Positions 1 to 64,000 of a stretch of DNA of 64,000 bases are shown piece after piece. The stretch is from NCBI GenBank assembly GCA_963789265.1, contig CAWBKB010000001.1:2272001-2336000 (forward strand), in the 5' to 3' direction. The translations under genes were made by a program, and so were the position numbers. This DNA comes from an uncultured delta proteobacterium (GTDB lineage Bacteria; Desulfobacterota; Desulfomonilia; Desulfomonilales; Desulfomonilaceae). How positions within the stretch are numbered: the stretch's first letter is position 1; the number at the start of each line of letters is the position of its first letter. The notes below the pieces were generated by a model that did no database searches, was not told the origin of the DNA, and worked only from the letters and a program-made list of their open reading frames with translations.

Positions 1-1170
1 AAGCGCACGGGCAACATAGCTCATTGGCAGTTTTGCTACTCGAACATTCAGGTGTTGTTGACGTGCTTCTGATTCCGTCAAACCGACACGTCCAAGCTGT
101 GGGTCACTGAAAAGAACATACGGTATCAGCCGATTCGCAGTTGTTCTCGTTTTTTTTTCCAGCAGATTGGCTCGTATGATGCGGAAGTCGTCATACGAAA
201 TGTGAGTGAAGGCTGGGCCGCCCTTGACATCCCCTAGAGCGAAAACTGCGCTAGTAGTTGTTTCCAGGCGCTCATTCACTTTGATGAAACCTCGAGCGTC
301 GGTTTCAATTCCAGCCGCGCTCAAGTTGAGGGCATCTGAATTCGGCACTCTGCCCGTTGCTGCGAGCAAGTGCGATCCGGAAACAGTCTGGACCAGCCCT
401 TGCTGCTCGATTTCAAGTCGAATATCTCCATTCGCCTGGCTCACCCGCTTGGCTTTCGCGTTTAAAATAATTTCGACACCATCCTGCCGTAAGATTTTTT
501 CGAGTTCCTGGGCGACGTCCGGGTCCTCGCGGGTCAGCAATCGGTCGCGCGTATGAATTATTGTCACGTGGCTGCCAAAGCGGCGGAAAAGCTGCCCAAA
601 CTCCACGCCGATATAGCCGCCGCCCAAAACAAGGAGGTGTTCGGGAACAGCGTCCAGTTCCATGATGGAGACGTTGTCCAGGAAGGCAACGCTGTCCAGG
701 CCCTCCAGCTTAGGACGGGAGGCGCGAGTGCCAGTATTAATAAAAAGATAATCGGCGGAGATGGTTTGCTGAGCGCCATCTTTCAATTGTATTTCAACGG
801 ACTTTGGACCGGTGAATCTAGCCTTACCGAAGATCAAATCCAGATTTGCGGTCTTTTCGATACGTGCTTGGTTGCCGTCGCGGAAGCTGTTCACGATATT
901 GCGTTTGCGTTCCCGGACTCTTCGTAAATCTATGGTGACAGCGCCCGTATGAACCCCATAATCCGCCGCCCGGCGCGTGAGATAAGCGACGCGTCCGCTA
1001 GCTATCATGGTCTTGGTTGGTGTGCATCCTTCATTCACGCAAGTGCCGCCAACGTGCTCACTCTCAATGAGAGCGGTTCGCATGTCCGCTTGTGCAAGCG
1101 CCGTGGACAAAGGCGTGCCGGCCTGCCCGGAACCGATAATGATCGCGTCGTATTGCTGAGTAGTTCTCAT
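1..1170 (-). CDS. FAD-dependent pyridine nucleotide-disulfide oxidoreductase, mercuric reductase/RclA-like (3' end runs off window)
   Basis: Missing from the ORF track. Manual minus-strand translation from ATG 1170 gives MRTTQQYDAIIIGSGQAG...GGTCVNEGCTPTK (redox CxxxxC), LGGGYIGVE and ALGDVKGGPAFTHIS, open to position 1. Confidence 0.9.
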   Translation of the reverse strand, partial: MRTTQQYDAIIIGSGQAGTPLSTALAQADMRTALIESEHVGGTCVNEGCTPTKTMIASGRVAYLTRRAADYGVHTGAVTIDLRRVRERKRNIVNSFRDGNQARIEKTANLDLIFGKARFTGPKSVEIQLKDGAQQTISADYLFINTGTRASRPKLEGLDSVAFLDNVSIMELDAVPEHLLVLGGGYIGVEFGQLFRRFGSHVTIIHTRDRLLTREDPDVAQELEKILRQDGVEIILNAKAKRVSQANGDIRLEIEQQGLVQTVSGSHLLAATGRVPNSDALNLSAAGIETDARGFIKVNERLETTTSAVFALGDVKGGPAFTHISYDDFRIIRANLLEKKTRTTANRLIPYVLFSDPQLGRVGLTESEARQQHLNVRVAKLPMSYVARAL

Positions 1171-1436
1171 AACAATGCCGGTAATAGGATTGGTAGCAAT
1201 TCTCTTATTGCGAACTAATTGACGACTCTAAATGTCACTTGGCCTAAACCTTTCTACAATTTGGCCTCTTCGTCATTTATCCGTTTGGATGCACGAGCAA
1301 CAAAAAGGTTCCTGGCCGGCGGCGAACCCAGTGTTTGGGCTATCCGTTCTCCTTAGCCCGAACAAACCGCATTCATTCGGCCGGTAGGCCCACCGAGCCA
1401 GGTTGACCCGCTGGTGAGGCGAACATGCGCAGTCGT

Positions 1437-2307
1437 TTACTCCTTTTGGGCATAGACTATCCGCTCGATCGGCGTAGAAGCAAGCTCTCGGCCTGTCGGC
1501 CTGACGTATCGCTCGGCCAGTTCCTCATATCCGAGATGCTCAACCAGGCGCCAGCCGTACGGCCGAAGGAAGTCAGCCACTCCCTCGGGATCCATGCCGA
1601 AGATCCAGAACCTTGTTCTTTACCACGTACCTCTTGTAGAGGCTCTCCTGGCCGTACATGACTTGACCGTCGAGGAAGTCCTTGCGGACGTACGTGAACG
1701 CCAACCGGCTGCCACGTGCGGCGTTGGCCAGAAAGTCGAAGGTCGCCCTGATGCCGCTTTCGGTCAAGTACTGCGTGACCGCCTCCAAAATGAAAAATGT
1801 TCGCTTTTCCGGCGAGTACCCGTGAGATGCCAGCACAGTTCCCAGTTCTTCGTGGTCGAAGTCGATCGGTACGAGTTTGACGCAGCCGGGAACCTCGCCG
1901 AACAACTTCCTCAGCCGAATCCGCTTGAATTCCATGTTATCCGGCTGATCGACTTCCCACGCCGGCGTGTCGACTAGAGCTGGTAGTCGATATACCCTCG
2001 TGTCGAAACCCGCACCCAGATTCACCACAGCGTTGATCAGGCCGACCGAAGCGGTTAGCTCCTCGTCTATATAGCGCTTCCGGCACATCATGCCGCCCCA
2101 GAGACCTGGAAAGCTCTTCTCGGTCGCGCGGACCATCCAATCTCCGGCCGCGTTAAGCCGCATCATCCACACGAAGGCTCTCATGCCAAACGGCAAGATT
2201 TGATAAGCCAGGTCATCTTCTATGATGCGCTGGTCTTTAGGGAAGTGTTGCTCGATAGCGACCATCACTATCGGACCTTCGCCCGTTTTTGCTGCTGCTT
2301 TTGACAC
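1437..2307 (-). CDS. SAM-dependent methyltransferase (leucine carboxyl methyltransferase-like), apparent frameshift near 1611
   Basis: VVNLGAGFDTR, WEVDQP, IDF and LEAVTQYL motifs. After KNK the protein continues in another frame as FWIFGMDPEGVADFLRPYGW...ERIVYAQKE* to 1437. Confidence 0.85.
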
Positions 2308-2416
2308 AATGGCACCCTCCTTTCGTCAATGTCATGGAGTCCTAATTTACAGCTTCTAGCAGCGAGTAGCGAACCGTTTCGCCCCACCCCCCAACGCTCA
2401 AAGTCGCAGAAATTGC

Positions 2417-2462
2417 TTGACACTGTTTCCCAAACGGAGTATCAGGTTTCCTGGTAGGAAAC
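2417..2462 (+). promoter_or_regulatory. Putative sigma70 promoter plus palindromic operator upstream of the XRE regulator
   Basis: TTGACA (2417) with a 17-bp spacer to TATCAG, followed by the inverted repeat GTTTCCT-ggt-AGGAAAC (2446-2462). Confidence 0.55.
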
Positions 2463-2591
2463 ATCATCGGCATTTCCAAGAGTCCCGTAACAAATCTTCA
2501 TGAGTACGAAATAGGTCGAACCGACTTTTCTCGTAGAGAACCACAGTTATCTTATTCCCGGATTTCGGGACCGTGGCGTGCGGTAGCTTCA

Positions 2592-3152
2592 ATGATTGAT
2601 GAGGCAGAAATTGGGCGCAAGATAAAGCAATTGCGACTCGACCGAGGTCTGAACCTCCAAGATGTTGCAAATGCAACCGGCTTCACAAAGGGCTATCTCT
2701 CAAAGGTTGAAAATTCCAAGAAGGCACCTCCCGTGTCGACACTCCTCGTCATCGCTAGAGCATTGGGGACAAATATCTCCGCGATCTTTTCCGATGAGGA
2801 TGACAAGCCCACTATTACACTAGTCAAAAAGTCCGAACGTACAACGATGACCCGGAATGGGACCGAGTTCGGGTACTCATACGAGCCACTGGCTCTCAAA
2901 TTCCCCCAAAGGCGCATGGATCCCTACATCTTGACTGTTCCGGTTCGGTCGAGACGCAGGCGCTTTTTTCAGCACAAAGGAGAGGAAATCCTGTTTGTAT
3001 TGGAAGGCACTTCGCGTTTCATGCACGGAGACAAAGAGTTCCTTGTAGAAGAAGGGGACTGCGTTTATTTCGACTCGAGCATACCGCATCTGGGGATTGC
3101 AGAAGGATCTAAGCCGGTGAAATGCTTCATGGTGATTTTCAGCGAGAGCTAA
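2592..3152 (+). CDS. XRE-family transcriptional regulator with C-terminal cupin domain
   Basis: N-terminal HTH_3 (IKQLR...GYLSKVEN...PPVSTL) and cupin (HKGEEILFVLEG...GDCVYFDSSIPH). Confidence 0.93.
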   Translation: MIDEAEIGRKIKQLRLDRGLNLQDVANATGFTKGYLSKVENSKKAPPVSTLLVIARALGTNISAIFSDEDDKPTITLVKKSERTTMTRNGTEFGYSYEPLALKFPQRRMDPYILTVPVRSRRRRFFQHKGEEILFVLEGTSRFMHGDKEFLVEEGDCVYFDSSIPHLGIAEGSKPVKCFMVIFSES

Positions 3153-3165
3153 GATTTTAGACGTA

Positions 3166-3285
3166 ATGGGATTCGGTATAGAGACAATAGTCGGCGTTGT
3201 GGGCGCGGGGCTTGTGGCGAAACGATTGCCCGACTGCTTGCCGCAGGTGGTTACGTCACGTGATTTTGGTTGACCGGAGGCAATT
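3166..3285 (+). pseudogene. Decayed N-terminal Rossmann fragment, 3-hydroxyacyl-CoA dehydrogenase-like
   Basis: Across frameshifts reads MGFGIETIVGVVGAGL(V) / GETIARLLAAGGY / VILVDRRQ. Confidence 0.45.
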
Positions 3286-3756
3286 GGGAGGAGTATCCTC
3301 AATAGGCCCATAAAACCGCCTTTTCATCAATCTAACGACGGTTTTGCCTCTCTTGGCTCTCACGGGGAGATATAAGGTCTTTTCGCTATCCGGTAACAAT
3401 CCTTCAGGACGCTACTGGCACCAAGACGCTCCAAAATGACAAGGATCCCGCATGATTGCAGCCTGTGCAGTCTCACAATCACCTAGCGTGCGATACAAGT
3501 TGAAACAGGCGGTCGTATGAACTCTGACGGCGCTCATGCTCATTCTGATCGGAGGATTGGGAGAGTAGACGACTCCCCCGCAAGGGATGGCGTCTACATC
3601 GGCTTGGCGTCGGATATGCCGGCAAGCCGCGGGGTTTATGAAGGCCAAGAAACAGGTCTTAATCTTCTTACTGCGGCAATACCAATGGTGCGGTAAGGAC
3701 GGGCATTGTAGCCTGTGCTGTCCCGAACCGTAATTTGGAATGCGAGGACCGTATTT

Positions 3757-4629
3757 ATGGAAACCAGTGCTTCCATGCTAATCATCCAGGCGCTACACGG
3801 ACTGGTGTATGGGATGCTGCTCTTCCTGGTAGCGTCGGGCATGACTCTGGTCTTCGGAATGATGGACATCCTTAACATCGCTCATGCGGCGTTCTATATG
3901 TTGGGGGCATACCTGGGCTACACGATCCTGACCGCCACGGGGGACTTTTGGCTGGCCTTGATTGTGGCCCCTGTGTGCGTGGGTGTTATCGGGGCGCTGG
4001 TGGAACGGTTCTTCCTGAGGAAGGTGCATGGCTACGGTCACGCATTTGAGTTGCTAATAACCTTCGGTCTGTTCTTTGTGATTACTGAGGCGGTAAAGTG
4101 GATCTGGGGCGACTTTCCTCGGCCCGTGGACCCCCCTGCCGCTCTGTCCGGGTCGGTGCATCTGCTTGGCTTTCAATACCCAGTTTATCGTCTGTTCATC
4201 CTGGTAATATCGTCCATTGTTTTGGCCGGACTCCTATATATCTTTCTGAAGACGCGCGTGGGCATCAGGATTCGAGCGGCAGTTTCGGACGGCCAGATGG
4301 TTGACGCCCTCGGCGTGAATGTTCCGAGGCTATTTGTGGGTGTTTTCTCGGGAGGGACAGCCTTGGCCGGCCTGGCCGGGGTCGTAGCCGCCCCATTCCT
4401 TAGCACGTACCCCGGTATGGGCCTCGACATGCTTGTGGACACCTTCGTGGTGGTTGTGGTGGGAGGGTTTGGGAGCCTTCCCGGAGCCTTTGTAGCTGCC
4501 CTTATGATCGGGGAATTGCAATCTTTCGGGGTTCTCTTTATTCCTCGCCTGGCCTTGGTGTCTCAATTCCTGCTTATGGCCGTGGTGCTTATTATCAGGC
4601 CGACGGGTCTCTTCGGGGAGAAGGCATGA
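3757..4629 (+). CDS. livH: Branched-chain amino acid-type ABC transporter permease
   Basis: GLVYGMLLFLVASGMTLVFG...NIAHAAFYMLGAY and VVVVGGFGS. ATG 3757 has a GAGGA RBS. Confidence 0.93.
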   Translation: METSASMLIIQALHGLVYGMLLFLVASGMTLVFGMMDILNIAHAAFYMLGAYLGYTILTATGDFWLALIVAPVCVGVIGALVERFFLRKVHGYGHAFELLITFGLFFVITEAVKWIWGDFPRPVDPPAALSGSVHLLGFQYPVYRLFILVISSIVLAGLLYIFLKTRVGIRIRAAVSDGQMVDALGVNVPRLFVGVFSGGTALAGLAGVVAAPFLSTYPGMGLDMLVDTFVVVVVGGFGSLPGAFVAALMIGELQSFGVLFIPRLALVSQFLLMAVVLIIRPTGLFGEKA

Positions 4630-5603
4630 GGCGTTCCGCCCTATTGCAGGTTGCCTTAGTCATTGGGCTTGGCGCTGCTCTTCTGGCCGCTCCGCGGATA
4701 CTGACGATCGTGCATACCAGGATGCTCACTGAGGTCGTTTACTTCTCCTTATTCGCAGTCAGCTTCAACCTCCTCTTTGCTGACGCCGGCCTGCTTTCCT
4801 TCGGCCATGCAGCCTATTTCGGACTCGGGGCTTATGTCACGGCCATCTCATTGAAGCATTTGACAGGTATGCCGTTTTTTGTGGCCATCTTGTTGGGAGG
4901 ACTCGCGGGAGCGGTTGGCGGGGCTGTCATCGGCTTCTTCTGCGTCCGGCGCAAAGGGGCCTACTTTGCTCTGCTAACTTTGGCCTTCAATCAGTTTCTC
5001 TGGGCCATTGCCTGGAAATGGCGAGAAGTGACGGGAGGTGATGACGGCATAGGTGGCGTCGTCCCGAGGAAGCCCGTTCAGCTGGGAATTCTGAGCATCG
5101 ATTTCACAAATATAAGTAGCAAGTACTATCTTACGCTATTCATCGTGGCTGTCTGCCTCGCTCTAGGCTGGTACCTCATGCGCACACCTTTCGGGAATAC
5201 CGTCAGGGCGGTAAAAGGCAACGAAGAACGAGCCTCTTTTCTCGGATACAACGTAAACCGATCCAAACTGCTGATCTTCATTCTCTCAGCGTGCTTTGCG
5301 GGAATAGCCGGCAGCCTCTTCGCACTGTTCCAGGATTTCGTGGCGCCGAGCGTCATCTCCATGAGTATGTCGACAGAGGTGCTGTTCATGGCGTTCCTGG
5401 GAGGCACAGGCTCGTTTTTAGGGCCCGTCCTGGGGGCGGGGATCTTCGTTTACTTCACTGACTGGATCAGCGGCCTGACCGAACGCTGGGAGTTCATTCT
5501 GGGGGTGCTTTTCATCGTACTCGTCCTCTATTTTCCTCAGGGTTTCCTGGGGCTGATCCAGACCAGATTGAAATCTCTGTTCGCCTCCGTGAAGAGTGAT
5601 TAA
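4626..5603 (+). CDS. livM: Branched-chain amino acid-type ABC transporter permease
   Basis: GLLSFGHAAYFGLGAY, YFALLTLAF, TGGDDG and NEERASFLGY motifs. Confidence 0.93.
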   Translation: MRRSALLQVALVIGLGAALLAAPRILTIVHTRMLTEVVYFSLFAVSFNLLFADAGLLSFGHAAYFGLGAYVTAISLKHLTGMPFFVAILLGGLAGAVGGAVIGFFCVRRKGAYFALLTLAFNQFLWAIAWKWREVTGGDDGIGGVVPRKPVQLGILSIDFTNISSKYYLTLFIVAVCLALGWYLMRTPFGNTVRAVKGNEERASFLGYNVNRSKLLIFILSACFAGIAGSLFALFQDFVAPSVISMSMSTEVLFMAFLGGTGSFLGPVLGAGIFVYFTDWISGLTERWEFILGVLFIVLVLYFPQGFLGLIQTRLKSLFASVKSD

Positions 5604-5615
5604 AGGAAAGCGTTC

Positions 5616-6362
5616 ATGCCGCTTTTGCAAGTAACGAATCTTTTCAAGGACTTTAGCGGGCTGAAAGTCCTTTTTGGAATCGACCTGAAACTTGAGCAAG
5701 GCGAGAGACACGCGGTCATCGGTCCCAACGGTGCCGGAAAATCCACGCTCTTCAATGTTATAACAGGAAAGTATGCCCCTAGTCGAGGAAGGATAACGTT
5801 CGACGACCACGATATAACCGGGTTTCCTCCCCATAGAATCGCTCGGCTCGGCCTGGCCCGATCCTTTCAGGTCACCAACATCTTTCGGGCCATGACAGTT
5901 TTTGAGAACGTCCGAAATGCGGTCATTTCGCGAAACGGCAGGCGCTACAGCATATTTCCCATTCTGGCCAAGATGAGGACCATTACAGAAGAAACCGAGC
6001 GAATCTTGGATCTGATCGGGCTGCTGGACCGGAAGGATGAAGTGGCGGGCGAACTGGCACACGGCCATCAGCGGGCGTTGGAAATCGGTATGACGATTGC
6101 CATGGACCCGGCGTTGATCCTGCTGGACGAACCGACCGCGGGGATGTCATCCAAGGAGAGCAGAGAGACGGTGAAGCTCATTGAGAAAGTCACCGAAGGG
6201 AAAACCCTTCTCATTGTCGAACACGACATGGATGTTGTCTTTAGCCTGGCAAACAGGATCACGGTGATATGCTACGGACGGGTTCTTGCTTCTGGGCCCC
6301 CTGACGCCATACGGAACAATCAGCAGGTCAAAGACGCTTATCTCGGTGAAGAGAGAGAGTAG
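5616..6362 (+). CDS. livG: ABC transporter ATP-binding protein
   Basis: GPNGAGKST, RSFQ, LLDEPTAG and VEHDM motifs. Confidence 0.93.
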   Translation: MPLLQVTNLFKDFSGLKVLFGIDLKLEQGERHAVIGPNGAGKSTLFNVITGKYAPSRGRITFDDHDITGFPPHRIARLGLARSFQVTNIFRAMTVFENVRNAVISRNGRRYSIFPILAKMRTITEETERILDLIGLLDRKDEVAGELAHGHQRALEIGMTIAMDPALILLDEPTAGMSSKESRETVKLIEKVTEGKTLLIVEHDMDVVFSLANRITVICYGRVLASGPPDAIRNNQQVKDAYLGEERE

Positions 6363-6365
6363 TCC

Positions 6366-7073
6366 ATGCTTCTCGAGATCAAAGATCTTCACGCCTTTTA
6401 CGAAGAAAGCCACGTCCTTCGGGGGATCTCCTTGGATGTGGACCATGGAGAGATTGTCTCTCTGCTGGGACGAAACGGAGTGGGCAAGACCACCACGCTG
6501 AAATCCATTATTGGCCTACAGGCTCCGCGTTCAGGCCAAGTGATCTTCGAGGACCGTAACATCGCAGGATTGGCTCCTCACACGATTGCCAACCTCGGCG
6601 TGGGTTACGTCCCGGAGGACAGAAGAATCTTTCCCAGGCTTACCGTCAGGGAAAACCTCCTGATGGGGATTAAACCGGGCCAGAAGGAGACGGCAAACGG
6701 CTGGTCCGTGGATAAGATCTATAACCACTTTCCGTCGCTGAAGGCGAGAGACAAGCAGAAGGGGGCTTATCTTTCCGGCGGCGAGCAGCAGATGCTGACC
6801 ATCGGTCGCGCGCTTATGGGAGAACCCAAGGTGCTTCTTCTGGACGAACCCACGGAAGGCCTGGCCCCGTTAGTAGTGAAAACCCTGGAGCAAGTCATTA
6901 CGGACGTTCACAACCATGGCGTGGCCATACTCCTGGTGGAACAGAATATGCGAGTGGTCATGAGGCTGGCGAAAAGGATCTACGTTATCAGCAAAGGCAA
7001 GATTGTTTTCCAAGGTAGTGGTGAAGAACTCAAGGAGGCCCGAGAGATCCGTAAGAAATACCTTGAGGTCTGA
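6366..7073 (+). CDS. livF: ABC transporter ATP-binding protein
   Basis: GRNGVGKTT, VPEDRRIF, LSGGEQQML, LLDEPTEGLAP and VEQN motifs. Confidence 0.93.
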   Translation: MLLEIKDLHAFYEESHVLRGISLDVDHGEIVSLLGRNGVGKTTTLKSIIGLQAPRSGQVIFEDRNIAGLAPHTIANLGVGYVPEDRRIFPRLTVRENLLMGIKPGQKETANGWSVDKIYNHFPSLKARDKQKGAYLSGGEQQMLTIGRALMGEPKVLLLDEPTEGLAPLVVKTLEQVITDVHNHGVAILLVEQNMRVVMRLAKRIYVISKGKIVFQGSGEELKEAREIRKKYLEV

Positions 7074-7145
7074 AAGAAGTTATTTGGAGTGGGCGGGGGC
7101 GATTACCGCTCTTGGCCCCACACAAACCAAGAAGGAGGTAGTCAA

Positions 7146-8387
7146 ATGCTGAGAGGGAACCGTTGCGGTCTGTTGGCGACGCTTGTCACCCTTTTGTCTC
7201 TTGCCATGTGCCTCGGAGTCCCACCAACTTATGCCGCGGACGGCAAGATCGTGCTGGGACTTTGTGAGCCTCTATCCGGGGTCATGAAGGATGTGGGTGA
7301 CCGGTATGTCGATGCGGTAAAGTTCGCAGTGGAGGAGATCAACGCCAAAGGTGGAGTTCTTGGAAAAAAGTTGGAGGTTGTAGCCGAGGATAGTCAGCTT
7401 AAGGCCGATGTGGCGACCCGCAAGGCCACAAAGCTTATCCTCGAGGACAAGGCAGATTTCGTCATGACCGGGACTGGTTCCCATATCTGCAAGGCTCTGA
7501 TGAAGGTGGCGGAGCAGTACAAGAAAATTTGCCTCACATACGGGACAGAGAGCGCCAGCACCACAGGCGCCGATTTCAATCCGTACACCTTCCGAGCTTG
7601 TCTGAACACGGACCAGCACTCTGCCGCGGTAATCGAGTACTTCGCCAAGCACACCAAATACAAGAAATTCTATATCCTCTGTCAGGACTATGTTTTTGGT
7701 TGGGAAGCTGCGGAGGGATACAAGAAGAAGCTGAAGTCTATCCCAGGTGCAAAACTTCTGGGAGAAGATTTCCACCCCATCGGGCAGAAGGATTTCGCTC
7801 CGTACATTACCAAGGTGATGGCTTCCGGAGCTGAAGTGGTCCTTACTGCGAACTACGGACCTGACTTGGACAATCTCATCAAGACGGGAGCATCATTGGG
7901 ATGGAAATGCGTAACCGGCAACTATTTCCTCAACGATCCACTTCGCATGGAGGTGATAAAGGATGCGGGTATCGGGAGCGTAACAGCCGACTGCTACATG
8001 ATCACGATCGACACGCCCGAGAATAAAGAATTTGTCAAGGATTGGCATGCTGCGCACAAGAACATGACTATTGGGTTCTGGTATCCGGATATTTCTATGG
8101 GGCGCTGCTATTGGAGCATTCGATGGTTGGCAGACGTGATCAAGAAGGCGGGCAGCACGGACGCGCAGAAAGTTATTACGGCGTGGGAAGGAATGGAGTA
8201 CGACGTGCCCTGGGGCAAAGTCACCATGCGGAAGTGCGATCACCAGATGATCACTCCCGGGGTGGCTGCTGTTATTGTTGCCAAGAGTGAGTACTTCAAT
8301 TTCCCTTACATTGGCAAGCCGACGATAATTCCCTCTGGGGACATCACGGTGCCCCCTGCCAAGACTGGAAACCCCAGGTGCAAGTGA
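7146..8387 (+). CDS. ABC transporter substrate-binding protein (LivK/LivJ-like)
   Basis: Signal peptide; AVEEINAKGGVLGKKLE, DFAPYITK and MRKCDHQ motifs. ATG 7146 has an AGGAGG RBS. Confidence 0.9.
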   Translation: MLRGNRCGLLATLVTLLSLAMCLGVPPTYAADGKIVLGLCEPLSGVMKDVGDRYVDAVKFAVEEINAKGGVLGKKLEVVAEDSQLKADVATRKATKLILEDKADFVMTGTGSHICKALMKVAEQYKKICLTYGTESASTTGADFNPYTFRACLNTDQHSAAVIEYFAKHTKYKKFYILCQDYVFGWEAAEGYKKKLKSIPGAKLLGEDFHPIGQKDFAPYITKVMASGAEVVLTANYGPDLDNLIKTGASLGWKCVTGNYFLNDPLRMEVIKDAGIGSVTADCYMITIDTPENKEFVKDWHAAHKNMTIGFWYPDISMGRCYWSIRWLADVIKKAGSTDAQKVITAWEGMEYDVPWGKVTMRKCDHQMITPGVAAVIVAKSEYFNFPYIGKPTIIPSGDITVPPAKTGNPRCK

Positions 8388-8412
8388 CCGGTGAACGAAC
8401 GAGCAATCTCAA

Positions 8413-8668
8413 AGGGATGGCGGGTCTAAGGAAACTGTCCAAAAATCGGGGCATGCACGAAATTCGTAGCACGTTGCGTCTTTGTCCCGGCAATCCCGTG
8501 TTCCGCGCGGGACCGGGCTACTATCTTCGGTCCCTACGGGACGCCTGCATTTGAGCCCCATCGGGGCGATTGAAAGTAGACCGGTACTTCAGTGCCGGGC
8601 AGCCATCGTAGCACGATTTTGCGCATCGAAACAGTTTTGAGACAGCATTCTATGGACCTGCCATCCCT
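8413..8668. repeat. Terminator-like stem split by a ~220-bp miniature inverted-repeat element
   Basis: Arms agggatggcgggtc (8413) and gacctgccatccct (8655) enclose an element with ends aaactgtccaaaa / ttttgagacag. Confidence 0.6.
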
Positions 8669-8781
8669 CTCTAAAAGTCATGCAGCGTCATAGATAGGAA
8701 AGGAAGACACACAACTGCCTGATGCCACCGAGCATCCGGCGCAATGGTGCGGAATTTATTGATTGGCCGTGAGGAGGCCCA

Positions 8782-9684
8782 ATGAAACCATTTGAGAGAG
8801 TTGCACTAGTAGGCTCGGGCATCTTGGGTACCCAGATAGCCATGTTGGCCGCCAATGCGGGATACAATGTCAAGATCTATGATCCCAAAAAAGACGCATT
8901 TATCGAAACTTATAATAAAGTCAAAATCGATTTGAGGATGAAAAGGGTTAACCCATTCATACCCTGGGAAGATTGGGAGAAGTGCAAACAATCCATACAC
9001 CAGGTGGCAAGCCTCGATGACGCTGTGAAGGATGAAGATCTGGTTATCGAGTCCGTCCCCGAAAATGTTGAATTGAAGAACGCGGTATTCAGGGAACTCG
9101 GAGAGAAAACAGGTCCGCAGGCGATTCTCGCCACGAACAGTTCGTCGATACCCGTCTCAAGAATGGAAGCAAGCAGTGGAAGACCGGAGCTATGCTTGAA
9201 CATACACTTCTATGCTCCGTTGCAAGGAACAAATATGGCGGATGTCATGGGCGGGACCAAAACGCTTCCGGAAGTCTTACACAAAGGGGTTCGATGGGTG
9301 GAGTCCCTTGGCTGCGTTCCGCTTACCGTGAAAAAGGAAGTACTAGGGTTCTGCTTCAACCGGGTCTGGAGAGCCATAAAGAGAGAAGCACTATATATGT
9401 GGGCAAACGGTTTTGTGGATTTTCGAGATACAGATCGGGCCTGGATGGTTTTTTCAAGAATGAAAGAGGGTCCGTTTGCGATGATGGACAAAGTGGGGCT
9501 GGATGTAGTCCACGATATCGAGATGGTTTACTATAACGAGTCGAAAGACCCGAAAGACAAACCCCCGGATGCCCTTTTGGAAATGATTAAACGCGGCGAG
9601 TTGGGGGTGAAGAGTGGGAAGGGTTTTTACACATACCCGGACCCGGAGTTCCTTCGGCCGGATTTCTTGCAGCCTAAACGCTAG
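8782..9684 (+). CDS. 3-hydroxyacyl-CoA dehydrogenase family protein
   Basis: GSGILG Rossmann motif, IESVPE, ATNSSS, IHF, GPFAMMDKVGLD and GVKSGKGFY. Confidence 0.92.
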   Translation: MKPFERVALVGSGILGTQIAMLAANAGYNVKIYDPKKDAFIETYNKVKIDLRMKRVNPFIPWEDWEKCKQSIHQVASLDDAVKDEDLVIESVPENVELKNAVFRELGEKTGPQAILATNSSSIPVSRMEASSGRPELCLNIHFYAPLQGTNMADVMGGTKTLPEVLHKGVRWVESLGCVPLTVKKEVLGFCFNRVWRAIKREALYMWANGFVDFRDTDRAWMVFSRMKEGPFAMMDKVGLDVVHDIEMVYYNESKDPKDKPPDALLEMIKRGELGVKSGKGFYTYPDPEFLRPDFLQPKR

Positions 9685-9723
9685 ATAGTTAGACGGAGCC
9701 GTTCAGAGGCCGAACAAGATTTA

Positions 9724-9903
9724 CCGCAGAGTGCGCCGAGCACGCAGAGAAAAAGATAGCTTATCCAGCGCCACGTGAATCACCGGCTCTTACAGTCGAG
9801 CCGGAATTGCCCTCGCTGTAACAGCCGACGTCTGACGTCCTCTATCGAGTAGACGCGCTGCGAAAACAGAATTCTCCGCGATCTCTGCGTTCTCCGCGGT
9901 GAA
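9724..9903. repeat. Intergenic imperfect palindromic repeat
   Basis: ccgcagagtgcgccgagcacgcagag ... ctccgcgatctctgcgttctccgcgg. Confidence 0.55.
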
Positions 9904-9942
9904 CTATTGCAGTACAAATTTTATCAGGAGAAGAAGAAAAAC

Positions 9943-10864
9943 ATGGACAAACGAATTGTCACAGCGGCCATTACAGGAAGCATTCACACGCCGACAATGT
10001 CCCCACACTTGCCGATCACTCCGGATCAAATTGTCGAAGAGGCGGTGCGGGCCTACAACGCGGGCGCGGCAGTGGCTCATATTCACGCTCGCGATCCGAA
10101 AACCGGCATGCCTTCGGCAGATGTGAACCTATATCAGGAGATAGCATCCAAGGTGAAAAGCAGGTGCAACATAATTCTGTGCATTACCACGGGAGGCGGA
10201 TACGGAATGACCGTGGAACAGAGGGTGCGAACCGTTCCCTTGCTGAAGCCCGAATTGGCGTCTTGTAATTTCGGTTCGGTGAACTTTGCGTTGTTCCCCG
10301 TGCTCGATATGTATAGCCAATTTGAATATCAATGGGAAAAAGAATTCTTGGCTGCGTCCGAAGATCACATTTTCTCCAACACATTTAAGATGTTGAGAGA
10401 ATCCTTGCCGCTCTTCCAGGAAAGCGGGACTCTGCCTGAATTGGAGATCTACGATGTGGGCATGATCAACAATGCGGCTTTCATGTTAAGCAAAGGACAA
10501 TTGAAAAGACCCGTTTATATGCAATTTGTGATGGGAATACTCGGCGGTATTCAACCGACTCCCGACAATTTGATGTTCATGTACAAATCGGCAAAAGAAA
10601 CTCATAGGCGACTTCACATGGTCGGTTTGCGCGGCAGGAAAACAGCAGTTCAACATGTGCACCCTGTCTTTGGTTATGGGGGGCAACGTTCGAGTCGGCC
10701 TGGAGGACAATCTTTACCTCGGAAGAGGGGTTAAAGCTAAGAGCAACGCCGAGCAAGTTGAAAAGATAATACGCATGGCACGTGAGCTTGGTTTAGAGCC
10801 CGCGTCCCCCGACGAAGCCAGACAGATTCTCGGTCTCAAGGGGTTGGACAAGGTTGCCTTCTAA
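9943..10864 (+). CDS. Beta-keto acid cleavage enzyme (BKACE / 3-keto-5-aminohexanoate cleavage family), apparent frameshift near 10595
   Basis: TAAITGS, AGAAVAHIHARD, ITTGG and PELEIYD. The C-terminus GGNVRVGLEDN is in a second frame (10655-10864). Confidence 0.9.
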
Positions 10865-10929
10865 AGGGAAGGCGGCGCCATTGAGTCGAATCAGAAATAG
10901 GAACTATTCACTTGGGAAAAGTCCATGTC

Positions 10930-11002
10930 CGTCATTCCGGCGAAGGACGGACCACGGTCGCGTGGCTACGCTGGACGGACCCCGGCCTTCGCTGGGTGAC
11001 GG
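10930..11002. repeat. REP-like palindrome between convergent genes
   Basis: cgtcattccggcgaagg ... ccttcgctgggtgacg inverted repeat. Confidence 0.6.
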
Positions 11003-11122
11003 TCTTATTGACCGCGAACGATGCGGTTCCCCCGCGTATGGCGAGGTCACCAGCATCCTACCGGCATCTTTGCTGTACGACGCTGCTCACTCGGGAGTAA
11101 TGGAGCCCATCGTGCCCCCCAC

Positions 11123-12352
11123 CTACCCCTCTGTCAATCGTGAGGCATCTCCACCCTGAAACGGCCCGGATGGGGAACTTGTGGCCAGCACCACGCTGAG
11201 GATCGCGGCCACGAACGCCAAACCAGCGCTTGCCAGGAAGTACCCGTGATAGTTCAAATGGGCCACCAATACGCCACCAACCACCGGGCCTAGGAAAAAT
11301 CCGGCTTGCACGGCGAAAAGCATCAGGTTTGCGTTGAGGGAACGGAAACGGACAGGCGAGACCTGGAACATCAACCCGTTGATCGCGGGATAACCCAAGC
11401 CCATGCCGAGCCCGAAGATAATCCCCGCCAGCGGCACGGCCCACGTACCCGGAAGGTGGTCGAGCGTCAGGTGTCCTACGGCAATAATGATGAAGCAGAT
11501 TCCCACCATCCGTGCTTTGTCGATGACGTCGAACAGCCGTCCGACTACGAGGCGAATGACTATCATTGTCATCATCTGTACCGTGAAAAAAGCCCCCACA
11601 TTTGCGAGCCCCTGCTGCTGCGCGAACCCTTTGAAAAGGAAGAAAAGGCTGCTCCAGTTGGCGAAGTAGCTCACGTTCAGCAGGAGCAGCAATGCTATCT
11701 GTAGCTGCGTCACATTGGCCCGGATGTCGGCCCAGGCAGGCAAACGTCCCTCTGTGAGTGCGACCCCCAGCCGCTCCCGGTGGCGCATGCGTATCCGCCA
11801 GACGATCCATGCCGCAGGGAGCAGCGAAATCGTTGCGGCAGCATACCCATAGGGCGGGCTAGGTATGAACGTCGCCAGCGTGTCCATCACCGCGGGAACT
11901 CCTGCGTAAGCAAGCAGTATGGCCACAGAATAGAGTCCGAAGGCTTGGCCGCTCTTTTCGGGAGGGATGACGTACACGAAGAACGCCATCGCACCCGCGC
12001 TCGTGCAAAACTGACCGGCGCCGTTGAGCGTGCGCAATGCCATCAGCCCCCAGAAGGAGTGAACGACAAAATAGCCGAAGCCGCAGGCTGCCATCAGTAC
12101 CATACCCAACAGCATGATACGCGGTGCGTTAGTCGTGTTAAGAAAGGGGCTCCCCACCAAATAGAGAATCATGGCGGTCAGCGAATAGATGCCAATCACC
12201 AGTCCGCGCAGGGAAGCGTCTATTCCGAGGGTCTGCAGGTAGTTGAAAAGATTGTAGAAGACGCTAACGTTGCAGACAGCCAGGAATGCTACCAGGCACA
12301 GGCCGACAAACTCGAACGTCAATAGCTTACGGGGTTCAGTCATGACATGCAT
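11123..12352 (-). CDS. MFS transporter
   Basis: 409 aa with about 12 hydrophobic segments; LRTLNGAG and GRLFDVIDK loop motifs. Confidence 0.85.
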   Translation of the reverse strand: MHVMTEPRKLLTFEFVGLCLVAFLAVCNVSVFYNLFNYLQTLGIDASLRGLVIGIYSLTAMILYLVGSPFLNTTNAPRIMLLGMVLMAACGFGYFVVHSFWGLMALRTLNGAGQFCTSAGAMAFFVYVIPPEKSGQAFGLYSVAILLAYAGVPAVMDTLATFIPSPPYGYAAATISLLPAAWIVWRIRMRHRERLGVALTEGRLPAWADIRANVTQLQIALLLLLNVSYFANWSSLFFLFKGFAQQQGLANVGAFFTVQMMTMIVIRLVVGRLFDVIDKARMVGICFIIIAVGHLTLDHLPGTWAVPLAGIIFGLGMGLGYPAINGLMFQVSPVRFRSLNANLMLFAVQAGFFLGPVVGGVLVAHLNYHGYFLASAGLAFVAAILSVVLATSSPSGPFQGGDASRLTEG

Positions 12353-12526
12353 CTTATCGCAGAGTTTCGCTTCAGCAAAATGAGGTGTACCGCCGTGTCA
12401 AGACAAAGCGCATATTATCACGCCACACGCGCATTGTAAGCCGGCCATGTCCTCCAATTCAAAGAGAATTCCCATGAGGTTACAATATATGGGAGTCTAG
12501 CCAACGCATTTGATAGCAATGCGCCA

Positions 12527-12765
12527 TCAAACAGGTGACAATCCCGGCGAGGATATGGAGGGCAGGCATCCTGCCTGCCAGTCTTCACACCGGACTTCGA
12601 TCCGGGGTAGCGCCGGCGTCCCTGCCGGCGATTCGCGAACAACCGGCACAGAGGCCGGTCCTACTGGATGCCCGCGTACGCGGGCATGACGACAGGCAAT
12701 CACGCCCGGGCGTGACTGTCCCACTAAAAACACGCTGTCACTCGTTTGAAAGCCGATCCGTATGA
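12527..12765. repeat. Miniature inverted-repeat element carrying REP-like palindromes; shares modules with the copy near 33766-33922
   Basis: Ends tcaaacaggtgaca / tgtcactcgtttga, with internal gatgcccgcgtacgcgggcatgacgaca also seen near 33828. Confidence 0.65.
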
Positions 12766-12813
12766 GAACGGGTTGGGGACTTCCTGTACCGAAATGAGTG
12801 CTCGACCGCTGCA

Positions 12814-13650
12814 TCAGATGAAAATCTGAGTGTAGGGACGTTCGTTCATCTTTTCGGCCAGCTTTCTTATCCGTTCTTCTACCTGAGCCGGAGTGATTTT
12901 TGGCTCAATGGCATGTTCAGGACAAAGGCGGATACAGTTAAAACAATCGAAACACTCTGAACCGAATTGTGGATACGGGTCCAAGGTGATGGCCTCAGCC
13001 GGGCATTCGTCCATGCACGTTTGGCACTGATTGCACTTCGTTTCATTCAATGACCTGGGAGTGGCGGCGCGTGGACCTGTGAGGCCTTCTTTCAGCTCAA
13101 CAGCTCTTTGTTCCGGCTGGTAATCCAGCGTACTGAGCGGAAGGCCGACATTGCCATCCATGACTCGGCTGAAGACCGCACTTACAAGTTTGTGTACCGC
13201 CATATCGTCGTCATCGTCGGGATGTCCTTGACCCAATGGGTTGTCACCCCACATGAATGAATGCACACCCAGCACTTTGGCCGCACCGGCCAAGGTGAGC
13301 CCTTTTTGCACCAGGCTGCGCCCCATTTGCCATAGGGCAATGCCACTGGATGCACCTCCCCATGTGACAAACGGGGCTGCGAAGCCCCCATCGAATTTTG
13401 GGAGCGCTTCGACAAACTGCATGACCGGAGGCACTGCCTGACCCATGTAAACGGGTGAGCCGACGAAGAGGCAGAGGTTCTGACGTGCTGTTTGCATCAA
13501 ATCCAAAACACGCGACCAATCATGTTCTCTTCCTAAATCCAGCGTATGAGTCCCGACACGGCGTTTCGTCAGCTCCTGTTGTATCACATCAGCAACGTGC
13601 TTCGTTGATCCGGCAGGGGAACAAAAGGCAATAAAGAATAGTCTTTCCAT
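12814..13650 (-). CDS. EFR1-like flavodoxin-fold / 2[4Fe-4S] ferredoxin protein
   Basis: SPAGSTKHVA and GSPVY flavodoxin motifs, plus CNQCQTCMDECP and CFDCFNCIRLCP. Confidence 0.85.
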   Translation of the reverse strand: MERLFFIAFCSPAGSTKHVADVIQQELTKRRVGTHTLDLGREHDWSRVLDLMQTARQNLCLFVGSPVYMGQAVPPVMQFVEALPKFDGGFAAPFVTWGGASSGIALWQMGRSLVQKGLTLAGAAKVLGVHSFMWGDNPLGQGHPDDDDDMAVHKLVSAVFSRVMDGNVGLPLSTLDYQPEQRAVELKEGLTGPRAATPRSLNETKCNQCQTCMDECPAEAITLDPYPQFGSECFDCFNCIRLCPEHAIEPKITPAQVEERIRKLAEKMNERPYTQIFI

Positions 13651-13672
13651 TGCTGCTTTTCTGCATCTCCTC

Positions 13673-14143
13673 TCATGAGTTAACATCAATCCATTGCTTG
13701 TCGCTCGCCCTCAGTTGGTACAGCCCCTGACTGGTAGCGACGACAGTTCCCGAACCATCCTTGAGTTCCGCGCGCAGAACAAACTCCGCCTTGCCGTTGT
13801 CCGAGATTTCGCGGACTATTCGATCGACTTCCTCCTGTGCAAGCGAGATTTCGGTGGTTACATCGGACTGGGCTGGACGAATGAATTTGATCGTTAGTTC
13901 CTTAATTATCGGATAGCATTTCGTGGGATCAAAGGTGGTCAGAATCAGTGCACCACCCGGAATCTCGGCAAGCGTGAAAAGGGCGCCTGCATACATGCTG
14001 CCGATGTGGTTTTCGTTCCCTCGGAGCGGAGCCCACAGCTTGACGTATCCTGGGGTCAACTCCAGGACCTTGAGTCCCATGCGTTCCACGAAGGCAATTT
14101 TTTTCTCTACAAGCTCCTTCAGGATTTCGGGAGAGAGCGCCAT
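13673..14143 (-). CDS. Hotdog-fold thioesterase (PaaI/YiiD-like)
   Basis: NENHIGSMYAGALFTLAE and IKFIRPA. ATG 14143 has an AAGGAG RBS. Confidence 0.85.
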   Translation of the reverse strand: MALSPEILKELVEKKIAFVERMGLKVLELTPGYVKLWAPLRGNENHIGSMYAGALFTLAEIPGGALILTTFDPTKCYPIIKELTIKFIRPAQSDVTTEISLAQEEVDRIVREISDNGKAEFVLRAELKDGSGTVVATSQGLYQLRASDKQWIDVNS

Positions 14144-14175
14144 GTCTTGCTCCTTGTGAGATCTCCGATCCAGTC

Positions 14176-14416
14176 GTAGGGGCACCTCTCGTGGGTGCCC
14201 TGATAGTGTTCTGGTTCCCAAGCTCTGCCTGGGAATCCATATGTCGCGGGCTCTGCCCGCAAACTGCCTTTAGTTCGGTATCATATTCGAGGCAGAGCTT
14301 CGAGGGCAGGCATTCCCAGGCAGAGCCTGTGAACGAAAAAATCCCTTCGAAGCGTGCCCCGTCGCCATTCCCACGTACACGTGAATCCATTGTGGGGGCG
14401 CCTCTCGTGGGTGCCC
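14176..14416. repeat. Cluster of REP-like palindromes
   Basis: gtaggggcacctctcgtgggtgccc at 14176, a near copy at about 14392, and ttcccaagctctgcctgggaa / ttcccaggcagagcctg in between. Confidence 0.6.
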
Positions 14417-14436
14417 GCAAGAGGGCAGACACTGAG

Positions 14437-15981
14437 CTACGCACCCAGCGTCGCCCCTCGGTCTTTGAACCTGTCCCGAAGCTGGTACTTCATCACTTTG
14501 CCGGAGACATTCACTGGTAGGGCCTCCACAATCTCCATGAGCCTCGGAATCTTGTAATCTGCCAGCCGTGTCTTGAGGAACTCTCTTAGTTCCTCGAAAG
14601 TTAGCTGTTGCTCCGGAGCCAGTGTGACGACTGCCATCACCGTTTCTCCCCACCCCGGGTGGGGTACTCCGATGACGGCAGCCATGCCAATCTTCGGATG
14701 CTCGAACAGAGCGTCCTCCACCTCCTTGGAGTACACGTTTTCCCCGCCTGTGATGATCATGTCCTTCTTCCGGTCGACTAGCGTGATATATCCTTCGTCA
14801 TCCAGCACTCCCAGATCGCCCGTATAGACCCAGCCATCCTGAATGGTCTCGGCTGTAGCCTGGGGGTTCTTGTAGTATTCCTTCATGGTAGTCTCGCCCT
14901 TGATGACCAACTCACCCACCACCTCCGGTTTGGTGATAGTGTTTTTCTGTTCGTCGACGAGCCGCGTCTCCATATTCACTATGTATTTGCCGCCTGCGCC
15001 CGCTTTACGGACCTGGTCCTTGGGGTATAGGGCTATTCCGCCAGGGCCGCCCTCGGTCAACCCGCACAGACAGTAGAAGTTCGTGGTCTTGAATTTATCG
15101 ATCATTTGCCTGATCGACTCTGGAGCCATCGGTGCCGCGCCATACCCGAAATACCGTACTGACGACAAATCGTACTCGTCGAAGTTCGGGACCTGCATCA
15201 GCATCAAATACATGATCGGAGCGCCGAAAAACTGCGTAGTCTTTTCCTTTTGGATCATCTCAAGCACCTGGTTCGGGATAAAGTCCTTCATGATTACGTG
15301 GGTACAACCCATGTAGGTGCCGGGATTGAGGTACAGGTTGAGCTCCGCGGAGTGGAACATCGGGGCGACATGCAGAATACGATCATCCTGATTGAGTGCA
15401 TAGATGGAACACACTGTAGTGGTCCCGACCATCTGGCTATGATGCACCAGTACTGCCCCTTTGGGCCGTCCTGTTGTTCCCGAAGTGTAGATGATCTCGC
15501 TCTCGGCAAACTCGTCCACTTCGATACCCGGGTCCGATGAATTCCCCGAAGCCATAATTTCTTCAATCGGATCGCATCCGTCGAACCTGCCGGGTCCTGC
15601 CGATACGAAGTAATTGATCTTGCTCAGCCGCGCTTTCATTGCCATGACCGCTGGCTCGAAAACATCGTCGAAGATCACGGCTACGGCGTCGCAATTATCC
15701 AAAATGTATTCGGCTTCCGGCGGGGCCAAGCGGAAGTTGACCGGTACGGCAACTGCGCCGGTCTTGACGATGCCGTAGAACGCGATAACGAACAGGTCCG
15801 AGTTGAACATCCACATGGCCACCTTGTCGCCTTGTTTCACCCCCGCCTTTATGAGAGAGTTGGCAACCGTGTTGACCCGGTCGTCCACCTCGGCCCAAGA
15901 ATAGCGTTTGTCCTGATAGACGATCCCTTCCTTGTCAGGAACTGTACGCTTGTTCCGTGCGACGAGTCCTCCGAGATGCAT
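14437..15981 (-). CDS. Long-chain acyl-CoA synthetase (AMP-binding family)
   Basis: YTSGTTGRPKG, GLTEG, YTGDLG, DRKKDMIITGGENVY and SGKV motifs. Confidence 0.93.
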   Translation of the reverse strand: MHLGGLVARNKRTVPDKEGIVYQDKRYSWAEVDDRVNTVANSLIKAGVKQGDKVAMWMFNSDLFVIAFYGIVKTGAVAVPVNFRLAPPEAEYILDNCDAVAVIFDDVFEPAVMAMKARLSKINYFVSAGPGRFDGCDPIEEIMASGNSSDPGIEVDEFAESEIIYTSGTTGRPKGAVLVHHSQMVGTTTVCSIYALNQDDRILHVAPMFHSAELNLYLNPGTYMGCTHVIMKDFIPNQVLEMIQKEKTTQFFGAPIMYLMLMQVPNFDEYDLSSVRYFGYGAAPMAPESIRQMIDKFKTTNFYCLCGLTEGGPGGIALYPKDQVRKAGAGGKYIVNMETRLVDEQKNTITKPEVVGELVIKGETTMKEYYKNPQATAETIQDGWVYTGDLGVLDDEGYITLVDRKKDMIITGGENVYSKEVEDALFEHPKIGMAAVIGVPHPGWGETVMAVVTLAPEQQLTFEELREFLKTRLADYKIPRLMEIVEALPVNVSGKVMKYQLRDRFKDRGATLGA

Positions 15982-16048
15982 AGCTAAACCTCCTTTTGTC
16001 CGGCGTTCTGATGCGATTCGACCAGTGTGACACCATTTCGCATTCATA

Positions 16049-16092
16049 ATCCCCCCTTCCCCCCCCTTACTAAAGGGGGGTTAGAGGGGATT
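16049..16092. repeat. C-rich/G-rich palindrome
   Basis: atccccccttccccccccttactaaaggggggttagaggggat. Confidence 0.55.
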
Positions 16093-16147
16093 TTTCGCAT
16101 AATTTTGAATGCGAATGGTGTAAAAGCCTCGGACGTGAGTACCCGAC

Positions 16148-17289
16148 TTACAGACCCATGAACTTCGCGGCAATAGTCTTCATGATTTCGTTTGTTCCCG
16201 CGAAGATGGACATGACCCGCACATCCCGCCATGCTCGTGCCACGGGGTATTCCTCGCAGTACCCGTACCCCCCGTGAAGTTGGAGACATCCATCGATAAC
16301 TCTTTTGGCCATGTCTGTGATCCAGAACTTGGCCATGGAAACGTCGAGAACCACGTTCCGTCCTTCAATATGCTCCACAAGGAGCTTGTCCAAGAAGGTG
16401 CGGCCCAGTTTCACATCTGTAGCCATTTCCACGATCCTGAACTGAGTGTTCTGGAACTTGGAGATTGGTTTTCCGAAGGCGCTACGCTCCTTACAGTACG
16501 TGATGGTCATTTCAGAACCCGTTCTGCGAGGGCCTGTGCACCGATGGCGCAGACGAGCCGCTCCTGTTGGAGCTTCTCCATAAGCATTAGGAATCCTGAA
16601 CCCTTATCACCGAGCCGGTTGCTCTTGGGAACCCGGCAGTCGCTGAAAAAGAGTTCCGCTGTGTCCTGGCTATGCCAACCAACCTTCTTCAGTTTCCGAC
16701 CTTTCTCGAACCCGGGCATGCCTGCCTCCACGACATACAGATCTACTGCTTTGTGAGGATTCTCGACAGACGGGTCCTTTGCGGCCAGTACGACAAGGTC
16801 GCAGATAATGCCATTGCTGATGAAGGTCTTCTGGCCGTTAATGACGACGTAGTCCCCGTCATCCACCGCAGCGGTGCGCATGGACGCGAGGTCGCTTCCC
16901 GCATTGGGCTCTGTCATGGCAACAGCGGTTATGGTGTCGCCGGAAATGCAGCCCGGTAGATACTTCCGTTTGAGATCGTCGGAGCCATAAGACAAAATGT
17001 ACGGAACCACTATGTCGCTGTGTAAGGCGGCCAACAGACCGAAGTGATTGCTCTTGGCCAACTCCTCCATCAGGATCGCCGAATATAAGAAGTCAGCCCC
17101 GAGGCCGCCGTATTCCTCCGGGACCTGCATGCACAAGAATCCGTTTTCCCCCATCTTCTTCCAAGCGGATCTGGGAACGATGCCGGCTTCCTCCCACTCC
17201 TCCACATGCGGGGTGACTTCCCTGGCAAAGAATTTTTTCACGGAATCCCTGAATATTCTGTGATCTTCAGTATAAGGTAGAATCTCCAT
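16148..17289 (-). CDS. Acyl-CoA dehydrogenase, apparent frameshift near 16510
   Basis: AMTEPNAGSDL, GQKTFISNG and QDTAELFF in one frame. R-AFGKPISKFQ, QLHGGYGY and IFAGTNEI in the adjoining frame. Confidence 0.92.
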
Positions 17290-17404
17290 TGATCATCTCC
17301 TCAAGAGGTAAACCCCAATTCAATAAATTCCGACCATGCGACCGCCGGTACAGGAGCTAAGCCACGAACGGGACCAAATCGTCAGCCCGAACTCTGAGCC
17401 GGTG

Positions 17405-17522
17405 GTAGGTCGGGCCATGCCCGACGTCCCACGTTAGCAAGAGCGGCCACGGGCCGCCCTACCGCATTCTAGATTGGCGGGACAGCCTACCGCTGAAGGA
17501 CGGGCAAGATGCCCATCCCCAC
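17405..17522. repeat. REP-like repeats
   Basis: gtaggtcgggccatgcccgacgtcc... recurs at about 33766; gacgggcaagatgcccatcccc recurs at about 24429 and 54583. Confidence 0.65.
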
Positions 17523-17563
17523 TAAGATCCCCATTGCCACCAGGTCAATTTCTCTTTCCGTGG

Positions 17564-19234
17564 TCACTTTGGAGAATCGCCGTAAGCGCCCTTGTGCTCT
17601 TCCCGAATCACCTTCTTGTTGATTTTTCCGACGCTGGTCTTCGGTATGGAATCCACGAACTCAACTATGTCAGGAAGCTGCCACTTGGCGAATTTCTTGC
17701 TCAGATGGTTTCGGATCTCGTCTGCATCGACTCCGCCCCGGCTCTCCGGACGCAGGACTACGAGGGCCAGAGGACGCTCCTGCCATTTGGGATGTGGCAC
17801 GCCCACAACGGCAGCCTCCAATACGCCTGGATGAGACACGATCTCGTTTTCCATGTCCACCGAGGAAATCCATTCTCCGCCGCTCTTTATGACGTCCTTG
17901 ACGCGATCCGTGATTTTCACATACCCCTCGGCATCAATGGTGCCCACGTCGCCGCTGCGCCAGTATCCGTCCTGGGTAAATTGAGTCTCCGAGCCGGGGG
18001 CGTTGTAATAACACGATGTGATCCAAGGCCCTCGGATGAGAACTTCGCCTTGTGTCTGTCCGTCCGGTGGGACTTGATTTCCTGAACTGTCAATCACCGT
18101 GAGGTCCAGGCCCACGACGCAATATCCCTGTTTTCGCTTTTGATCCCACCGTTCTTCTTCCGTCAGGGTGCTCTCCATCCACGGCTTGATCCGGTTTATG
18201 GTCGCCAACGGGGTGGATTCCGTTGCCCCGTACGCGTGAATGACCTCCGCACCGGTCAAATCGGCAAAGCCTTTCATCATTGCGACCGGCGGTTCGGTAG
18301 CCCCTGACAGGAGTCTCACTCCACTCAGGTCCGGCTTCGGGTCGAGGGTTCGAATGTATTCCAGAAAAGGCATGAATATGGCCGGCGCCCCAGCGCTCAC
18401 GGTGACTTTTTCTTTCACGAAAAGCTCTGCGAGAGTGCCAAGCGTGTCCAGAGTGTACATGCCTGAAAAAACCTGTCTGCAGCCGACCAGGGTAGCTGCC
18501 TGGGCCGTGCCCCATCCCAGGGCGTGGAACATGGGCACAATTTGGAGGCTGCAATCCCGCATGGTTGTTTCGCAGTTCAAAGCGATGGCACAGCTATGCA
18601 GATATACATTCCGGTGGGAGTAGTAGACTCCTTTCGGCTTGCCGGTGGTACCTGTGGTGTAACACGCAGCGTACGCGGATTTCTCATCAAGGTCGGGCCA
18701 GTCATAGGACGGCGAAGCCTGGGCAAGGATCTCCTCGTAAGACCATACATTCGGAAGCTGTTCTTTGAACTCATCGATCTTCCTGGACGTGATTACCACG
18801 TACCCCTTGACCTGCGGGCACAGGGGAGCAATTGCCTTCGCAATAGGAACGAGCAACTCATCGACGATAATGAGAGAAGCTCCTGCATGGTTCACCACGT
18901 AGGACAAATCCGCGGGAGACAGGCGGAGGTTCAGCGTGAGCATGACCGCACCCATCCCGGGAACCCCGAAGTAGATTTCGTAGTTCTCGTGAGTATTCCA
19001 AGCGAGAACCCCCACTCTGTCCCCCACCTTGACCTCCAGTCCAGCCAAGGCATTGGCCAATCGACCAACGCGATCGTAAGCCTGGCGGTAGGTGTATCGG
19101 AAAATTGTCCCGTCGTGTTTCCGGCTCGCTATCTCCTGGTCAGCGAAGTTTCGAGCCGCGTGCCTGATGATGTTGGTCACATTGAGTTGATAACCGTCCT
19201 GAGACGTTGCCGGGAATCCGTGTACAAGACTCAT
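17564..19234 (-). CDS. Fatty-acid--CoA ligase (AlkK/DmdB-like)
   Basis: [46 protein letters not shown] and KTSVGK motifs. Confidence 0.93.
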
Positions 19235-19258
19235 TGCAGCTTCTCCTTCCCTGGTTGC

Positions 19259-19900
19259 TTATTCCGATGCTTCCGTTATTCCCCGGAAGACAAGTTCACA
19301 GAGCCGATCAGAAGCCTCATCAGGATTTAGTGTGCGGTGGAAAAGAACGCTGGGGAGGCACGTATGTTCAATTCCCCCCAGAATGAGCTGCCTAATAGGC
19401 GTCGCGGGGATGTCCCTGCGGATGGAACCTTCCGCTTGCCCTTCCCCGATGATTCCCATAAGAAGACTAGTATACCGTTTCACGGTCTCGTATGCGGCGC
19501 TGCTGAAGTAATCCGGGTGGTTTCTGACCTCCAAGAGAAGTATCCGCGAGAGGACCTTACTATGAGCGTACAGAGTGATATGCATCCGTATCAGTTTGCG
19601 AAGCTTATTCAAAGCTCCTGAGATATCGGATAGCTCCTTTTCCAATGGAATGAGGTAGAAATCCACGTAGTCGGAAAGAACCGCGTGCAGCACATCCCGT
19701 TTGTCCTTGAAGTACTTGTAGATAAGCCCTTCGGTAACCCCCGCGGTGGCGGCGAGTTCCGATACGGTGATCGAAGCGAACCCTTTCAGTTCCAGCAGTA
19801 CTTTGAGGGCCTCCATGATTTTGACCTTGCCCGGGGGAAGCTTCTTTTTCGAAGAACCAGGGACTTCATTGCGGTCCGTCATGGCCACGCCTTTGCTCAT
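19259..19900 (-). CDS. TetR/AcrR family regulator (FadR/YsiA-like)
   Basis: HTH ITVSELAATAGVTEGLIYKYFKDK. The start overlaps the thiolase stop codon. Confidence 0.9.
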   Translation of the reverse strand: MSKGVAMTDRNEVPGSSKKKLPPGKVKIMEALKVLLELKGFASITVSELAATAGVTEGLIYKYFKDKRDVLHAVLSDYVDFYLIPLEKELSDISGALNKLRKLIRMHITLYAHSKVLSRILLLEVRNHPDYFSSAAYETVKRYTSLLMGIIGEGQAEGSIRRDIPATPIRQLILGGIEHTCLPSVLFHRTLNPDEASDRLCELVFRGITEASE

Positions 19901-21078
19901 AGTCGCTCAATGACCGTAGCCGGTGCCATTCCGCCGCCGGTGCAGAGAGTGACGAGGCCGTACCTCCCTTGGGTCCTCTCGAGTTCGTGCAGGCACGTAA
20001 CCACGAGCCGGGACCCTGAATTTCCCACCGGATGTCCCAGGGCTATTGCCCCGCCGTTGGGATTGACACGTTCCCAGTCCGGTTTGTATTCGCGGCCCCA
20101 GGCCAGAGGAACGGATGCAAAAGCTTCGTTTATCTCTACCTCGCTAACCTCGTCGAGACGGAGGCCGGCCATCTTGAGTACCTTCCGGGTGGCTGGAATA
20201 GGCCCGGTGAGCATCATTACCGGGTCCGCTCCTGCAACGGCCGATGCAACTATCCTTGCCCGCGGCTTCAATCCAAGTTCCTTTGCCTTGCGGCCGGACA
20301 CGATCAGAATCGCCGATGATCCATCGGTTATTGGACTGGAATTGCCGGCCGTAATGACTTTGGTGCCGAACACGGTCTTAAGACCAGACAGCGCTTCCAT
20401 CGACGTATCGGGTCGAACGGTCTCGTCCCGCGTGAACAATCGTTCCTCGCCGTCAGTGCCCTTGATCCTTACCGGCACTATTTCCCGGTCGAACCTGCCC
20501 TCAAGCTGGGCTCGATGGGCTCGCTGGTGACTCCGCAGGGCAAATGAATCCAATTCCTCTTTGGGAATGCCCCATTTCTCGGCGATCAGTTCAGCAGCTT
20601 GTCCCTGATCGACGAACTTACCGCCGGTACGCTTCAGATATGCCGGTCCCAACGGCATTCCAGCCGGCTGACCGTTCGCCAGAGTCAGATTCAGCCACTC
20701 CGCGGCAATAGCGTACTTGCTCATGACCTCGCAGCCGCATGCGATCATGCAATCGCGCCAACCAACCATGACCTGGGCTGCGCAGAAATTGACAGCAGTG
20801 AGACTGGACCCGCACTGTCTGTTTATGGATACTCCAGGGGTGTCGTCAGGAAATCCCGCAGCAAGGACCGCCATTCGAGCCAGTGTGAATCCCTGCTCGC
20901 CCACCTGCGTGACGGTGCCGCCAACCACGTCCTCCACCTGAGCGGAGTCTACTCCCACTCGATCTACTACTTCCCTCAGGGCCAATCCCAGCAGCTCATC
21001 GGCTCGGAAGTTCGCAAGACTTCCATTCCTTTTTCCTATGGGCGTTCTTACGGCACTGACTATGAATGCTTCCTGCAT
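19897..21078 (-). CDS. Thiolase (acetyl-CoA C-acyltransferase)
   Basis: RTPIG, NRQCGSS, NEAF, GHPVG and CTGGG catalytic motifs. Confidence 0.94.
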   Translation of the reverse strand: MQEAFIVSAVRTPIGKRNGSLANFRADELLGLALREVVDRVGVDSAQVEDVVGGTVTQVGEQGFTLARMAVLAAGFPDDTPGVSINRQCGSSLTAVNFCAAQVMVGWRDCMIACGCEVMSKYAIAAEWLNLTLANGQPAGMPLGPAYLKRTGGKFVDQGQAAELIAEKWGIPKEELDSFALRSHQRAHRAQLEGRFDREIVPVRIKGTDGEERLFTRDETVRPDTSMEALSGLKTVFGTKVITAGNSSPITDGSSAILIVSGRKAKELGLKPRARIVASAVAGADPVMMLTGPIPATRKVLKMAGLRLDEVSEVEINEAFASVPLAWGREYKPDWERVNPNGGAIALGHPVGNSGSRLVVTCLHELERTQGRYGLVTLCTGGGMAPATVIERL

Positions 21079-21088
21079 AGCTCCTCCA

Positions 21089-23185
21089 TTAGATCAGACT
21101 CGAATCCACACCGCATGCGACGAGCGAATCGAATTCGGGTGCGGGTCTGAGGTCCGGCATTGCGAATTTATCCGAGAGTTCCGTTAGCCTTTGCTTGACC
21201 GCCTTGACTCCCTTGAGACTCACGTATCTTGCGGGCCCGTGCCAACAATCGGGGAAGCCGATTCCCAGAGCAGCCCCCAGATCCATGCTGTAGTAATCTT
21301 TGAGGACTCCTTCGCTCATACAGCAAAATGCCTCGTTAACCATGCCGAGCAGCAAGATGTCCTGTGCTTCTTCCGGTGTAGGAATCGGTAAGCCTTCCGC
21401 CCTAACGATGAGTTCCGCCGCAGCTTCGTTAGGCACCAATTTTCGATCGTCGAGATAGAAACTCGGCTTTCCCGCACCGACGAAGCCGGCCTCGTACATT
21501 TTCACGAGAGAAGGAGGAACGTTGAGGCGACCCTGAAGATGAGAAACAAGGAACCGGGACGCATGATAGACTACATTGCCGCCTGCCGTCCCGTACACGT
21601 GCAACGGCCCCTGAGGGAATCCCGCTGTCAATGCCAGCCTGTCCACCTCCCACGGCGAGAGACCCAACTCCGCCAGCCTGAACCCGCCAATTACGTATGA
21701 AGCAAACGTCCGGCTCGTGTAAAAACCCGGTCCATCGTTAACCAGGATAACTGTCTTGCCCATAGCCCGGCCCAGGGTGACGGCTGTGGCCACTGCGGCA
21801 GGGCTAGACTGCGGGCCCTCTATGACTTCCAACAACTGCATGAGAGCTACGGGAGAGAAAAAGTGCATACCCACAACCTGTTCCGGATGGGAGCATGCGC
21901 CGCTTATCTCGGCCATGGGGATGGTTGACGTATTGGACCCAAAGATCGCTCGAGGATTGGCCTCCTGGACCTTCCCGAGGATCGTTTGCTTGAGCTGAAG
22001 ATCTTCGAATACGCACTCGATAACCACGGGGACATCTTGTAGTACCGAATAGTCAGCACTGACGCTGAGGTTGGCCATTGCGGCATCTCTGCGCCGCTGT
22101 GGCCAGCGGCCTCGGGCAACGAGATCGTCCAGAGTCTTCTGAATCTTCTCAACAGCCCGCCGAGCGGTTTCCGCATCCACATCGACGAGAGTGGTCTTGA
22201 TCCCGTTATCCGCCGCCACCTGAGCAATGCCGCTCCCCATAAGTCCGGAACCGATGATTGCCAACTTGTCAACGGCTAATGCCTTTCGGTTGTCAACCTT
22301 GGCCAGTTTCGGACCGACACTGGAAGCAAGGAAAAAGAGATCGATCTTGTTGCGGGAATTCGCGTTTGCGAACAACGGCACAAGCAACTCGACATCACGT
22401 CGGGCCGCCTCGTCGAACGGCATCATGAGAGATGCGCCCAGAGAGTCCAGCGCCGCTGCGATGTACGGGCGGTGCGGAGATAGGCTGTACCGATTTCGTG
22501 CATTCGAAAGAACGTTCTCTTTCTCTCCTTCGGTTGACTGATCGGCCGACCGATAACCCGGATCGTAATTCCGATTCACGATTCCCTGATGCCCTTTGAC
22601 CCACTTCACCGCCTCAAGACTGAGGTCCGCCGACTTACAGAGGGTAACGAGTCCCGTCCACGCAAAATCTTCTGCCGGGCTTATCCGCCCCGTGAGGACG
22701 GCGTCCACCGCTGGCTTGAACCCTATGACCCTCGGGAGAATCTGAGTCCCTCCACCCGCCGGGAAAAGACCAACGTTGATTTCGGGAAGGCCCATCTTCG
22801 AGGAAGCGGTCGCAAAAACATGATCGCAACCCCAGAGCAGCAGTTCGAAACCGCCGCCCAGGGCCGTCTGACCGTCGAGGACGGCCACCACCGGAAATGG
22901 CGCTTTCGCCAGAGCCGCCAAGGCTTCCTGGTATCTCAATACCGCGTGGCGGAGCGTCCCTGGTGTGGCGGTCATGAATTCCTTCAGATTGGCCCCATCG
23001 AGAAAGCTTCTCTTCTTCCCCGATACAAACACCGCACCGCTGACTTCGTCCGCGAGGGCACTAGCTGTGGCTTGCTCCAGATCGGCCACAAAGTTCTGTC
23101 CCACGCTGTTGACCGGTCCGGCAGTATCTATAGTCAACGTCGCAATCTTGGACGAGCGATCCAACGTGTACGCAACTTCAGTCAT
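21089..23185 (-). CDS. Multifunctional enoyl-CoA hydratase / 3-hydroxyacyl-CoA dehydrogenase (FadB/FadJ-like)
   Basis: GANL, GGGFE and GLPE..GLFPAGGG crotonase domain; GSGLMG, SNTSTIP and GMHFFSP dehydrogenase domain. Confidence 0.92.
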   Translation of the reverse strand: MTEVAYTLDRSSKIATLTIDTAGPVNSVGQNFVADLEQATASALADEVSGAVFVSGKKRSFLDGANLKEFMTATPGTLRHAVLRYQEALAALAKAPFPVVAVLDGQTALGGGFELLLWGCDHVFATASSKMGLPEINVGLFPAGGGTQILPRVIGFKPAVDAVLTGRISPAEDFAWTGLVTLCKSADLSLEAVKWVKGHQGIVNRNYDPGYRSADQSTEGEKENVLSNARNRYSLSPHRPYIAAALDSLGASLMMPFDEAARRDVELLVPLFANANSRNKIDLFFLASSVGPKLAKVDNRKALAVDKLAIIGSGLMGSGIAQVAADNGIKTTLVDVDAETARRAVEKIQKTLDDLVARGRWPQRRRDAAMANLSVSADYSVLQDVPVVIECVFEDLQLKQTILGKVQEANPRAIFGSNTSTIPMAEISGACSHPEQVVGMHFFSPVALMQLLEVIEGPQSSPAAVATAVTLGRAMGKTVILVNDGPGFYTSRTFASYVIGGFRLAELGLSPWEVDRLALTAGFPQGPLHVYGTAGGNVVYHASRFLVSHLQGRLNVPPSLVKMYEAGFVGAGKPSFYLDDRKLVPNEAAAELIVRAEGLPIPTPEEAQDILLLGMVNEAFCCMSEGVLKDYYSMDLGAALGIGFPDCWHGPARYVSLKGVKAVKQRLTELSDKFAMPDLRPAPEFDSLVACGVDSSLI

Positions 23186-23204
23186 GACAAACCCCTTCTC
23201 ATTC

Positions 23205-24398
23205 TTATCCGCGGATGATGACGGCTTCTCCCTGGGTCAGCCCCCCGCAGATCGCAGCCGCTCCCAGACCTCCACCTCTGCGACGAAGCTCGTACATCAT
23301 CGTCATGGCGATTCGCAGACCCGAGGCCCCCACCGGGTGTCCCATGGCGATAGCACCTCCGTTGACATTGGTCTTCTGCAGAAGCTCGAACCAATGCTCT
23401 CGGTCACCGTCCGCAAGGATCTTGGTGCTGACTAACGGCATGGCTGCAAACGCTTCGTTGATTTCGATGAGATCGATCTCGTCAATCGTCAATCCCGACC
23501 TGCCGAGAGCTTTCCTTATCGTGAGCGCCGGTATCCAGGATATCCCATAAGGTGCGTCGGTTTCCCCAGCCGCCTCTACGATGGAGCCTAGCGGCTCCAA
23601 ACCGAGTTCCCGTGCACGTTCTGCCGTCATTACAACCATTGCGGAGGCTCCATCGTTGAGACCCGGAGCATTTCCGGCGGTAGTCGTACTGGCCCCGAAA
23701 ACGGTCGGCAACTGCTCCACCGCGGCAACGGTGCTGTCCGGCCGCGGGGCCTCATCGACGGCAAAAAGGAATGAATCTCTGCCTTTTCGAACCTGAATCG
23801 GCGCCAACTCGTCGGTCAGTTTGCCGTCAGCCAGCGCTTTGAGAGCCTTTCTGTGCGAACCCACAGCCCATGTGTCCAGCATCCTCTTGGGCACATCGTA
23901 TTTCTCCGCTCCATCTGCCGCGTCTACTGCCACGGAATTATATCCGGTGTACGTAATCGGATAGATCGGATCTTTCAAGTTCACGTCACCAATGCGAATC
24001 CCCCCCCTCAATGCGCGATTCAAATGGGGTATCTTGCTCATGGCCTCCACGCCCACAATCAGGGCTGAAGAGAACTCCCCGAGCATCATTCCCCAGACTG
24101 CCATGCGGAGCGCTGTGAGTGAGGAACAGCAGGCTGTGTCCAAGGTGATGGCAAACCTGTCGATCCCCAATTTGAGCCCTACTTGACGTCCGGTTACCGA
24201 AGCGGTTTCAAAGGATGGAGGGAAACAGTTTCCCACACAGAGATGTTCAATTTTCTTGCTCAAATCATGACCTTGGGCCGTCAAAGCAGCTTTGGCAGCA
24301 TGCACTGCCAGATCCAGGGGTTCCATTGCTGAGAGGGCCCCAAGGTACCGGCCGAAGGGGGTTCTTTTTGCGCCCACGATAACGAAACCGTCCGACAT
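23205..24398 (-). CDS. Thiolase family protein
   Basis: [23 protein letters not shown] and AICGG motifs. ATG 24398 has a GAGGAG RBS. Confidence 0.92.
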
Positions 24399-24499
24399 GT
24401 CTTTTCTCCTCATGTCAGTAGTCAGTGCGACGGGCAGGATGCCCATCCCACTGTTCTGAAAGTTTTCTCCTCATGTCATACTTCAGCGTCTCTAGTAGG

Positions 24500-24567
24500 G
24501 TGGGCATCTTGCCCGCCGATTTCAGTGGGCATCTTGCCCGCCGATTTCAGTGGGCATCTTGCCCGCC
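24500..24567. repeat. 25-bp tandem repeat (2.7 copies) of a REP-like unit
   Basis: gtgggcatcttgcccgccgatttca at 24500 and 24525, partial copy at 24550. Confidence 0.85.
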
Positions 24568-24689
24568 AAGACGCTTTCCTTATCCAGTTGACGGCATTCT
24601 TCGGGACCGTATCGGTCGGCCGTGAATTCCTTTCGAGATTAGGACCAATAACCAAATAACAGGGAAGGCCAAGAGACGCTATTGGCACA

Positions 24690-24721
24690 GTAAGTAAATA
24701 TTACTCACCGCCTGATGTCAA
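24690..24721 (-). promoter_or_regulatory. Putative promoter and TetR-type operator of the beta-oxidation operon
   Basis: Minus-strand TTGACA at 24721-24716 and imperfect palindrome gtaagtaaatattactcac (24690-24708). Confidence 0.5.
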
Positions 24722-25002
24722 GTTTGTTTTGATCTAGTTCGAACTCCGGAAGTCGGCTGACTCGGAGCAATGCCCGACAGGGTGAAGATGGGATCAATCT
24801 CACCTTTCCCGGTCGAATAACGTGGGCGGCGTGTTTTCCGTTTTCGTTGGTAACGCAACAAAGGGAACCGTTATCGGCCTTTTACATCGCGTAAAAAAAA
24901 TTGACGCACCACGGCACGTCTGATCGGAGCGCGATCCGCATCAACTCATCCCTTGCAGGCACCAGCCCACCATTCGGGGATCAGTGTAGCTCCGGTGATT
25001 CC

Positions 25003-25019
25003 TTGGCACTAAAGATGCA
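25003..25019 (+). promoter_or_regulatory. Sigma54 (-24/-12) promoter
   Basis: TTGGCAC-TAAAG-ATGCA with correct GG/GC spacing, about 70 bp upstream of the NuoE-like gene. Confidence 0.7.
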
Positions 25020-25091
25020 ACAACTGAAATGGCAGCGAGAGCGCTACGGCCCAGGATCAACGCATGCTCGAAACTAAACGGGGGATATTCT

Positions 25092-25544
25092 GTGGAAAAT
25101 ATTGAAAGCGAAAACCTGGTTTCAGGGTTCAAAGGCGAGGAAGGGGAGTTGATCCCTCTTTTGCAACGTGTTCAAGAACGGCTGGGATACATTTCCGAAG
25201 AAGCTGTCGGACGCATATCCCGGTTCTTGAGGATATCTGAAAACCAGATTTTTGGGGTCGCCTCTTTCTATTCGCAATTTCGTTTTATCCCTCCGGGCAG
25301 AAACTCCGTCAGAGTCTGCTCCGGAACTGCATGCCATGTGCGAGGAGGTCAAATACTGGGCGAAACCGTAGAACGGCAACTCGGCATTTCTCCAGGACAA
25401 ACTACTCCCGACCGACGATTCGATTTCCAGCGGGTGGCGTGCCTGGGGTGTTGCGCTCTCGCGCCTGTGGTGCAGATCAACAAGGATGTTTTCAGTCGAA
25501 TGACCGTCACTCGTCTGAGAGAGATTGTGCAGCAATATGAATAG
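25092..25544 (+). CDS. NuoE/HydC-like [2Fe-2S] subunit
   Basis: VASFYSQF, CSGTACHVRG and CLGCCALAP motifs. Confidence 0.92.
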   Translation: MENIESENLVSGFKGEEGELIPLLQRVQERLGYISEEAVGRISRFLRISENQIFGVASFYSQFRFIPPGRNSVRVCSGTACHVRGGQILGETVERQLGISPGQTTPDRRFDFQRVACLGCCALAPVVQINKDVFSRMTVTRLREIVQQYE

Positions 25545-27441
25545 GCTGAACAGTAAAATCGAAGATGCCCGAAAGAGCTGGGACAAGCTCAAGAACAGCG
25601 ATATTCCGGTCATCTACTTGGGCACGGCTTCATGTGGCAGGGCTGCCGGCGCTATGGATGTGCTGGAATCGGTCTGCACAACATTGGAAGAGAACCTATT
25701 GCAGGCAAAAGTCCTCCAGGTGGGCTGCATTGGCCCTTGTTATTTGGAGCCCCTGATGGACATAGAAGGCCGGGGGCTGCCTCGAATAAGTTATGCCAAC
25801 GTCAAGCCCGCATCAGCCCGAACCATAGTAGAATCGTATCTCATTCACGGAGATCCGCAGCTTAAATCTGCCGTCGGACATTTCGGTGAAAACCCCGACC
25901 AGTTTGAAAGTGGACTTCCTCGTTTTTTTGACCTCCCCATGCTCAAGCCGCAGGTTAGGGTGGTTCTCAGAAATTGCGGCTTCATAGACCCCGAGGAAAT
26001 CGACCATTACCTGGCGAACGAAGGGTATGTGGGGCTCATGAAGGCACTTGAAAAAACGCCCGAGGAAGTCATAGGGGTGGTTCGCGACGCGGGGCTCCGA
26101 GGAAGAGGAGGAGCCGGGTTCCCTACCTACAAAAAATGGGAGATATGCAGAAGCTCCCCGGGAAAAGAAAAGTTCATGATCTGCAATGCCGATGAAGGAG
26201 ACCCCGGCGCCTTCATGAACCGATCCCTGATAGAGGGTGACCCGCATGCGGTTATCGAAGGGTTGGTAATTGCCGCTTACGCCATCGGCGCCACCCAGGG
26301 CTACATCTACATTAGAGCCGAGTATCCTTTGGCAATCGTTCGGCTCAAGAAAGCCATTGCTCAGGCGCGCGAATACGGACTATTGGGCCAAGACATCTTG
26401 GGCTCGGGTTTTAACTTCGATATTGTCATAAAGGAAGGAGCCGGAGCGTTTGTTTGCGGCGAGGAGACCGCTTTAATTGCGTCGATCGAGGGGAAACGGG
26501 GAATGCCGAAATCACGGCCGCCGTTTCCTGCAATTGCCGGCTTACATGGCATGCCTACCATCATCAACAATGTGGAAACCCTCGGAACGCTCCCCAACAT
26601 CGTCAGGAATGGGGCCGAATGGTACAGACAATTCGGGGTCCAGGGCAACTACGGCACCAAAACATTCTCTCTCGTCGGCAAAATTCGCCGTTCAGGGTTC
26701 ATCGAGGTGCCGCTGGGGACTCCACTGAGAAAGATCATTTTCGACATAGGCGGCGGGCCAAGGAAAGCTTTCAAGGCCGTTCAAACCGGTGGACCTTCGG
26801 GAGGATGCCTGTCCGAAGAGTTCCTGGATACTCCCGTAGATTATGAGTCACTCACGGCCGCCGGCTCGATAATGGGATCAGGCGGCCTCATCGTTATGGA
26901 TGAAGACACCTGCGTGGTAGATCTGGCCCGTTACTTTCTGGACTTCGTGCAGAAAGAATCGTGCGGCAAATGTGCCCCTTGTCGAGTTGGAACCAGACAC
27001 ATGGTCGAGCTTTTGAAGAAAATTACAAAAGGAGATGGCGAGCCCAACGATTTGGCAAAACTCCGCACTCTGGCCGACACCGTCAAGGCAGCCTCTCTTT
27101 GTGGTTTGGGACAGACCGCGCCCAATCCGGTTCTTACCACGCTTCGCTATTTCCGTTCCGAATACCTGGCACATGTGACCGACAAATATTGCCCCGCTAC
27201 CGTGTGCAGGGCCCTGATCGAGTATCGTGTCATTCCGGAGAAATGCACCGGATGCAGGAACTGCGTGGCCGTCTGCCCTACGGGCGCCATTACCGGCCCG
27301 AGGCGAGAACCGCACAACCTGGATCCTTCAAAATGTATCAAGTGCAGATCGTGTTACGAGGTTTGTCGTCATGACGCCATAGCCGGTGACGCCATTGTCA
27401 TCAGGTCCGGGCGGAGAACTGCTGATGAATCCACAAAGTGA
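25537..27441 (+). CDS. NuoF/HydB-like FMN/NADH-binding subunit with C-terminal 2[4Fe-4S] domain (BfuB-type)
   Basis: GRGGAGFP, NADEGDPG, GAFVCGEETAL, CGKCAPC...CGLG, AH...CPATVC and two CxxCxxCxxxC motifs. Confidence 0.93.
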   Translation: MNRLNSKIEDARKSWDKLKNSDIPVIYLGTASCGRAAGAMDVLESVCTTLEENLLQAKVLQVGCIGPCYLEPLMDIEGRGLPRISYANVKPASARTIVESYLIHGDPQLKSAVGHFGENPDQFESGLPRFFDLPMLKPQVRVVLRNCGFIDPEEIDHYLANEGYVGLMKALEKTPEEVIGVVRDAGLRGRGGAGFPTYKKWEICRSSPGKEKFMICNADEGDPGAFMNRSLIEGDPHAVIEGLVIAAYAIGATQGYIYIRAEYPLAIVRLKKAIAQAREYGLLGQDILGSGFNFDIVIKEGAGAFVCGEETALIASIEGKRGMPKSRPPFPAIAGLHGMPTIINNVETLGTLPNIVRNGAEWYRQFGVQGNYGTKTFSLVGKIRRSGFIEVPLGTPLRKIIFDIGGGPRKAFKAVQTGGPSGGCLSEEFLDTPVDYESLTAAGSIMGSGGLIVMDEDTCVVDLARYFLDFVQKESCGKCAPCRVGTRHMVELLKKITKGDGEPNDLAKLRTLADTVKAASLCGLGQTAPNPVLTTLRYFRSEYLAHVTDKYCPATVCRALIEYRVIPEKCTGCRNCVAVCPTGAITGPRREPHNLDPSKCIKCRSCYEVCRHDAIAGDAIVIRSGRRTADESTK

Positions 27442-29958
27442 AACGGTTGCGATAACTATAGACCACCAATTAAGAGAGGTTCCGAAAGGGCTGACTATTC
27501 TTCGAGCAGCACAAAGTGTCGGCATTTACATTCCCACACTCTGCGCTCACAAGGATTTGAGCCCGTTCGGCGGCTGCCGACTATGCATAGTTGAGGTGGA
27601 CGGTGTGCGCGGCTTCCCCACTTCCTGCACGACCCCGGTTCAAGACGGCATGGTGATAAGAACCCAGAACCGCCCAACTACAGGCTGTGAGAGGCGTTAC
27701 CCTTGGATTGATTTTGAGTGAGCATCCTTGCAGTTGTTTGATTTGCGATGAGCAGGACGAGTGCAAGAGAAACGTGGGAACTATTCGCAAGGCCGGAGTT
27801 ACCACGGGGTGTCGTTACTGTAGTAACGACGGCCAGTGCGAGTTGCAGGAGGTCGTGAAAAAGATCGGAGTGACCGAAATCGACTATCCGATTTACTATC
27901 GACACCTCCAGGTCAAGAAAGCCGATCCATTCTTCGATCGAGATTACAATCTTTGCATACTGTGTGGAAGATGCGTCCGAATGTGCCAAGAAGTCCGCGC
28001 AGCCAACACCCTGGCTTTTACACAGAGAGGGCACTCTACGGTGATCGGCCCTGCTTACGACCGAACTCACCTGGAAGCAGGTTGCGAATTTTGCGGTGCT
28101 TGCGTGTCCGTTTGCCCTACTGGAGCCCTCTCGGAAAAGGCCCGGAAATGGGATGGCCCAGCAGATGGCGAACAGATTACCCAGTGCCCACTTTGCGGCG
28201 TTGGCTGCCGAATGCGACTCTTGATAAAGGGAGACAGGATAATCGGCAGTTTGCCCGCGGAGGACCCCCTGGTCAACGCCGGTCAACTCTGCGTAAAGGG
28301 GAGATTCTGCGTAACCGAACTGGTAGGCTCCCTCCTACGCTTGAGCAAGCCCTCACGCCTTGAAAATGACACACGGGTGGAAATTTCGTGGGACGATGCT
28401 GTTCAATTGGCAGCGGAAACCCTTTCCGTCTGCCCGCCGGAACAGTTCGCGCTTCTTATTTCACCGGATAGCTGTAACGAGGATCTGTACAGTTGCCCAA
28501 AAATTTGCTCGCGTGGTCATGCACTCAAACAATATCGACACCAGCGCACGGCTGGTCTATCGGTCCGCCCTCGGCTCCTATTTGAGTCTGATGAAAATGT
28601 CCGTGCCTCTTGCGGCAGTGCGAGAGGCGTCCACAGTCCTGTGCATAGGGCTGGATACAAGATTCGGAGGCTCGGTCGTCGGTGTTGCCATACGACAGGC
28701 TATCAAGCATGGGGCAAGGATCGTCACTATCCATCCACGGGATCACAATCTAGCGCGGATCGCTCACAAATGGCTTCACCCTAATCCGGGACGTGAACTG
28801 GATCTCCTAAATTCTCTCGTGCACCTCACCGGAAAACAGCCGGCGGCCGCTCCACCGCCGGGACTAGAAGCAGAATTCGGAGGCATTACGAATGACTTGA
28901 CCGAACTTGCCGATATGTTCCGGGATAGTTCGAGCAATGTGATTCTGGTGGGCTCGGAATATCTCACCTACCGAGAAAGCTCACAAATTTTGGGAACCAT
29001 CGCTCAATTGGCTCAAAGTACCGGCAGCGGATTGTTTCCGGTGCCTGCGCAAGGCAATCTATTAGGGTCGGTTCTGACTGGAGTCTATCCTGAGCTTCTG
29101 CCTGGGGCATTTCCCTGGAATGATGAAAGCAAGTTGAATGATCTGCGAAGGATATGGGGTGTGGGCCTTTCCGATTCGCCGCTTGATTGGACAGCGGAAA
29201 GCCTCTTGGACGGACAGCGAATGAAAGCTCTTTACCTCATAGGAGAGGTCCCTTTCAAACATGATCCGCCCGCAGATTTCTTGATATTCCAGAACATTTA
29301 TCCGCCTCCCGAGGCATACCGAGCCGATCTGGTCCTTCCTTCCGCAGCATTTTCAGAAGTGGACGGCACGTTGTTCAACGTCGAGGGAAGGATTCAGCGT
29401 GTGCGAAAAGCTGTGAACGCACCTGGAGAAGCTTTGCCCGATTGGGACATACTTTGCAGGATCGCTCGCAAGATGGGCTTCAAAGGCTTTGATTTCAGAT
29501 CTGCGATGGACATCCACCAAGAGATATCGTTGCTGAATGAAGGATTTACCAACTTCCAGTCCCCCGATCGAGTATCTCGTCCCTTGAAATATGACGGCCG
29601 AATGATGGCTTCTCAAAATGTGGCGCCGGTCTCCCAGGTAGTAGATAAAGAATTTCCCTTTATTCTTACCTCATCAATTCCTGAGCACACTTATCGAGGT
29701 TTTCCGATATCTGCCAGGGTTGAGGGCGCAAAAGTGCTTTTCGCCGAGGCCGCAGTAGAAATAAGTCCTGACGATGCGGAGCAGGCCGGCATATCTCAAG
29801 GCAATGAAGTCCTAGTGATTTCGCGTACCTTTGAAACAATCCTGAGAGCAAACATACTGAGCGGTCAGGAAAAAGGAAGGCTGCACATTTCACCGGGTCA
29901 CGGCGAATACATCGGCGCCGGCCCACATCCGGCGAGGATCGTGAAAAGCCATGTATAA
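27425..29958 (+). CDS. NuoG/formate dehydrogenase alpha-like Fe-S subunit lacking the Cys/Sec metal ligand; apparent frameshifts near 27668 and 28491
   Basis: Three adjoining ORFs join into IPTLC...GGCRLC, HPCSCLIC, CILCGRC, CEFCGAC, CPLCGVGC...LCVKG, NNIDTSARLVY and EVDGTLFNVEGRIQ. Confidence 0.85.
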
Positions 29959-30793
29959 GCTAGCATCAACACACATGATTGTTCCTAATATCCACCTCCT
30001 CACGTTCGAGGCCCCCGCGGTGGCGCAGAATGTGCGCGCCGGCCAGTTTGTGATTTTGAGGGTCAATGACGAAGGCGAAAGAATCCCTCTTTCCGTGGCT
30101 GATTGGGACTCTGAAAACGGGACTATCTCTGTATGCTTGATGAATGTAGGAAACACTACAGACCTACTGGCCTCACTTCAGGACGGCAGCGGTATTCCCA
30201 CTGTCGTCGGTCCTCTGGGCAATCCGACGGAAATAGAGAAATTCGGCACGGTAATCTGCCTGGCGGGATGCTACGGCATAGGAAGCATTTTCCCGATCGC
30301 AAGGGCTCTCAAGGAGAAGCAAAACCGTGTCATTACCGTCATAGAAGGCAGGAGTTCGTACCTGTTTTACTGGGAGGACAAACTGAGATCGGTTTCTGAT
30401 GAGCTACTGCACATAACCCGCGATGGCTCGAAAGGTTACCGGGGTCACGTGGGTAGGCTCGCGGAGATCATAAGGTCATTGGGAGAGCCGGTGGACCGAA
30501 TGGTAATAAACGGCTGCACGTCCCTTCTGAGACGAGGCTCGGAAGCAAGCAGGCCGCTGGGCATAAAAACCGTGGTCAGCCTCAACCCTATAATGATCGA
30601 CGGAACCGGAATGTGCGGCGTGTGCCGAGTCACAGTCGGATCCACCACCAGGTTCGCTTGCGTGGACGGACCGGATTTCGACGGCCATCAGGTCGACTGG
30701 GATGAATTGTTTCAGCGTCGCAAACAATACCTGAGCGAAGAAGTCATCCCTCTCAGGTCGAGCGGCTGCGAGAGGCACTGTGAAAGACGGTAA
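29951..30793 (+). CDS. nfnA: NfnA-like FAD/NAD-binding [2Fe-2S] subunit
   Basis: GQFVILR, ERIPLS, GPLGNP, DGTGMCGVCRV and CVDGPDF motifs. Confidence 0.88.
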   Translation: MYKLASTHMIVPNIHLLTFEAPAVAQNVRAGQFVILRVNDEGERIPLSVADWDSENGTISVCLMNVGNTTDLLASLQDGSGIPTVVGPLGNPTEIEKFGTVICLAGCYGIGSIFPIARALKEKQNRVITVIEGRSSYLFYWEDKLRSVSDELLHITRDGSKGYRGHVGRLAEIIRSLGEPVDRMVINGCTSLLRRGSEASRPLGIKTVVSLNPIMIDGTGMCGVCRVTVGSTTRFACVDGPDFDGHQVDWDELFQRRKQYLSEEVIPLRSSGCERHCERR

Positions 30794-30801
30794 ACAAAGC
30801 C

Positions 30802-32205
30802 ATGCCTGACATCGATTCAAAGAAATTAGACCTTAAGCGCAGGGAAATCCCAAAGCAGTCCGCCAAAGCTCGGACTCAGAACTTCAACGAAGTTGCGCTT
30901 GGATATCCCCCTGATACGGCGATCGAAGAGGCACGCCGCTGCTTGCAATGCAAGAAGCCTAAATGCATGACCAAGTGCCCGGTGGAGATTCAAATTCCCA
31001 GGTTCATCAAATGCATTTCCGAGAATAACTTCAAAGCCGGCATAAAGACGATCAAGCAGAAGAACCTGCTGCCAGCCGTATGCGGTAGGGTATGCCCTCA
31101 GGAAGAGCAATGCGAGGGAGCCTGCGTTTTGGGCAAGCGAGGGGGGCAGATCGCAATTGGTCGCCTTGAGCGCTTCCTGGCTGACTGGGAAGTGGCGCAA
31201 GGTGAGCCTGAGATTCCGGAAATAATGACTTCCACAGGCAAAAAGGTTGCCATAGTGGGAGGAGGGCCTGCGGGCCTCACCGTGGCAGGCGATCTGGTGA
31301 GGATGGGTCACAAGATTACTATATTCGAGGCCCTGCACAAGCCGGGCGGAGTGCTCATCTACGGCATTCCGGAATTCAGGCTACCCAAGGCCATAGTGAG
31401 CAGAGAGGTGGAATATCTGAAACGCCTCGGTGTTGAAGTGCTGACAGACTTTGTGGTGGGCAAGACCAGAGCTATGGAGAGCATTATGGAGGAACATGAC
31501 GCCGTGTTCATCGGCGCGGGTGCAGGGCTTCCTTGGTTCATGAACATCCCCGGCGAAAATCTGAATGGCGTCTATTCGGCCAACGAGTACTTGACCAGGA
31601 TGAATCTCATGAAGGGTTTTCTTTTCCCGACTTTCAATACCCCCATAAAAAAGCATAAGAAAGTGGCTGTCGTCGGCGGCGGCAACGTTGCAATGGACTG
31701 CGCAAGAACAGCTCTGCGCCTTGGTGCGGAAACTACGATCATTTACAGGCGGTCCAGGGACGAGTTGCCGGCACGTCTGGAAGAGGTCGAAAACGCCGAG
31801 GAAGAAGGCGTCGTCTTCAATCTTCTTACCCTCCCTGTTCGATATAACGCCGATGAAAATGGCTGGGTGAAGGAAGTCCAGTGCCTGAAGATGCAACTGG
31901 GCGAGCCCGACGCATCAGGCAGAAGGACACCAATTCCAATCGAGGGTTCCGAATTTTCCATTAATGTTGATTCGGTTGTATGCGCTATCGGAAATAGCCC
32001 AAATCCTCTGATTCCGGCTACTACGTGTGGTCTCGCGATCGGGAAAAAAGGCAATATCGTCGCTGACGAAGAGACCGGAAAGACAAGTCTAGAAAAAATA
32101 TGGGCCGGAGGAGACGTGGTTACAGGCGCAGCAACGGTTATACTCGCTATGGGAGCTGGACGTAAGGCTGCCAGATCCATGCAAGAGTATCTGAGCAGTC
32201 TCTGA
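30802..32205 (+). CDS. nfnB: NfnB / GltD-like NADPH-dependent flavoprotein (often annotated gltA)
   Basis: EARRCLQC...CPV, CGRVCPQE.QC, GGGPAG, YGIPEFRLP, GGGNVAMD, YRRS and AGGD.VTG motifs. Confidence 0.9.
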   Translation: MPDIDSKKLDLKRREIPKQSAKARTQNFNEVALGYPPDTAIEEARRCLQCKKPKCMTKCPVEIQIPRFIKCISENNFKAGIKTIKQKNLLPAVCGRVCPQEEQCEGACVLGKRGGQIAIGRLERFLADWEVAQGEPEIPEIMTSTGKKVAIVGGGPAGLTVAGDLVRMGHKITIFEALHKPGGVLIYGIPEFRLPKAIVSREVEYLKRLGVEVLTDFVVGKTRAMESIMEEHDAVFIGAGAGLPWFMNIPGENLNGVYSANEYLTRMNLMKGFLFPTFNTPIKKHKKVAVVGGGNVAMDCARTALRLGAETTIIYRRSRDELPARLEEVENAEEEGVVFNLLTLPVRYNADENGWVKEVQCLKMQLGEPDASGRRTPIPIEGSEFSINVDSVVCAIGNSPNPLIPATTCGLAIGKKGNIVADEETGKTSLEKIWAGGDVVTGAATVILAMGAGRKAARSMQEYLSSL

Positions 32206-32370
32206 GCAATAATTCTTCATAAATAGGTTTAACAACCGCGATGTGGAGAGGGAAGGTTCTCGAGAACCCTGGAGAGAGAGATTTAGCTCTGAAAAATGCT
32301 TCTCAGCCCTTAGCGACCAGTAAAGGCGAGCCAAAGCACTATTTGAAAAGACGCGAGGAAGGAGTGAAAG

Positions 32371-33576
32371 ATGACTACAGATGAGATCAGAGCGGTCTTG
32401 AACCTCCACAAGGAATGGTTGGAGGGCAGCGACCAGGGCAAACAGGCGGACCTAACAGGCGCGGATCTCAGGAGAGTTAATCTCAGAGGAGAGGATCTCC
32501 GGAAAGCAGTGTTCAGCCAGGCAGACCTTCGAGGTGCCGACATCTGCGACGCGAAGCTGGATATGGCGAATTTTAGTAAAGCAAGACTTAGAGGGGCCAG
32601 GCTTCTTCGATCGAGTTTGTGCGAGGCTGACTTAAGCGAAGCCGACCTGAGTGAAGCCAGACTTAGTATGGCGGACCTGAGCGGCGCAAACCTCAACAAA
32701 TCAGACCTCAGTGGTGCCAGACTAAGGGCTTGCACATTCAAAGGAGCTAATCTCAGGATGGTCGAAGCGACACGGGCCGATTTTTCCTCGTCCGATCTCA
32801 CGGGCGCCGATCTCAGCGATGCAGATGTTAGCGGCGCTAAGCTGGTGGACGTTGACCTAAGCGGCGCGAAACTCGTGGGGGCAAACCTCAGGCGAGCCCT
32901 TGCAAAGGGCGCAAAGCTCGCGGGCTGTGATATGACTCGGTCCAAGCTGAGCGGAGGTGACTTCAGCATGGCCGACTTGAGCGGGGCCAACCTGAGTGGT
33001 GCGAAATTGAGGGCTGCGGATCTGAGTCTGGCGGACCTGAGTAAAGCCGACATGTCAGGTGCGGATCTCGGCAACGCAAATCTGCAAAAGGCTAAATTGA
33101 GGAATGTGAATCTCACAAAAGCCAAACTTAAGGCCACCTTCCTGTATGGGGCCGACCTCGCGGGCGCAAATCTCAGCGATGCTAATCTAAATGGAGCGGA
33201 AGTGGCCGCAGCTAATCTCAGAGGAGCTAAGCTGACGCACGCTGATTGTTACAACGCTGACCTATCCAGGTCTGATTTCAGGGATGTGGATGCCAGGAAC
33301 GCCGATATTAGCAGGACGAATCTTCGCTCGGCAAATCTTGCCGGTGCGAACCTTGCGGGTGCGGACCTCAGTAGGGCTACTCTAACAGGTGCAAATTTGA
33401 TGGGGGCAGATCTAACACACGCGAATTTGGACATTTCAAATCTTAGGGCGGCGAACCTCAGCAACGCGAACCTCAGCGGTGCAACGTTTGTGGAGGCTGG
33501 AATGACGTTCGCCAACTTAGCGGGAGCGAACACCGAGGGCGCTAACTTCACAGGAGCCGAAGGGCTGAAGGAGTAG
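32371..33576 (+). CDS. Pentapeptide repeat protein
   Basis: About 70-75 consecutive A(D/N)Lxx repeats after an H-x-x-WL N-terminal cap. Confidence 0.93.
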   Translation: MTTDEIRAVLNLHKEWLEGSDQGKQADLTGADLRRVNLRGEDLRKAVFSQADLRGADICDAKLDMANFSKARLRGARLLRSSLCEADLSEADLSEARLSMADLSGANLNKSDLSGARLRACTFKGANLRMVEATRADFSSSDLTGADLSDADVSGAKLVDVDLSGAKLVGANLRRALAKGAKLAGCDMTRSKLSGGDFSMADLSGANLSGAKLRAADLSLADLSKADMSGADLGNANLQKAKLRNVNLTKAKLKATFLYGADLAGANLSDANLNGAEVAAANLRGAKLTHADCYNADLSRSDFRDVDARNADISRTNLRSANLAGANLAGADLSRATLTGANLMGADLTHANLDISNLRAANLSNANLSGATFVEAGMTFANLAGANTEGANFTGAEGLKE

Positions 33577-33699
33577 CGTCATCTCATGTGTAATAGTTGA
33601 GACTTTACCTGACAGAAGCATAGGATTTCAGATTGCACGGACAGAACTGTTTAGAGCAGTTGCCACAAACGATGTCCTTTTATTAGCGGGGCGTTGTAG

Positions 33700-33922
33700 G
33701 GGCGAATGGCATTCGCTCAGGGCAATGCCGCGTTCCGCGGGATCACCCTGGATTTCGATCCGCAGGTAGGTCGGGCCATGCCCGACGTCCCGCGTTTCGC
33801 GGGAGCGGCCGCGGGCCGCCCTACTCGATGCCCGTGTACGCGGGCATGACGACATGTAAGGGCGGGTTTGAAACCCGCCCTTACCAGAAACACGGTGTCA
33901 CTTGTTTGAAAGCGAATCGGTC
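33700..33922. repeat. Mosaic of REP-like palindromes
   Basis: gtaggggcgaatggcattcgc, gtaggtcgggccatgcccgac, gatgcccgtgtacgcgggcatgac, agggcgggtttgaaacccgccctt and tgtcacttgtttgaaagc. Confidence 0.7.
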
Positions 33923-34009
33923 TTAAAGATGATGCCCTCCTAAAACACAAGAGCCGAGATCTAGAAATTCCGAATTGACCGGATTTGAGGGGACTGGAAA
34001 TATTTTCGG

Positions 34010-34462
34010 TCACCCGAATGATTCCCCTTTTTCAGCGGGGGCCTCCACAATCAGCAGGGGGCGATGGGCCGTCTTCAAAACGCTCCTGGCAACGCTACCC
34101 ATCACAAGGTGCTTTACGCCGGTTCGGCCGTGGGTCCCGCACACGATCAAATCCACTGATTCTTCTTGTGCTAGGGAAATTATCACTTTGGGCGTTATAC
34201 CGCTTCGGCAATAGGTTTCCACATCCTTCACCAAATGGGCACACTCGTTTGCCATCATTTGAAGGCGCTCATGGGCGGAACGTTCGGTGGCTTCAAGGAT
34301 CTCATGAAGTTTTTCGGCCCAATCGACATAGCCGGGAAAATCGATCACATGGATGATGAGAAGTCGTGCTCCAAAGGCCTTCGCATAGTCGATTGCCAGT
34401 TCCCAAGCGGGACGGTTGTTCTCAGAAAAATCAGTGCAAAAAAGAATCTTCTTTGGAACCAT
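34010..34462 (-). CDS. Universal stress protein
   Basis: KILFCTDFS and DLIVCGTHGRTG...MGSVA motifs. Confidence 0.93.
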   Translation of the reverse strand: MVPKKILFCTDFSENNRPAWELAIDYAKAFGARLLIIHVIDFPGYVDWAEKLHEILEATERSAHERLQMMANECAHLVKDVETYCRSGITPKVIISLAQEESVDLIVCGTHGRTGVKHLVMGSVARSVLKTAHRPLLIVEAPAEKGESFG

Positions 34463-34784
34463 GGTGGATTCCTCCCTCTGATTAAGGTTGATGAAGGGCT
34501 ACATGGTAAGTCCCGCAATTCTTGTCCGATCGGCACATGAAGGAATCCCCCGCTTTTCTGGGCAGCGGACCAACATCAGCAGATGTCTTCACAGAGGGGT
34601 GCCACTCCAGGCCTACCCAGCAGTGGCACCCAAACTATCCTCTTCCTTTTTTGGACATCAAATGAAATCAGACAGAAATTTTGGCAACCGCCATGGGCTT
34701 TCAAAGATGATGCCCGCACTAAACCCAAGCGCTGCGGTCCACAAATTCCAAGTTTCCGCGCAAGGGGACGCGAGACTATTCACG

Positions 34785-35249
34785 TCACCCAAACGATTCC
34801 CCTTTTTCAGCGGGGGCCTCCACAATCAGCATGGGGCGATGGGCCATCTTCAAAACGCTCCTGGCAACGCTACCCATTACAAGGTGCGTCACGCCGGTTC
34901 GACCATGGCTCCCGCACACGATCAGGTCGACATGTTTTTCTTGTGCCAAGGTAACTATCTGCCTTGTGGCCATGCCGGTTCGGCAGAAGGTCTTCACATC
35001 CTTCACCAGATGAGCACATTCTTTTGCCATCAAATTAAGGCGCTCGTGGGCAGCATCTTCAGTGGCGTCAAGGACGTCACGCAGCTTTCCTTCCCAATCG
35101 CCGGCCCAAGCGACATAGTTGGGAAAATCGATCACGTGCAGGATGAGAAGTTGTGCGTCAAAAGCTTTCGCATAGTCGACCGCCATCTCCCAAGCGGGAC
35201 GACTGTTCTCCGAAAAATCAGTACAAAAAAGAATCTTCTTGGGAACCAT
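34785..35249 (-). CDS. Universal stress protein (paralog of the adjacent gene)
   Basis: Same motifs; highly similar to 34010-34462. Confidence 0.93.
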   Translation of the reverse strand: MVPKKILFCTDFSENSRPAWEMAVDYAKAFDAQLLILHVIDFPNYVAWAGDWEGKLRDVLDATEDAAHERLNLMAKECAHLVKDVKTFCRTGMATRQIVTLAQEKHVDLIVCGSHGRTGVTHLVMGSVARSVLKMAHRPMLIVEAPAEKGESFG

Positions 35250-35504
35250 GCTGAATACCTCGTTCTAATTAAGTTGGTGAACCGCTGCGGCCACCCCTGT
35301 CGGACCACCCATTGATCGTCCGCGTTCTTAAGCCAATATTATTGGGCGAGAAAGGCCGAGGAGTCTGAGTGAGCCTCTCCTTTTCTCTGGGCCAAACCCT
35401 CAGTCTTTCCGGTAAACAGTAGCGAAAAGTCGATATAACGCCGCAGTTTCGCTCATAACGGTCTGCTCGCTTCAACCAAAATCCCTTAACTCCTGATCGC
35501 TACT

Positions 35505-35798
35505 TCACGGTTCAAAGTAGATTGGGGTTCCGAGTTGCCCCAGTCGAAAGAGGTCCAAAACGTGATGACCGTCGTAGTCGAGGATGCGCAAGTCATCCTC
35601 CTGATGAAGGTCGCCGGTAATAACGTTGTAATGGTGTCCGTACTTTTGTTTCGCCGTGTCCAGGGGTACTTCAAAAGCAACGAATTTCTTGATTCCTTTC
35701 GTCGCCAGCTTTTCAGCCAGGCGGGAATCCGTAAGCGATTCATACGAAGTCAAGATGAGAATGGGTCCTGAACCGGTAAAGAAAATGCCTGCTTTCAT
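35505..35798 (-). CDS. Conserved hypothetical cytosolic protein
   Basis: MKAGIFFTGSGPILILTSY...DLRILDYDGH with an AAAGGAG RBS. Confidence 0.75.
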   Translation of the reverse strand: MKAGIFFTGSGPILILTSYESLTDSRLAEKLATKGIKKFVAFEVPLDTAKQKYGHHYNVITGDLHQEDDLRILDYDGHHVLDLFRLGQLGTPIYFEP

Positions 35799-35901
35799 GA
35801 CACATGCTCCTTTCTTGGGTTTCACCCACCGGAATTCGGCTCTTATTGAGAGTTGCGCATAGAATGGCGCAGAACTTCGTACCTCGTGACAAATATTCAG
35901 A

Positions 35902-37408
35902 TCATTCTTCCGGAGGGTTCAGGGGCAAGTAAATCGTAAACGTGGTCCCCTTCCCCACTTCACTTGCAACATCGATTCTGCCACTATGCTCCCTTATAAA
36001 CCCGTAACAAATGCTCAGCCCGAGCCCCACTCCTTTCACCTCCTTCTTCGTGGTGAAGAAGGCATCAAATATTCTTTCCACGTTGTGCGGTGGTATCCCA
36101 ACACCGGTGTCTCCGATTGTAACAACAACGTTCGCAGGTTCAGGATCAAATCGGCTGCAGACCCGGAGTTCTCCTCCATTCGGCATTGCAGTATTTGCGT
36201 TAATAACCATGTTGATAAACACCTGTTTCAAATGGCTCCCCACTGCCATAATCGAGGGAAGTTCCCGGGCAAGATCCGTTATCACGCGTATGTTAAGGTT
36301 CTGGAACTGTTTCTCATAGAACAACAACGTCTCTTCGATAAGCTTGTTGATGTCGGTGAGACTCTTCTTCTCGTCGTCCGGCTTGAAGAAACTTCAGCAT
36401 TTTTATTAGAAGACCTGAGGTCCGCTTGCACTCGTTATAGGCAAGGTCAAGGTATTTCTTACGTTCATGAGTGTCGGGCAGCGAGTCCTTTGTCAGTTCC
36501 AGGCAGTTCATGATACCGAAAATTGGATTGTTGAGCTCGTGAGCCAGTTGGGATGCCATTTTGCCCATAGCAGAGAGCCTTTCGGACTGAATCAATTGCC
36601 GGCGCAGGCGCTTCGCTTCTGTGATGTCGCGCATGAGTCCCTGATAACTCACAACCTCTCCTTCATCGTTCTTTGTGGCATAACCACTCATGGAGACATC
36701 TCGGACGGTCCCATCCTTTCGAGCTATTTGCAGCTCGTAATCATTGACCTCGCCTTCTCCGGTGATTTTCCCGCGGAATACGATTACATCGTCCGCGTTC
36801 ACGCATAGATCGCGGTAATAATTCATTCCCAAGAACTCTTCCCGAGCATAGCCTATGATATTCAAGAGGGCCGGATTGCAATCGGTTACCGTTCCCTTGG
36901 CATCGGCAATGAAGACTCCATCCCGGATACTATTGAAGAGGTCTCTGTATTTGGTCTCAGACTCCGCCAGTTGGTCTCGCATCAGCTTTTCTTGAGTGCG
37001 GTCCACAACGAAGCCGCGATATCCGCCAATATTTCCGTCTTTGTCTCTCCACACGTAACTGGATAGGCTCACGTAAATTGGTCTTCCATCCTTGCGCCTG
37101 AAGGTGCCCTCATATCCCCTGACAAACCCGTGCTCCTCAATTATCGCTTGGAATTTGGGTCTGTCCTCGTCATTGCCCCACAACTGAGTGTTAAGGTCTA
37201 TTGCGAGCACTTCCTGTTTAGTCGAATAGCCGAGCATGTTGACCAAAGCGTCGTTACAATCTATGAACTGTCCTTCCCGGGTAGAAATGTAAAATCCGTC
37301 TCTTGCCTCCGCAAAGAATTCCTTTTTATTGCGCTCGATATCCAAAAGTCGTCGCACGTTCTCCTCATCGCCTATTTTGTTGATCGAAAGAACATTTCGA
37401 TCAGACAT
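35902..37408 (-). CDS. PAS-PAS sensor histidine kinase, apparent frameshift near 36390
   Basis: Two PAS/PAC domains and H-box LAHELNNP. HATPase motifs QVFINMVINA, DTGVGI and GLGLSI lie in the adjoining frame. Confidence 0.9.
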
Positions 37409-37506
37409 GGGTGCCTCCAGGCTCGTCCGCCACGGTTTGGAAAGGTTTCACGGGGTTGCCTCAAGTCAACGAGACCCCCCGGACGATGATCGGACAAATC
37501 CTTAAT

Positions 37507-38385
37507 TTACTGGGCCAGATCGAGAATGCGGGGAACGACCTCCTCCTTCCCTATGGCCATGATGTGGACTCCGTCAGCGATCTTCTCCTTCCGGATGGTT
37601 TTGATCATACGTGCCGCGATTTGTATCCCCGTTTCCAGGGCCTTGCCTTTCGGTGCGCCGGCCAATTCGTCGATAAGGGCCTCAGGTACGAATATACCGG
37701 GCACATTCTTGTTCATGAACTTGGCCATCGGTGCGCTGGTAAGGAGCACGATGCCTGCAAGGATCTTGACCTTAAATTTCCTGGCATAATCCATGAAGCT
37801 TCTAAAATTATTGAGATCGTAAATCGCCTGGGTTTGTATAAAATCCGCCCCTGCGTCGATCTTTTTTTCAAATTTTATTAACTGCGGTTCCAGTGGCCGG
37901 GCCTCGGGCGTAACGATGGCCCCTTTGACGAAACGAGGAACGCCATCCAAGGAGTTGCCTGCCAAATCCTTTCCGTCCGACAACGTATGGAGAGCATCCA
38001 GCAACTGCACAGAATCGAGATCGAAAACGCCTTTGGCCTCCTTGTGATCACCAACGACCACAGCGTCGCCGGTGAGGCACAGAACGTTGTATATGCCTCG
38101 GCTGTAGGCGAAGAAAAGATCGGCCTGCAGGGCCAAGCGGTTGCGATCGCGGCAGGTCATCTGGAGAATGGGCTCGCCTCCCATTTCCTTGACCAGAAGG
38201 GCTCCTCCTAAAGAGGGGTATCTCAGTACCGAGCTTTGATTGTCGGTAATGTTCATCGCATCCACACGGTCCTTGAGTAATGCGATGTGATGCTTCATAG
38301 GCTCGATGTTGACCCCCTTGGGAGGCCCTATCTCCGCAGTCACAACGAATTTTCCTGAATCGAGAGCTTCCTTGAACCGGCTCAT
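37507..38385 (-). CDS. metF: Methylenetetrahydrofolate reductase
   Basis: VTAEIGPPKG, NITDN, QMTCRDRN, LTGD, FIQTQ and GVHIM motifs. Confidence 0.92.
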   Translation of the reverse strand: MSRFKEALDSGKFVVTAEIGPPKGVNIEPMKHHIALLKDRVDAMNITDNQSSVLRYPSLGGALLVKEMGGEPILQMTCRDRNRLALQADLFFAYSRGIYNVLCLTGDAVVVGDHKEAKGVFDLDSVQLLDALHTLSDGKDLAGNSLDGVPRFVKGAIVTPEARPLEPQLIKFEKKIDAGADFIQTQAIYDLNNFRSFMDYARKFKVKILAGIVLLTSAPMAKFMNKNVPGIFVPEALIDELAGAPKGKALETGIQIAARMIKTIRKEKIADGVHIMAIGKEEVVPRILDLAQ

Positions 38386-38430
38386 GCGAGGCCCCCTTTC
38401 TTGCTCGCGACACACCGACTGAATGCCCAT

Positions 38431-39102
38431 CTACTGCCTATCAGCCTCCCCGGGCGAAAGTACCAGATCCATGATGCCGGGTCTCAGGACAGCGTTGTGA
38501 TTCTTGGCAGGATGGTACCTTTTCATGCGGTCAAGCCGTCCCTGACTCTGCAGCCTGTTGTAGATAACCGTCCAGGCGCACTGCCTTCCGTCGCCAACCT
38601 CACACATCCCCTCGTTTGGTCCTCCGCATGGGCCATTGAGGAGCCCTTTGTGGCAAAGCGTCACAGGGCAAATTCCCCCTGTGTCGGCCAGAACGCACTG
38701 CCCGCATTGCATGCAGACCTCGGAATAGCGCCCGGTCGGTCCTTCCTTTCCCATGAATAGTGTGTCGAGGGCCGGCACCACAGGTTTCTTGAGCTGCGAA
38801 GCAGCAGTCTGGACGCCAAATGCGCACGACATGACCAAAACAGCGTCTGCGGCACCAAGGGAATCCTTGAAAGCGTGTCTCATCTCTGCAGTCACTTCGT
38901 CGCATCCTGTAGGTGGGATAGCAGTCCCGGTAACGATCTTTCCCGCACCTGTCAGTTTCTCGGCCATCGCCGCTACTTCTTCAATTCCGCCGGTACGGCA
39001 TAAGGTGGCACATGTGCCGCAGCCGATGAGGAAGATGCTGGCGTCGTCCGTTAGGCTCTCCAGAATTTGCTCGAAAGTTTTTTGTCGGGTAATAGTCTTC
39101 AT
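38431..39102 (-). CDS. metV: MTHFR small Fe-S/Zn subunit (MetV, MTHFR C-terminal domain)
   Basis: GCGTCATLC, CAFGVQ and CMQCGQC...CP...C.KGLLNGPCGG...CE...CAW; adjacent to metF. Confidence 0.88.
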   Translation of the reverse strand: MKTITRQKTFEQILESLTDDASIFLIGCGTCATLCRTGGIEEVAAMAEKLTGAGKIVTGTAIPPTGCDEVTAEMRHAFKDSLGAADAVLVMSCAFGVQTAASQLKKPVVPALDTLFMGKEGPTGRYSEVCMQCGQCVLADTGGICPVTLCHKGLLNGPCGGPNEGMCEVGDGRQCAWTVIYNRLQSQGRLDRMKRYHPAKNHNAVLRPGIMDLVLSPGEADRQ

Positions 39103-39130
39103 GGCCGGCCCCTATGAAGAAACAGTGCAT

Positions 39131-42100
39131 TTACAAGTCAGTGTCGGAACGATTCTCTATCTCTCTCATACGTTCCAAATCACATCTGAGGCACCGGGAA
39201 GCTTCTGTTCGGGCCTGGTCTTCGCTGAATCCAGTCTCCAGCTCACAGAAGCTCAATACCCGTTCTGCCGGACGCAGAGAGGGCATTTCGACTCTGGGTC
39301 TGGGCTGATCCAGTTCTTCAGGCCGCGACGGTGGCTCAGGAATCAGGTGGTATTTTTCATCTGTGATGACAAGAGGCGCTTTGATACCTCCCAAATAGCG
39401 ATCAATGCTCAATGCCGCTCGTCGGCCTGTAGCTATGGCATAGATGACCATGGACGGACCGGTTACAAAGTCTCCCCCGGCGAATATCCATGGAATGTTG
39501 GTACACAGCGTATCAGGATCCACTCTCAGGGCACCCCATTTTACCCGTTCCAGTCGAGAATCTGGGGGGAGGAAACTCAAGTCAGGGGCTTGTCCCACTG
39601 CCGGGACCACCATGTCTGCCTCGAGGAAGAAGTCCGTCCCTTCAATTGGCAATGGTTGCCGGCGTCCGGACTCGTCAGGTTCTGCAAGCTTCATACGGAT
39701 GAATCTCACGCCTGTAACCCTGCCATTGGACCTTTCGATTCTGGTAGGCGAAACCAGAAACTGAAACTCTATACCCTCCTCCTGGGCCTGATGGAATTCG
39801 TACGGCGAAACAGGCATCTCTTCACTGGACCGCCGGTACATGACAGTTACGTGTCGAGCCCCTTTGCGGAGTGCACTGCGGGCTGCATCTACTGCTGTGT
39901 TTCCGCCTCCGATTATGAGGACGCGGTTCCCGACGTGAACATGTTCTCCTGCTTTGACATCACGCAAAAGGTGAAGCCCATAGGAGAGTCCTTCGATGCC
40001 TCCTTCTTCACCGGGAATGCGTAACTCCTGGCTTCGGTGTGCTCCCGCCGCGACAAAGACTGCGTCATACCCCTCCGCCCGGAGATCTTCCAGGGTATGG
40101 AATTGGTTAATGGCGCTATCGTAGAGGATTTCCACTCCCTTGGCCTGAATGTACTCAATTTCTCGGGCGAGTACGTCTTTGGGCAAGCGGAACTCCGGGA
40201 GAGCTACGTCTAGCATCCCTCCACCGTGGGAAAGCGCTTCAAACACAGTTGTTCTGTACCCCATATTCGCCAGGAAGTAGGCGCAACTGAGGCCGGCCGG
40301 TCCGGCTCCAACTATGGCCACTCGCTGTTTCCTGGTGACGGGAAAGGGCTCCGGGGGCGCTTGATTCGCATACGCCCAGTCGGCCGCAAAACGCTTCAGA
40401 TACCGAATGGACACCGGTTGGTCCACTTCTCCTCTGCGGCATTTCCCCTCGCAAGGATGATGGCAGATACGCCCACACACCGCGGGGAATGGATTTCGTT
40501 CTCGGATAACATCTATCGCCTTTTCGTAATCACCCTGGCTGAGAAACGCTACGTACGAGGGGACGTCGATTCCTGCGGGGCATGTGTGCTGGCACGGAGA
40601 AAGGACCAGAGCTTCGCATACTCCGGCCGGGCACCTTTTTCTCAAGATATGGGCTTCGAATTCGTCGCGAAAGTACGTGAGGGCAGATAACACAGGATTC
40701 GGACAAGTCTGTCCGAGTCCACACAGGCTGGTGCTTTTTACTAGACGTGCGATCCTTTCCAGCCTGTCCAAATCCTTCATAGTCGCCTCCCCTTTGGTGA
40801 TCCTTGTGAGAATCTGCAGCATTTGCTTCGTTCCAATGCGGCAAGGGGAGCACTGTCCGCAGGATTCCTCAGCAGTAAACGAGACGAAATAACGGGCTAC
40901 CTCCACCATGCAGGTGTTTTCATCCATAACCACCATGCCGCCGGATCCCATGATGGACCCCGCAGCCTGGAGCGAATCGTAATCAATGGGCAAATCAAGT
41001 AATTTGTGAGGTATGCATCCGCCTGAAGGGCCGCCCATCTGGACTGCCTTGAACTGCCTGTTCTTTGGAATTCCTCCCCCTATATCGAAAATCACATGTC
41101 GTATGGTGGCTCCCATCGGAACTTCGACCAGGCCCGTGTTGATGACCTTGCCGGTCAAGGAGAAGATCTTGGTTCCTTTTGATTTTTCAGTTCCTAGAGA
41201 AGCATAGACCTCTGTCCCCATCCGTATTGCCAAGGGGACATTAGCCAGGGTTTCGACATTGTTGATCACAGTGGGACAGCCAAAGAGACCCTTTTGCGCA
41301 GGGAATGGCGGACGCGGGCGAGGCATTCCTCTGCGGCCCTCGATCGAGGCAATCAGCGCCGTCTCTTCGCCACACACAAAAGCTCCGGCTCCTTGAAACA
41401 AGCGGATGTTAAAATCGAATCCGCTGCCGAGAATGTTCTCGCCCAAAAGCCCAAGTTGGCGGGCTTGCCCGAGTCCTGTTTCCAACCGCTCGACGGCCAA
41501 AGGATATTCTGCTCGGCAGTATATGTACCCTTCTCTCGCGCCGATGGCATAGGCCGCTATGATCATCCCTTCTATGACCAGATGAGGATTGCCTTCCAAG
41601 ATCGACCGGTCCATGAATGCGCCCGGATCTCCTTCGTCGGCATTGCAGATAATGAATTTTCGGTTGCCTTTCGAGGCCCGAGCGTAGCGCCATTTAGATC
41701 CAGTTGGAAAACCCGCACCGCCTCGGCCTCTTAATCCGGAGCGCTCTATCGAATCTATCACTCGAGTGGGCTCCCATGAGGCGAGTACCTCTTCGACGGC
41801 GCTGTAGCCATCATGAGAAATGGCATCTTCGATTGAAGTGGGATCGATGCGTCCGTTAAGAGAGAGAACCGTCCTCTGCTGCTGAGCATAGAAGGGCACC
41901 TCCGACTCATAGAGAAATTTCTTCCCGTTTTCGAGGTCTGAGTACAGGAGCCTTCCAAGAATGTTGTACCTGACCACCGTCTCTTCGACCACTTCCCGCA
42001 CATCTTCCGGCTTAAGGCCGGGATAAAAAATACGTCGGGGCCCGATGGTGACCAACGGTCCTCGCTCGCAAAAGCCTCGACATCCCACTCGCTTTACTTT

Positions 42101-42283
42101 CACCTTTCCGGCCAGCCCTTGCTTGTGCAGCTCTTCCTCTAGCTGTGTAATCACGTCCTCGGCTCCCCACGCCTGGCATCCTGTGCCGGAACACACAGCT
42201 ATCTCGGTCACATTAGGATCAAGGTTGCGCTGGAGCGCCAGACGAAACTTCGTCAGATCGGCAAGGGAATTCAGACGTTCCAT
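39131..42283 (-). CDS. NuoF/HydB-like FMN subunit fused to a GltD/NfnB-like FAD/NADPH domain
   Basis: 1050 aa. NuoF motifs (GRGGAGFP, NADEGDPG, CGQCSPC) followed by PCQHTCP, CGRICHHPCE, GAGPAG, GGGNTA, YRRS and EASRCLRC. Confidence 0.92.
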   Translation of the reverse strand: MERLNSLADLTKFRLALQRNLDPNVTEIAVCSGTGCQAWGAEDVITQLEEELHKQGLAGKVKVKRVGCRGFCERGPLVTIGPRRIFYPGLKPEDVREVVEETVVRYNILGRLLYSDLENGKKFLYESEVPFYAQQQRTVLSLNGRIDPTSIEDAISHDGYSAVEEVLASWEPTRVIDSIERSGLRGRGGAGFPTGSKWRYARASKGNRKFIICNADEGDPGAFMDRSILEGNPHLVIEGMIIAAYAIGAREGYIYCRAEYPLAVERLETGLGQARQLGLLGENILGSGFDFNIRLFQGAGAFVCGEETALIASIEGRRGMPRPRPPFPAQKGLFGCPTVINNVETLANVPLAIRMGTEVYASLGTEKSKGTKIFSLTGKVINTGLVEVPMGATIRHVIFDIGGGIPKNRQFKAVQMGGPSGGCIPHKLLDLPIDYDSLQAAGSIMGSGGMVVMDENTCMVEVARYFVSFTAEESCGQCSPCRIGTKQMLQILTRITKGEATMKDLDRLERIARLVKSTSLCGLGQTCPNPVLSALTYFRDEFEAHILRKRCPAGVCEALVLSPCQHTCPAGIDVPSYVAFLSQGDYEKAIDVIRERNPFPAVCGRICHHPCEGKCRRGEVDQPVSIRYLKRFAADWAYANQAPPEPFPVTRKQRVAIVGAGPAGLSCAYFLANMGYRTTVFEALSHGGGMLDVALPEFRLPKDVLAREIEYIQAKGVEILYDSAINQFHTLEDLRAEGYDAVFVAAGAHRSQELRIPGEEGGIEGLSYGLHLLRDVKAGEHVHVGNRVLIIGGGNTAVDAARSALRKGARHVTVMYRRSSEEMPVSPYEFHQAQEEGIEFQFLVSPTRIERSNGRVTGVRFIRMKLAEPDESGRRQPLPIEGTDFFLEADMVVPAVGQAPDLSFLPPDSRLERVKWGALRVDPDTLCTNIPWIFAGGDFVTGPSMVIYAIATGRRAALSIDRYLGGIKAPLVITDEKYHLIPEPPSRPEELDQPRPRVEMPSLRPAERVLSFCELETGFSEDQARTEASRCLRCDLERMREIENRSDTDL

Positions 42284-42295
42284 GACGTCACTCTG

Positions 42296-42760
42296 TCAGG
42301 GTAGGTTCCTTAGGACAGCTTCTACCCTCCCGGCATTGAGCTTTCCGTAATAGGCTTTGTTTATGACCATAACAGGGCTCAAAGCGCAGGCCCCAAGGCA
42401 TGCCACAGTCTCGAAGGTGAACCGCATGTCTTCCGAGGTTGCGCCGTCTTCTAGCCCGGTAAACTTTTGGACCGTTGGGTCCACGGTTCTCCCGGCTCGA
42501 ACGTGGCAAGCCGTTCCACGACAGACCCTAATGACGTTTTTCCCCCGGGGCGTGATGGTAAACTGGCTGTAAAAGCTAATTACTCCGGTGATCTCCGATG
42601 GGAATATCTTTATGAACTTCGCTATAGGTTCCACCGTATCAGACGGAATGTATCCGAACTTTTCCTGAACCGCCTGAAGAACGGGGATAAGATTTTCGCG
42701 CACGGGTTGGAACTGTTTTAGAATTTCGTCTAAGAGCCCGATGTCCAATTCCTGTTCCAT
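42296..42760 (-). CDS. NuoE/HydC-like [2Fe-2S] subunit
   Basis: SFYSQF, CRGTACHV and CLGACALSP motifs. ATG 42760 has a GGAGG RBS. Confidence 0.92.
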   Translation of the reverse strand: MEQELDIGLLDEILKQFQPVRENLIPVLQAVQEKFGYIPSDTVEPIAKFIKIFPSEITGVISFYSQFTITPRGKNVIRVCRGTACHVRAGRTVDPTVQKFTGLEDGATSEDMRFTFETVACLGACALSPVMVINKAYYGKLNAGRVEAVLRNLP

Positions 42761-45415
42761 TACCCTTCCTCCCCTAATGAAACGGAAACATAGATACGGT
42801 CCCAACCAGCAGGACAATATTCTTCCGGCCACGGTAGCAGTCTCTGGAAGATGTACCGTGGGCCGGCCGCAGGAATTACCAATCCGGACGCGGGAACTTC
42901 GACGTCCTCAATTACCCGAGCCTTAACTTCACCGACCTCTGAGCCCAACCGGATCCAACTCCCTTTTTTTGCTCCGACTCTTTGCATGTCGTTCGGATTC
43001 ATTCTGACCGATGCGATCTCCCCCATGCGGGCAAGCCTGGGAGACCTGCCGGAGACCACTCCGTCCCCTGGATGAGCGGTTTGCGCTTCCGGATATACTT
43101 TCCAAGGACGGCCGGGCGGGGGTTGCGGAGGAGCGGCGAATGAGTCAGGCGGTGGATATGCAACCCACTTTCGGCCGCTGCAGGTTTTGGCGTATCCGCC
43201 ATCATTCTCGGGATGGCCAAGCAAGACCCCTCCCACTTTTCCAACTGCCTCCCAGGTCAAGCTGCTCCAGGCAAGACACGTCCTGGTGATTTCCTCAAAA
43301 ACATCGCTTGCAGAAACGAAGTCCAGGGGGTATCCAAGCATGCCTGCGAGATCCAAAATGAAGCGAGCGGTTGGTCGGGCGGTCCCCGGAGGGTCAGAGA
43401 GCTTCGAGACACGTTGAACGCGACCTTCGGTGCTTACGTAGGTTCCGTCGGTCTCGGTAATTGCTGCGGTGGGGAATACTATGTGGGCGGTTTCTTCGCC
43501 TATCGCCCGAAACATGCCGGTGCGAACGACCAAATCAGGCAATGAAAGAGCCTTTTGCGTCCTCTGCGAATCAGGAAAAACAGCGAGAGGATCCACTCCC
43601 AGAAACAAAAGGGCCTTGAGTTCGCCCCTTTCAGCGGCTCGGATCATGCCCATAGCGTCCAGTCCTCGTTTCAAGGTCATGTCTGGCCGGCTCCACCTGT
43701 TTCGGAAAAACTCCAGGGCCTCGCGGTCCATTGACACGAGGGACCCCGGGAGCCTATCCGGTGCGCATCCCAGTTCCCAGGCCCCAACTTCGTTGCACCC
43801 TTCAAACAGAAAAAGAACATTGTCCGGCTGTCCACATAGGAGGGCAAGATCGACTAAAAACCGGCTAAGAATATATCCCTGAGTGGCTCTGGCCACTCTC
43901 GAACCAAACAAGAAAATGGATTTCCGCCCTTTACCAATGAGCCTCGCCACCTGTTTGATCTCACTTCTCACCGGGACTCCTCTCAATTGTCCCCTGAGGT
44001 CAGAGATGAATTCTTCGGCATTGAAGACATTATTGAGAACAAAGGTTTCGTCGTGAAGATTGGCGGAGACGATTTCTGTCATCAATTGAGCCAGGCCGAG
44101 AGGCAATTCGTCCATGCGTTCGCGCCAACGGATTCTCGCAAAAGAACTGAGCGAGGTCGTTACAGGATCAAGCTGGACGAGAGCCGCCCCACGTTGACTT
44201 ACGGCTCGGCGAACATTACGAGCCACTACTGGATGGGTATAATCAGGCCTGGCCCCCATCAGTATTATGGTCTCGGCCTCCTGAATCCGCTTCAGTAGGG
44301 GCTCTAGAGGACGTATTCGGGACATGGATGCCGCAAGACCGTCCACCACCGGTCCGGATGTAAACCGGGCGATAGAATCAATATGCGGCGTTTGCAGGAC
44401 AGCGCGGGCCAGTTTGACAACGAGATAAATCTCCTCATTCGAGCACTGTGCACTCACTATGATTCCCACGCTGTCTGGGCCAAAGTCCTCGATCACTTGA
44501 CCCAACCGGCCCGCTATTTCTCCGAGGGCCTCATTCCACGAGACTTCTCGGAAACTCCTCGTTCCCTCCCGGACGAGCGGCTCTGCCAGTCTCTCCGCGG
44601 CTGACAGGGCATCCTGGCCGTAATGTCCCCTGACACAAAGAGAAAGACTGTTTACAGGAGAGCCCGACACTGCCCTGGCCCCGACCACAACACGATCAAT
44701 TAGCTCGTACTCGAGATGGCATCCGGTCCCGCAGGTACGAACATATTCCCGGTGTCCGGACTTTTCCTGAGCTATACGAAGGCCGTCCTTTCTCCGCTAA
44801 TGCGTCGGTAGGACAGATTGCAACACATGACCCGCAGTAATTGCACTCAGATTCGTCCAGCGACGAGCGGTGTGCCGTGCCGGGATGGCCCGAGTAACCG
44901 CGGTCGATGTAGTCTAAAGCACCCACTGCCTCGAAATCCCTGCACACCCGGATGCATCTGCCGCACAGGACACATTTCGTCAAATCCCGGACTACAAAAG
45001 GATTGAGTTCGGCCATATATCGCCAGCGCCTGACCGGTTCCATATCGGGGTCGCATATCCCATGCTCCTTTGCCAGGGATCGGAGAGCACATTCATTACC
45101 TTTGTTGCAGATGACGCAAGCAGAAGGATGATCCGACAAAATGAGCTCCAGCACGCCTCGCCTAGCATTTACGGCGTTGGTGGAATGCGTGAGGATCTCC
45201 ATCCCGTCGGCAATGGGAGTGACGCAGGAGGCAAACAACCTCCCGGTTTTTGCCTCTTCAACCAGACACACCCTACATGCTCCGGAGTTTTGCAGGAGAG
45301 GATGGTGGCACAAAGTCGGTATTTCCACCCCAACTTGCTTTGCCAGATCCAAAACAGGCGTGTCGGGCGTTCCTGCAACTACTCGACCGTTAAGCGATAT
45401 CGTGACGGTCTCCAC
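42760..45415 (-). CDS. NuoG/formate dehydrogenase alpha-like Fe-S subunit lacking the Cys/Sec ligand; apparent frameshift near 44735
   Basis: IPTLC...GACRVC, HPSACVIC, CVLCGRC, CNYCGSC, CSY/CGTGC...LCVRG, PHIDSIARFT and ETDGTYVSTEGRVQ. Confidence 0.85.
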
Positions 45416-45555
45416 AATGGCCCTCCGTATTTCGGAAACTTGGGAAGAGGTTTCCGCTGCAAGCCTTCGAGGTCCGTCCACCCGGATGGACTAAACGTCC
45501 TTGCCTGAAGACCACAGGCAAAGCCAGTCTTGTTAGTTGTTACCTTTCGGCAGCA

Positions 45556-46437
45556 TCACTTAAACTTTGATCGCTTGATCTCTTGAAGGACCGTGCCGAT
45601 TTTGTCTTCCCATCCAAAGGGGAGGATATGAACCCCTGCGCAAATTCCCCTGAGTTGCTCTACTGTTTCGAGCATAATTTTGGCCGATTCGTCGAATTTT
45701 ACGGGTGCTCTTTCAATCCGTTCTATTATGCGGTCAGGTATGTTCAATCGCCCTACTCTTTTCAACATACGTGCAGCCATGCCGGAATGGAGCATAAGCA
45801 ATTCGGCTATGATCGGAACCCCCATGGGGTCCACCCGTTTTACGAATCCCGCAAATTGATCGACATCGAAGACTGGCGTGGTGAGAAAATATCTTGTGCC
45901 CTGCTCCACCAGTCTCTCCATTTCGCGGAGTTCCAGGTCCGGACAGTTTCCGCCAAAACAAGCTTCCACCCCCGACCCTATGAAGAAGCCCTTTTCACCA
46001 TCGAGCTCTTTGCCATGCACATCGATCCCTTTCTTCAGAGAATCGATCACGGAAAAGAACTTGCCCAGATCCACGTGAAAGAACATCATCTCCTGCAGCG
46101 AGTCACCCGTTATGCGATAATCGTCTGTAAAGACCAGAAGGTTCTCCACCCCCGCCGACGAGGCTTGGATCAGTGATTCCTGGATTTCCAGGCGATTGCG
46201 ATCGCGAGTTCCCACCTGGAATACAGGATCGAATTTCTTATCCCGGAGTAGTCGGCAAAGGGACAAGGAATCGCTAATGGCCGCGTCCGTAGCGAAAGGA
46301 TGGAAACGAACACCATCGACCCGCCCCCAAAGGTTGTAGATTTCCTCCAAGTAATCGTGAGGGGTCTTCCCGTGAGGAAGGTGGATCTCACACGTAACGA
46401 TAAACTTGTTTTCCTCCAAAACTTGCTTCAAGCTCAT
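45556..46437 (-). CDS. Divergent MetF-like (MTHFR family) protein
   Basis: KFIVTCEI, FQVGTRDRN and GVHILP align with the neighbouring metF. Confidence 0.8.
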   Translation of the reverse strand: MSLKQVLEENKFIVTCEIHLPHGKTPHDYLEEIYNLWGRVDGVRFHPFATDAAISDSLSLCRLLRDKKFDPVFQVGTRDRNRLEIQESLIQASSAGVENLLVFTDDYRITGDSLQEMMFFHVDLGKFFSVIDSLKKGIDVHGKELDGEKGFFIGSGVEACFGGNCPDLELREMERLVEQGTRYFLTTPVFDVDQFAGFVKRVDPMGVPIIAELLMLHSGMAARMLKRVGRLNIPDRIIERIERAPVKFDESAKIMLETVEQLRGICAGVHILPFGWEDKIGTVLQEIKRSKFK

Positions 46438-46467
46438 GGCGTCACTCCCCTCTGAAGTGGCAAATGA

Positions 46468-47040
46468 TCACTGGGCGAGGCCCAGGAGACTCGCCACTTC
46501 CTTCTTCAGCTTCTCAAGGGGCAAGGGCTTTGAAAAGCAAACATCAGCGCCGTACTTTTTCATTTTCTCGTGATTCTCCTCGTCCAGGTAGGCCGACAGC
46601 ACAATGATTTTCATGTGGCACGTGGCAGGGTCCTGCTTCACCCTTTTGCACACCTCGTATCCGTCAATGTCAGGCATCATTATGTCAAGGATGAGAAGAT
46701 CAGGCTTGAAATGGCTCATCTGAATTCCGGCTTCGAAACCGTCAGCCGCTGATATGATCTCGTAATCGTTGGGCTCCTCCTCCATAGAACGGACTATTGT
46801 CTCCACTATCAATCTGTCGTCGTCAATTACTAGGATCTTCTTGCGGTCCGTTTGGTCAGCTTCCGCGGAGACAGGCATACCCATACGCCGAAGGAAGACA
46901 TCCAAATCCTCTTTTCTGACCCGTCGATGCCCACCAACCGTTCGAAACGCTTTGATGTGGCCTTCGTCTATCCAATTGCAAATCGTCTTGGGCGAAACGC
47001 TGCAATATTTACTCGCCTGATAAACGGTTAGTACGTCCAT
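46468..47040 (-). CDS. Response regulator with N-terminal excisionase/MerR-like HTH and C-terminal receiver domain
   Basis: VLTVYQAS...TVGGHRR followed by ILVIDDD, LDIMMP and SKP. Confidence 0.9.
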   Translation of the reverse strand: MDVLTVYQASKYCSVSPKTICNWIDEGHIKAFRTVGGHRRVRKEDLDVFLRRMGMPVSAEADQTDRKKILVIDDDRLIVETIVRSMEEEPNDYEIISAADGFEAGIQMSHFKPDLLILDIMMPDIDGYEVCKRVKQDPATCHMKIIVLSAYLDEENHEKMKKYGADVCFSKPLPLEKLKKEVASLLGLAQ

Positions 47041-47107
47041 GGCACGACCTCCCCCGGAGCAAGCGGATCGATTCCGCTTATTTCCACTATTACCGGTTTT
47101 ACTAATT

Positions 47108-47124
47108 TGCATTTCTCATGCCAA
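47108..47124 (-). promoter_or_regulatory. Sigma54 (-24/-12) promoter
   Basis: Minus strand TTGGCAT-GAGAA-ATGCA, about 70 bp upstream of the response regulator. Confidence 0.7.
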
Positions 47125-47314
47125 ATATTCGACAGGAAGGAATTCTCGATGAGCAGGTTGCAGGCAAGCAGAATTAGGGCGGGAAAATCAATACGAATCA
47201 GCAAGTGGAGCGGATGTCAGTATCTTTGACAGATTGTAAAAATCTCAGCGAAATGGTTTTCGGCGCGGAAAGAGTAAAGCCGCGTTCTATGCGCTCATGT
47301 TTTTGTTTTTCTCT

Positions 47315-47839
47315 TCAATTGCCGGGTGCAACTCTGGAGATGGCGTTCACGATATTGCCGACAAACTTCAGTTCCTTTTGTCCCTGTAATTTGTTGGCAG
47401 AATCGAATTTCAGAGCACCTACCGGACAAACGCGCACACAAGCAGGTTCCAAGCCGGCTTCCACCCTTTCTTTGCACAGACCGCATTTCTGCATTTTTTC
47501 GTCTCGGTCGTATCTGGGGACCCCAAAGGGACATGCCAGGGCGCAGCTATGGCACCCGATGCACAGTTCCTTGTTGACCGTGACGGCACAGGCTCTCTCA
47601 TCCCTGGTGATGGCCCCGGTTGGACAGCCCATCACACAAGGACTGTCCTGACAGTGCATGCAGGAGGCTGAAACGTACTGAATGGTCGCACCAGGGAACT
47701 CTCCTCCTTCAATCCGGTAAATCCTTCTGAGAGCGGGCTGACCTTTTTCAGGAAAGATGTCGTTCTGATCCATACAGGCCACGGTGCAGGCACCACATCC
47801 GGAGCAAAGATCTACGTCCAGATAAATCGCTTTATTCAT
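47315..47839 (-). CDS. 4Fe-4S dicluster protein (DmsB-like)
   Basis: CSGCGACTVAC, CMHC..SPCV.GCP, CIGCHSCALACP and KC.LC...PACV..CP motifs. Confidence 0.92.
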   Translation of the reverse strand: MNKAIYLDVDLCSGCGACTVACMDQNDIFPEKGQPALRRIYRIEGGEFPGATIQYVSASCMHCQDSPCVMGCPTGAITRDERACAVTVNKELCIGCHSCALACPFGVPRYDRDEKMQKCGLCKERVEAGLEPACVRVCPVGALKFDSANKLQGQKELKFVGNIVNAISRVAPGN

Positions 47840-47841
47840 CG

Positions 47842-50004
47842 TTAAATCTCCTTTCCTCGAACTTTCTCGACCTTGCACAGAGCAGACTTGAAGCCCGGGA
47901 AGCCGGAAAGTGGGTCCAGGTAGTCGCCTTCCAAAAGAAGATTGACGTCGGCCTGTTCATGCCCGTGGTAGATATGGATCACTTCCGGCTGAACCATTTG
48001 GGTAAGATTGGCCTTGACGACGATGGAATCTTTGGGCGTGGAGATGCGTATAGACTCGTCCTGCTTGATGCCCAGTCGAGCGGCGTCGGCGGGGTTTATG
48101 TCCGCCGAGGGATGGTTCGGCCTCAGACTGTTCGTCCAGGTGAGGCGGAAGGTTCTGGTGTGGACAAACATGGGCAGTCTGGAACCCGTGTTGAGAATGA
48201 TTGGAAATTCGAGCGCCAACTCCGGTGTCGACTCCCTGCTGTATTTTGGGGGCGTGTAGACCGGCAGCGATTCAAAACCGAGCTTTCCTTCATATTTTTC
48301 AAGAATTCCGGATTTGAATTCCATCTTCCCGGAGGGAGTCTTGAAGCCCAGCTTGATGTATTTCTTCTCCGGCGGTTTTGTCGGGTTTGGCACAAACATG
48401 CCGGCTGCATGCTTTTTCAATTCAGCGACGGATATGCCGCTTGGCTCGAGTATCCAGTCCACGCTGGGCTCATAACCGGCCTTAAAGAGCGGATCGTCCA
48501 AGCCGAGTCTCGCTGCCAGTTCATAGATAATCTCCACGTCGGAATGCGAATCATAAAGTGGCGCGACTGCGGGCTGGGTAAAGACAATGTAACCCATAGG
48601 GTAACAGCGGAGCTCACTTCGTTCCACCGAAGTGCAGGCCGGCAGCACAAAGTCTGCGTATTTGCATGTGTCGGTATTGTAAATATCCACGTTTACGAAT
48701 AGATCGAGTTTCTCCAGGCTTTCCAACACACCTTTGGAGTCCGGCCACATCCTGAAGTTCATCCCGAAGCCGATCACCGCCTTGAGCGGGTAAGGCTCAC
48801 CCGAGCGGATCTGGTCGGGAATATGCATAGCCTGGGCTTCTTCATCGACCATTTCCATCCAGACCGGGAACCGATCTGCCCCGACTCTCGGGGGCATTTC
48901 GCTCCACGGTCTGCTTTGCGTGAATTCGCGCTCTCGTGTCGGGATCAAGCCGGGAACATGGATGAAACTTGGAGGAATAACGAAGTTGCCCCCCACGACG
49001 TCATAATTTCCGGTAAGCCCGGCCAGCGAAAAAACGGCCCGATAGTTCTGCACACCGTTGGTATGGTGCACTACGGGAGAAGCGCTGGGCATTATTGCGG
49101 CCGGTTTTGAGGAAGCATACATCCGGGCTGCCTTGACAATCATGTCGGCAGGCACTCCGGTGAGTTCTTCGCCTCTGACCGGGGTAAACTTTTGAACATA
49201 CTCTTTATAATCGTTAAAACCATGAGAATAGTCGGCTACAAAATCCCGGTCATAAAGGCTCTCGTTTATGATCACGTTCGCCATTGCCAATGCCAACGCT
49301 CCATCCGTCCCGGGCCTGACCGGCAAGTGAATATCTGCAAGAGCCGTAGTTGGAGTCTGCCTCGGGTCCACGACTATGAGCATCATGCCTCTGTTCTTGC
49401 CTTTCAGGATGGCTCTGGCGTGGCCCGGATTTGTGTGAAACGGGTTGGCGCTCCAGACTAGAAGACAGTTCGTATTGCTTATATCCGGTCCGCCCGGCAG
49501 GCCGAAGGTGAGCTTCTGAGCCATGGCCATTGCCTGGAAGCAGGTGCTGGATTCCGACATATAGTTAGGCGAGCCGAAAGAGTGGGCTAAACGCTTGAGA
49601 TACGGTCTGAAGTATTTTGTATAGCCCGCGAAAAAGATTACAGACTCGGGGCCGCTTTCCCTCTTGATTTCATTGAACTTGAGAGCAATGGTGTCCAAGG
49701 CTTCGTCCCAGGATATGGGCTCGAATTTTCCGGACCCTCTGGCACCGATCCTTCTGAGCGGCGTCTTCAGACGATCTTCGCTGTACACATATTGCCTTTG
49801 CGCAGCCCCTTTGGGACATAGTGTACCAACGCTGTAAGGGTTTTCTTTACTCCCTTCCACCTTGATAATTTTCCCGTCCTTCACGTACAGGTCCAGGCCG
49901 CACTGGGTCAGAGGATCGCAGATGCCGCAGATGGATTTCCTCACCTCTATACCCGTTTCAGGGCCGGGGATTTTTCCTCGCAACAGACTATGAAGATCCG
50001 TCAT
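47842..50004 (-). CDS. Cytoplasmic molybdopterin (Mo/W-bis-PGD) oxidoreductase catalytic subunit
   Basis: CGICD...C...LCPKG, ESSTC (candidate Cys ligand), VDPR, PGTDGA and NPADA. No twin-arginine signal. Confidence 0.9.
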   Translation of the reverse strand: MTDLHSLLRGKIPGPETGIEVRKSICGICDPLTQCGLDLYVKDGKIIKVEGSKENPYSVGTLCPKGAAQRQYVYSEDRLKTPLRRIGARGSGKFEPISWDEALDTIALKFNEIKRESGPESVIFFAGYTKYFRPYLKRLAHSFGSPNYMSESSTCFQAMAMAQKLTFGLPGGPDISNTNCLLVWSANPFHTNPGHARAILKGKNRGMMLIVVDPRQTPTTALADIHLPVRPGTDGALALAMANVIINESLYDRDFVADYSHGFNDYKEYVQKFTPVRGEELTGVPADMIVKAARMYASSKPAAIMPSASPVVHHTNGVQNYRAVFSLAGLTGNYDVVGGNFVIPPSFIHVPGLIPTREREFTQSRPWSEMPPRVGADRFPVWMEMVDEEAQAMHIPDQIRSGEPYPLKAVIGFGMNFRMWPDSKGVLESLEKLDLFVNVDIYNTDTCKYADFVLPACTSVERSELRCYPMGYIVFTQPAVAPLYDSHSDVEIIYELAARLGLDDPLFKAGYEPSVDWILEPSGISVAELKKHAAGMFVPNPTKPPEKKYIKLGFKTPSGKMEFKSGILEKYEGKLGFESLPVYTPPKYSRESTPELALEFPIILNTGSRLPMFVHTRTFRLTWTNSLRPNHPSADINPADAARLGIKQDESIRISTPKDSIVVKANLTQMVQPEVIHIYHGHEQADVNLLLEGDYLDPLSGFPGFKSALCKVEKVRGKEI

Positions 50005-51263
50005 GAGCTCTGAACCTCCATTAGGACATTTTGTATCAAATGATTTTGAATTACGGGCAGGGCACCAAACGCCGAGGGGCCGGTTTGCCTCAGCCCCTTT
50101 ATCAGCGCACTTTTGATGACCCCGGATTCTGCGTAGCTATCAAAAAGGTTGGCTCCGACAAGGCGCCCATCTTTCCAGAAGAGCTGCACAAATCTTTTTC
50201 CGTCATATTTTTGCTGGATGCTGTCCATACCATTCACATAGCCGATGCCTACAAAATCCATTCCCATGAAACGAGTAATCACACAGGGAATGTCTCCCGG
50301 AAAAGTCTCGTCTCCGCCGGCCATGTTTCTCCCTGCGGTGCGCCCCTGGTAACGAGCGTTCGCCCACAAGCCGATAATCTGCACCCTCTGGAGAGCATCC
50401 ATCCCCTGAGCCACATCCCCGGCGGCATAAAGCCCGGGCGAATTTGTTCTCATGTGATCGTCTACCAATATCCCTTTGTCAGTCGCAACCTGTTTTGTAT
50501 CCATGAACTCCACGTTAGCACGAATCCCTGTGCACATCACCAAAAGGTCCGCTACTTCAGTTTTAGAGCTGTCGTTGAAATGAACTCGTACGGCTCGAGA
50601 GATTTCTTCCACTTTCTCGACACCGGCTCCAAATCGAAGCTTTATCCCCTTTTTTCTCAAACGTTCTTCGATCACCCGGGCACATTGAGGATGGGCAGCC
50701 ATTGGAAAGATGTGCTGAGCAAGATCGGCAAGACACACTTCCACTCCGGCATCATAGAAGAGTTCCACCAATTTTATCCCCACCATAGAAGCCCCAACGA
50801 CAAGTGCTTTCTTTGGCTTCGCGGCGATGGCCTCCCTTAGCCGAATTGCATCGTCTACTGTCCTTAGTGTGTAGACTTTGTCTGAATCCATGCCTTCAAC
50901 TGGAGGCAAAAACGGAGTAGCGCCGGTACTGACGAGGCACTGATCGTAATTAAGCGCCAACCCGGATTTACAGGTCACTATCTTTTGCTCGGCGTCCAGG
51001 GTGGCAACAGGCGATCCAGCAAGCACGTTCACATCGTACTTTTGATAGAATTCCCGGTTCGTGCCATAGGGAAACATCCCATCGAAGCCGATTTTACCTG
51101 CCAGATAGTAGGTGGTAAGCATCGGGTTGGCTACAGGCCATTTATTGTTCGTGACTATGTGAATCTTTCCGTCGAACCCACTTTGGCGCAAAGCAATCGT
51201 GCATTCCGCGCCCGCGCATCCATTGCCCACTATAACTATTTTTTCTTTGCTGCCGGGGCTCAT
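50001..51263 (-). CDS. FAD-dependent NAD(P)H oxidoreductase (Pyr_redox family)
   Basis: GNGCAG, STGA, VVGASMVG and YAAGDVA motifs. Confidence 0.88.
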   Translation of the reverse strand: MSPGSKEKIVIVGNGCAGAECTIALRQSGFDGKIHIVTNNKWPVANPMLTTYYLAGKIGFDGMFPYGTNREFYQKYDVNVLAGSPVATLDAEQKIVTCKSGLALNYDQCLVSTGATPFLPPVEGMDSDKVYTLRTVDDAIRLREAIAAKPKKALVVGASMVGIKLVELFYDAGVEVCLADLAQHIFPMAAHPQCARVIEERLRKKGIKLRFGAGVEKVEEISRAVRVHFNDSSKTEVADLLVMCTGIRANVEFMDTKQVATDKGILVDDHMRTNSPGLYAAGDVAQGMDALQRVQIIGLWANARYQGRTAGRNMAGGDETFPGDIPCVITRFMGMDFVGIGYVNGMDSIQQKYDGKRFVQLFWKDGRLVGANLFDSYAESGVIKSALIKGLRQTGPSAFGALPVIQNHLIQNVLMEVQSS

Positions 51264-51441
51264 TAGCCGATTAACTTATTCTTCGCTTCTACTTCGGTCT
51301 GGAATGTTATAGCAGTTGTAGGAGGTAATGTCTCTTTGGCACGAACACATAGAATTTGGAAGGGTCCGCGTTACGGCCCCGCGAGGGGCGGGATTGCCGT
51401 CATTCCCGTTTACGGGGGAAACTTGTAACATCGCTCGCCCC

Positions 51442-51649
51442 AAACTGTCTCAAAACTAATTTGATGCCCAGAATCGTGCCACGATCAAACCTGGTGGGCA
51501 TTTTCGGTGCCCTCACCCCAGCCCTCTCCCAGAGGGAGAGGGAGCTGATCCAAGGTCTCTATTAGCGTCCCCTCGCCCCTTGGGAGAGGGTCAGGGTGAG
51601 GGAATTTCGTGTTACGATTGCGTCCAGTTGAAGAATTCTGAGACAGTTT
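51442..51649. mobile_element. Miniature inverted-repeat element (same ends as 8432-8645)
   Basis: Ends aaactgtctcaaaa / ttctgagacagttt, with internal ccctcaccccagccctctccc...gggagagggtcagggtgaggg palindrome. Confidence 0.65.
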
Positions 51650-51767
51650 CTCCCCTCGGGCCGCAATGTCGCTCCGCAACCGCCGGCAGACACGTCCCGT
51701 CAGTGGCGGGGCTCTAACGGGCATCAGGGGTCTATTGCCCTTCAAAGAGCCCCGGATGACTCTCCCC

Positions 51768-52028
51768 TCACTCCGTCAGGAAACAACCCGCTATGAGATT
51801 GTAAAGCCAAGCGAAGATGGCTCCGCATATCAGACCGTCGAAAAATCCCCAAATTAGCCCAAAGATGCTTCCGATAGCACTAACTCTGTAGCCAAGGTAG
51901 AAGAGTCCAAGCAAGGTTGGGTCTCCAGAGGCTCCGTGCAGGGCAATCAGCCACCACGTAGCGAGGAAAAGGCTCACTGCCCAACCGATCCCACACGTCA
52001 GAGCAAATGCCTTCACATTCAGTTTCAT
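51768..52028 (-). CDS. Small membrane protein (family often labelled holin-like)
   Basis: MKLNVKAFALTCG...GY...GS..G..WGF.DG...AWLYN with an AGGAGG RBS. Confidence 0.75.
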   Translation of the reverse strand: MKLNVKAFALTCGIGWAVSLFLATWWLIALHGASGDPTLLGLFYLGYRVSAIGSIFGLIWGFFDGLICGAIFAWLYNLIAGCFLTE

Positions 52029-52236
52029 GCGCTACCTCCTTTGCTTGTCGTTTGGCGTTTCAACCGTTGTTACGATCCGACAGGGACTGTAGGGCGGCAT
52101 TTCCTTCTTTACGTTTTCCGGATTGTTGGGAAATACCAATTTACGACCCGCTATTAGTGCTTATCGACAGCCGTTTGCTCCCCAAAAATATATATGTGGT
52201 AGTTCATCGCTCTTTTGAGCCGGGTAAATTGTTCAG

Positions 52237-53121
52237 CTATGGAAATAGATCGGGATACAGCTTCGCTCGGCAGTCAGGGCAAATACTGTGCGTGAATTCC
52301 GCGTCGGAATGGTCTCGAATATAGGACTCAAGTTGATTCCAGTATCCCTTGTCGTCCCTGATTCTTTTGCACGCAGAGCAAATCGGGAGCAACCCGGTTA
52401 GCTTCTTCACTTCACTCAGCGCATGCTCGAGTTCAACTATCAACCGATCCTTTGCAACTTGCGCACGTAACCGCTCGTCCATCTCGGCCTTGATCTTTCC
52501 GTGAGCGGCTTCGATTTCCAGATTCCGCAATCGCAAGCGACGCCTCATATCCGAAACAAAGCCTCCAAAAAAGGCAAACCACGTAAGAAGAATGCCAAAC
52601 AGCACGAATAGAAAGAGTTGGTATTGAATCCGAAAACCGCGGCGGGCTTGAAGATACTCCACCACGAGGAGTGATGCATAAAGCCCCATAACGCAGGCTG
52701 CCACCGACAGATACTGTCCCCGCGTGAGACGAAGCATTCCAAAGCTGAAAGCAGGGACATAGAACATCAAGATAATCGGCCGCACTTCCGGTAAGGCATA
52801 CATCGGCACAAGACCCCAAGCAGCGGAATAGACGATCTGCTCTCTAGTAAGGGACGGATCAGAAAAACGCAAATTGACGCCTGTATAGATCAACGCGAAG
52901 AAGATTATGTTGCCGGCCAGGCCAATGCCTATGAACGTCGCCCACTCATGCGCCGACATACGGCCGAGTCCAAGCCGAGTGGCCAGAAACGCAGCGAAAG
53001 TCACCACCGCGTAAGTGGCCACGGCCATTGCGAAACGTCTCAAACGGAGCGACTGGGCTTTTCGCGTCGCCGCCTCTTGTGCCGCTGGGTCTTTCTGCAC
53101 ACTGATTGGCATGTTGGTCAC
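52237..53121 (-). CDS. Multi-pass membrane sensor-like protein with C-terminal Cys/His-rich domain
   Basis: About 5-6 TM helices (NLRFSDPSLT), a coiled coil, then LLPICSACKRIRDDKGYW...FTHSICPDC. Confidence 0.8.
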   Translation of the reverse strand: MTNMPISVQKDPAAQEAATRKAQSLRLRRFAMAVATYAVVTFAAFLATRLGLGRMSAHEWATFIGIGLAGNIIFFALIYTGVNLRFSDPSLTREQIVYSAAWGLVPMYALPEVRPIILMFYVPAFSFGMLRLTRGQYLSVAACVMGLYASLLVVEYLQARRGFRIQYQLFLFVLFGILLTWFAFFGGFVSDMRRRLRLRNLEIEAAHGKIKAEMDERLRAQVAKDRLIVELEHALSEVKKLTGLLPICSACKRIRDDKGYWNQLESYIRDHSDAEFTHSICPDCRAKLYPDLFP

Positions 53122-53274
53122 CGTGGGATATCCTGCTGAGAGGCCAAGTTTGAGTTCAGCCGGCGTAGGATGCGGTCACCAGGAGAAACCGTCCCGCGAG
53201 ACGCGGGACTATTCGCAGGTTACTGAGCATAACTCAGTGAAGGCTCTTGAGGCAACTAAAATCTCTGATGCCGG

Positions 53275-53421
53275 GTAATCATTCACTTACGAGCGGTAAA
53301 AGATTGTCATTGCGAGCGAAGCGAAGCAATCTCTTCCTTTAAACGCCACTTAGATTGCTTCGTCGTTTCACTCCTCGCACTGACAAGGTGCAGAAGATCC
53401 CCCGCATAAGTGAATGGTTTC
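53275..53421. mobile_element. MITE with TIRs and 8-bp target-site duplication
   Basis: Ends gtaatcattcactta / taagtgaatggtttc, flanked by gatgccgg at 53267 and 53422. Confidence 0.75.
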
Positions 53422-53430
53422 GATGCCGGG

Positions 53431-53473
53431 GGTCGCGGTAGGGACTCAGTTGCCTGATGCCCCTACCGCGACC
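53431..53473. terminator. GC-rich hairpin
   Basis: ggtcgcggtaggg ... ccctaccgcgacc. Confidence 0.45.
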
Positions 53474-53709
53474 ATACAACAAACGATAAAGTTATTGACC
53501 GAATCGGTTGTGCTGCGGTACGCTCAGAAACAGGCCTTTTCAGCCACGTAATAGCCCTGCCGCCCCGGCCTCTCATGAGCGATCATCCGGCAGTCTTTTC
53601 GGTGTAGAGGACAGGGTCCCACGTTCGGATTCCGGGACAAGCACCGCCGAATCAGCACAACATGGGCACGGTTCGTGTTGATCGGTAACTCCTCCATCAA
53701 ACGTCAGAG

Positions 53710-54384
53710 GTGTTGGCGGAACAAATGACTCTTCAGACTCTTCTTACATCCCTGGGCGCAACTTGCCTTTATCTGCTCCTTGTGATTTGGGGCTGGGGGA
53801 ACTTTCAGGGATTCTTTTCTCATCCCGCGCGGGTAGGTCTCGTCATTGTGACAATAGCGCTCGCTGTGGCTGCCTGCTTTACGAAAAGCAGCGGCTTCAG
53901 CTCCGGTCGCCGGGAAATGACCTCAAACCGATGGGTCATCGCTGTGCTTATCGTTTTATCGCTCGCCATCGGTTGGCTTGCCCCTCACGCGGACAGCCAC
54001 AATTGGTGGACCATAGACGGGGACGCTGCACGATACACGGGCCTCGCTTTTTACCTTCTGGGCGGGGTGGTCCGACTGATCCCTGTATTTGAATTGAAGA
54101 ATCGTTTCAGCGCATTCGTAGCCGTTCAGGAGGGCCACCAGCTCAAAACTGATGGAATGTACAGGTTCGTGCGTCACCCTAGCTACGCAGGGTTGCTAAT
54201 CTCTACGGTCGGATTCTGCCTTGTTTTTCGCAGCGGCATCGGGCTGTTGCTTACGCTGGCAATGCTTGTCCCCCTTATCGCACGTATCCACGCGGAGGAG
54301 CGATTTCTTCACGAAGTGTTTGGTGCGGAATATGCCGCCTATTGCAAGCAAACCCGCTGGCGACTCTTGCCGCGTCTTTATTAG
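53710..54384 (+). CDS. Isoprenylcysteine carboxyl methyltransferase family membrane protein
   Basis: GHQLKTDGMYRFVRHPSYAG and RIHAEE..L...FG.EY..Y motifs. Confidence 0.88.
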   Translation: MLAEQMTLQTLLTSLGATCLYLLLVIWGWGNFQGFFSHPARVGLVIVTIALAVAACFTKSSGFSSGRREMTSNRWVIAVLIVLSLAIGWLAPHADSHNWWTIDGDAARYTGLAFYLLGGVVRLIPVFELKNRFSAFVAVQEGHQLKTDGMYRFVRHPSYAGLLISTVGFCLVFRSGIGLLLTLAMLVPLIARIHAEERFLHEVFGAEYAAYCKQTRWRLLPRLY

Positions 54385-54492
54385 AAGGGCGATTTAGGCA
54401 ACAGCCCGGAATTTGCTGCATATACGGTCCGGATGCCGCTCGTCTGGGCCTAATCCGGGACGTCACGAGTCAAGAATAATTGATAGAGGCCG

Positions 54493-54691
54493 GTATTCCT
54501 TCACTTCCGCGGGGAACCTCCGGGCTCATGTCATTGCGAGGAGTGCATGGTGGGACAGGCTTCCAGCCTGTCTATTAGGGATGACGGGCAAGATGCCCGT
54601 CCCACCGGGAATCTAAGCGCCGTTTGGAGGAAGAGATTGCTTCGCTTCGCTCGCAATGATAATCCTTTGGCTCACGTAAGTGAATGGTTAC
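54493..54691. mobile_element. Second MITE of the same family, carrying a nested REP
   Basis: Ends gtattccttcactt / taagtgaatggttac; flanks agaggccg / agagaccg; shares the gtcattgcgag...gagattgcttcg core. Confidence 0.65.
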
Positions 54692-54744
54692 AGAGACCGT
54701 CGATATCCAGCGCCTAAAGCTAATTCGAAGTTTTGAAACCGGCT

Positions 54745-55233
54745 CTACTCGGTCTTTATCCTCTTTACCCATTCCGGCACCGAGGCATCAGGAACACTGT
54801 CCGAAGCCGGTATGTAGGGCTTGAGATCAATTATCGGCGAACCGTCTAACGCGTCTATGTCGTCAACGGTGATTCCGGCATCATCTATGGACTTGACTCT
54901 GCACACTGACAATCCAATAGGATTCGGTCGAAATGGCGAACGAGTGCCAAATACACCGGTGAGAGGATTTGCCTTGTCCCCTCGAGGATGAACCCTGAGT
55001 GTGGCCCGCTTTTCCGGTGAATCATTCCGGTCGAACCAGTAGAAGACCCACACGTGAGAAAATCCATCGAGCCCGAGCAGTGCATCTCGGAATTGTGGAA
55101 AGATCTCAAGTTTTGTTCCTTCAGAGCTTTTGGCCACTTTGCCTATTGACTTGATTGAGTAAACTTCCGCCATTGATCGCGAGACCACTCCCAGTACAAT
55201 AATTGCGAGAAGTATATAAGAGACGCGGCTCAT
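54745..55233 (-). CDS. tsaA: TsaA/TrmO-like tRNA m6t6A37 methyltransferase domain protein
   Basis: L.GLDGFSHVWV, GVFGTRSPFRPNPIGLS and DALDGSPIIDLKPY motifs. Confidence 0.88.
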   Translation of the reverse strand: MSRVSYILLAIIVLGVVSRSMAEVYSIKSIGKVAKSSEGTKLEIFPQFRDALLGLDGFSHVWVFYWFDRNDSPEKRATLRVHPRGDKANPLTGVFGTRSPFRPNPIGLSVCRVKSIDDAGITVDDIDALDGSPIIDLKPYIPASDSVPDASVPEWVKRIKTE

Positions 55234-55394
55234 GAGCCATGATACTCCATCCAACGACAAGAGGCACCAGAATTCGGATCTCCCACAGTTATGATCCTAG
55301 GGTCACCCATTAAAAGGTCCTCTGTCAGGTCTATTTTTTCGGATTAGATTGCCATTTCTCTAGTTGCCTCAGCCCGTAGCGACTGTGTTGATTG

Positions 55395-56615
<1,221 letters not shown>

Positions 56616-56685
56616 TGGTAGAAACATACAAGGATGTGGCGAATTCCGCATCTCGCGAGATGAACCGCATCGCTCGCGGCATGAC

Positions 56686-56736
56686 TAATCTCCAGCGCGC
56701 CCGAGCCGCAATGTCAACTAAATCGACCTGACCCCA
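56686..56736. repeat. 51-bp direct repeat, copy 1 (end of a transposase-derived element)
   Basis: taatctccagcgcgcccgagccgcaatgtcaactaaatcgacctgacccca; 49/51 identical to 60563-60613. Confidence 0.85.
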
Positions 56737-56902
56737 GATCCTGCAACTTTTCTAGCGGAGAATCAAAAAGCTTCTTCAGGATGGGGTTCGGTGGCACTAG
56801 CAGTGCAGGCTTCCCCCATCATTGCCACCTATTTGACCGCACATTGGTCCGAGCAATTCGCTGACATAAAGAAAACACTTGACAGATATGGGATGACTAT
56901 AT

Positions 56903-56926
56903 TAGAGAGTGAACGTTCACTCTCTA
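56903..56926. promoter_or_regulatory. Perfect 24-bp palindrome, likely TetR operator
   Basis: tagagagtgaacgttcactctcta directly upstream of the TetR gene. Confidence 0.75.
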
Positions 56927-56945
56927 TATGAGGACCTTATTATCA

Positions 56946-57584
56946 ATGCTCAGCGCGTTCGGAAAGCTATCGGATGCCAGACAAAAAGCCATTCTAGAGG
57001 CCGCTGCCAAGGTCTTTGCACAAAGAGGTTTTTTCCAGGCAAACATCTCAGAGATCTGCCGCAAGGCGCACATCTCCAACGGCGCCCTGTACAAATACTT
57101 CAAGAATAAGAAGGCGCTTTTCATGGGCGTCTTCGATTACGCAATGGAGATCATGCGCTCGGAGCTGTTTCAGAAAAACCTCGACCAGCAAAGGTCGGTG
57201 TATGAAACCGTTCGCCGAATTTTCGAAAGCCTGATCGTTCTCGCTAAGAAACACCCTGAACTCTTGATGCTCTACGTGAACATAGGTTCCTGTTCCATGA
57301 ACAAGATGGCACCTGTCCTGTCGAAGCAGATCGAAGGCGAAGCCAAGCGGTTTTGGCTGGAACTGGTGAGGAGAGGCAAAGCCAACGGCGAAATCAAAGA
57401 AGACTTCGCGGACGTCGGCGTAGCCTATTTCCTGGACAACCATTTGAGCTTGTTGGCTTATTCCCTCGTGTCCAAGCATTTTGAAACCCGGTTTATGGTC
57501 TATTTCGGCGACGATGTGGCTGCTATGTCCGGAGAGGAAGCAGTCAATGTGATCATGCGATCTATCAGAATGATTCTGAGGTAA
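56946..57584 (+). CDS. TetR/AcrR family regulator
   Basis: ILEAAAKVFAQRGF...ISEICRKAHISNGALYKYFKNK. Confidence 0.92.
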   Translation: MLSAFGKLSDARQKAILEAAAKVFAQRGFFQANISEICRKAHISNGALYKYFKNKKALFMGVFDYAMEIMRSELFQKNLDQQRSVYETVRRIFESLIVLAKKHPELLMLYVNIGSCSMNKMAPVLSKQIEGEAKRFWLELVRRGKANGEIKEDFADVGVAYFLDNHLSLLAYSLVSKHFETRFMVYFGDDVAAMSGEEAVNVIMRSIRMILR

Positions 57585-57624
57585 ATGTTTGTCTGCCGGA
57601 TCTCGTTTCTTGAAGGAGGTTTTC

Positions 57625-58544
57625 ATGATCATCGACTTTCATGCGCACCTTGGAGATGCCCAAACCCCCAACGGCGGCGAGCTGATCTTCCGGAAAGGGG
57701 TCAAGAAGCAACGGGTCCTTGACCTCATCACCGTGACGGAGTGGAGAAAGTATAAGACTGTGCCCGTGGTCGAGTGGGTGGTGAAGACCTTGTTCACGAA
57801 CCAGATTGCCAGGGCCGGCCAAGCTCGCAGCTTGGCCGCCACACTGGAAAATTTCAAAAAATCCATGGACGAAAACCTCATCGAGAAGTCAGTCTGTTTA
57901 CCCATCGCGCCGTATGTGACATTTGCCGAAGTCAAGAAAGCTGCGGAAGCAGACTCAGGCGTTGTTCCCTTTACCAGTGTGGACTTTTCACTGGATAGCG
58001 ATCTGCAATCAGTTCTGGATCAGGATGTTATGGACGGAGCCAAAGGCTTGAAGCTACATCCTATCGTCCAGAAAGAACCTCTTTACGGGGTCAAGACGTT
58101 CAACGCGGTGGAAGCTTTTGCCGTTCATAACCTTCCTGTGCTGTTTCATAGCGGAATCTTCTCTTATTATCTGGGTCGGGAAAAGAAAACGATGCAAAGA
58201 CCAGAGTGCGGCGACCCCCGGGATGCGTTGAAGATTTGCACGGCCTTTCCCAAAGTCTCGTTTATAGCCGGCCACGCGGGCCTGTTCCAATACAGGCAGA
58301 CTATCGACAGCTTGAGCGGTCTCGAGAATGTTTACGTGGACACATCGTTTCAGTCTCCCAAGCACATCAAAGAACTTGTTAAGGCGTTCGGTCCGGAGCG
58401 TGTCATGTACGCGTCAGACTGGCCCTGGGGTGACCGCAGGGCCAGCCTCCGCTCGCTTGCCGAGGCGTGCAGAGGCGACAAAAGTCTCTGGAGCGGCTAC
58501 TCCACTTCGAAAATGCATCGAGGCTCCTTGGTTTGCAACTCTGA
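57625..58544 (+). CDS. Amidohydrolase family protein; probable frameshift near 58487 (ORF track extends to 58587)
   Basis: IIDFHAH, GLKLHP, FHSG, GHAG, VDTS and YASDWPW. The alternative frame gives the typical end LERLLHFENASRLLGL*. Confidence 0.85.
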
Positions 58545-58683
58545 ATCAAGAAACTGGGGTCATACCGATGCGCTGACAAATATGTGACATGGCTGAATGT
58601 CTGCCCCCTGAATATATGCGGTGGTGGTCCTTGGGTCTGCTCTGAGGCCCTTTTTAGTAACGATCGAAAAACGGAGGTGTATC

Positions 58684-59868
58684 ATGGCGAAAGTTGTCGC
58701 TTTGGGTGGGGCCGGGCACATAGGCTCGTGCGGAGTAAGAGAACTGGTGAGAAAAGCCCCTGACATCGAAGTGGTCGTAGCCGACTACAACCTGGTAGCC
58801 GCTGAAAGGCTTTGTGCAGAGTTGGGAGGGCGCACGTCGGCCGTCCTTGCGGACGTCACGGATTTCGCCGGTCTTGTTCGGACCATGCAAGGGGCCGAAT
58901 TGGTCATCAACACCGTTGGACCGTTCTATCTCTACGGTGAGACGATTCTCAAGGGAGCCATCGAAGCCAAGACGAATCTCGTTGACGTCTGCGACGAGGG
59001 CGAGCCGACGGTTAAAATGCTCTCCCTGCACGAAGAGGCCAGGAAGGCGGGTGTGACAGCGGTGATCGGTTTGGGCGCCACGCCTGGTATCACCAACCTC
59101 ATGGCCAAACGTGGCGCAGATAAGCTAGATCGGGTGGACGACATTGATACAGCATGGGCCTGGACTGCAATTGATCCCAAAATGACCGGACCGGCCATCA
59201 TCGAACATTACTTCCACGCAATAACCGGCGAGATCGAAACCTTTCGCGATGGAAAGTGGGTAAAGATACCCGCGATCTCTAACCGAAAGAACATGGAATT
59301 CGTTGCGCCGATCGGCCTCTTTGAGGTAGCCGAGGTCGGCCATCCCGAGCCTGTCACCCTGCCTCGCTATATCCCGAGCGTCAAAAACGTGGCAAATTTC
59401 GGCGGAGTCTGGCCCAAGACCTTCGAGGAGCTAGCGATGTCTTGGAAGCAACTCGGCTTGGCTGAGACAAAGGAGATTACCATCGCAGGGCACACAGTGC
59501 CGGCGAGAACCGTTGCCACGTATGTCGTGCTGGCTTTGCCGGAGATTGCCCCGGACTTGATCGTAAGCATGGTTTCGGACGTCATGAATTCATACGGCGA
59601 GTTCGGTATCGAAGGGGTGGTGCTGAAAGTGGAGGTTCGCGGTGAGAAGGAAGGTCGTCCCGCCCGCTTTTCCTTCGGTTGTGGCGCGGCAGCAGACCGA
59701 CTGACAGCCCTTCCGTCAGTTTTGGGGGCCATCATGGCCATACGCGGTCAGTTGAACGGCGGTCCAGGAGTTTTCGCTCCTGAGGGCATCGTCGATCAGG
59801 AGATCTTTTTCAAGGAATTGACCAAGGACATCCCGGTCCAGGAAACGGCTGTGAAGCTCATCGCGTAA
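58684..59868 (+). CDS. Saccharopine dehydrogenase-like NADP-binding oxidoreductase
   Basis: LGGAGHIG, NTVGPFY, GLGATPGITN, GHPEPVTLP and GVFAPE motifs. Confidence 0.88.
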   Translation: MAKVVALGGAGHIGSCGVRELVRKAPDIEVVVADYNLVAAERLCAELGGRTSAVLADVTDFAGLVRTMQGAELVINTVGPFYLYGETILKGAIEAKTNLVDVCDEGEPTVKMLSLHEEARKAGVTAVIGLGATPGITNLMAKRGADKLDRVDDIDTAWAWTAIDPKMTGPAIIEHYFHAITGEIETFRDGKWVKIPAISNRKNMEFVAPIGLFEVAEVGHPEPVTLPRYIPSVKNVANFGGVWPKTFEELAMSWKQLGLAETKEITIAGHTVPARTVATYVVLALPEIAPDLIVSMVSDVMNSYGEFGIEGVVLKVEVRGEKEGRPARFSFGCGAAADRLTALPSVLGAIMAIRGQLNGGPGVFAPEGIVDQEIFFKELTKDIPVQETAVKLIA

Positions 59869-59944
59869 TCTGTGCCGCCACGAAAATCTCAGACAAGACT
59901 CCCGACTGCTTCATATCCATTGAGCAAAGGGCGCTGACGCTATG

Positions 59945-60075
59945 CAGGCTCGCCCGGTGCCAACCGCTTGCGATCAATCCACCGAAGGCAGCTTATTTTA
60001 TGCTCTCAGGATCTATGTGGAGAGGCCGCGGATCGAAGCACCGGGCGAATTCTATGATCTCAGCCTGCTCAAAGC
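59945..60075 (-). pseudogene. MaoC-family dehydratase fragment with internal stop
   Basis: Minus strand reads [37 protein letters not shown]. Confidence 0.65.
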
Positions 60076-60159
60076 AGAAAACGAAAAAGAAAAGAAAAGA
60101 AGAAAAGGTGTCGAGCCTGTTCTTGATTCATTTAAGGCTTTAGAAGGATTAGATCTGCT

Positions 60160-60613
60160 TTATGTTGTCAGGTCCGTCACTCGCAAGAGAGCCCGTTCGA
60201 TCTCTTCCACTTTCCTTCTCAAGCTCCCGTCGTTCGCAATCCTTTGCTTCATGCGAGAGAGCACACTGCTCACGCTACAGTAGTTCTCAAGCCCAAAGGC
60301 ATTCCCTATGGTCGCCAAAGTCTGACCGGAGACCCGCCTGGCGAGATAAATGGCGACGTTTCTCGCATCATTGCTCGTTCCTCTCCTGCTCGACAAAAGC
60401 TCATTTCTATCTGCGCCGTAGGCTGAGCATACGGCCGATTGTATCCTCTCCAGTCCCGGCGCGAGTAGCCGAGAAGCCGGAATTTCTCGATGAGATCGCA
60501 AGTTTTGAAAGCTTGCTTTTACCCAGTTCACAAATTTTTCTGATCCCAACAGCCACGGGACATAATCTCCAGCGTGCCCGAGCCGCAATGTCAACTAAAT
60601 CGACCTAACCCCA
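60160..60613 (-). mobile_element. Internally deleted Y1/RAYT-like transposase element; only the C-terminal DnaA_C-like HTH remains
   Basis: LLGSEKFVNWVK...ARNVAIYLARRVSGQTLATIGNAFG...SVS. Bounded by gtcaggtc (60167) and gacctaac (60602). No HUH/Y1 domain. Confidence 0.65.
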
Positions 60614-60622
60614 TTCCTGCAC

Positions 60623-60664
60623 TTGACGTCGCCCTATGCTTTGTTATATTGAACGTTCGAAATA
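60623..60664 (+). promoter_or_regulatory. Sigma70 promoter overlapping a TetR operator
   Basis: TTGACG-16-TATATT with extended TG; overlapping palindrome ttgaacgttcga. Confidence 0.6.
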
Positions 60665-60679
60665 AAAAAGGTCGTCCAG

Positions 60680-61270
60680 ATGCCCAAGATCGGAATGGAA
60701 CAAATAAGGAAAGACGAGGTGATAGCCGCCACGAAACGCTGCTTGGTCAAGACTGGTTTCATGAGGCTCACCGTCAAGGCAATCGCCAATGAAGCAGGGT
60801 TGAGTACCGGTATCATTTACCATTATTTCAAGAATAAAGAAGATCTCCTGCTGAATGTGATCAAGCGGGCGTTTGCGCAGTCCCACGAAAATGTTATGCG
60901 AGAAGTGGAACCCCTGACCTCTGAGAGGGCCAAGTTGTTCAAACACCTGGAAAGTATTCACGCTGTGGTGATCGACAACCCGGAGTTTTACACCGTTATG
61001 TTGAATTACCTGGGGCAGGCTCCGAACGACTCCGAGATCAGAAAAATCGTGACGAAATTCTTGTCGAATCTGACATCTTATGTGCACAGTTACCTGAGAG
61101 AAGGCGTTTCCCATGACGAGTTCACGGAGAACAAAATCAAGAATCTCGACACAATGATCATTGCCTTGGGCATGGGCTTGGGGATCATGTGTACACTAGC
61201 GCCGGAAAAGTTTAACCATAAAGCCCTCGGCGAATCTTATAAGGAGTTCGTGCGAAGGCACATTGAATAG
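60680..61270 (+). CDS. TetR family regulator (BetI-like)
   Basis: MPKIGMEQIRK...TVKAIANEAGLSTGIIYHYFKNKE. Confidence 0.92.
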   Translation: MPKIGMEQIRKDEVIAATKRCLVKTGFMRLTVKAIANEAGLSTGIIYHYFKNKEDLLLNVIKRAFAQSHENVMREVEPLTSERAKLFKHLESIHAVVIDNPEFYTVMLNYLGQAPNDSEIRKIVTKFLSNLTSYVHSYLREGVSHDEFTENKIKNLDTMIIALGMGLGIMCTLAPEKFNHKALGESYKEFVRRHIE

Positions 61271-61308
61271 GCTTCTTCAAGACCGATCTCTCTTTTTTTA
61301 AATTTATT

Positions 61309-61328
61309 TATAATGAACGGTCAATATA
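61309..61328. promoter_or_regulatory. Second copy of the TetR operator, upstream of the CoA ligase
   Basis: tataatgaacggtcaatata resembles tatattgaacgttcgaaata at 60645. Confidence 0.55.
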
Positions 61329-61394
61329 AACCAGATCCTTTGTTCGTGGCACATTCTTAATCAAGGGATCTACAAGGTGAAAGAGGAGGAACTC

Positions 61395-63057
61395 ATGAGC
61401 ATTCGCAGCTTTCCGCCAGCCAACGAGAGCAGGAATGGATTCTATCCGGAATCCGTGTACAAGGACGCTTTATCTCGGTACCCTACCGTCGCAGATCTCG
61501 TCGCGGCAAAAGCAAAGGAGAACGGTAAGAAGATTTGGATGGAATTTCAGGATGGGGCGACATACAGCTATGAGGATGCCGATGCGATGAGCAACAGCTT
61601 GGCCACCGGCTTCTATCAGGCGGGAGTTAGATCCGGCGATCATGTGGCCCTGTTTGCTCTGAATTCACCTATGTGGGTCTTTTCCTATTTCGGGATATTG
61701 AAACTCGGTGCAGTGCCGGTGACCGTGAACACCGGATTCATGAAAGATCCTCTTGTCTATAACTTGACCGCTTCCAGAACCGAGTATTTGGTTATCGATT
61801 CCAGACTATTGGATCGATTCAAGGAAGTCGAAGATTCGCTATCTGCTATAAAGCATCTCCTCATCATAGGAAGAACCAATTTCATTGCTGCCAACGCTCC
61901 CGAGAAAGCTTACACCTTTGTAGACGACCTTCTTTCCGTAAAGCCCGATCCGGGGCTCCGGGTGGCACGCAAGATCTCCGATCCGAGCGCCATGATTCTT
62001 ACTTCAGGGACCACCGGCCCGTCCAAGGTAGTCTATGACACAAATGCGCAGTTCATCACGACCGCATTATTCTTGATAGATGCGGGAGGCGTGACTTCCG
62101 AAAGTGTGTACTACTCCTACTTGCCCCTATTTCATATCATGGCCCTTGACATGGCAATGTTACTTTCCATGCTTGCCAATGCCAAAATTGTCCTGGTGGA
62201 GAAATTCGACCCCGCGGTCTTTTGGGATCATGTGAACAAGTACGAGGTTACCCACTTCGCAGCCGTAGGTCCCATTTTGGAGATGCTTGTGAAACTGCCC
62301 CCGTCATCGTTGGAGAAGAACCACCGACCTCTTACAGCACTGGCCTATTGCTCGAAAGAAATTTGGACTCTTGCCAGTGAGCGCTTCAACATGAATATCA
62401 CAGGCGGTTACGGGAGCACGGAGGTAGGCATCCCCATAAGTGCGCCGAACCATGTCGTCAGACAACAGGCAAACTGCCCCGGAGCTTGCGGAATGGTAGG
62501 TCCTCATGTGGAAGTCGGAATCATGGATGAACACGGAGAGATGGTGCCCACCGGACGCACAGGAGAAATCGTGGTTCGACCCAAGATCCCGTGGGCTATC
62601 TTTATGGAGTACTACGGAATGCCCGAAGTCACCGTGAACGCCTTCAGAGGACTGTGGTTCCACACGGGAGATCTGGGTTATTTTGACGAGCAGGGTTACC
62701 TATTCTTCGTGGACCGGTTAAAGGACGCGATCCGCAGGAAAGGCGAAAATATCTCGTCCTACGAGGTTGAACAGATCCTTTTGAAACATCCGAAGGTCGC
62801 CCAGGCCGCCGTGGTCCCGGTTAAGGCCGAATTTGGGGATGAAGAAGTCATGGCGGTGATTGTGCCGAATCCCGACGCTGGTGTCACACCGGAGTCGATA
62901 ATCTCGTATGCAAAAGAGAATATGCCCCATTTCTGGGTTCCCAGGTATATCAGGCTCGTGGCCGCGCTTCCCGCAACCGCGACCGGTCGGTACGGAAAAG
63001 TTTAAACTCCGGGAGCAGGGGACAACCCCTGATACCTATGACAGAAAGACCGTGTAG
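61395..63057 (+). CDS. CaiC-like acyl-CoA ligase, apparent frameshift near 62994
   Basis: TSGTTGPSK, YGSTE, WFHTGD and DRLKDAIRRKGENISS. The alternative frame restores EKFKLREQG...* at 63057. Confidence 0.9.
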
Positions 63058-63108
63058 CCGCACAAGGGTTAAAATAGCAAAGGGTCGTCTGCAATTACAA
63101 TCGACTGT

Positions 63109-63215
63109 CACCCTCCCCCTTCCCCCTCCCATCGAGGGAGGAGAGCTTGTAGGGGCGGGTTTCAAACCCGCCCCTACCACCCCCCAGCGGAAGAGGGCAG
63201 CGTGAGGGGGATTTT
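63109..63215. repeat. Nested REP-like palindromes
   Basis: gtaggggcgggtttcaaacccgcccctac inside C-rich/G-rich arms. Confidence 0.65.
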
Positions 63216-63278
63216 TGAGCAAATACTCCGCTCTTACTTTAACCTCTATGGCGTGTAGCCGGATATCATGGAGATCTC

Positions 63279-64000
63279 ATGGACGTTTTGATCGAAAAAG
63301 ATGGTCCTGTTTGGACGGTCATACTTAATCGTCCGGACCGCAAGAACGCTGTGGACAAAGACATGGCCGATCAGCTTGCAGATGCTTTTCGGTCGTTTGA
63401 TACTGATAGCGAGTCACTTGTAGCAGTTTTGTGGGGAGCAGGGGGATGTTTTTGCGCGGGAGCGGATCTTAAGGCCCTGGCTTCAGGCCGCGGAAATTCA
63501 CTGAATCCTGACATGTCCGCTAACGGCCCTATGGGACCGAGCCGCATGCACCTTTCCAAACCGGTGATTGCAGCCGTATCGGGTTTCGCAGTGGCCGGTG
63601 GTCTGGAACTGGCCTGCTGGTGCGATCTGCGCGTCGTGGAAAGGGACGCCGTATTCGGGGTGTACTGTAGGAGATATGGCGTCCCTCTGATTGATGGCGG
63701 TACACAGAGACTTCCTCGTCTCATAGGCCGTAGCAGGGCCTTGGATATGATCCTTACAGGCAGATCCGTGTCCGCAAAAGAAGCTTTGGCAATGGGACTG
63801 GCAAATTACGTTGTCGAGACGGGGACTTCCCGTGAAGAAGCGGAAAAAATTGCCAAGAGCATCGCTCAGTATCCAAGCCGCTGCATGAGGAGTGATCGAG
63901 AAGCGGTCTATCTGGGTTTTGACCTTCCTTTAGATCAAGCGATGGACATTGAATTTCGCTTGGGGATGGAGGTTATCCAGAGTGGTGAGAGCGAACAGGG
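63279..64000 (+). CDS. Crotonase / enoyl-CoA hydratase family protein (runs off window)
   Basis: Manual translation: MDVLIEKDG...NRPDRKNA...FCAGADL...AVAGGLELA...GVPLIDGGT.RLPRLIG. Confidence 0.92.
   Translation, partial: MDVLIEKDGPVWTVILNRPDRKNAVDKDMADQLADAFRSFDTDSESLVAVLWGAGGCFCAGADLKALASGRGNSLNPDMSANGPMGPSRMHLSKPVIAAVSGFAVAGGLELACWCDLRVVERDAVFGVYCRRYGVPLIDGGTQRLPRLIGRSRALDMILTGRSVSAKEALAMGLANYVVETGTSREEAEKIAKSIAQYPSRCMRSDREAVYLGFDLPLDQAMDIEFRLGMEVIQSGESEQ

Follow-up and report, generated by a model that had tools for sequence, protein, structure and literature searches.

A candidate X-type methylene-THF reductase with a rearranged Nfn-Bfu/Stn-type input module in a Desulfomonilaceae genome

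Purified MetVF-type methylene-THF reductases are described as lacking an intrinsic NAD(P)H site (PMC8760232). According to Yi et al. 2021 (PMC8515935), homologues of NuoEFG are encoded upstream of metFV in Dethiosulfatarculus sandiegensis, an arrangement described as widespread in Desulfobacterales and Chloroflexi, for which a hypothetical bifurcating 'X type' MetFV–NuoEFG pentamer was proposed. The passages of that paper dealing with this arrangement do not mention a GltD fusion, NADP(H), a dead FDH domain, a MetF-like paralogue or a two-component system. In Sporomusa ovata, the stn genes are reported just downstream of metVF, and Stn was purified as the StnABC trimer without MetVF (PMC7483475); gene adjacency alone can thus mislead. 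The locus described here had been put forward as a candidate new complex; that idea is already in print as the X type (PMC8515935), and no biochemical characterisation was found in the literature searched, in agreement with the original prediction.

The window, a stretch of 64,000 nucleotides from an uncultured delta proteobacterium of the Desulfomonilaceae, contains a minus-strand run in which open reading frames and Pfam searches recover every gene previously named, from the response regulator to the PAS kinase:

46468..47112, minus strand: response regulator with an HTH_17/MerR-like DNA-binding domain at its N-terminus and a receiver domain (Pfam Response_reg 82.7 bits, HTH_17 49.7 bits)
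45556..46437, minus strand: MetF-like protein, 293 aa, divergent MetF paralogue (Pfam MTHFR 58.7 bits)
42760..45481, minus strand: NuoG/BfuA-like subunit of about 900 aa, encoded by a single gene (Pfam domains, PDB alignment, orthologue ORFs)
44696-45481, minus strand: NuoG N-terminal ORF as annotated (Pfam Fer2_4, NADH-G_4Fe-4S_3, 2x[4Fe-4S])
42760-44688, minus strand: NuoG C-terminal ORF as annotated (Pfam Molybdopterin and Molydop_binding)
42296..42760, minus strand: NuoE/BfuC-like [2Fe-2S] subunit (Pfam 2Fe-2S_thioredx 152.1 bits)
39131..42283, minus strand: NuoF::GltD fusion, 1050 aa (Pfam partial 2Fe-2S_thioredx, Complex1_51K, SLBB, NADH_4Fe-4S, then Fer4_20 and Pyr_redox_2)
38431..39102, minus strand: MetV, 223 aa, FeS/Zn subunit of MetVF (Pfam DUF5981 111.6 bits)
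37507..38430, minus strand: MetF, 307 aa, methylene-THF reductase catalytic subunit (Pfam MTHFR 131.3 bits, cut-off 24)
35902..37408, minus strand: PAS sensor histidine kinase, a single gene whose two overlapping ORFs match Pfam PAS_9/PAS/HisKA and HATPase_c
36314-37408 and 35902-36327, minus strand: kinase ORFs as annotated (Pfam PAS/HisKA and HATPase_c, respectively)
35505-35825, minus strand: 106-aa open reading frame

The genes are closely packed, with 12 nt between NuoE and the fusion, 28 nt between the fusion and MetV, and 0 nt between MetV and MetF. The start of NuoE is likely to be the ATG at 42760, which the NuoG stop overlaps, instead of the GTG at 42832 of the ORF list; the NuoE translation has an internal MEQELD start and the Cys pairs CRGTAC and CLGAC. 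The small protein at the end of the run exists as an ORF, but a Pfam search returned no family for it and related loci gave no tblastn match of 70–80 bits or more; it is not counted in the functional unit.

NuoG and the kinase are each split across two reading frames in the ORF list; in NuoG the frameshift falls between ..GICSY and CGTGCH... The Logan contigs of all four runs (two studies) are one base shorter both at 44734 and at 36389, and in one of these, run X1, the listed pieces differ by no other letter. Since the extra bases are missing in 4/4 runs, the splits are errors of this assembly and both genes are whole; the reading of NuoG or the kinase as two separate or broken genes is rejected, a spurious base lying at 44734 and 36389, respectively. 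Orthologous NuoG proteins are encoded by single ORFs of 880–889 aa, and both parts of the kinase are in one frame at the related locus L012.

The fusion protein runs from an N-terminal [2Fe-2S] domain through an FMN/NAD(H) site and a [4Fe-4S] cluster to a GltD/NfnB-type cassette with two [4Fe-4S] clusters, FAD, an NADP(H) motif and a C-terminal RCLRCD tail. It is 50% identical to the canonical BfuB of the window up to CPAxVC and divergent thereafter. By this alignment and by Pfam, which agree with what had been predicted, the B-subunit ferredoxin domain has been lost and the GltD cassette stands in its place. In the PDB, the NuoF half is most similar to 7t2r_B, 7q4v_B, 8a6t_B and 9n5u_B, all of them bifurcating B subunits, which bears out the description of the module as Bfu-like. 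Residues 562–1036 are collinear with residues 102–567 of 9bov_A and 8oh5_C in PDB comparison, and the cassette scores 330 bits against 4ylf_B and 316 bits against 5jca_L. Judged by sequence similarity, both halves are homologous to, and closest to, solved Nfn-Bfu/Stn subunits. The cassette retains GGGNTAxDxAR and YRRsxEEMP, like the NADPH-using NfnA and StnC, and R699, the equivalent of StnC Arg239, is kept. The whole FAD and NADPH motif set is invariant among 25 fusion orthologues, and the fusion also has invariant Cys and Gly motifs.

These features bear on the speculation of Yi et al. that such an enzyme is a ferredoxin-coupled bifurcating reductase. NADH would then reduce methylene-THF and ferredoxin jointly, and the GltD domain would be only an extra NADPH entry or a ferredoxin-docking FeS domain. 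The likeness of the NuoF half to bifurcating B subunits points this way, as do the retained N-terminal [2Fe-2S] Cys residues, reported as missing in non-bifurcating homologues (Schut 2022), and the ferredoxin route described for NfnSL, which uses the pair of [4Fe-4S] clusters in its GltD-like subunit (PMC10482914). However, the operon has neither a separate ferredoxin domain nor a ferredoxin gene, and FAD and NADPH motifs that would be superfluous are nonetheless invariant in the 25 orthologues. This reading is considered quite unlikely.

The NuoG-like subunit has cofactor motifs for an N-terminal [2Fe-2S] cluster, a His-type [4Fe-4S] cluster, two further [4Fe-4S] clusters and a CxxCxxxC...C Fe4S4 domain. 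In its FDH-like molybdopterin domain, ARFTSGPV aligns to TRLCHASS of the Methylobacterium FDH 7vw6_A, and because of this replacement the domain has no Cys/Sec and no His ligand. Three orthologues likewise lack Cys/Sec and His at that site, so the subunit was rightly called ligand-less. In MetV, 12 Cys residues are invariant across 25 orthologues, as is the NGPCGG motif, and MetF, whose orthologues are 70–96% identical, always follows MetV.

The MetF-like protein is about 30% identical to the MetF orthologues (tblastn), keeping 22 of 81 near-invariant MetF columns. It retains E17, D106, Q74, R78, R82 and H270, whilst the PPKG, TDNQ and QTQ motifs are lost; of the Atlas clusters, the one closest to it groups 304 MTHFR members. 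The MetF-like gene is found in 10 of 20 extended loci, and an orthologue of the response regulator (56–80% identity) adjoins it in 10/20 extended orthologous loci, and also at L015 and L016. The MetF-like gene is an accessory gene which forms a pair with the response regulator gene. A histidine kinase or response regulator homologue lies within each of the 20 extended loci.

MetV, with MetF, is directly downstream of the fusion in 6/6 genome-contig loci at at least 55% identity. In a genome search MetV was directly downstream in 27 of 29 loci, that is in all 27 uncut ones, the remaining two being cut by a contig end, and NuoE was upstream in all 29. The core NuoG–NuoE–NuoF::GltD–MetV–MetF is complete in 20/20 extended regions; the 27-locus and 20-locus sets overlap in genomes, and the three locus sets are partly overlapping. 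The loci range across more than ten Desulfobacterota families and one Dehalococcoidales MAG. The metVF genes are therefore conserved beside this module, the reverse of the finding that the original prediction had named as counting against it. In the tree, 33 MetVF-linked fusions group with two cut ones in a single clade (SH-aLRT 94, not starred) with 10 unlinked fusions outside it; the root is unsure, because one outgroup, the NuoF of L018, fell beside the linked clade. L018 is also the only one of 62 canonical-NuoF loci with MetV/MetF nearby, and lies inside an Fhs/FDH C1 cluster.

It is conceivable, though unlikely, that the run encodes two enzymes in one operon: a variant Stn/Nfn-Bfu transhydrogenase acting on NADH, NADPH and ferredoxin, and a free ferredoxin-dependent type II MetVF, co-expressed only for C1 redox balance. 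The S. ovata precedent fits this arrangement, as does the closeness of both fusion halves to Nfn-Bfu/Stn subunits, and type II MetVF is reported to take reduced ferredoxin in vitro (PMC8515935, PMC8760232). Furthermore, the fusion can function without MetVF, since MetV/MetF are absent beside more distant NuoF::GltD fusions (44–53% identity) in 10/10 cases. Against this, the B-subunit ferredoxin domain, part of the Tsi NfnABC ferredoxin site, is absent; compared with a loose C1 cluster, gene order is kept far more strictly and over a greater phylogenetic depth; and the operon contains no other Wood-Ljungdahl gene. GltD–MetV fusion proteins also occur: 15 protein clusters of 591–605 aa, known here as proteins alone, join Fer4_20 and Pyr_redox_2 to the MetV C-terminal domain. 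Fusions of MetV to RnfC, which is related to NuoF, likewise occur, in line with the RnfC2 precedent of A. woodii (PMC8515935, PMC8760232). The source genome encodes ACS and FTHFS of the Wood-Ljungdahl pathway and carries further MetVF sets (MvhD–MetV–MetF, MetV–MetF by glutamate-synthase-like genes, and a MetV accompanied by Hdr-like genes), so this MetVF copy is not the sole route.

On the genes, cofactor motifs, strict synteny and single clade of MetVF-linked fusions, together with the near absence of MetVF beside distant fusions and canonical NuoF genes, the GltD–MetV and MetV–RnfC fusion proteins as Rosetta stones, the missing NAD(P)H site of purified MetVF and the Wood-Ljungdahl genes of the genome, can be built a unifying interpretation, for and against which the balance is about even: that the run is one functional unit, an X-type enzyme in which a MetVF-type methylene-THF reductase has a rearranged Nfn-Bfu/Stn-type trimer as input, under two-component control. 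That the trimer genes and MetVF form a functional unit is in itself probable. NuoE, NuoF::GltD and the NuoG-like subunit with its dead FDH domain would constitute the electron-input module, assembling with MetV and MetF into a complex of five proteins, and the two-component system may be dedicated to its control. NAD(H) would bind at the NuoF FMN, NADP(H) at the GltD FAD and methylene/methyl-THF at MetF. Electrons would pass from the GltD FAD through its two [4Fe-4S] clusters to the two [4Fe-4S] clusters of MetV and the MetF flavin, with the NuoF, NuoE and NuoG clusters connecting this chain to NAD(H). The favoured candidate among reactions is 2 NADH + CH2-THF + NADP+ <-> 2 NAD+ + CH3-THF + NADPH, in which NADP+ would take the place of ferredoxin relative to other Bfu enzymes. 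This exact three-substrate reaction is tentative and open to real doubt, and for methylene-THF to serve as the high-potential partner the centre would have to be tuned differently. An organism oxidising through the Wood-Ljungdahl pathway would use the reaction in reverse, with NADPH helping to drive methyl-THF oxidation by NAD+, an uphill step.

Another scheme is a plain, non-coupling reductase fed by either nucleotide at uncoupled sites. RnfC2 is described as such a NuoF-like NADH module on MetVF in A. woodii, without bifurcation (PMC8515935, PMC8760232), and the GltD–MetV fusions resemble a minimal NADPH-linked input. For a downhill reaction, however, an apparatus with three additional subunits and some 10 FeS clusters would be heavy, and NuoE has been kept, as has the N-terminal [2Fe-2S] domain of Bfu type. 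This scheme, too, is considered quite unlikely. If the unifying interpretation holds, this uncharacterised enzyme may show how some anaerobes balance a difficult methyl-folate redox step.

A number of parallels can be drawn with known systems. As in the X type of D. sandiegensis, genes for NuoEFG homologues lie directly upstream of metV–metF, and the range reported for that type fits the Desulfobacterota families and Dehalococcoidales MAG found here. In print, however, the X type is no more than a remark on gene order and a speculation, and the correspondence with it is one of gene order and host range. StnABC/NfnABC (S. ovata 8oh5, C. saccharolyticus 9bov, T. sibiricus 9n5u) share a NuoE-like subunit, a NuoF-like subunit with N-terminal [2Fe-2S] and a NuoG-like one whose molybdopterin domain is dead, and the GltD cassette is collinear over NfnA/StnC residues 102–567, including the C-terminal RCLxC tail. 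There the cassette sits inside the A subunit; here it is at the C-terminus of the B subunit, in place of the 2x[4Fe-4S] ferredoxin domain of that subunit. The gene order is G-E-F instead of E-F-G, and MetVF is always genetically attached.

The characterised MetVF enzymes (type II of C. ljungdahlii, type III RnfC2-MetVF of A. woodii and type IV MetFV-HdrABC-MvhD of M. thermoacetica) likewise have metV upstream of metF and conserve the MetV Cys and NGPCGG. Types III and IV resemble this locus in that a further flavoprotein module, carrying a nucleotide site, is encoded next to MetVF, but the partner here is neither RnfC2 nor Hdr/MvhD; it is a trimer derived from Bfu that has two nucleotide sites. 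Finally, dihydropyrimidine dehydrogenase, the NfnSL large subunit and GltD share the GltD-type NADPH-FAD-2x[4Fe-4S] module, and the chain of dihydropyrimidine dehydrogenase is mirrored by the proposed path from GltD to MetV (two [4Fe-4S]) and MetF (a flavin TIM barrel). In this locus, by contrast, the acceptor MetVF is on separate polypeptides and the GltD module is fused to NuoF.

The minus-strand run at 35505–47124 contains every gene named in the original prediction, as judged from open reading frames and Pfam matches:

46468–47112, minus strand: response regulator (HTH_17 and receiver domains)
45556–46437, minus strand: divergent MetF paralogue, or MetF-like protein (Pfam MTHFR, 58.7 bits)
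44696–45481, minus strand: NuoG-like subunit, ORF with FeS domains
42760–44688, minus strand: NuoG-like subunit, ORF with Molybdopterin and Molydop_binding domains
42296–42832, minus strand: NuoE
39131–42283, minus strand: NuoF::GltD fusion, 1050 aa (partial N-terminal 2Fe-2S_thioredx, Complex1_51K, SLBB, NADH_4Fe-4S, Fer4_20 and Pyr_redox_2)
38431–39102, minus strand: MetV (PF12225/DUF5981, 111.6 bits)
37507–38430, minus strand: MetF (PF02219, 131.3 bits, above cut-off)
36314–37408 and 35902–36327, minus strand: PAS kinase, two overlapping ORFs
35505–35825, minus strand: 106-aa ORF without a Pfam family

MetV lies directly upstream of MetF with a gap of 0 nt, and 12 of its cysteines and its NGPCGG motif are invariant in an alignment of orthologues. 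Of 81 conserved MetF columns, the MetF-like paralogue retains 22. The 106-aa ORF has neither a family nor a conserved match in related loci and is therefore not counted as part of the operon. No protein of the cluster scored above a curated NCBIfam cut-off; the fusion reached 496.6 against nuoF_fam (cut-off 558.65) and 479.4 against PRK12771 (cut-off 516), and MetV gave zero NCBIfam matches. A promoter and terminator scan of 35000–48000 returned fewer sites than were found in shuffled sequences, and so gave no informative signal.

The splits in the NuoG-like and PAS kinase genes are assembly errors, and both genes are whole. The two NuoG-like pieces are out of frame with each other; the shift occurs within the CxxCxxxC motif, after ..GICSY and before CGTGCH.., and each orthologue is a single ORF of 880–889 aa. 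When Logan contigs of four public sequencing runs from two studies were aligned to 35900–45500, base 44734 and base 36389 were each missing in all four runs. In one of these, X1, the listed pieces otherwise had 0 letters differing from the window; X1 may be the source sample and so cannot count as independent, yet the other three runs give the same result. The frame difference and the absence of the extra base from all four runs also dispose of two other explanations for the NuoG split, a selenocysteine TGA and a true pseudogene. Further frameshifts fit an indel-prone assembly: the FTHFS gene of this genome is in four pieces (G000:C3:24630-26367), and a second NuoG/FDH-like gene of the window (27425–29877) lies in three frames, its two frameshifts probably being assembly errors. 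An acyl-CoA dehydrogenase ORF at 16507–17289 has the N-terminal and middle domains only. Apparent pseudogenes of this genome are not trustworthy, given many single-base indel errors of which two are proven (44734 and 36389).

The prediction that the NuoG-like protein is a ligand-less member of the FDH/NuoG family is borne out by alignment with the formate dehydrogenase 7vw6_A. The sequence TRLCHASS of the latter aligns to ARFTSGPV in the window, so that the domain has neither a Cys/Sec metal ligand nor a catalytic His, and three orthologues likewise lack the Cys-His pair. The Bfu-like character claimed for the trimer also holds. In a phmmer search of the PDB, the nearest chains to the NuoF half were the B subunits of bifurcating enzymes (7t2r_B at 755 bits, 7q4v_B, 8a6t_B, NfnB 9n5u_B, 9bov_B and 8oh5_B). 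An N-terminal [2Fe-2S] domain is indicated by a partial 2Fe-2S_thioredx match at residues 26–101, with C31, C36, C68 and C72 invariant in both 13 and 25 sequences; in BfuB this domain is described as absent from non-bifurcating NuoF homologues (Schut et al. 2022). The FMN/NAD(H) domain (Complex1_51K, 159.7 bits) is followed by NADH_4Fe-4S (121.7 bits), and GRGGAGF, NADEGDPGAF, GAGAFVCGEETA, C475, C478, C481 and C521 are invariant in the fusion orthologues. NuoE carries two Cys pairs, four cysteines in all. The cryo-EM papers of 2025 describe a minimal 'flavobicluster' of the BfuB FMN/NAD(H) site, the B1 [4Fe-4S] cluster and the BfuC C1 [2Fe-2S] cluster; from these motifs, all its elements appear to be present in the NuoF::GltD and NuoE proteins.

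Residues 562–1036 of the fusion, including the C-terminal RCLRCD tail, are collinear with residues 102–567 of NfnA (9bov_A, 409 bits) and StnC (8oh5_C, 365 bits). The GltD cassette scored 400 bits against 9n5u_A, and 316–330 bits, below NfnA and StnC, against the NfnSL large subunit or DPD-like proteins. Eight cysteines of its FeS domain, the FAD motif GAGPAG, the GGGNTAxD motif and R699 are invariant in 25 orthologues. R699 corresponds to StnC Arg239, a residue discussed by Kremp et al. (PMC7483475), and YRR, common to the NADPH-using NfnA and StnC, is nearly invariant among 13 fusions. Homology and motifs thus identify the trimer as an Nfn-Bfu/Stn relative. Pfam finds no Fer4 dicluster in the fusion, whereas the canonical BfuB encoded elsewhere in the window has Fer4 at 568–623. 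The two proteins are 50% identical up to CPAxVC and diverge beyond it; the 2x[4Fe-4S] ferredoxin domain has therefore been replaced in the fusion by the GltD/NfnB-type flavoprotein, as had been proposed. The corresponding C-terminal domain of BfuB (clusters B4/B5) has been called invariant (Schut et al. 2022).

The fusion architecture is common, with at least 120 clusters among the matches listed, all at least 59% identical and nearly full length; its closest named relative, P0001 from a Desulfomonilaceae MAG, is 99% identical. In a survey of 80 contig loci of fusion and NuoF relatives, MetV stood directly downstream of all six fusions of at least 55% identity (L012–L017, from Desulfomonilaceae, Desulfobacterales, a delta-proteobacterial MAG and a Dehalococcoidales MAG), with NuoG-NuoE upstream and MetF after MetV wherever the contig goes on. 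Neither MetV nor MetF accompanied any of the 10 fusions of 44–53% identity, where the order is mostly NuoE-fusion-short NuoG; at two loci (L054 and L066) NuoF and a GltD-like stretch are separate and distant. A second survey sampled 400 genomes of the phylum, and its best 29 non-self matches (56–76% identity) were examined, some 16 more full-length fusion matches at 54–58% identity being among those listed. NuoE preceded the fusion in all 29 and MetV followed it in 27, the remaining two lying at a contig edge. When 20 of these genomes were widened to regions of 10–17 kb, every one showed the core NuoG(long)-NuoE-fusion-MetV-MetF, two being cut within NuoG. A kinase or regulator homologue lay inside all 20 regions and the response regulator and MetF-like genes were adjacent in 10, the MetF-like gene always being accompanied by the regulator. 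The expected conservation of metVF beside the trimer genes is thus found in each set of closer orthologues of the fusion. A 47-row tree (IQ-TREE quick, LG+G4) groups the 33 linked and two cut fusions in one clade (SH-aLRT 94), with the 10 unlinked fusions outside it; the root is unsure, since the canonical NuoF of locus L018, which served as an outgroup, fell beside the linked clade.

Loci with a canonical NuoF had MetF or MetV nearby in 1 of 62 cases, the Phycisphaerae locus L018. It was considered as a GltD-free version of the MetVF–trimer unit and rejected, being a cluster of Fhs, a MetF-MetV-pterin-binding fusion, a real FDH-Bfu and Mo-cofactor genes. Between 1359 and 13822 it encodes Fhs, an 815-aa MetF-MetV-pterin-binding triple fusion, NuoE, canonical NuoF, a real FDH-type NuoG (Molybdopterin, 286.7 bits), MobA and MoeA. 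In another genome, G202, a second and distant MetV-MetF pair (L131:2097-3640; 34% and 44% identity) lies some 2.4 kb ahead of the operon's NuoG gene, and the response regulator and MetF-like pair is found downstream, past the kinase.

A rival reading of the conserved gene order is a Stn-like transhydrogenase that simply shares its expression with MetVF; in S. ovata the Stn genes follow metVF, but the enzyme was purified without it (PMC7483475). Longer MetV relatives bear on this point. They include MetV-MetF, MetV-RnfC (RnfC2 type, RnfC being a NuoF relative), MetV-histidine-kinase and GltD-MetV fusions. The last, mostly from MAGs labelled Clostridia, comprise 15 clusters of 591–605 aa (P0204–P0218) in which a complete GltD-type module is joined to the C-terminal domain of MetV; in P0204 the domains are Fer4_20 at 22–101, Pyr_redox_2 at 115–411 and DUF5981 at 489–564. 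They constitute Rosetta-stone evidence for a GltD-type module passing electrons to a MetV domain, and may represent a further undescribed input type for MetF. A metagenome scan with P0204 recovered only generic GltD relatives (~30–38% identity), with MetV or MetF in 0 of 80 loci. Three histidine kinases of 523–527 aa (P0121–P0123) have a MetV domain as N-terminal half (~50% identical to that of the window), followed by HisKA and HATPase_c, and may be FeS or folate-redox sensors. We consider it likely that MetVF and the trimer form a functional unit.

The 6.06-Mb genome carries ACS and FTHFS genes and further MetV loci: MvhD-MetV-MetF near dnaA, MetV-MetF adjoining glutamate-synthase-like genes, and MetV with HdrA/MvhD/HdrCB-like genes. 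The third (G000:C5:~299400-304500; L011:5408-10498) has MetV without MetF, then an HdrA-like flavoprotein, a polyferredoxin-MvhD fusion, and HdrC- and HdrB-like genes. Elsewhere in the window are beta-oxidation genes, a LIV transporter and the canonical Bfu-like cluster (25029–32205, plus strand), which encodes NuoE (171 aa), NuoF (638 aa, with the usual C-terminal 2x[4Fe-4S] domain) and the frameshifted NuoG/FDH-like protein, followed by NfnA-like (280 aa) and NfnB/GltD-like (467 aa) genes. Immediately upstream of the operon (47842–51263, minus strand), a molybdopterin oxidoreductase of 720 aa that carries an Fe4S4 domain, and whose best NCBIfam matches, Fdh-alpha and PhsA, are both under cut-off, adjoins a Pyr_redox_2 protein of 420 aa that most resembles PadH (241.8 bits, under cut-off); the pair is not kept beside the operon in the extended orthologous regions. 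A 401-aa pentapeptide-repeat protein (32371–33576, plus strand; Pentapeptide, 303.9 bits) and an IS110-family transposase (55395–56336, minus strand) were also seen.

Two long-open questions are how methylene-THF reduction (E0' about -200 mV) is coupled to energy conservation, and by what means methyl-THF is oxidised against NAD+ in sulfate reducers and syntrophs; for the Moorella-type enzyme the second acceptor has been reported as still unknown. MetVF enzymes are described as having no nucleotide site of their own (PMC8760232). The trimer would supply two, for NAD(H) at the NuoF FMN and for NADP(H) at the GltD FAD. In the simplest wiring, electrons would pass from the GltD FAD through 2x[4Fe-4S] to MetV and MetF, with the NuoF, NuoE and NuoG clusters tying NAD(H) into the chain. 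The path from GltD to MetV to MetF resembles that of dihydropyrimidine dehydrogenase. A plain NAD(P)H reductase is a rival reading of the same two sites. The quoted potentials (methylene-THF ~-200 mV; physiological NAD ~-280 mV and NADP ~-380 mV) allow 2 NADH + CH2-THF + NADP+ <-> 2 NAD+ + CH3-THF + NADPH, which we offer tentatively as the exact reaction. In an acetyl-CoA oxidiser it would run in reverse, NADPH pushing the uphill oxidation of methyl-THF.

It is possible, albeit rather doubtful, that the operon defines a new class of three-terminal redox-coupling enzymes catalysing this reaction, with a Bfu-type core, an NADP(H) flavoprotein for the ferredoxin arm and MetVF as third arm. The 'second acceptor' long sought for a bifurcating methylene-THF reductase would in that case be NADP+, and MetV might dock at the dead FDH domain of NuoG or at the GltD FeS domain. 

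To the two open questions above, the operon suggests a specific answer that can be tested, and that would apply to many Desulfobacterota and to some Chloroflexota: MetVF would carry sites for both NADH and NADPH. A Bfu core without a ferredoxin domain also bears on how Bfu enzymes bifurcate.

The operon is real and intact, and its conservation is deep; it represents an uncharacterised variant among the MetVF reductases. As a gene arrangement it is not new: Yi et al. (2021, PMC8515935) noted that metFV of Dethiosulfatarculus sandiegensis is preceded by NuoEFG homologues, an order common in Desulfobacterales and Chloroflexi, suggested that NuoEFG-metFV may be a new bifurcating 'X type', and listed in their supplement a 'hypothetical Pentamer ... 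MetFV-NuoEFG complex'. The same order, with NuoEFG homologues immediately upstream of metFV, is present in the window and orthologous loci. A further rival reading is the one suggested by Yi et al., a bifurcating reductase coupled to ferredoxin. Since a cultured carrier, D. sandiegensis, is named in print, purification is feasible. Full-text literature, a scope outside which subscription-only papers lie, yielded no characterisation of the enzyme: Oppinger et al. (2021, PMC8760232) give types I–IV with no Nuo type, the text of Schut et al. (2022) does not contain tetrahydrofolate, MTHFR, methylene, GltD or fused, and that of the Stn structure paper contains neither MetVF nor MTHFR. Of the candidate new complex, then, the arrangement stood already as a published hypothesis, and the specific new feature is the NuoF::GltD fusion, which introduces NADP(H) where the ferredoxin domain would otherwise be.

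A Mo/W-bisPGD formate dehydrogenase has Cys/Sec followed by His, whereas the NuoG-like subunit has neither. Like Nfn-Bfu and Stn, the window's trimer possesses a GltD-type FAD/NADPH cassette with two [4Fe-4S] clusters. In those enzymes, however, the cassette lies within the NuoG-like A subunit and the B subunit is HydB-type with a ferredoxin domain; here Pfam finds neither Pyr_redox nor Fer4_20 in the NuoG-like subunit, the B subunit is without a ferredoxin domain and the cassette sits on the C-terminus of NuoF. Relative to Nfn-Bfu and Stn, the NADP(H) cassette has thus been transferred out of the A subunit and onto the C-terminal end of the B subunit, with loss of the ferredoxin domain.
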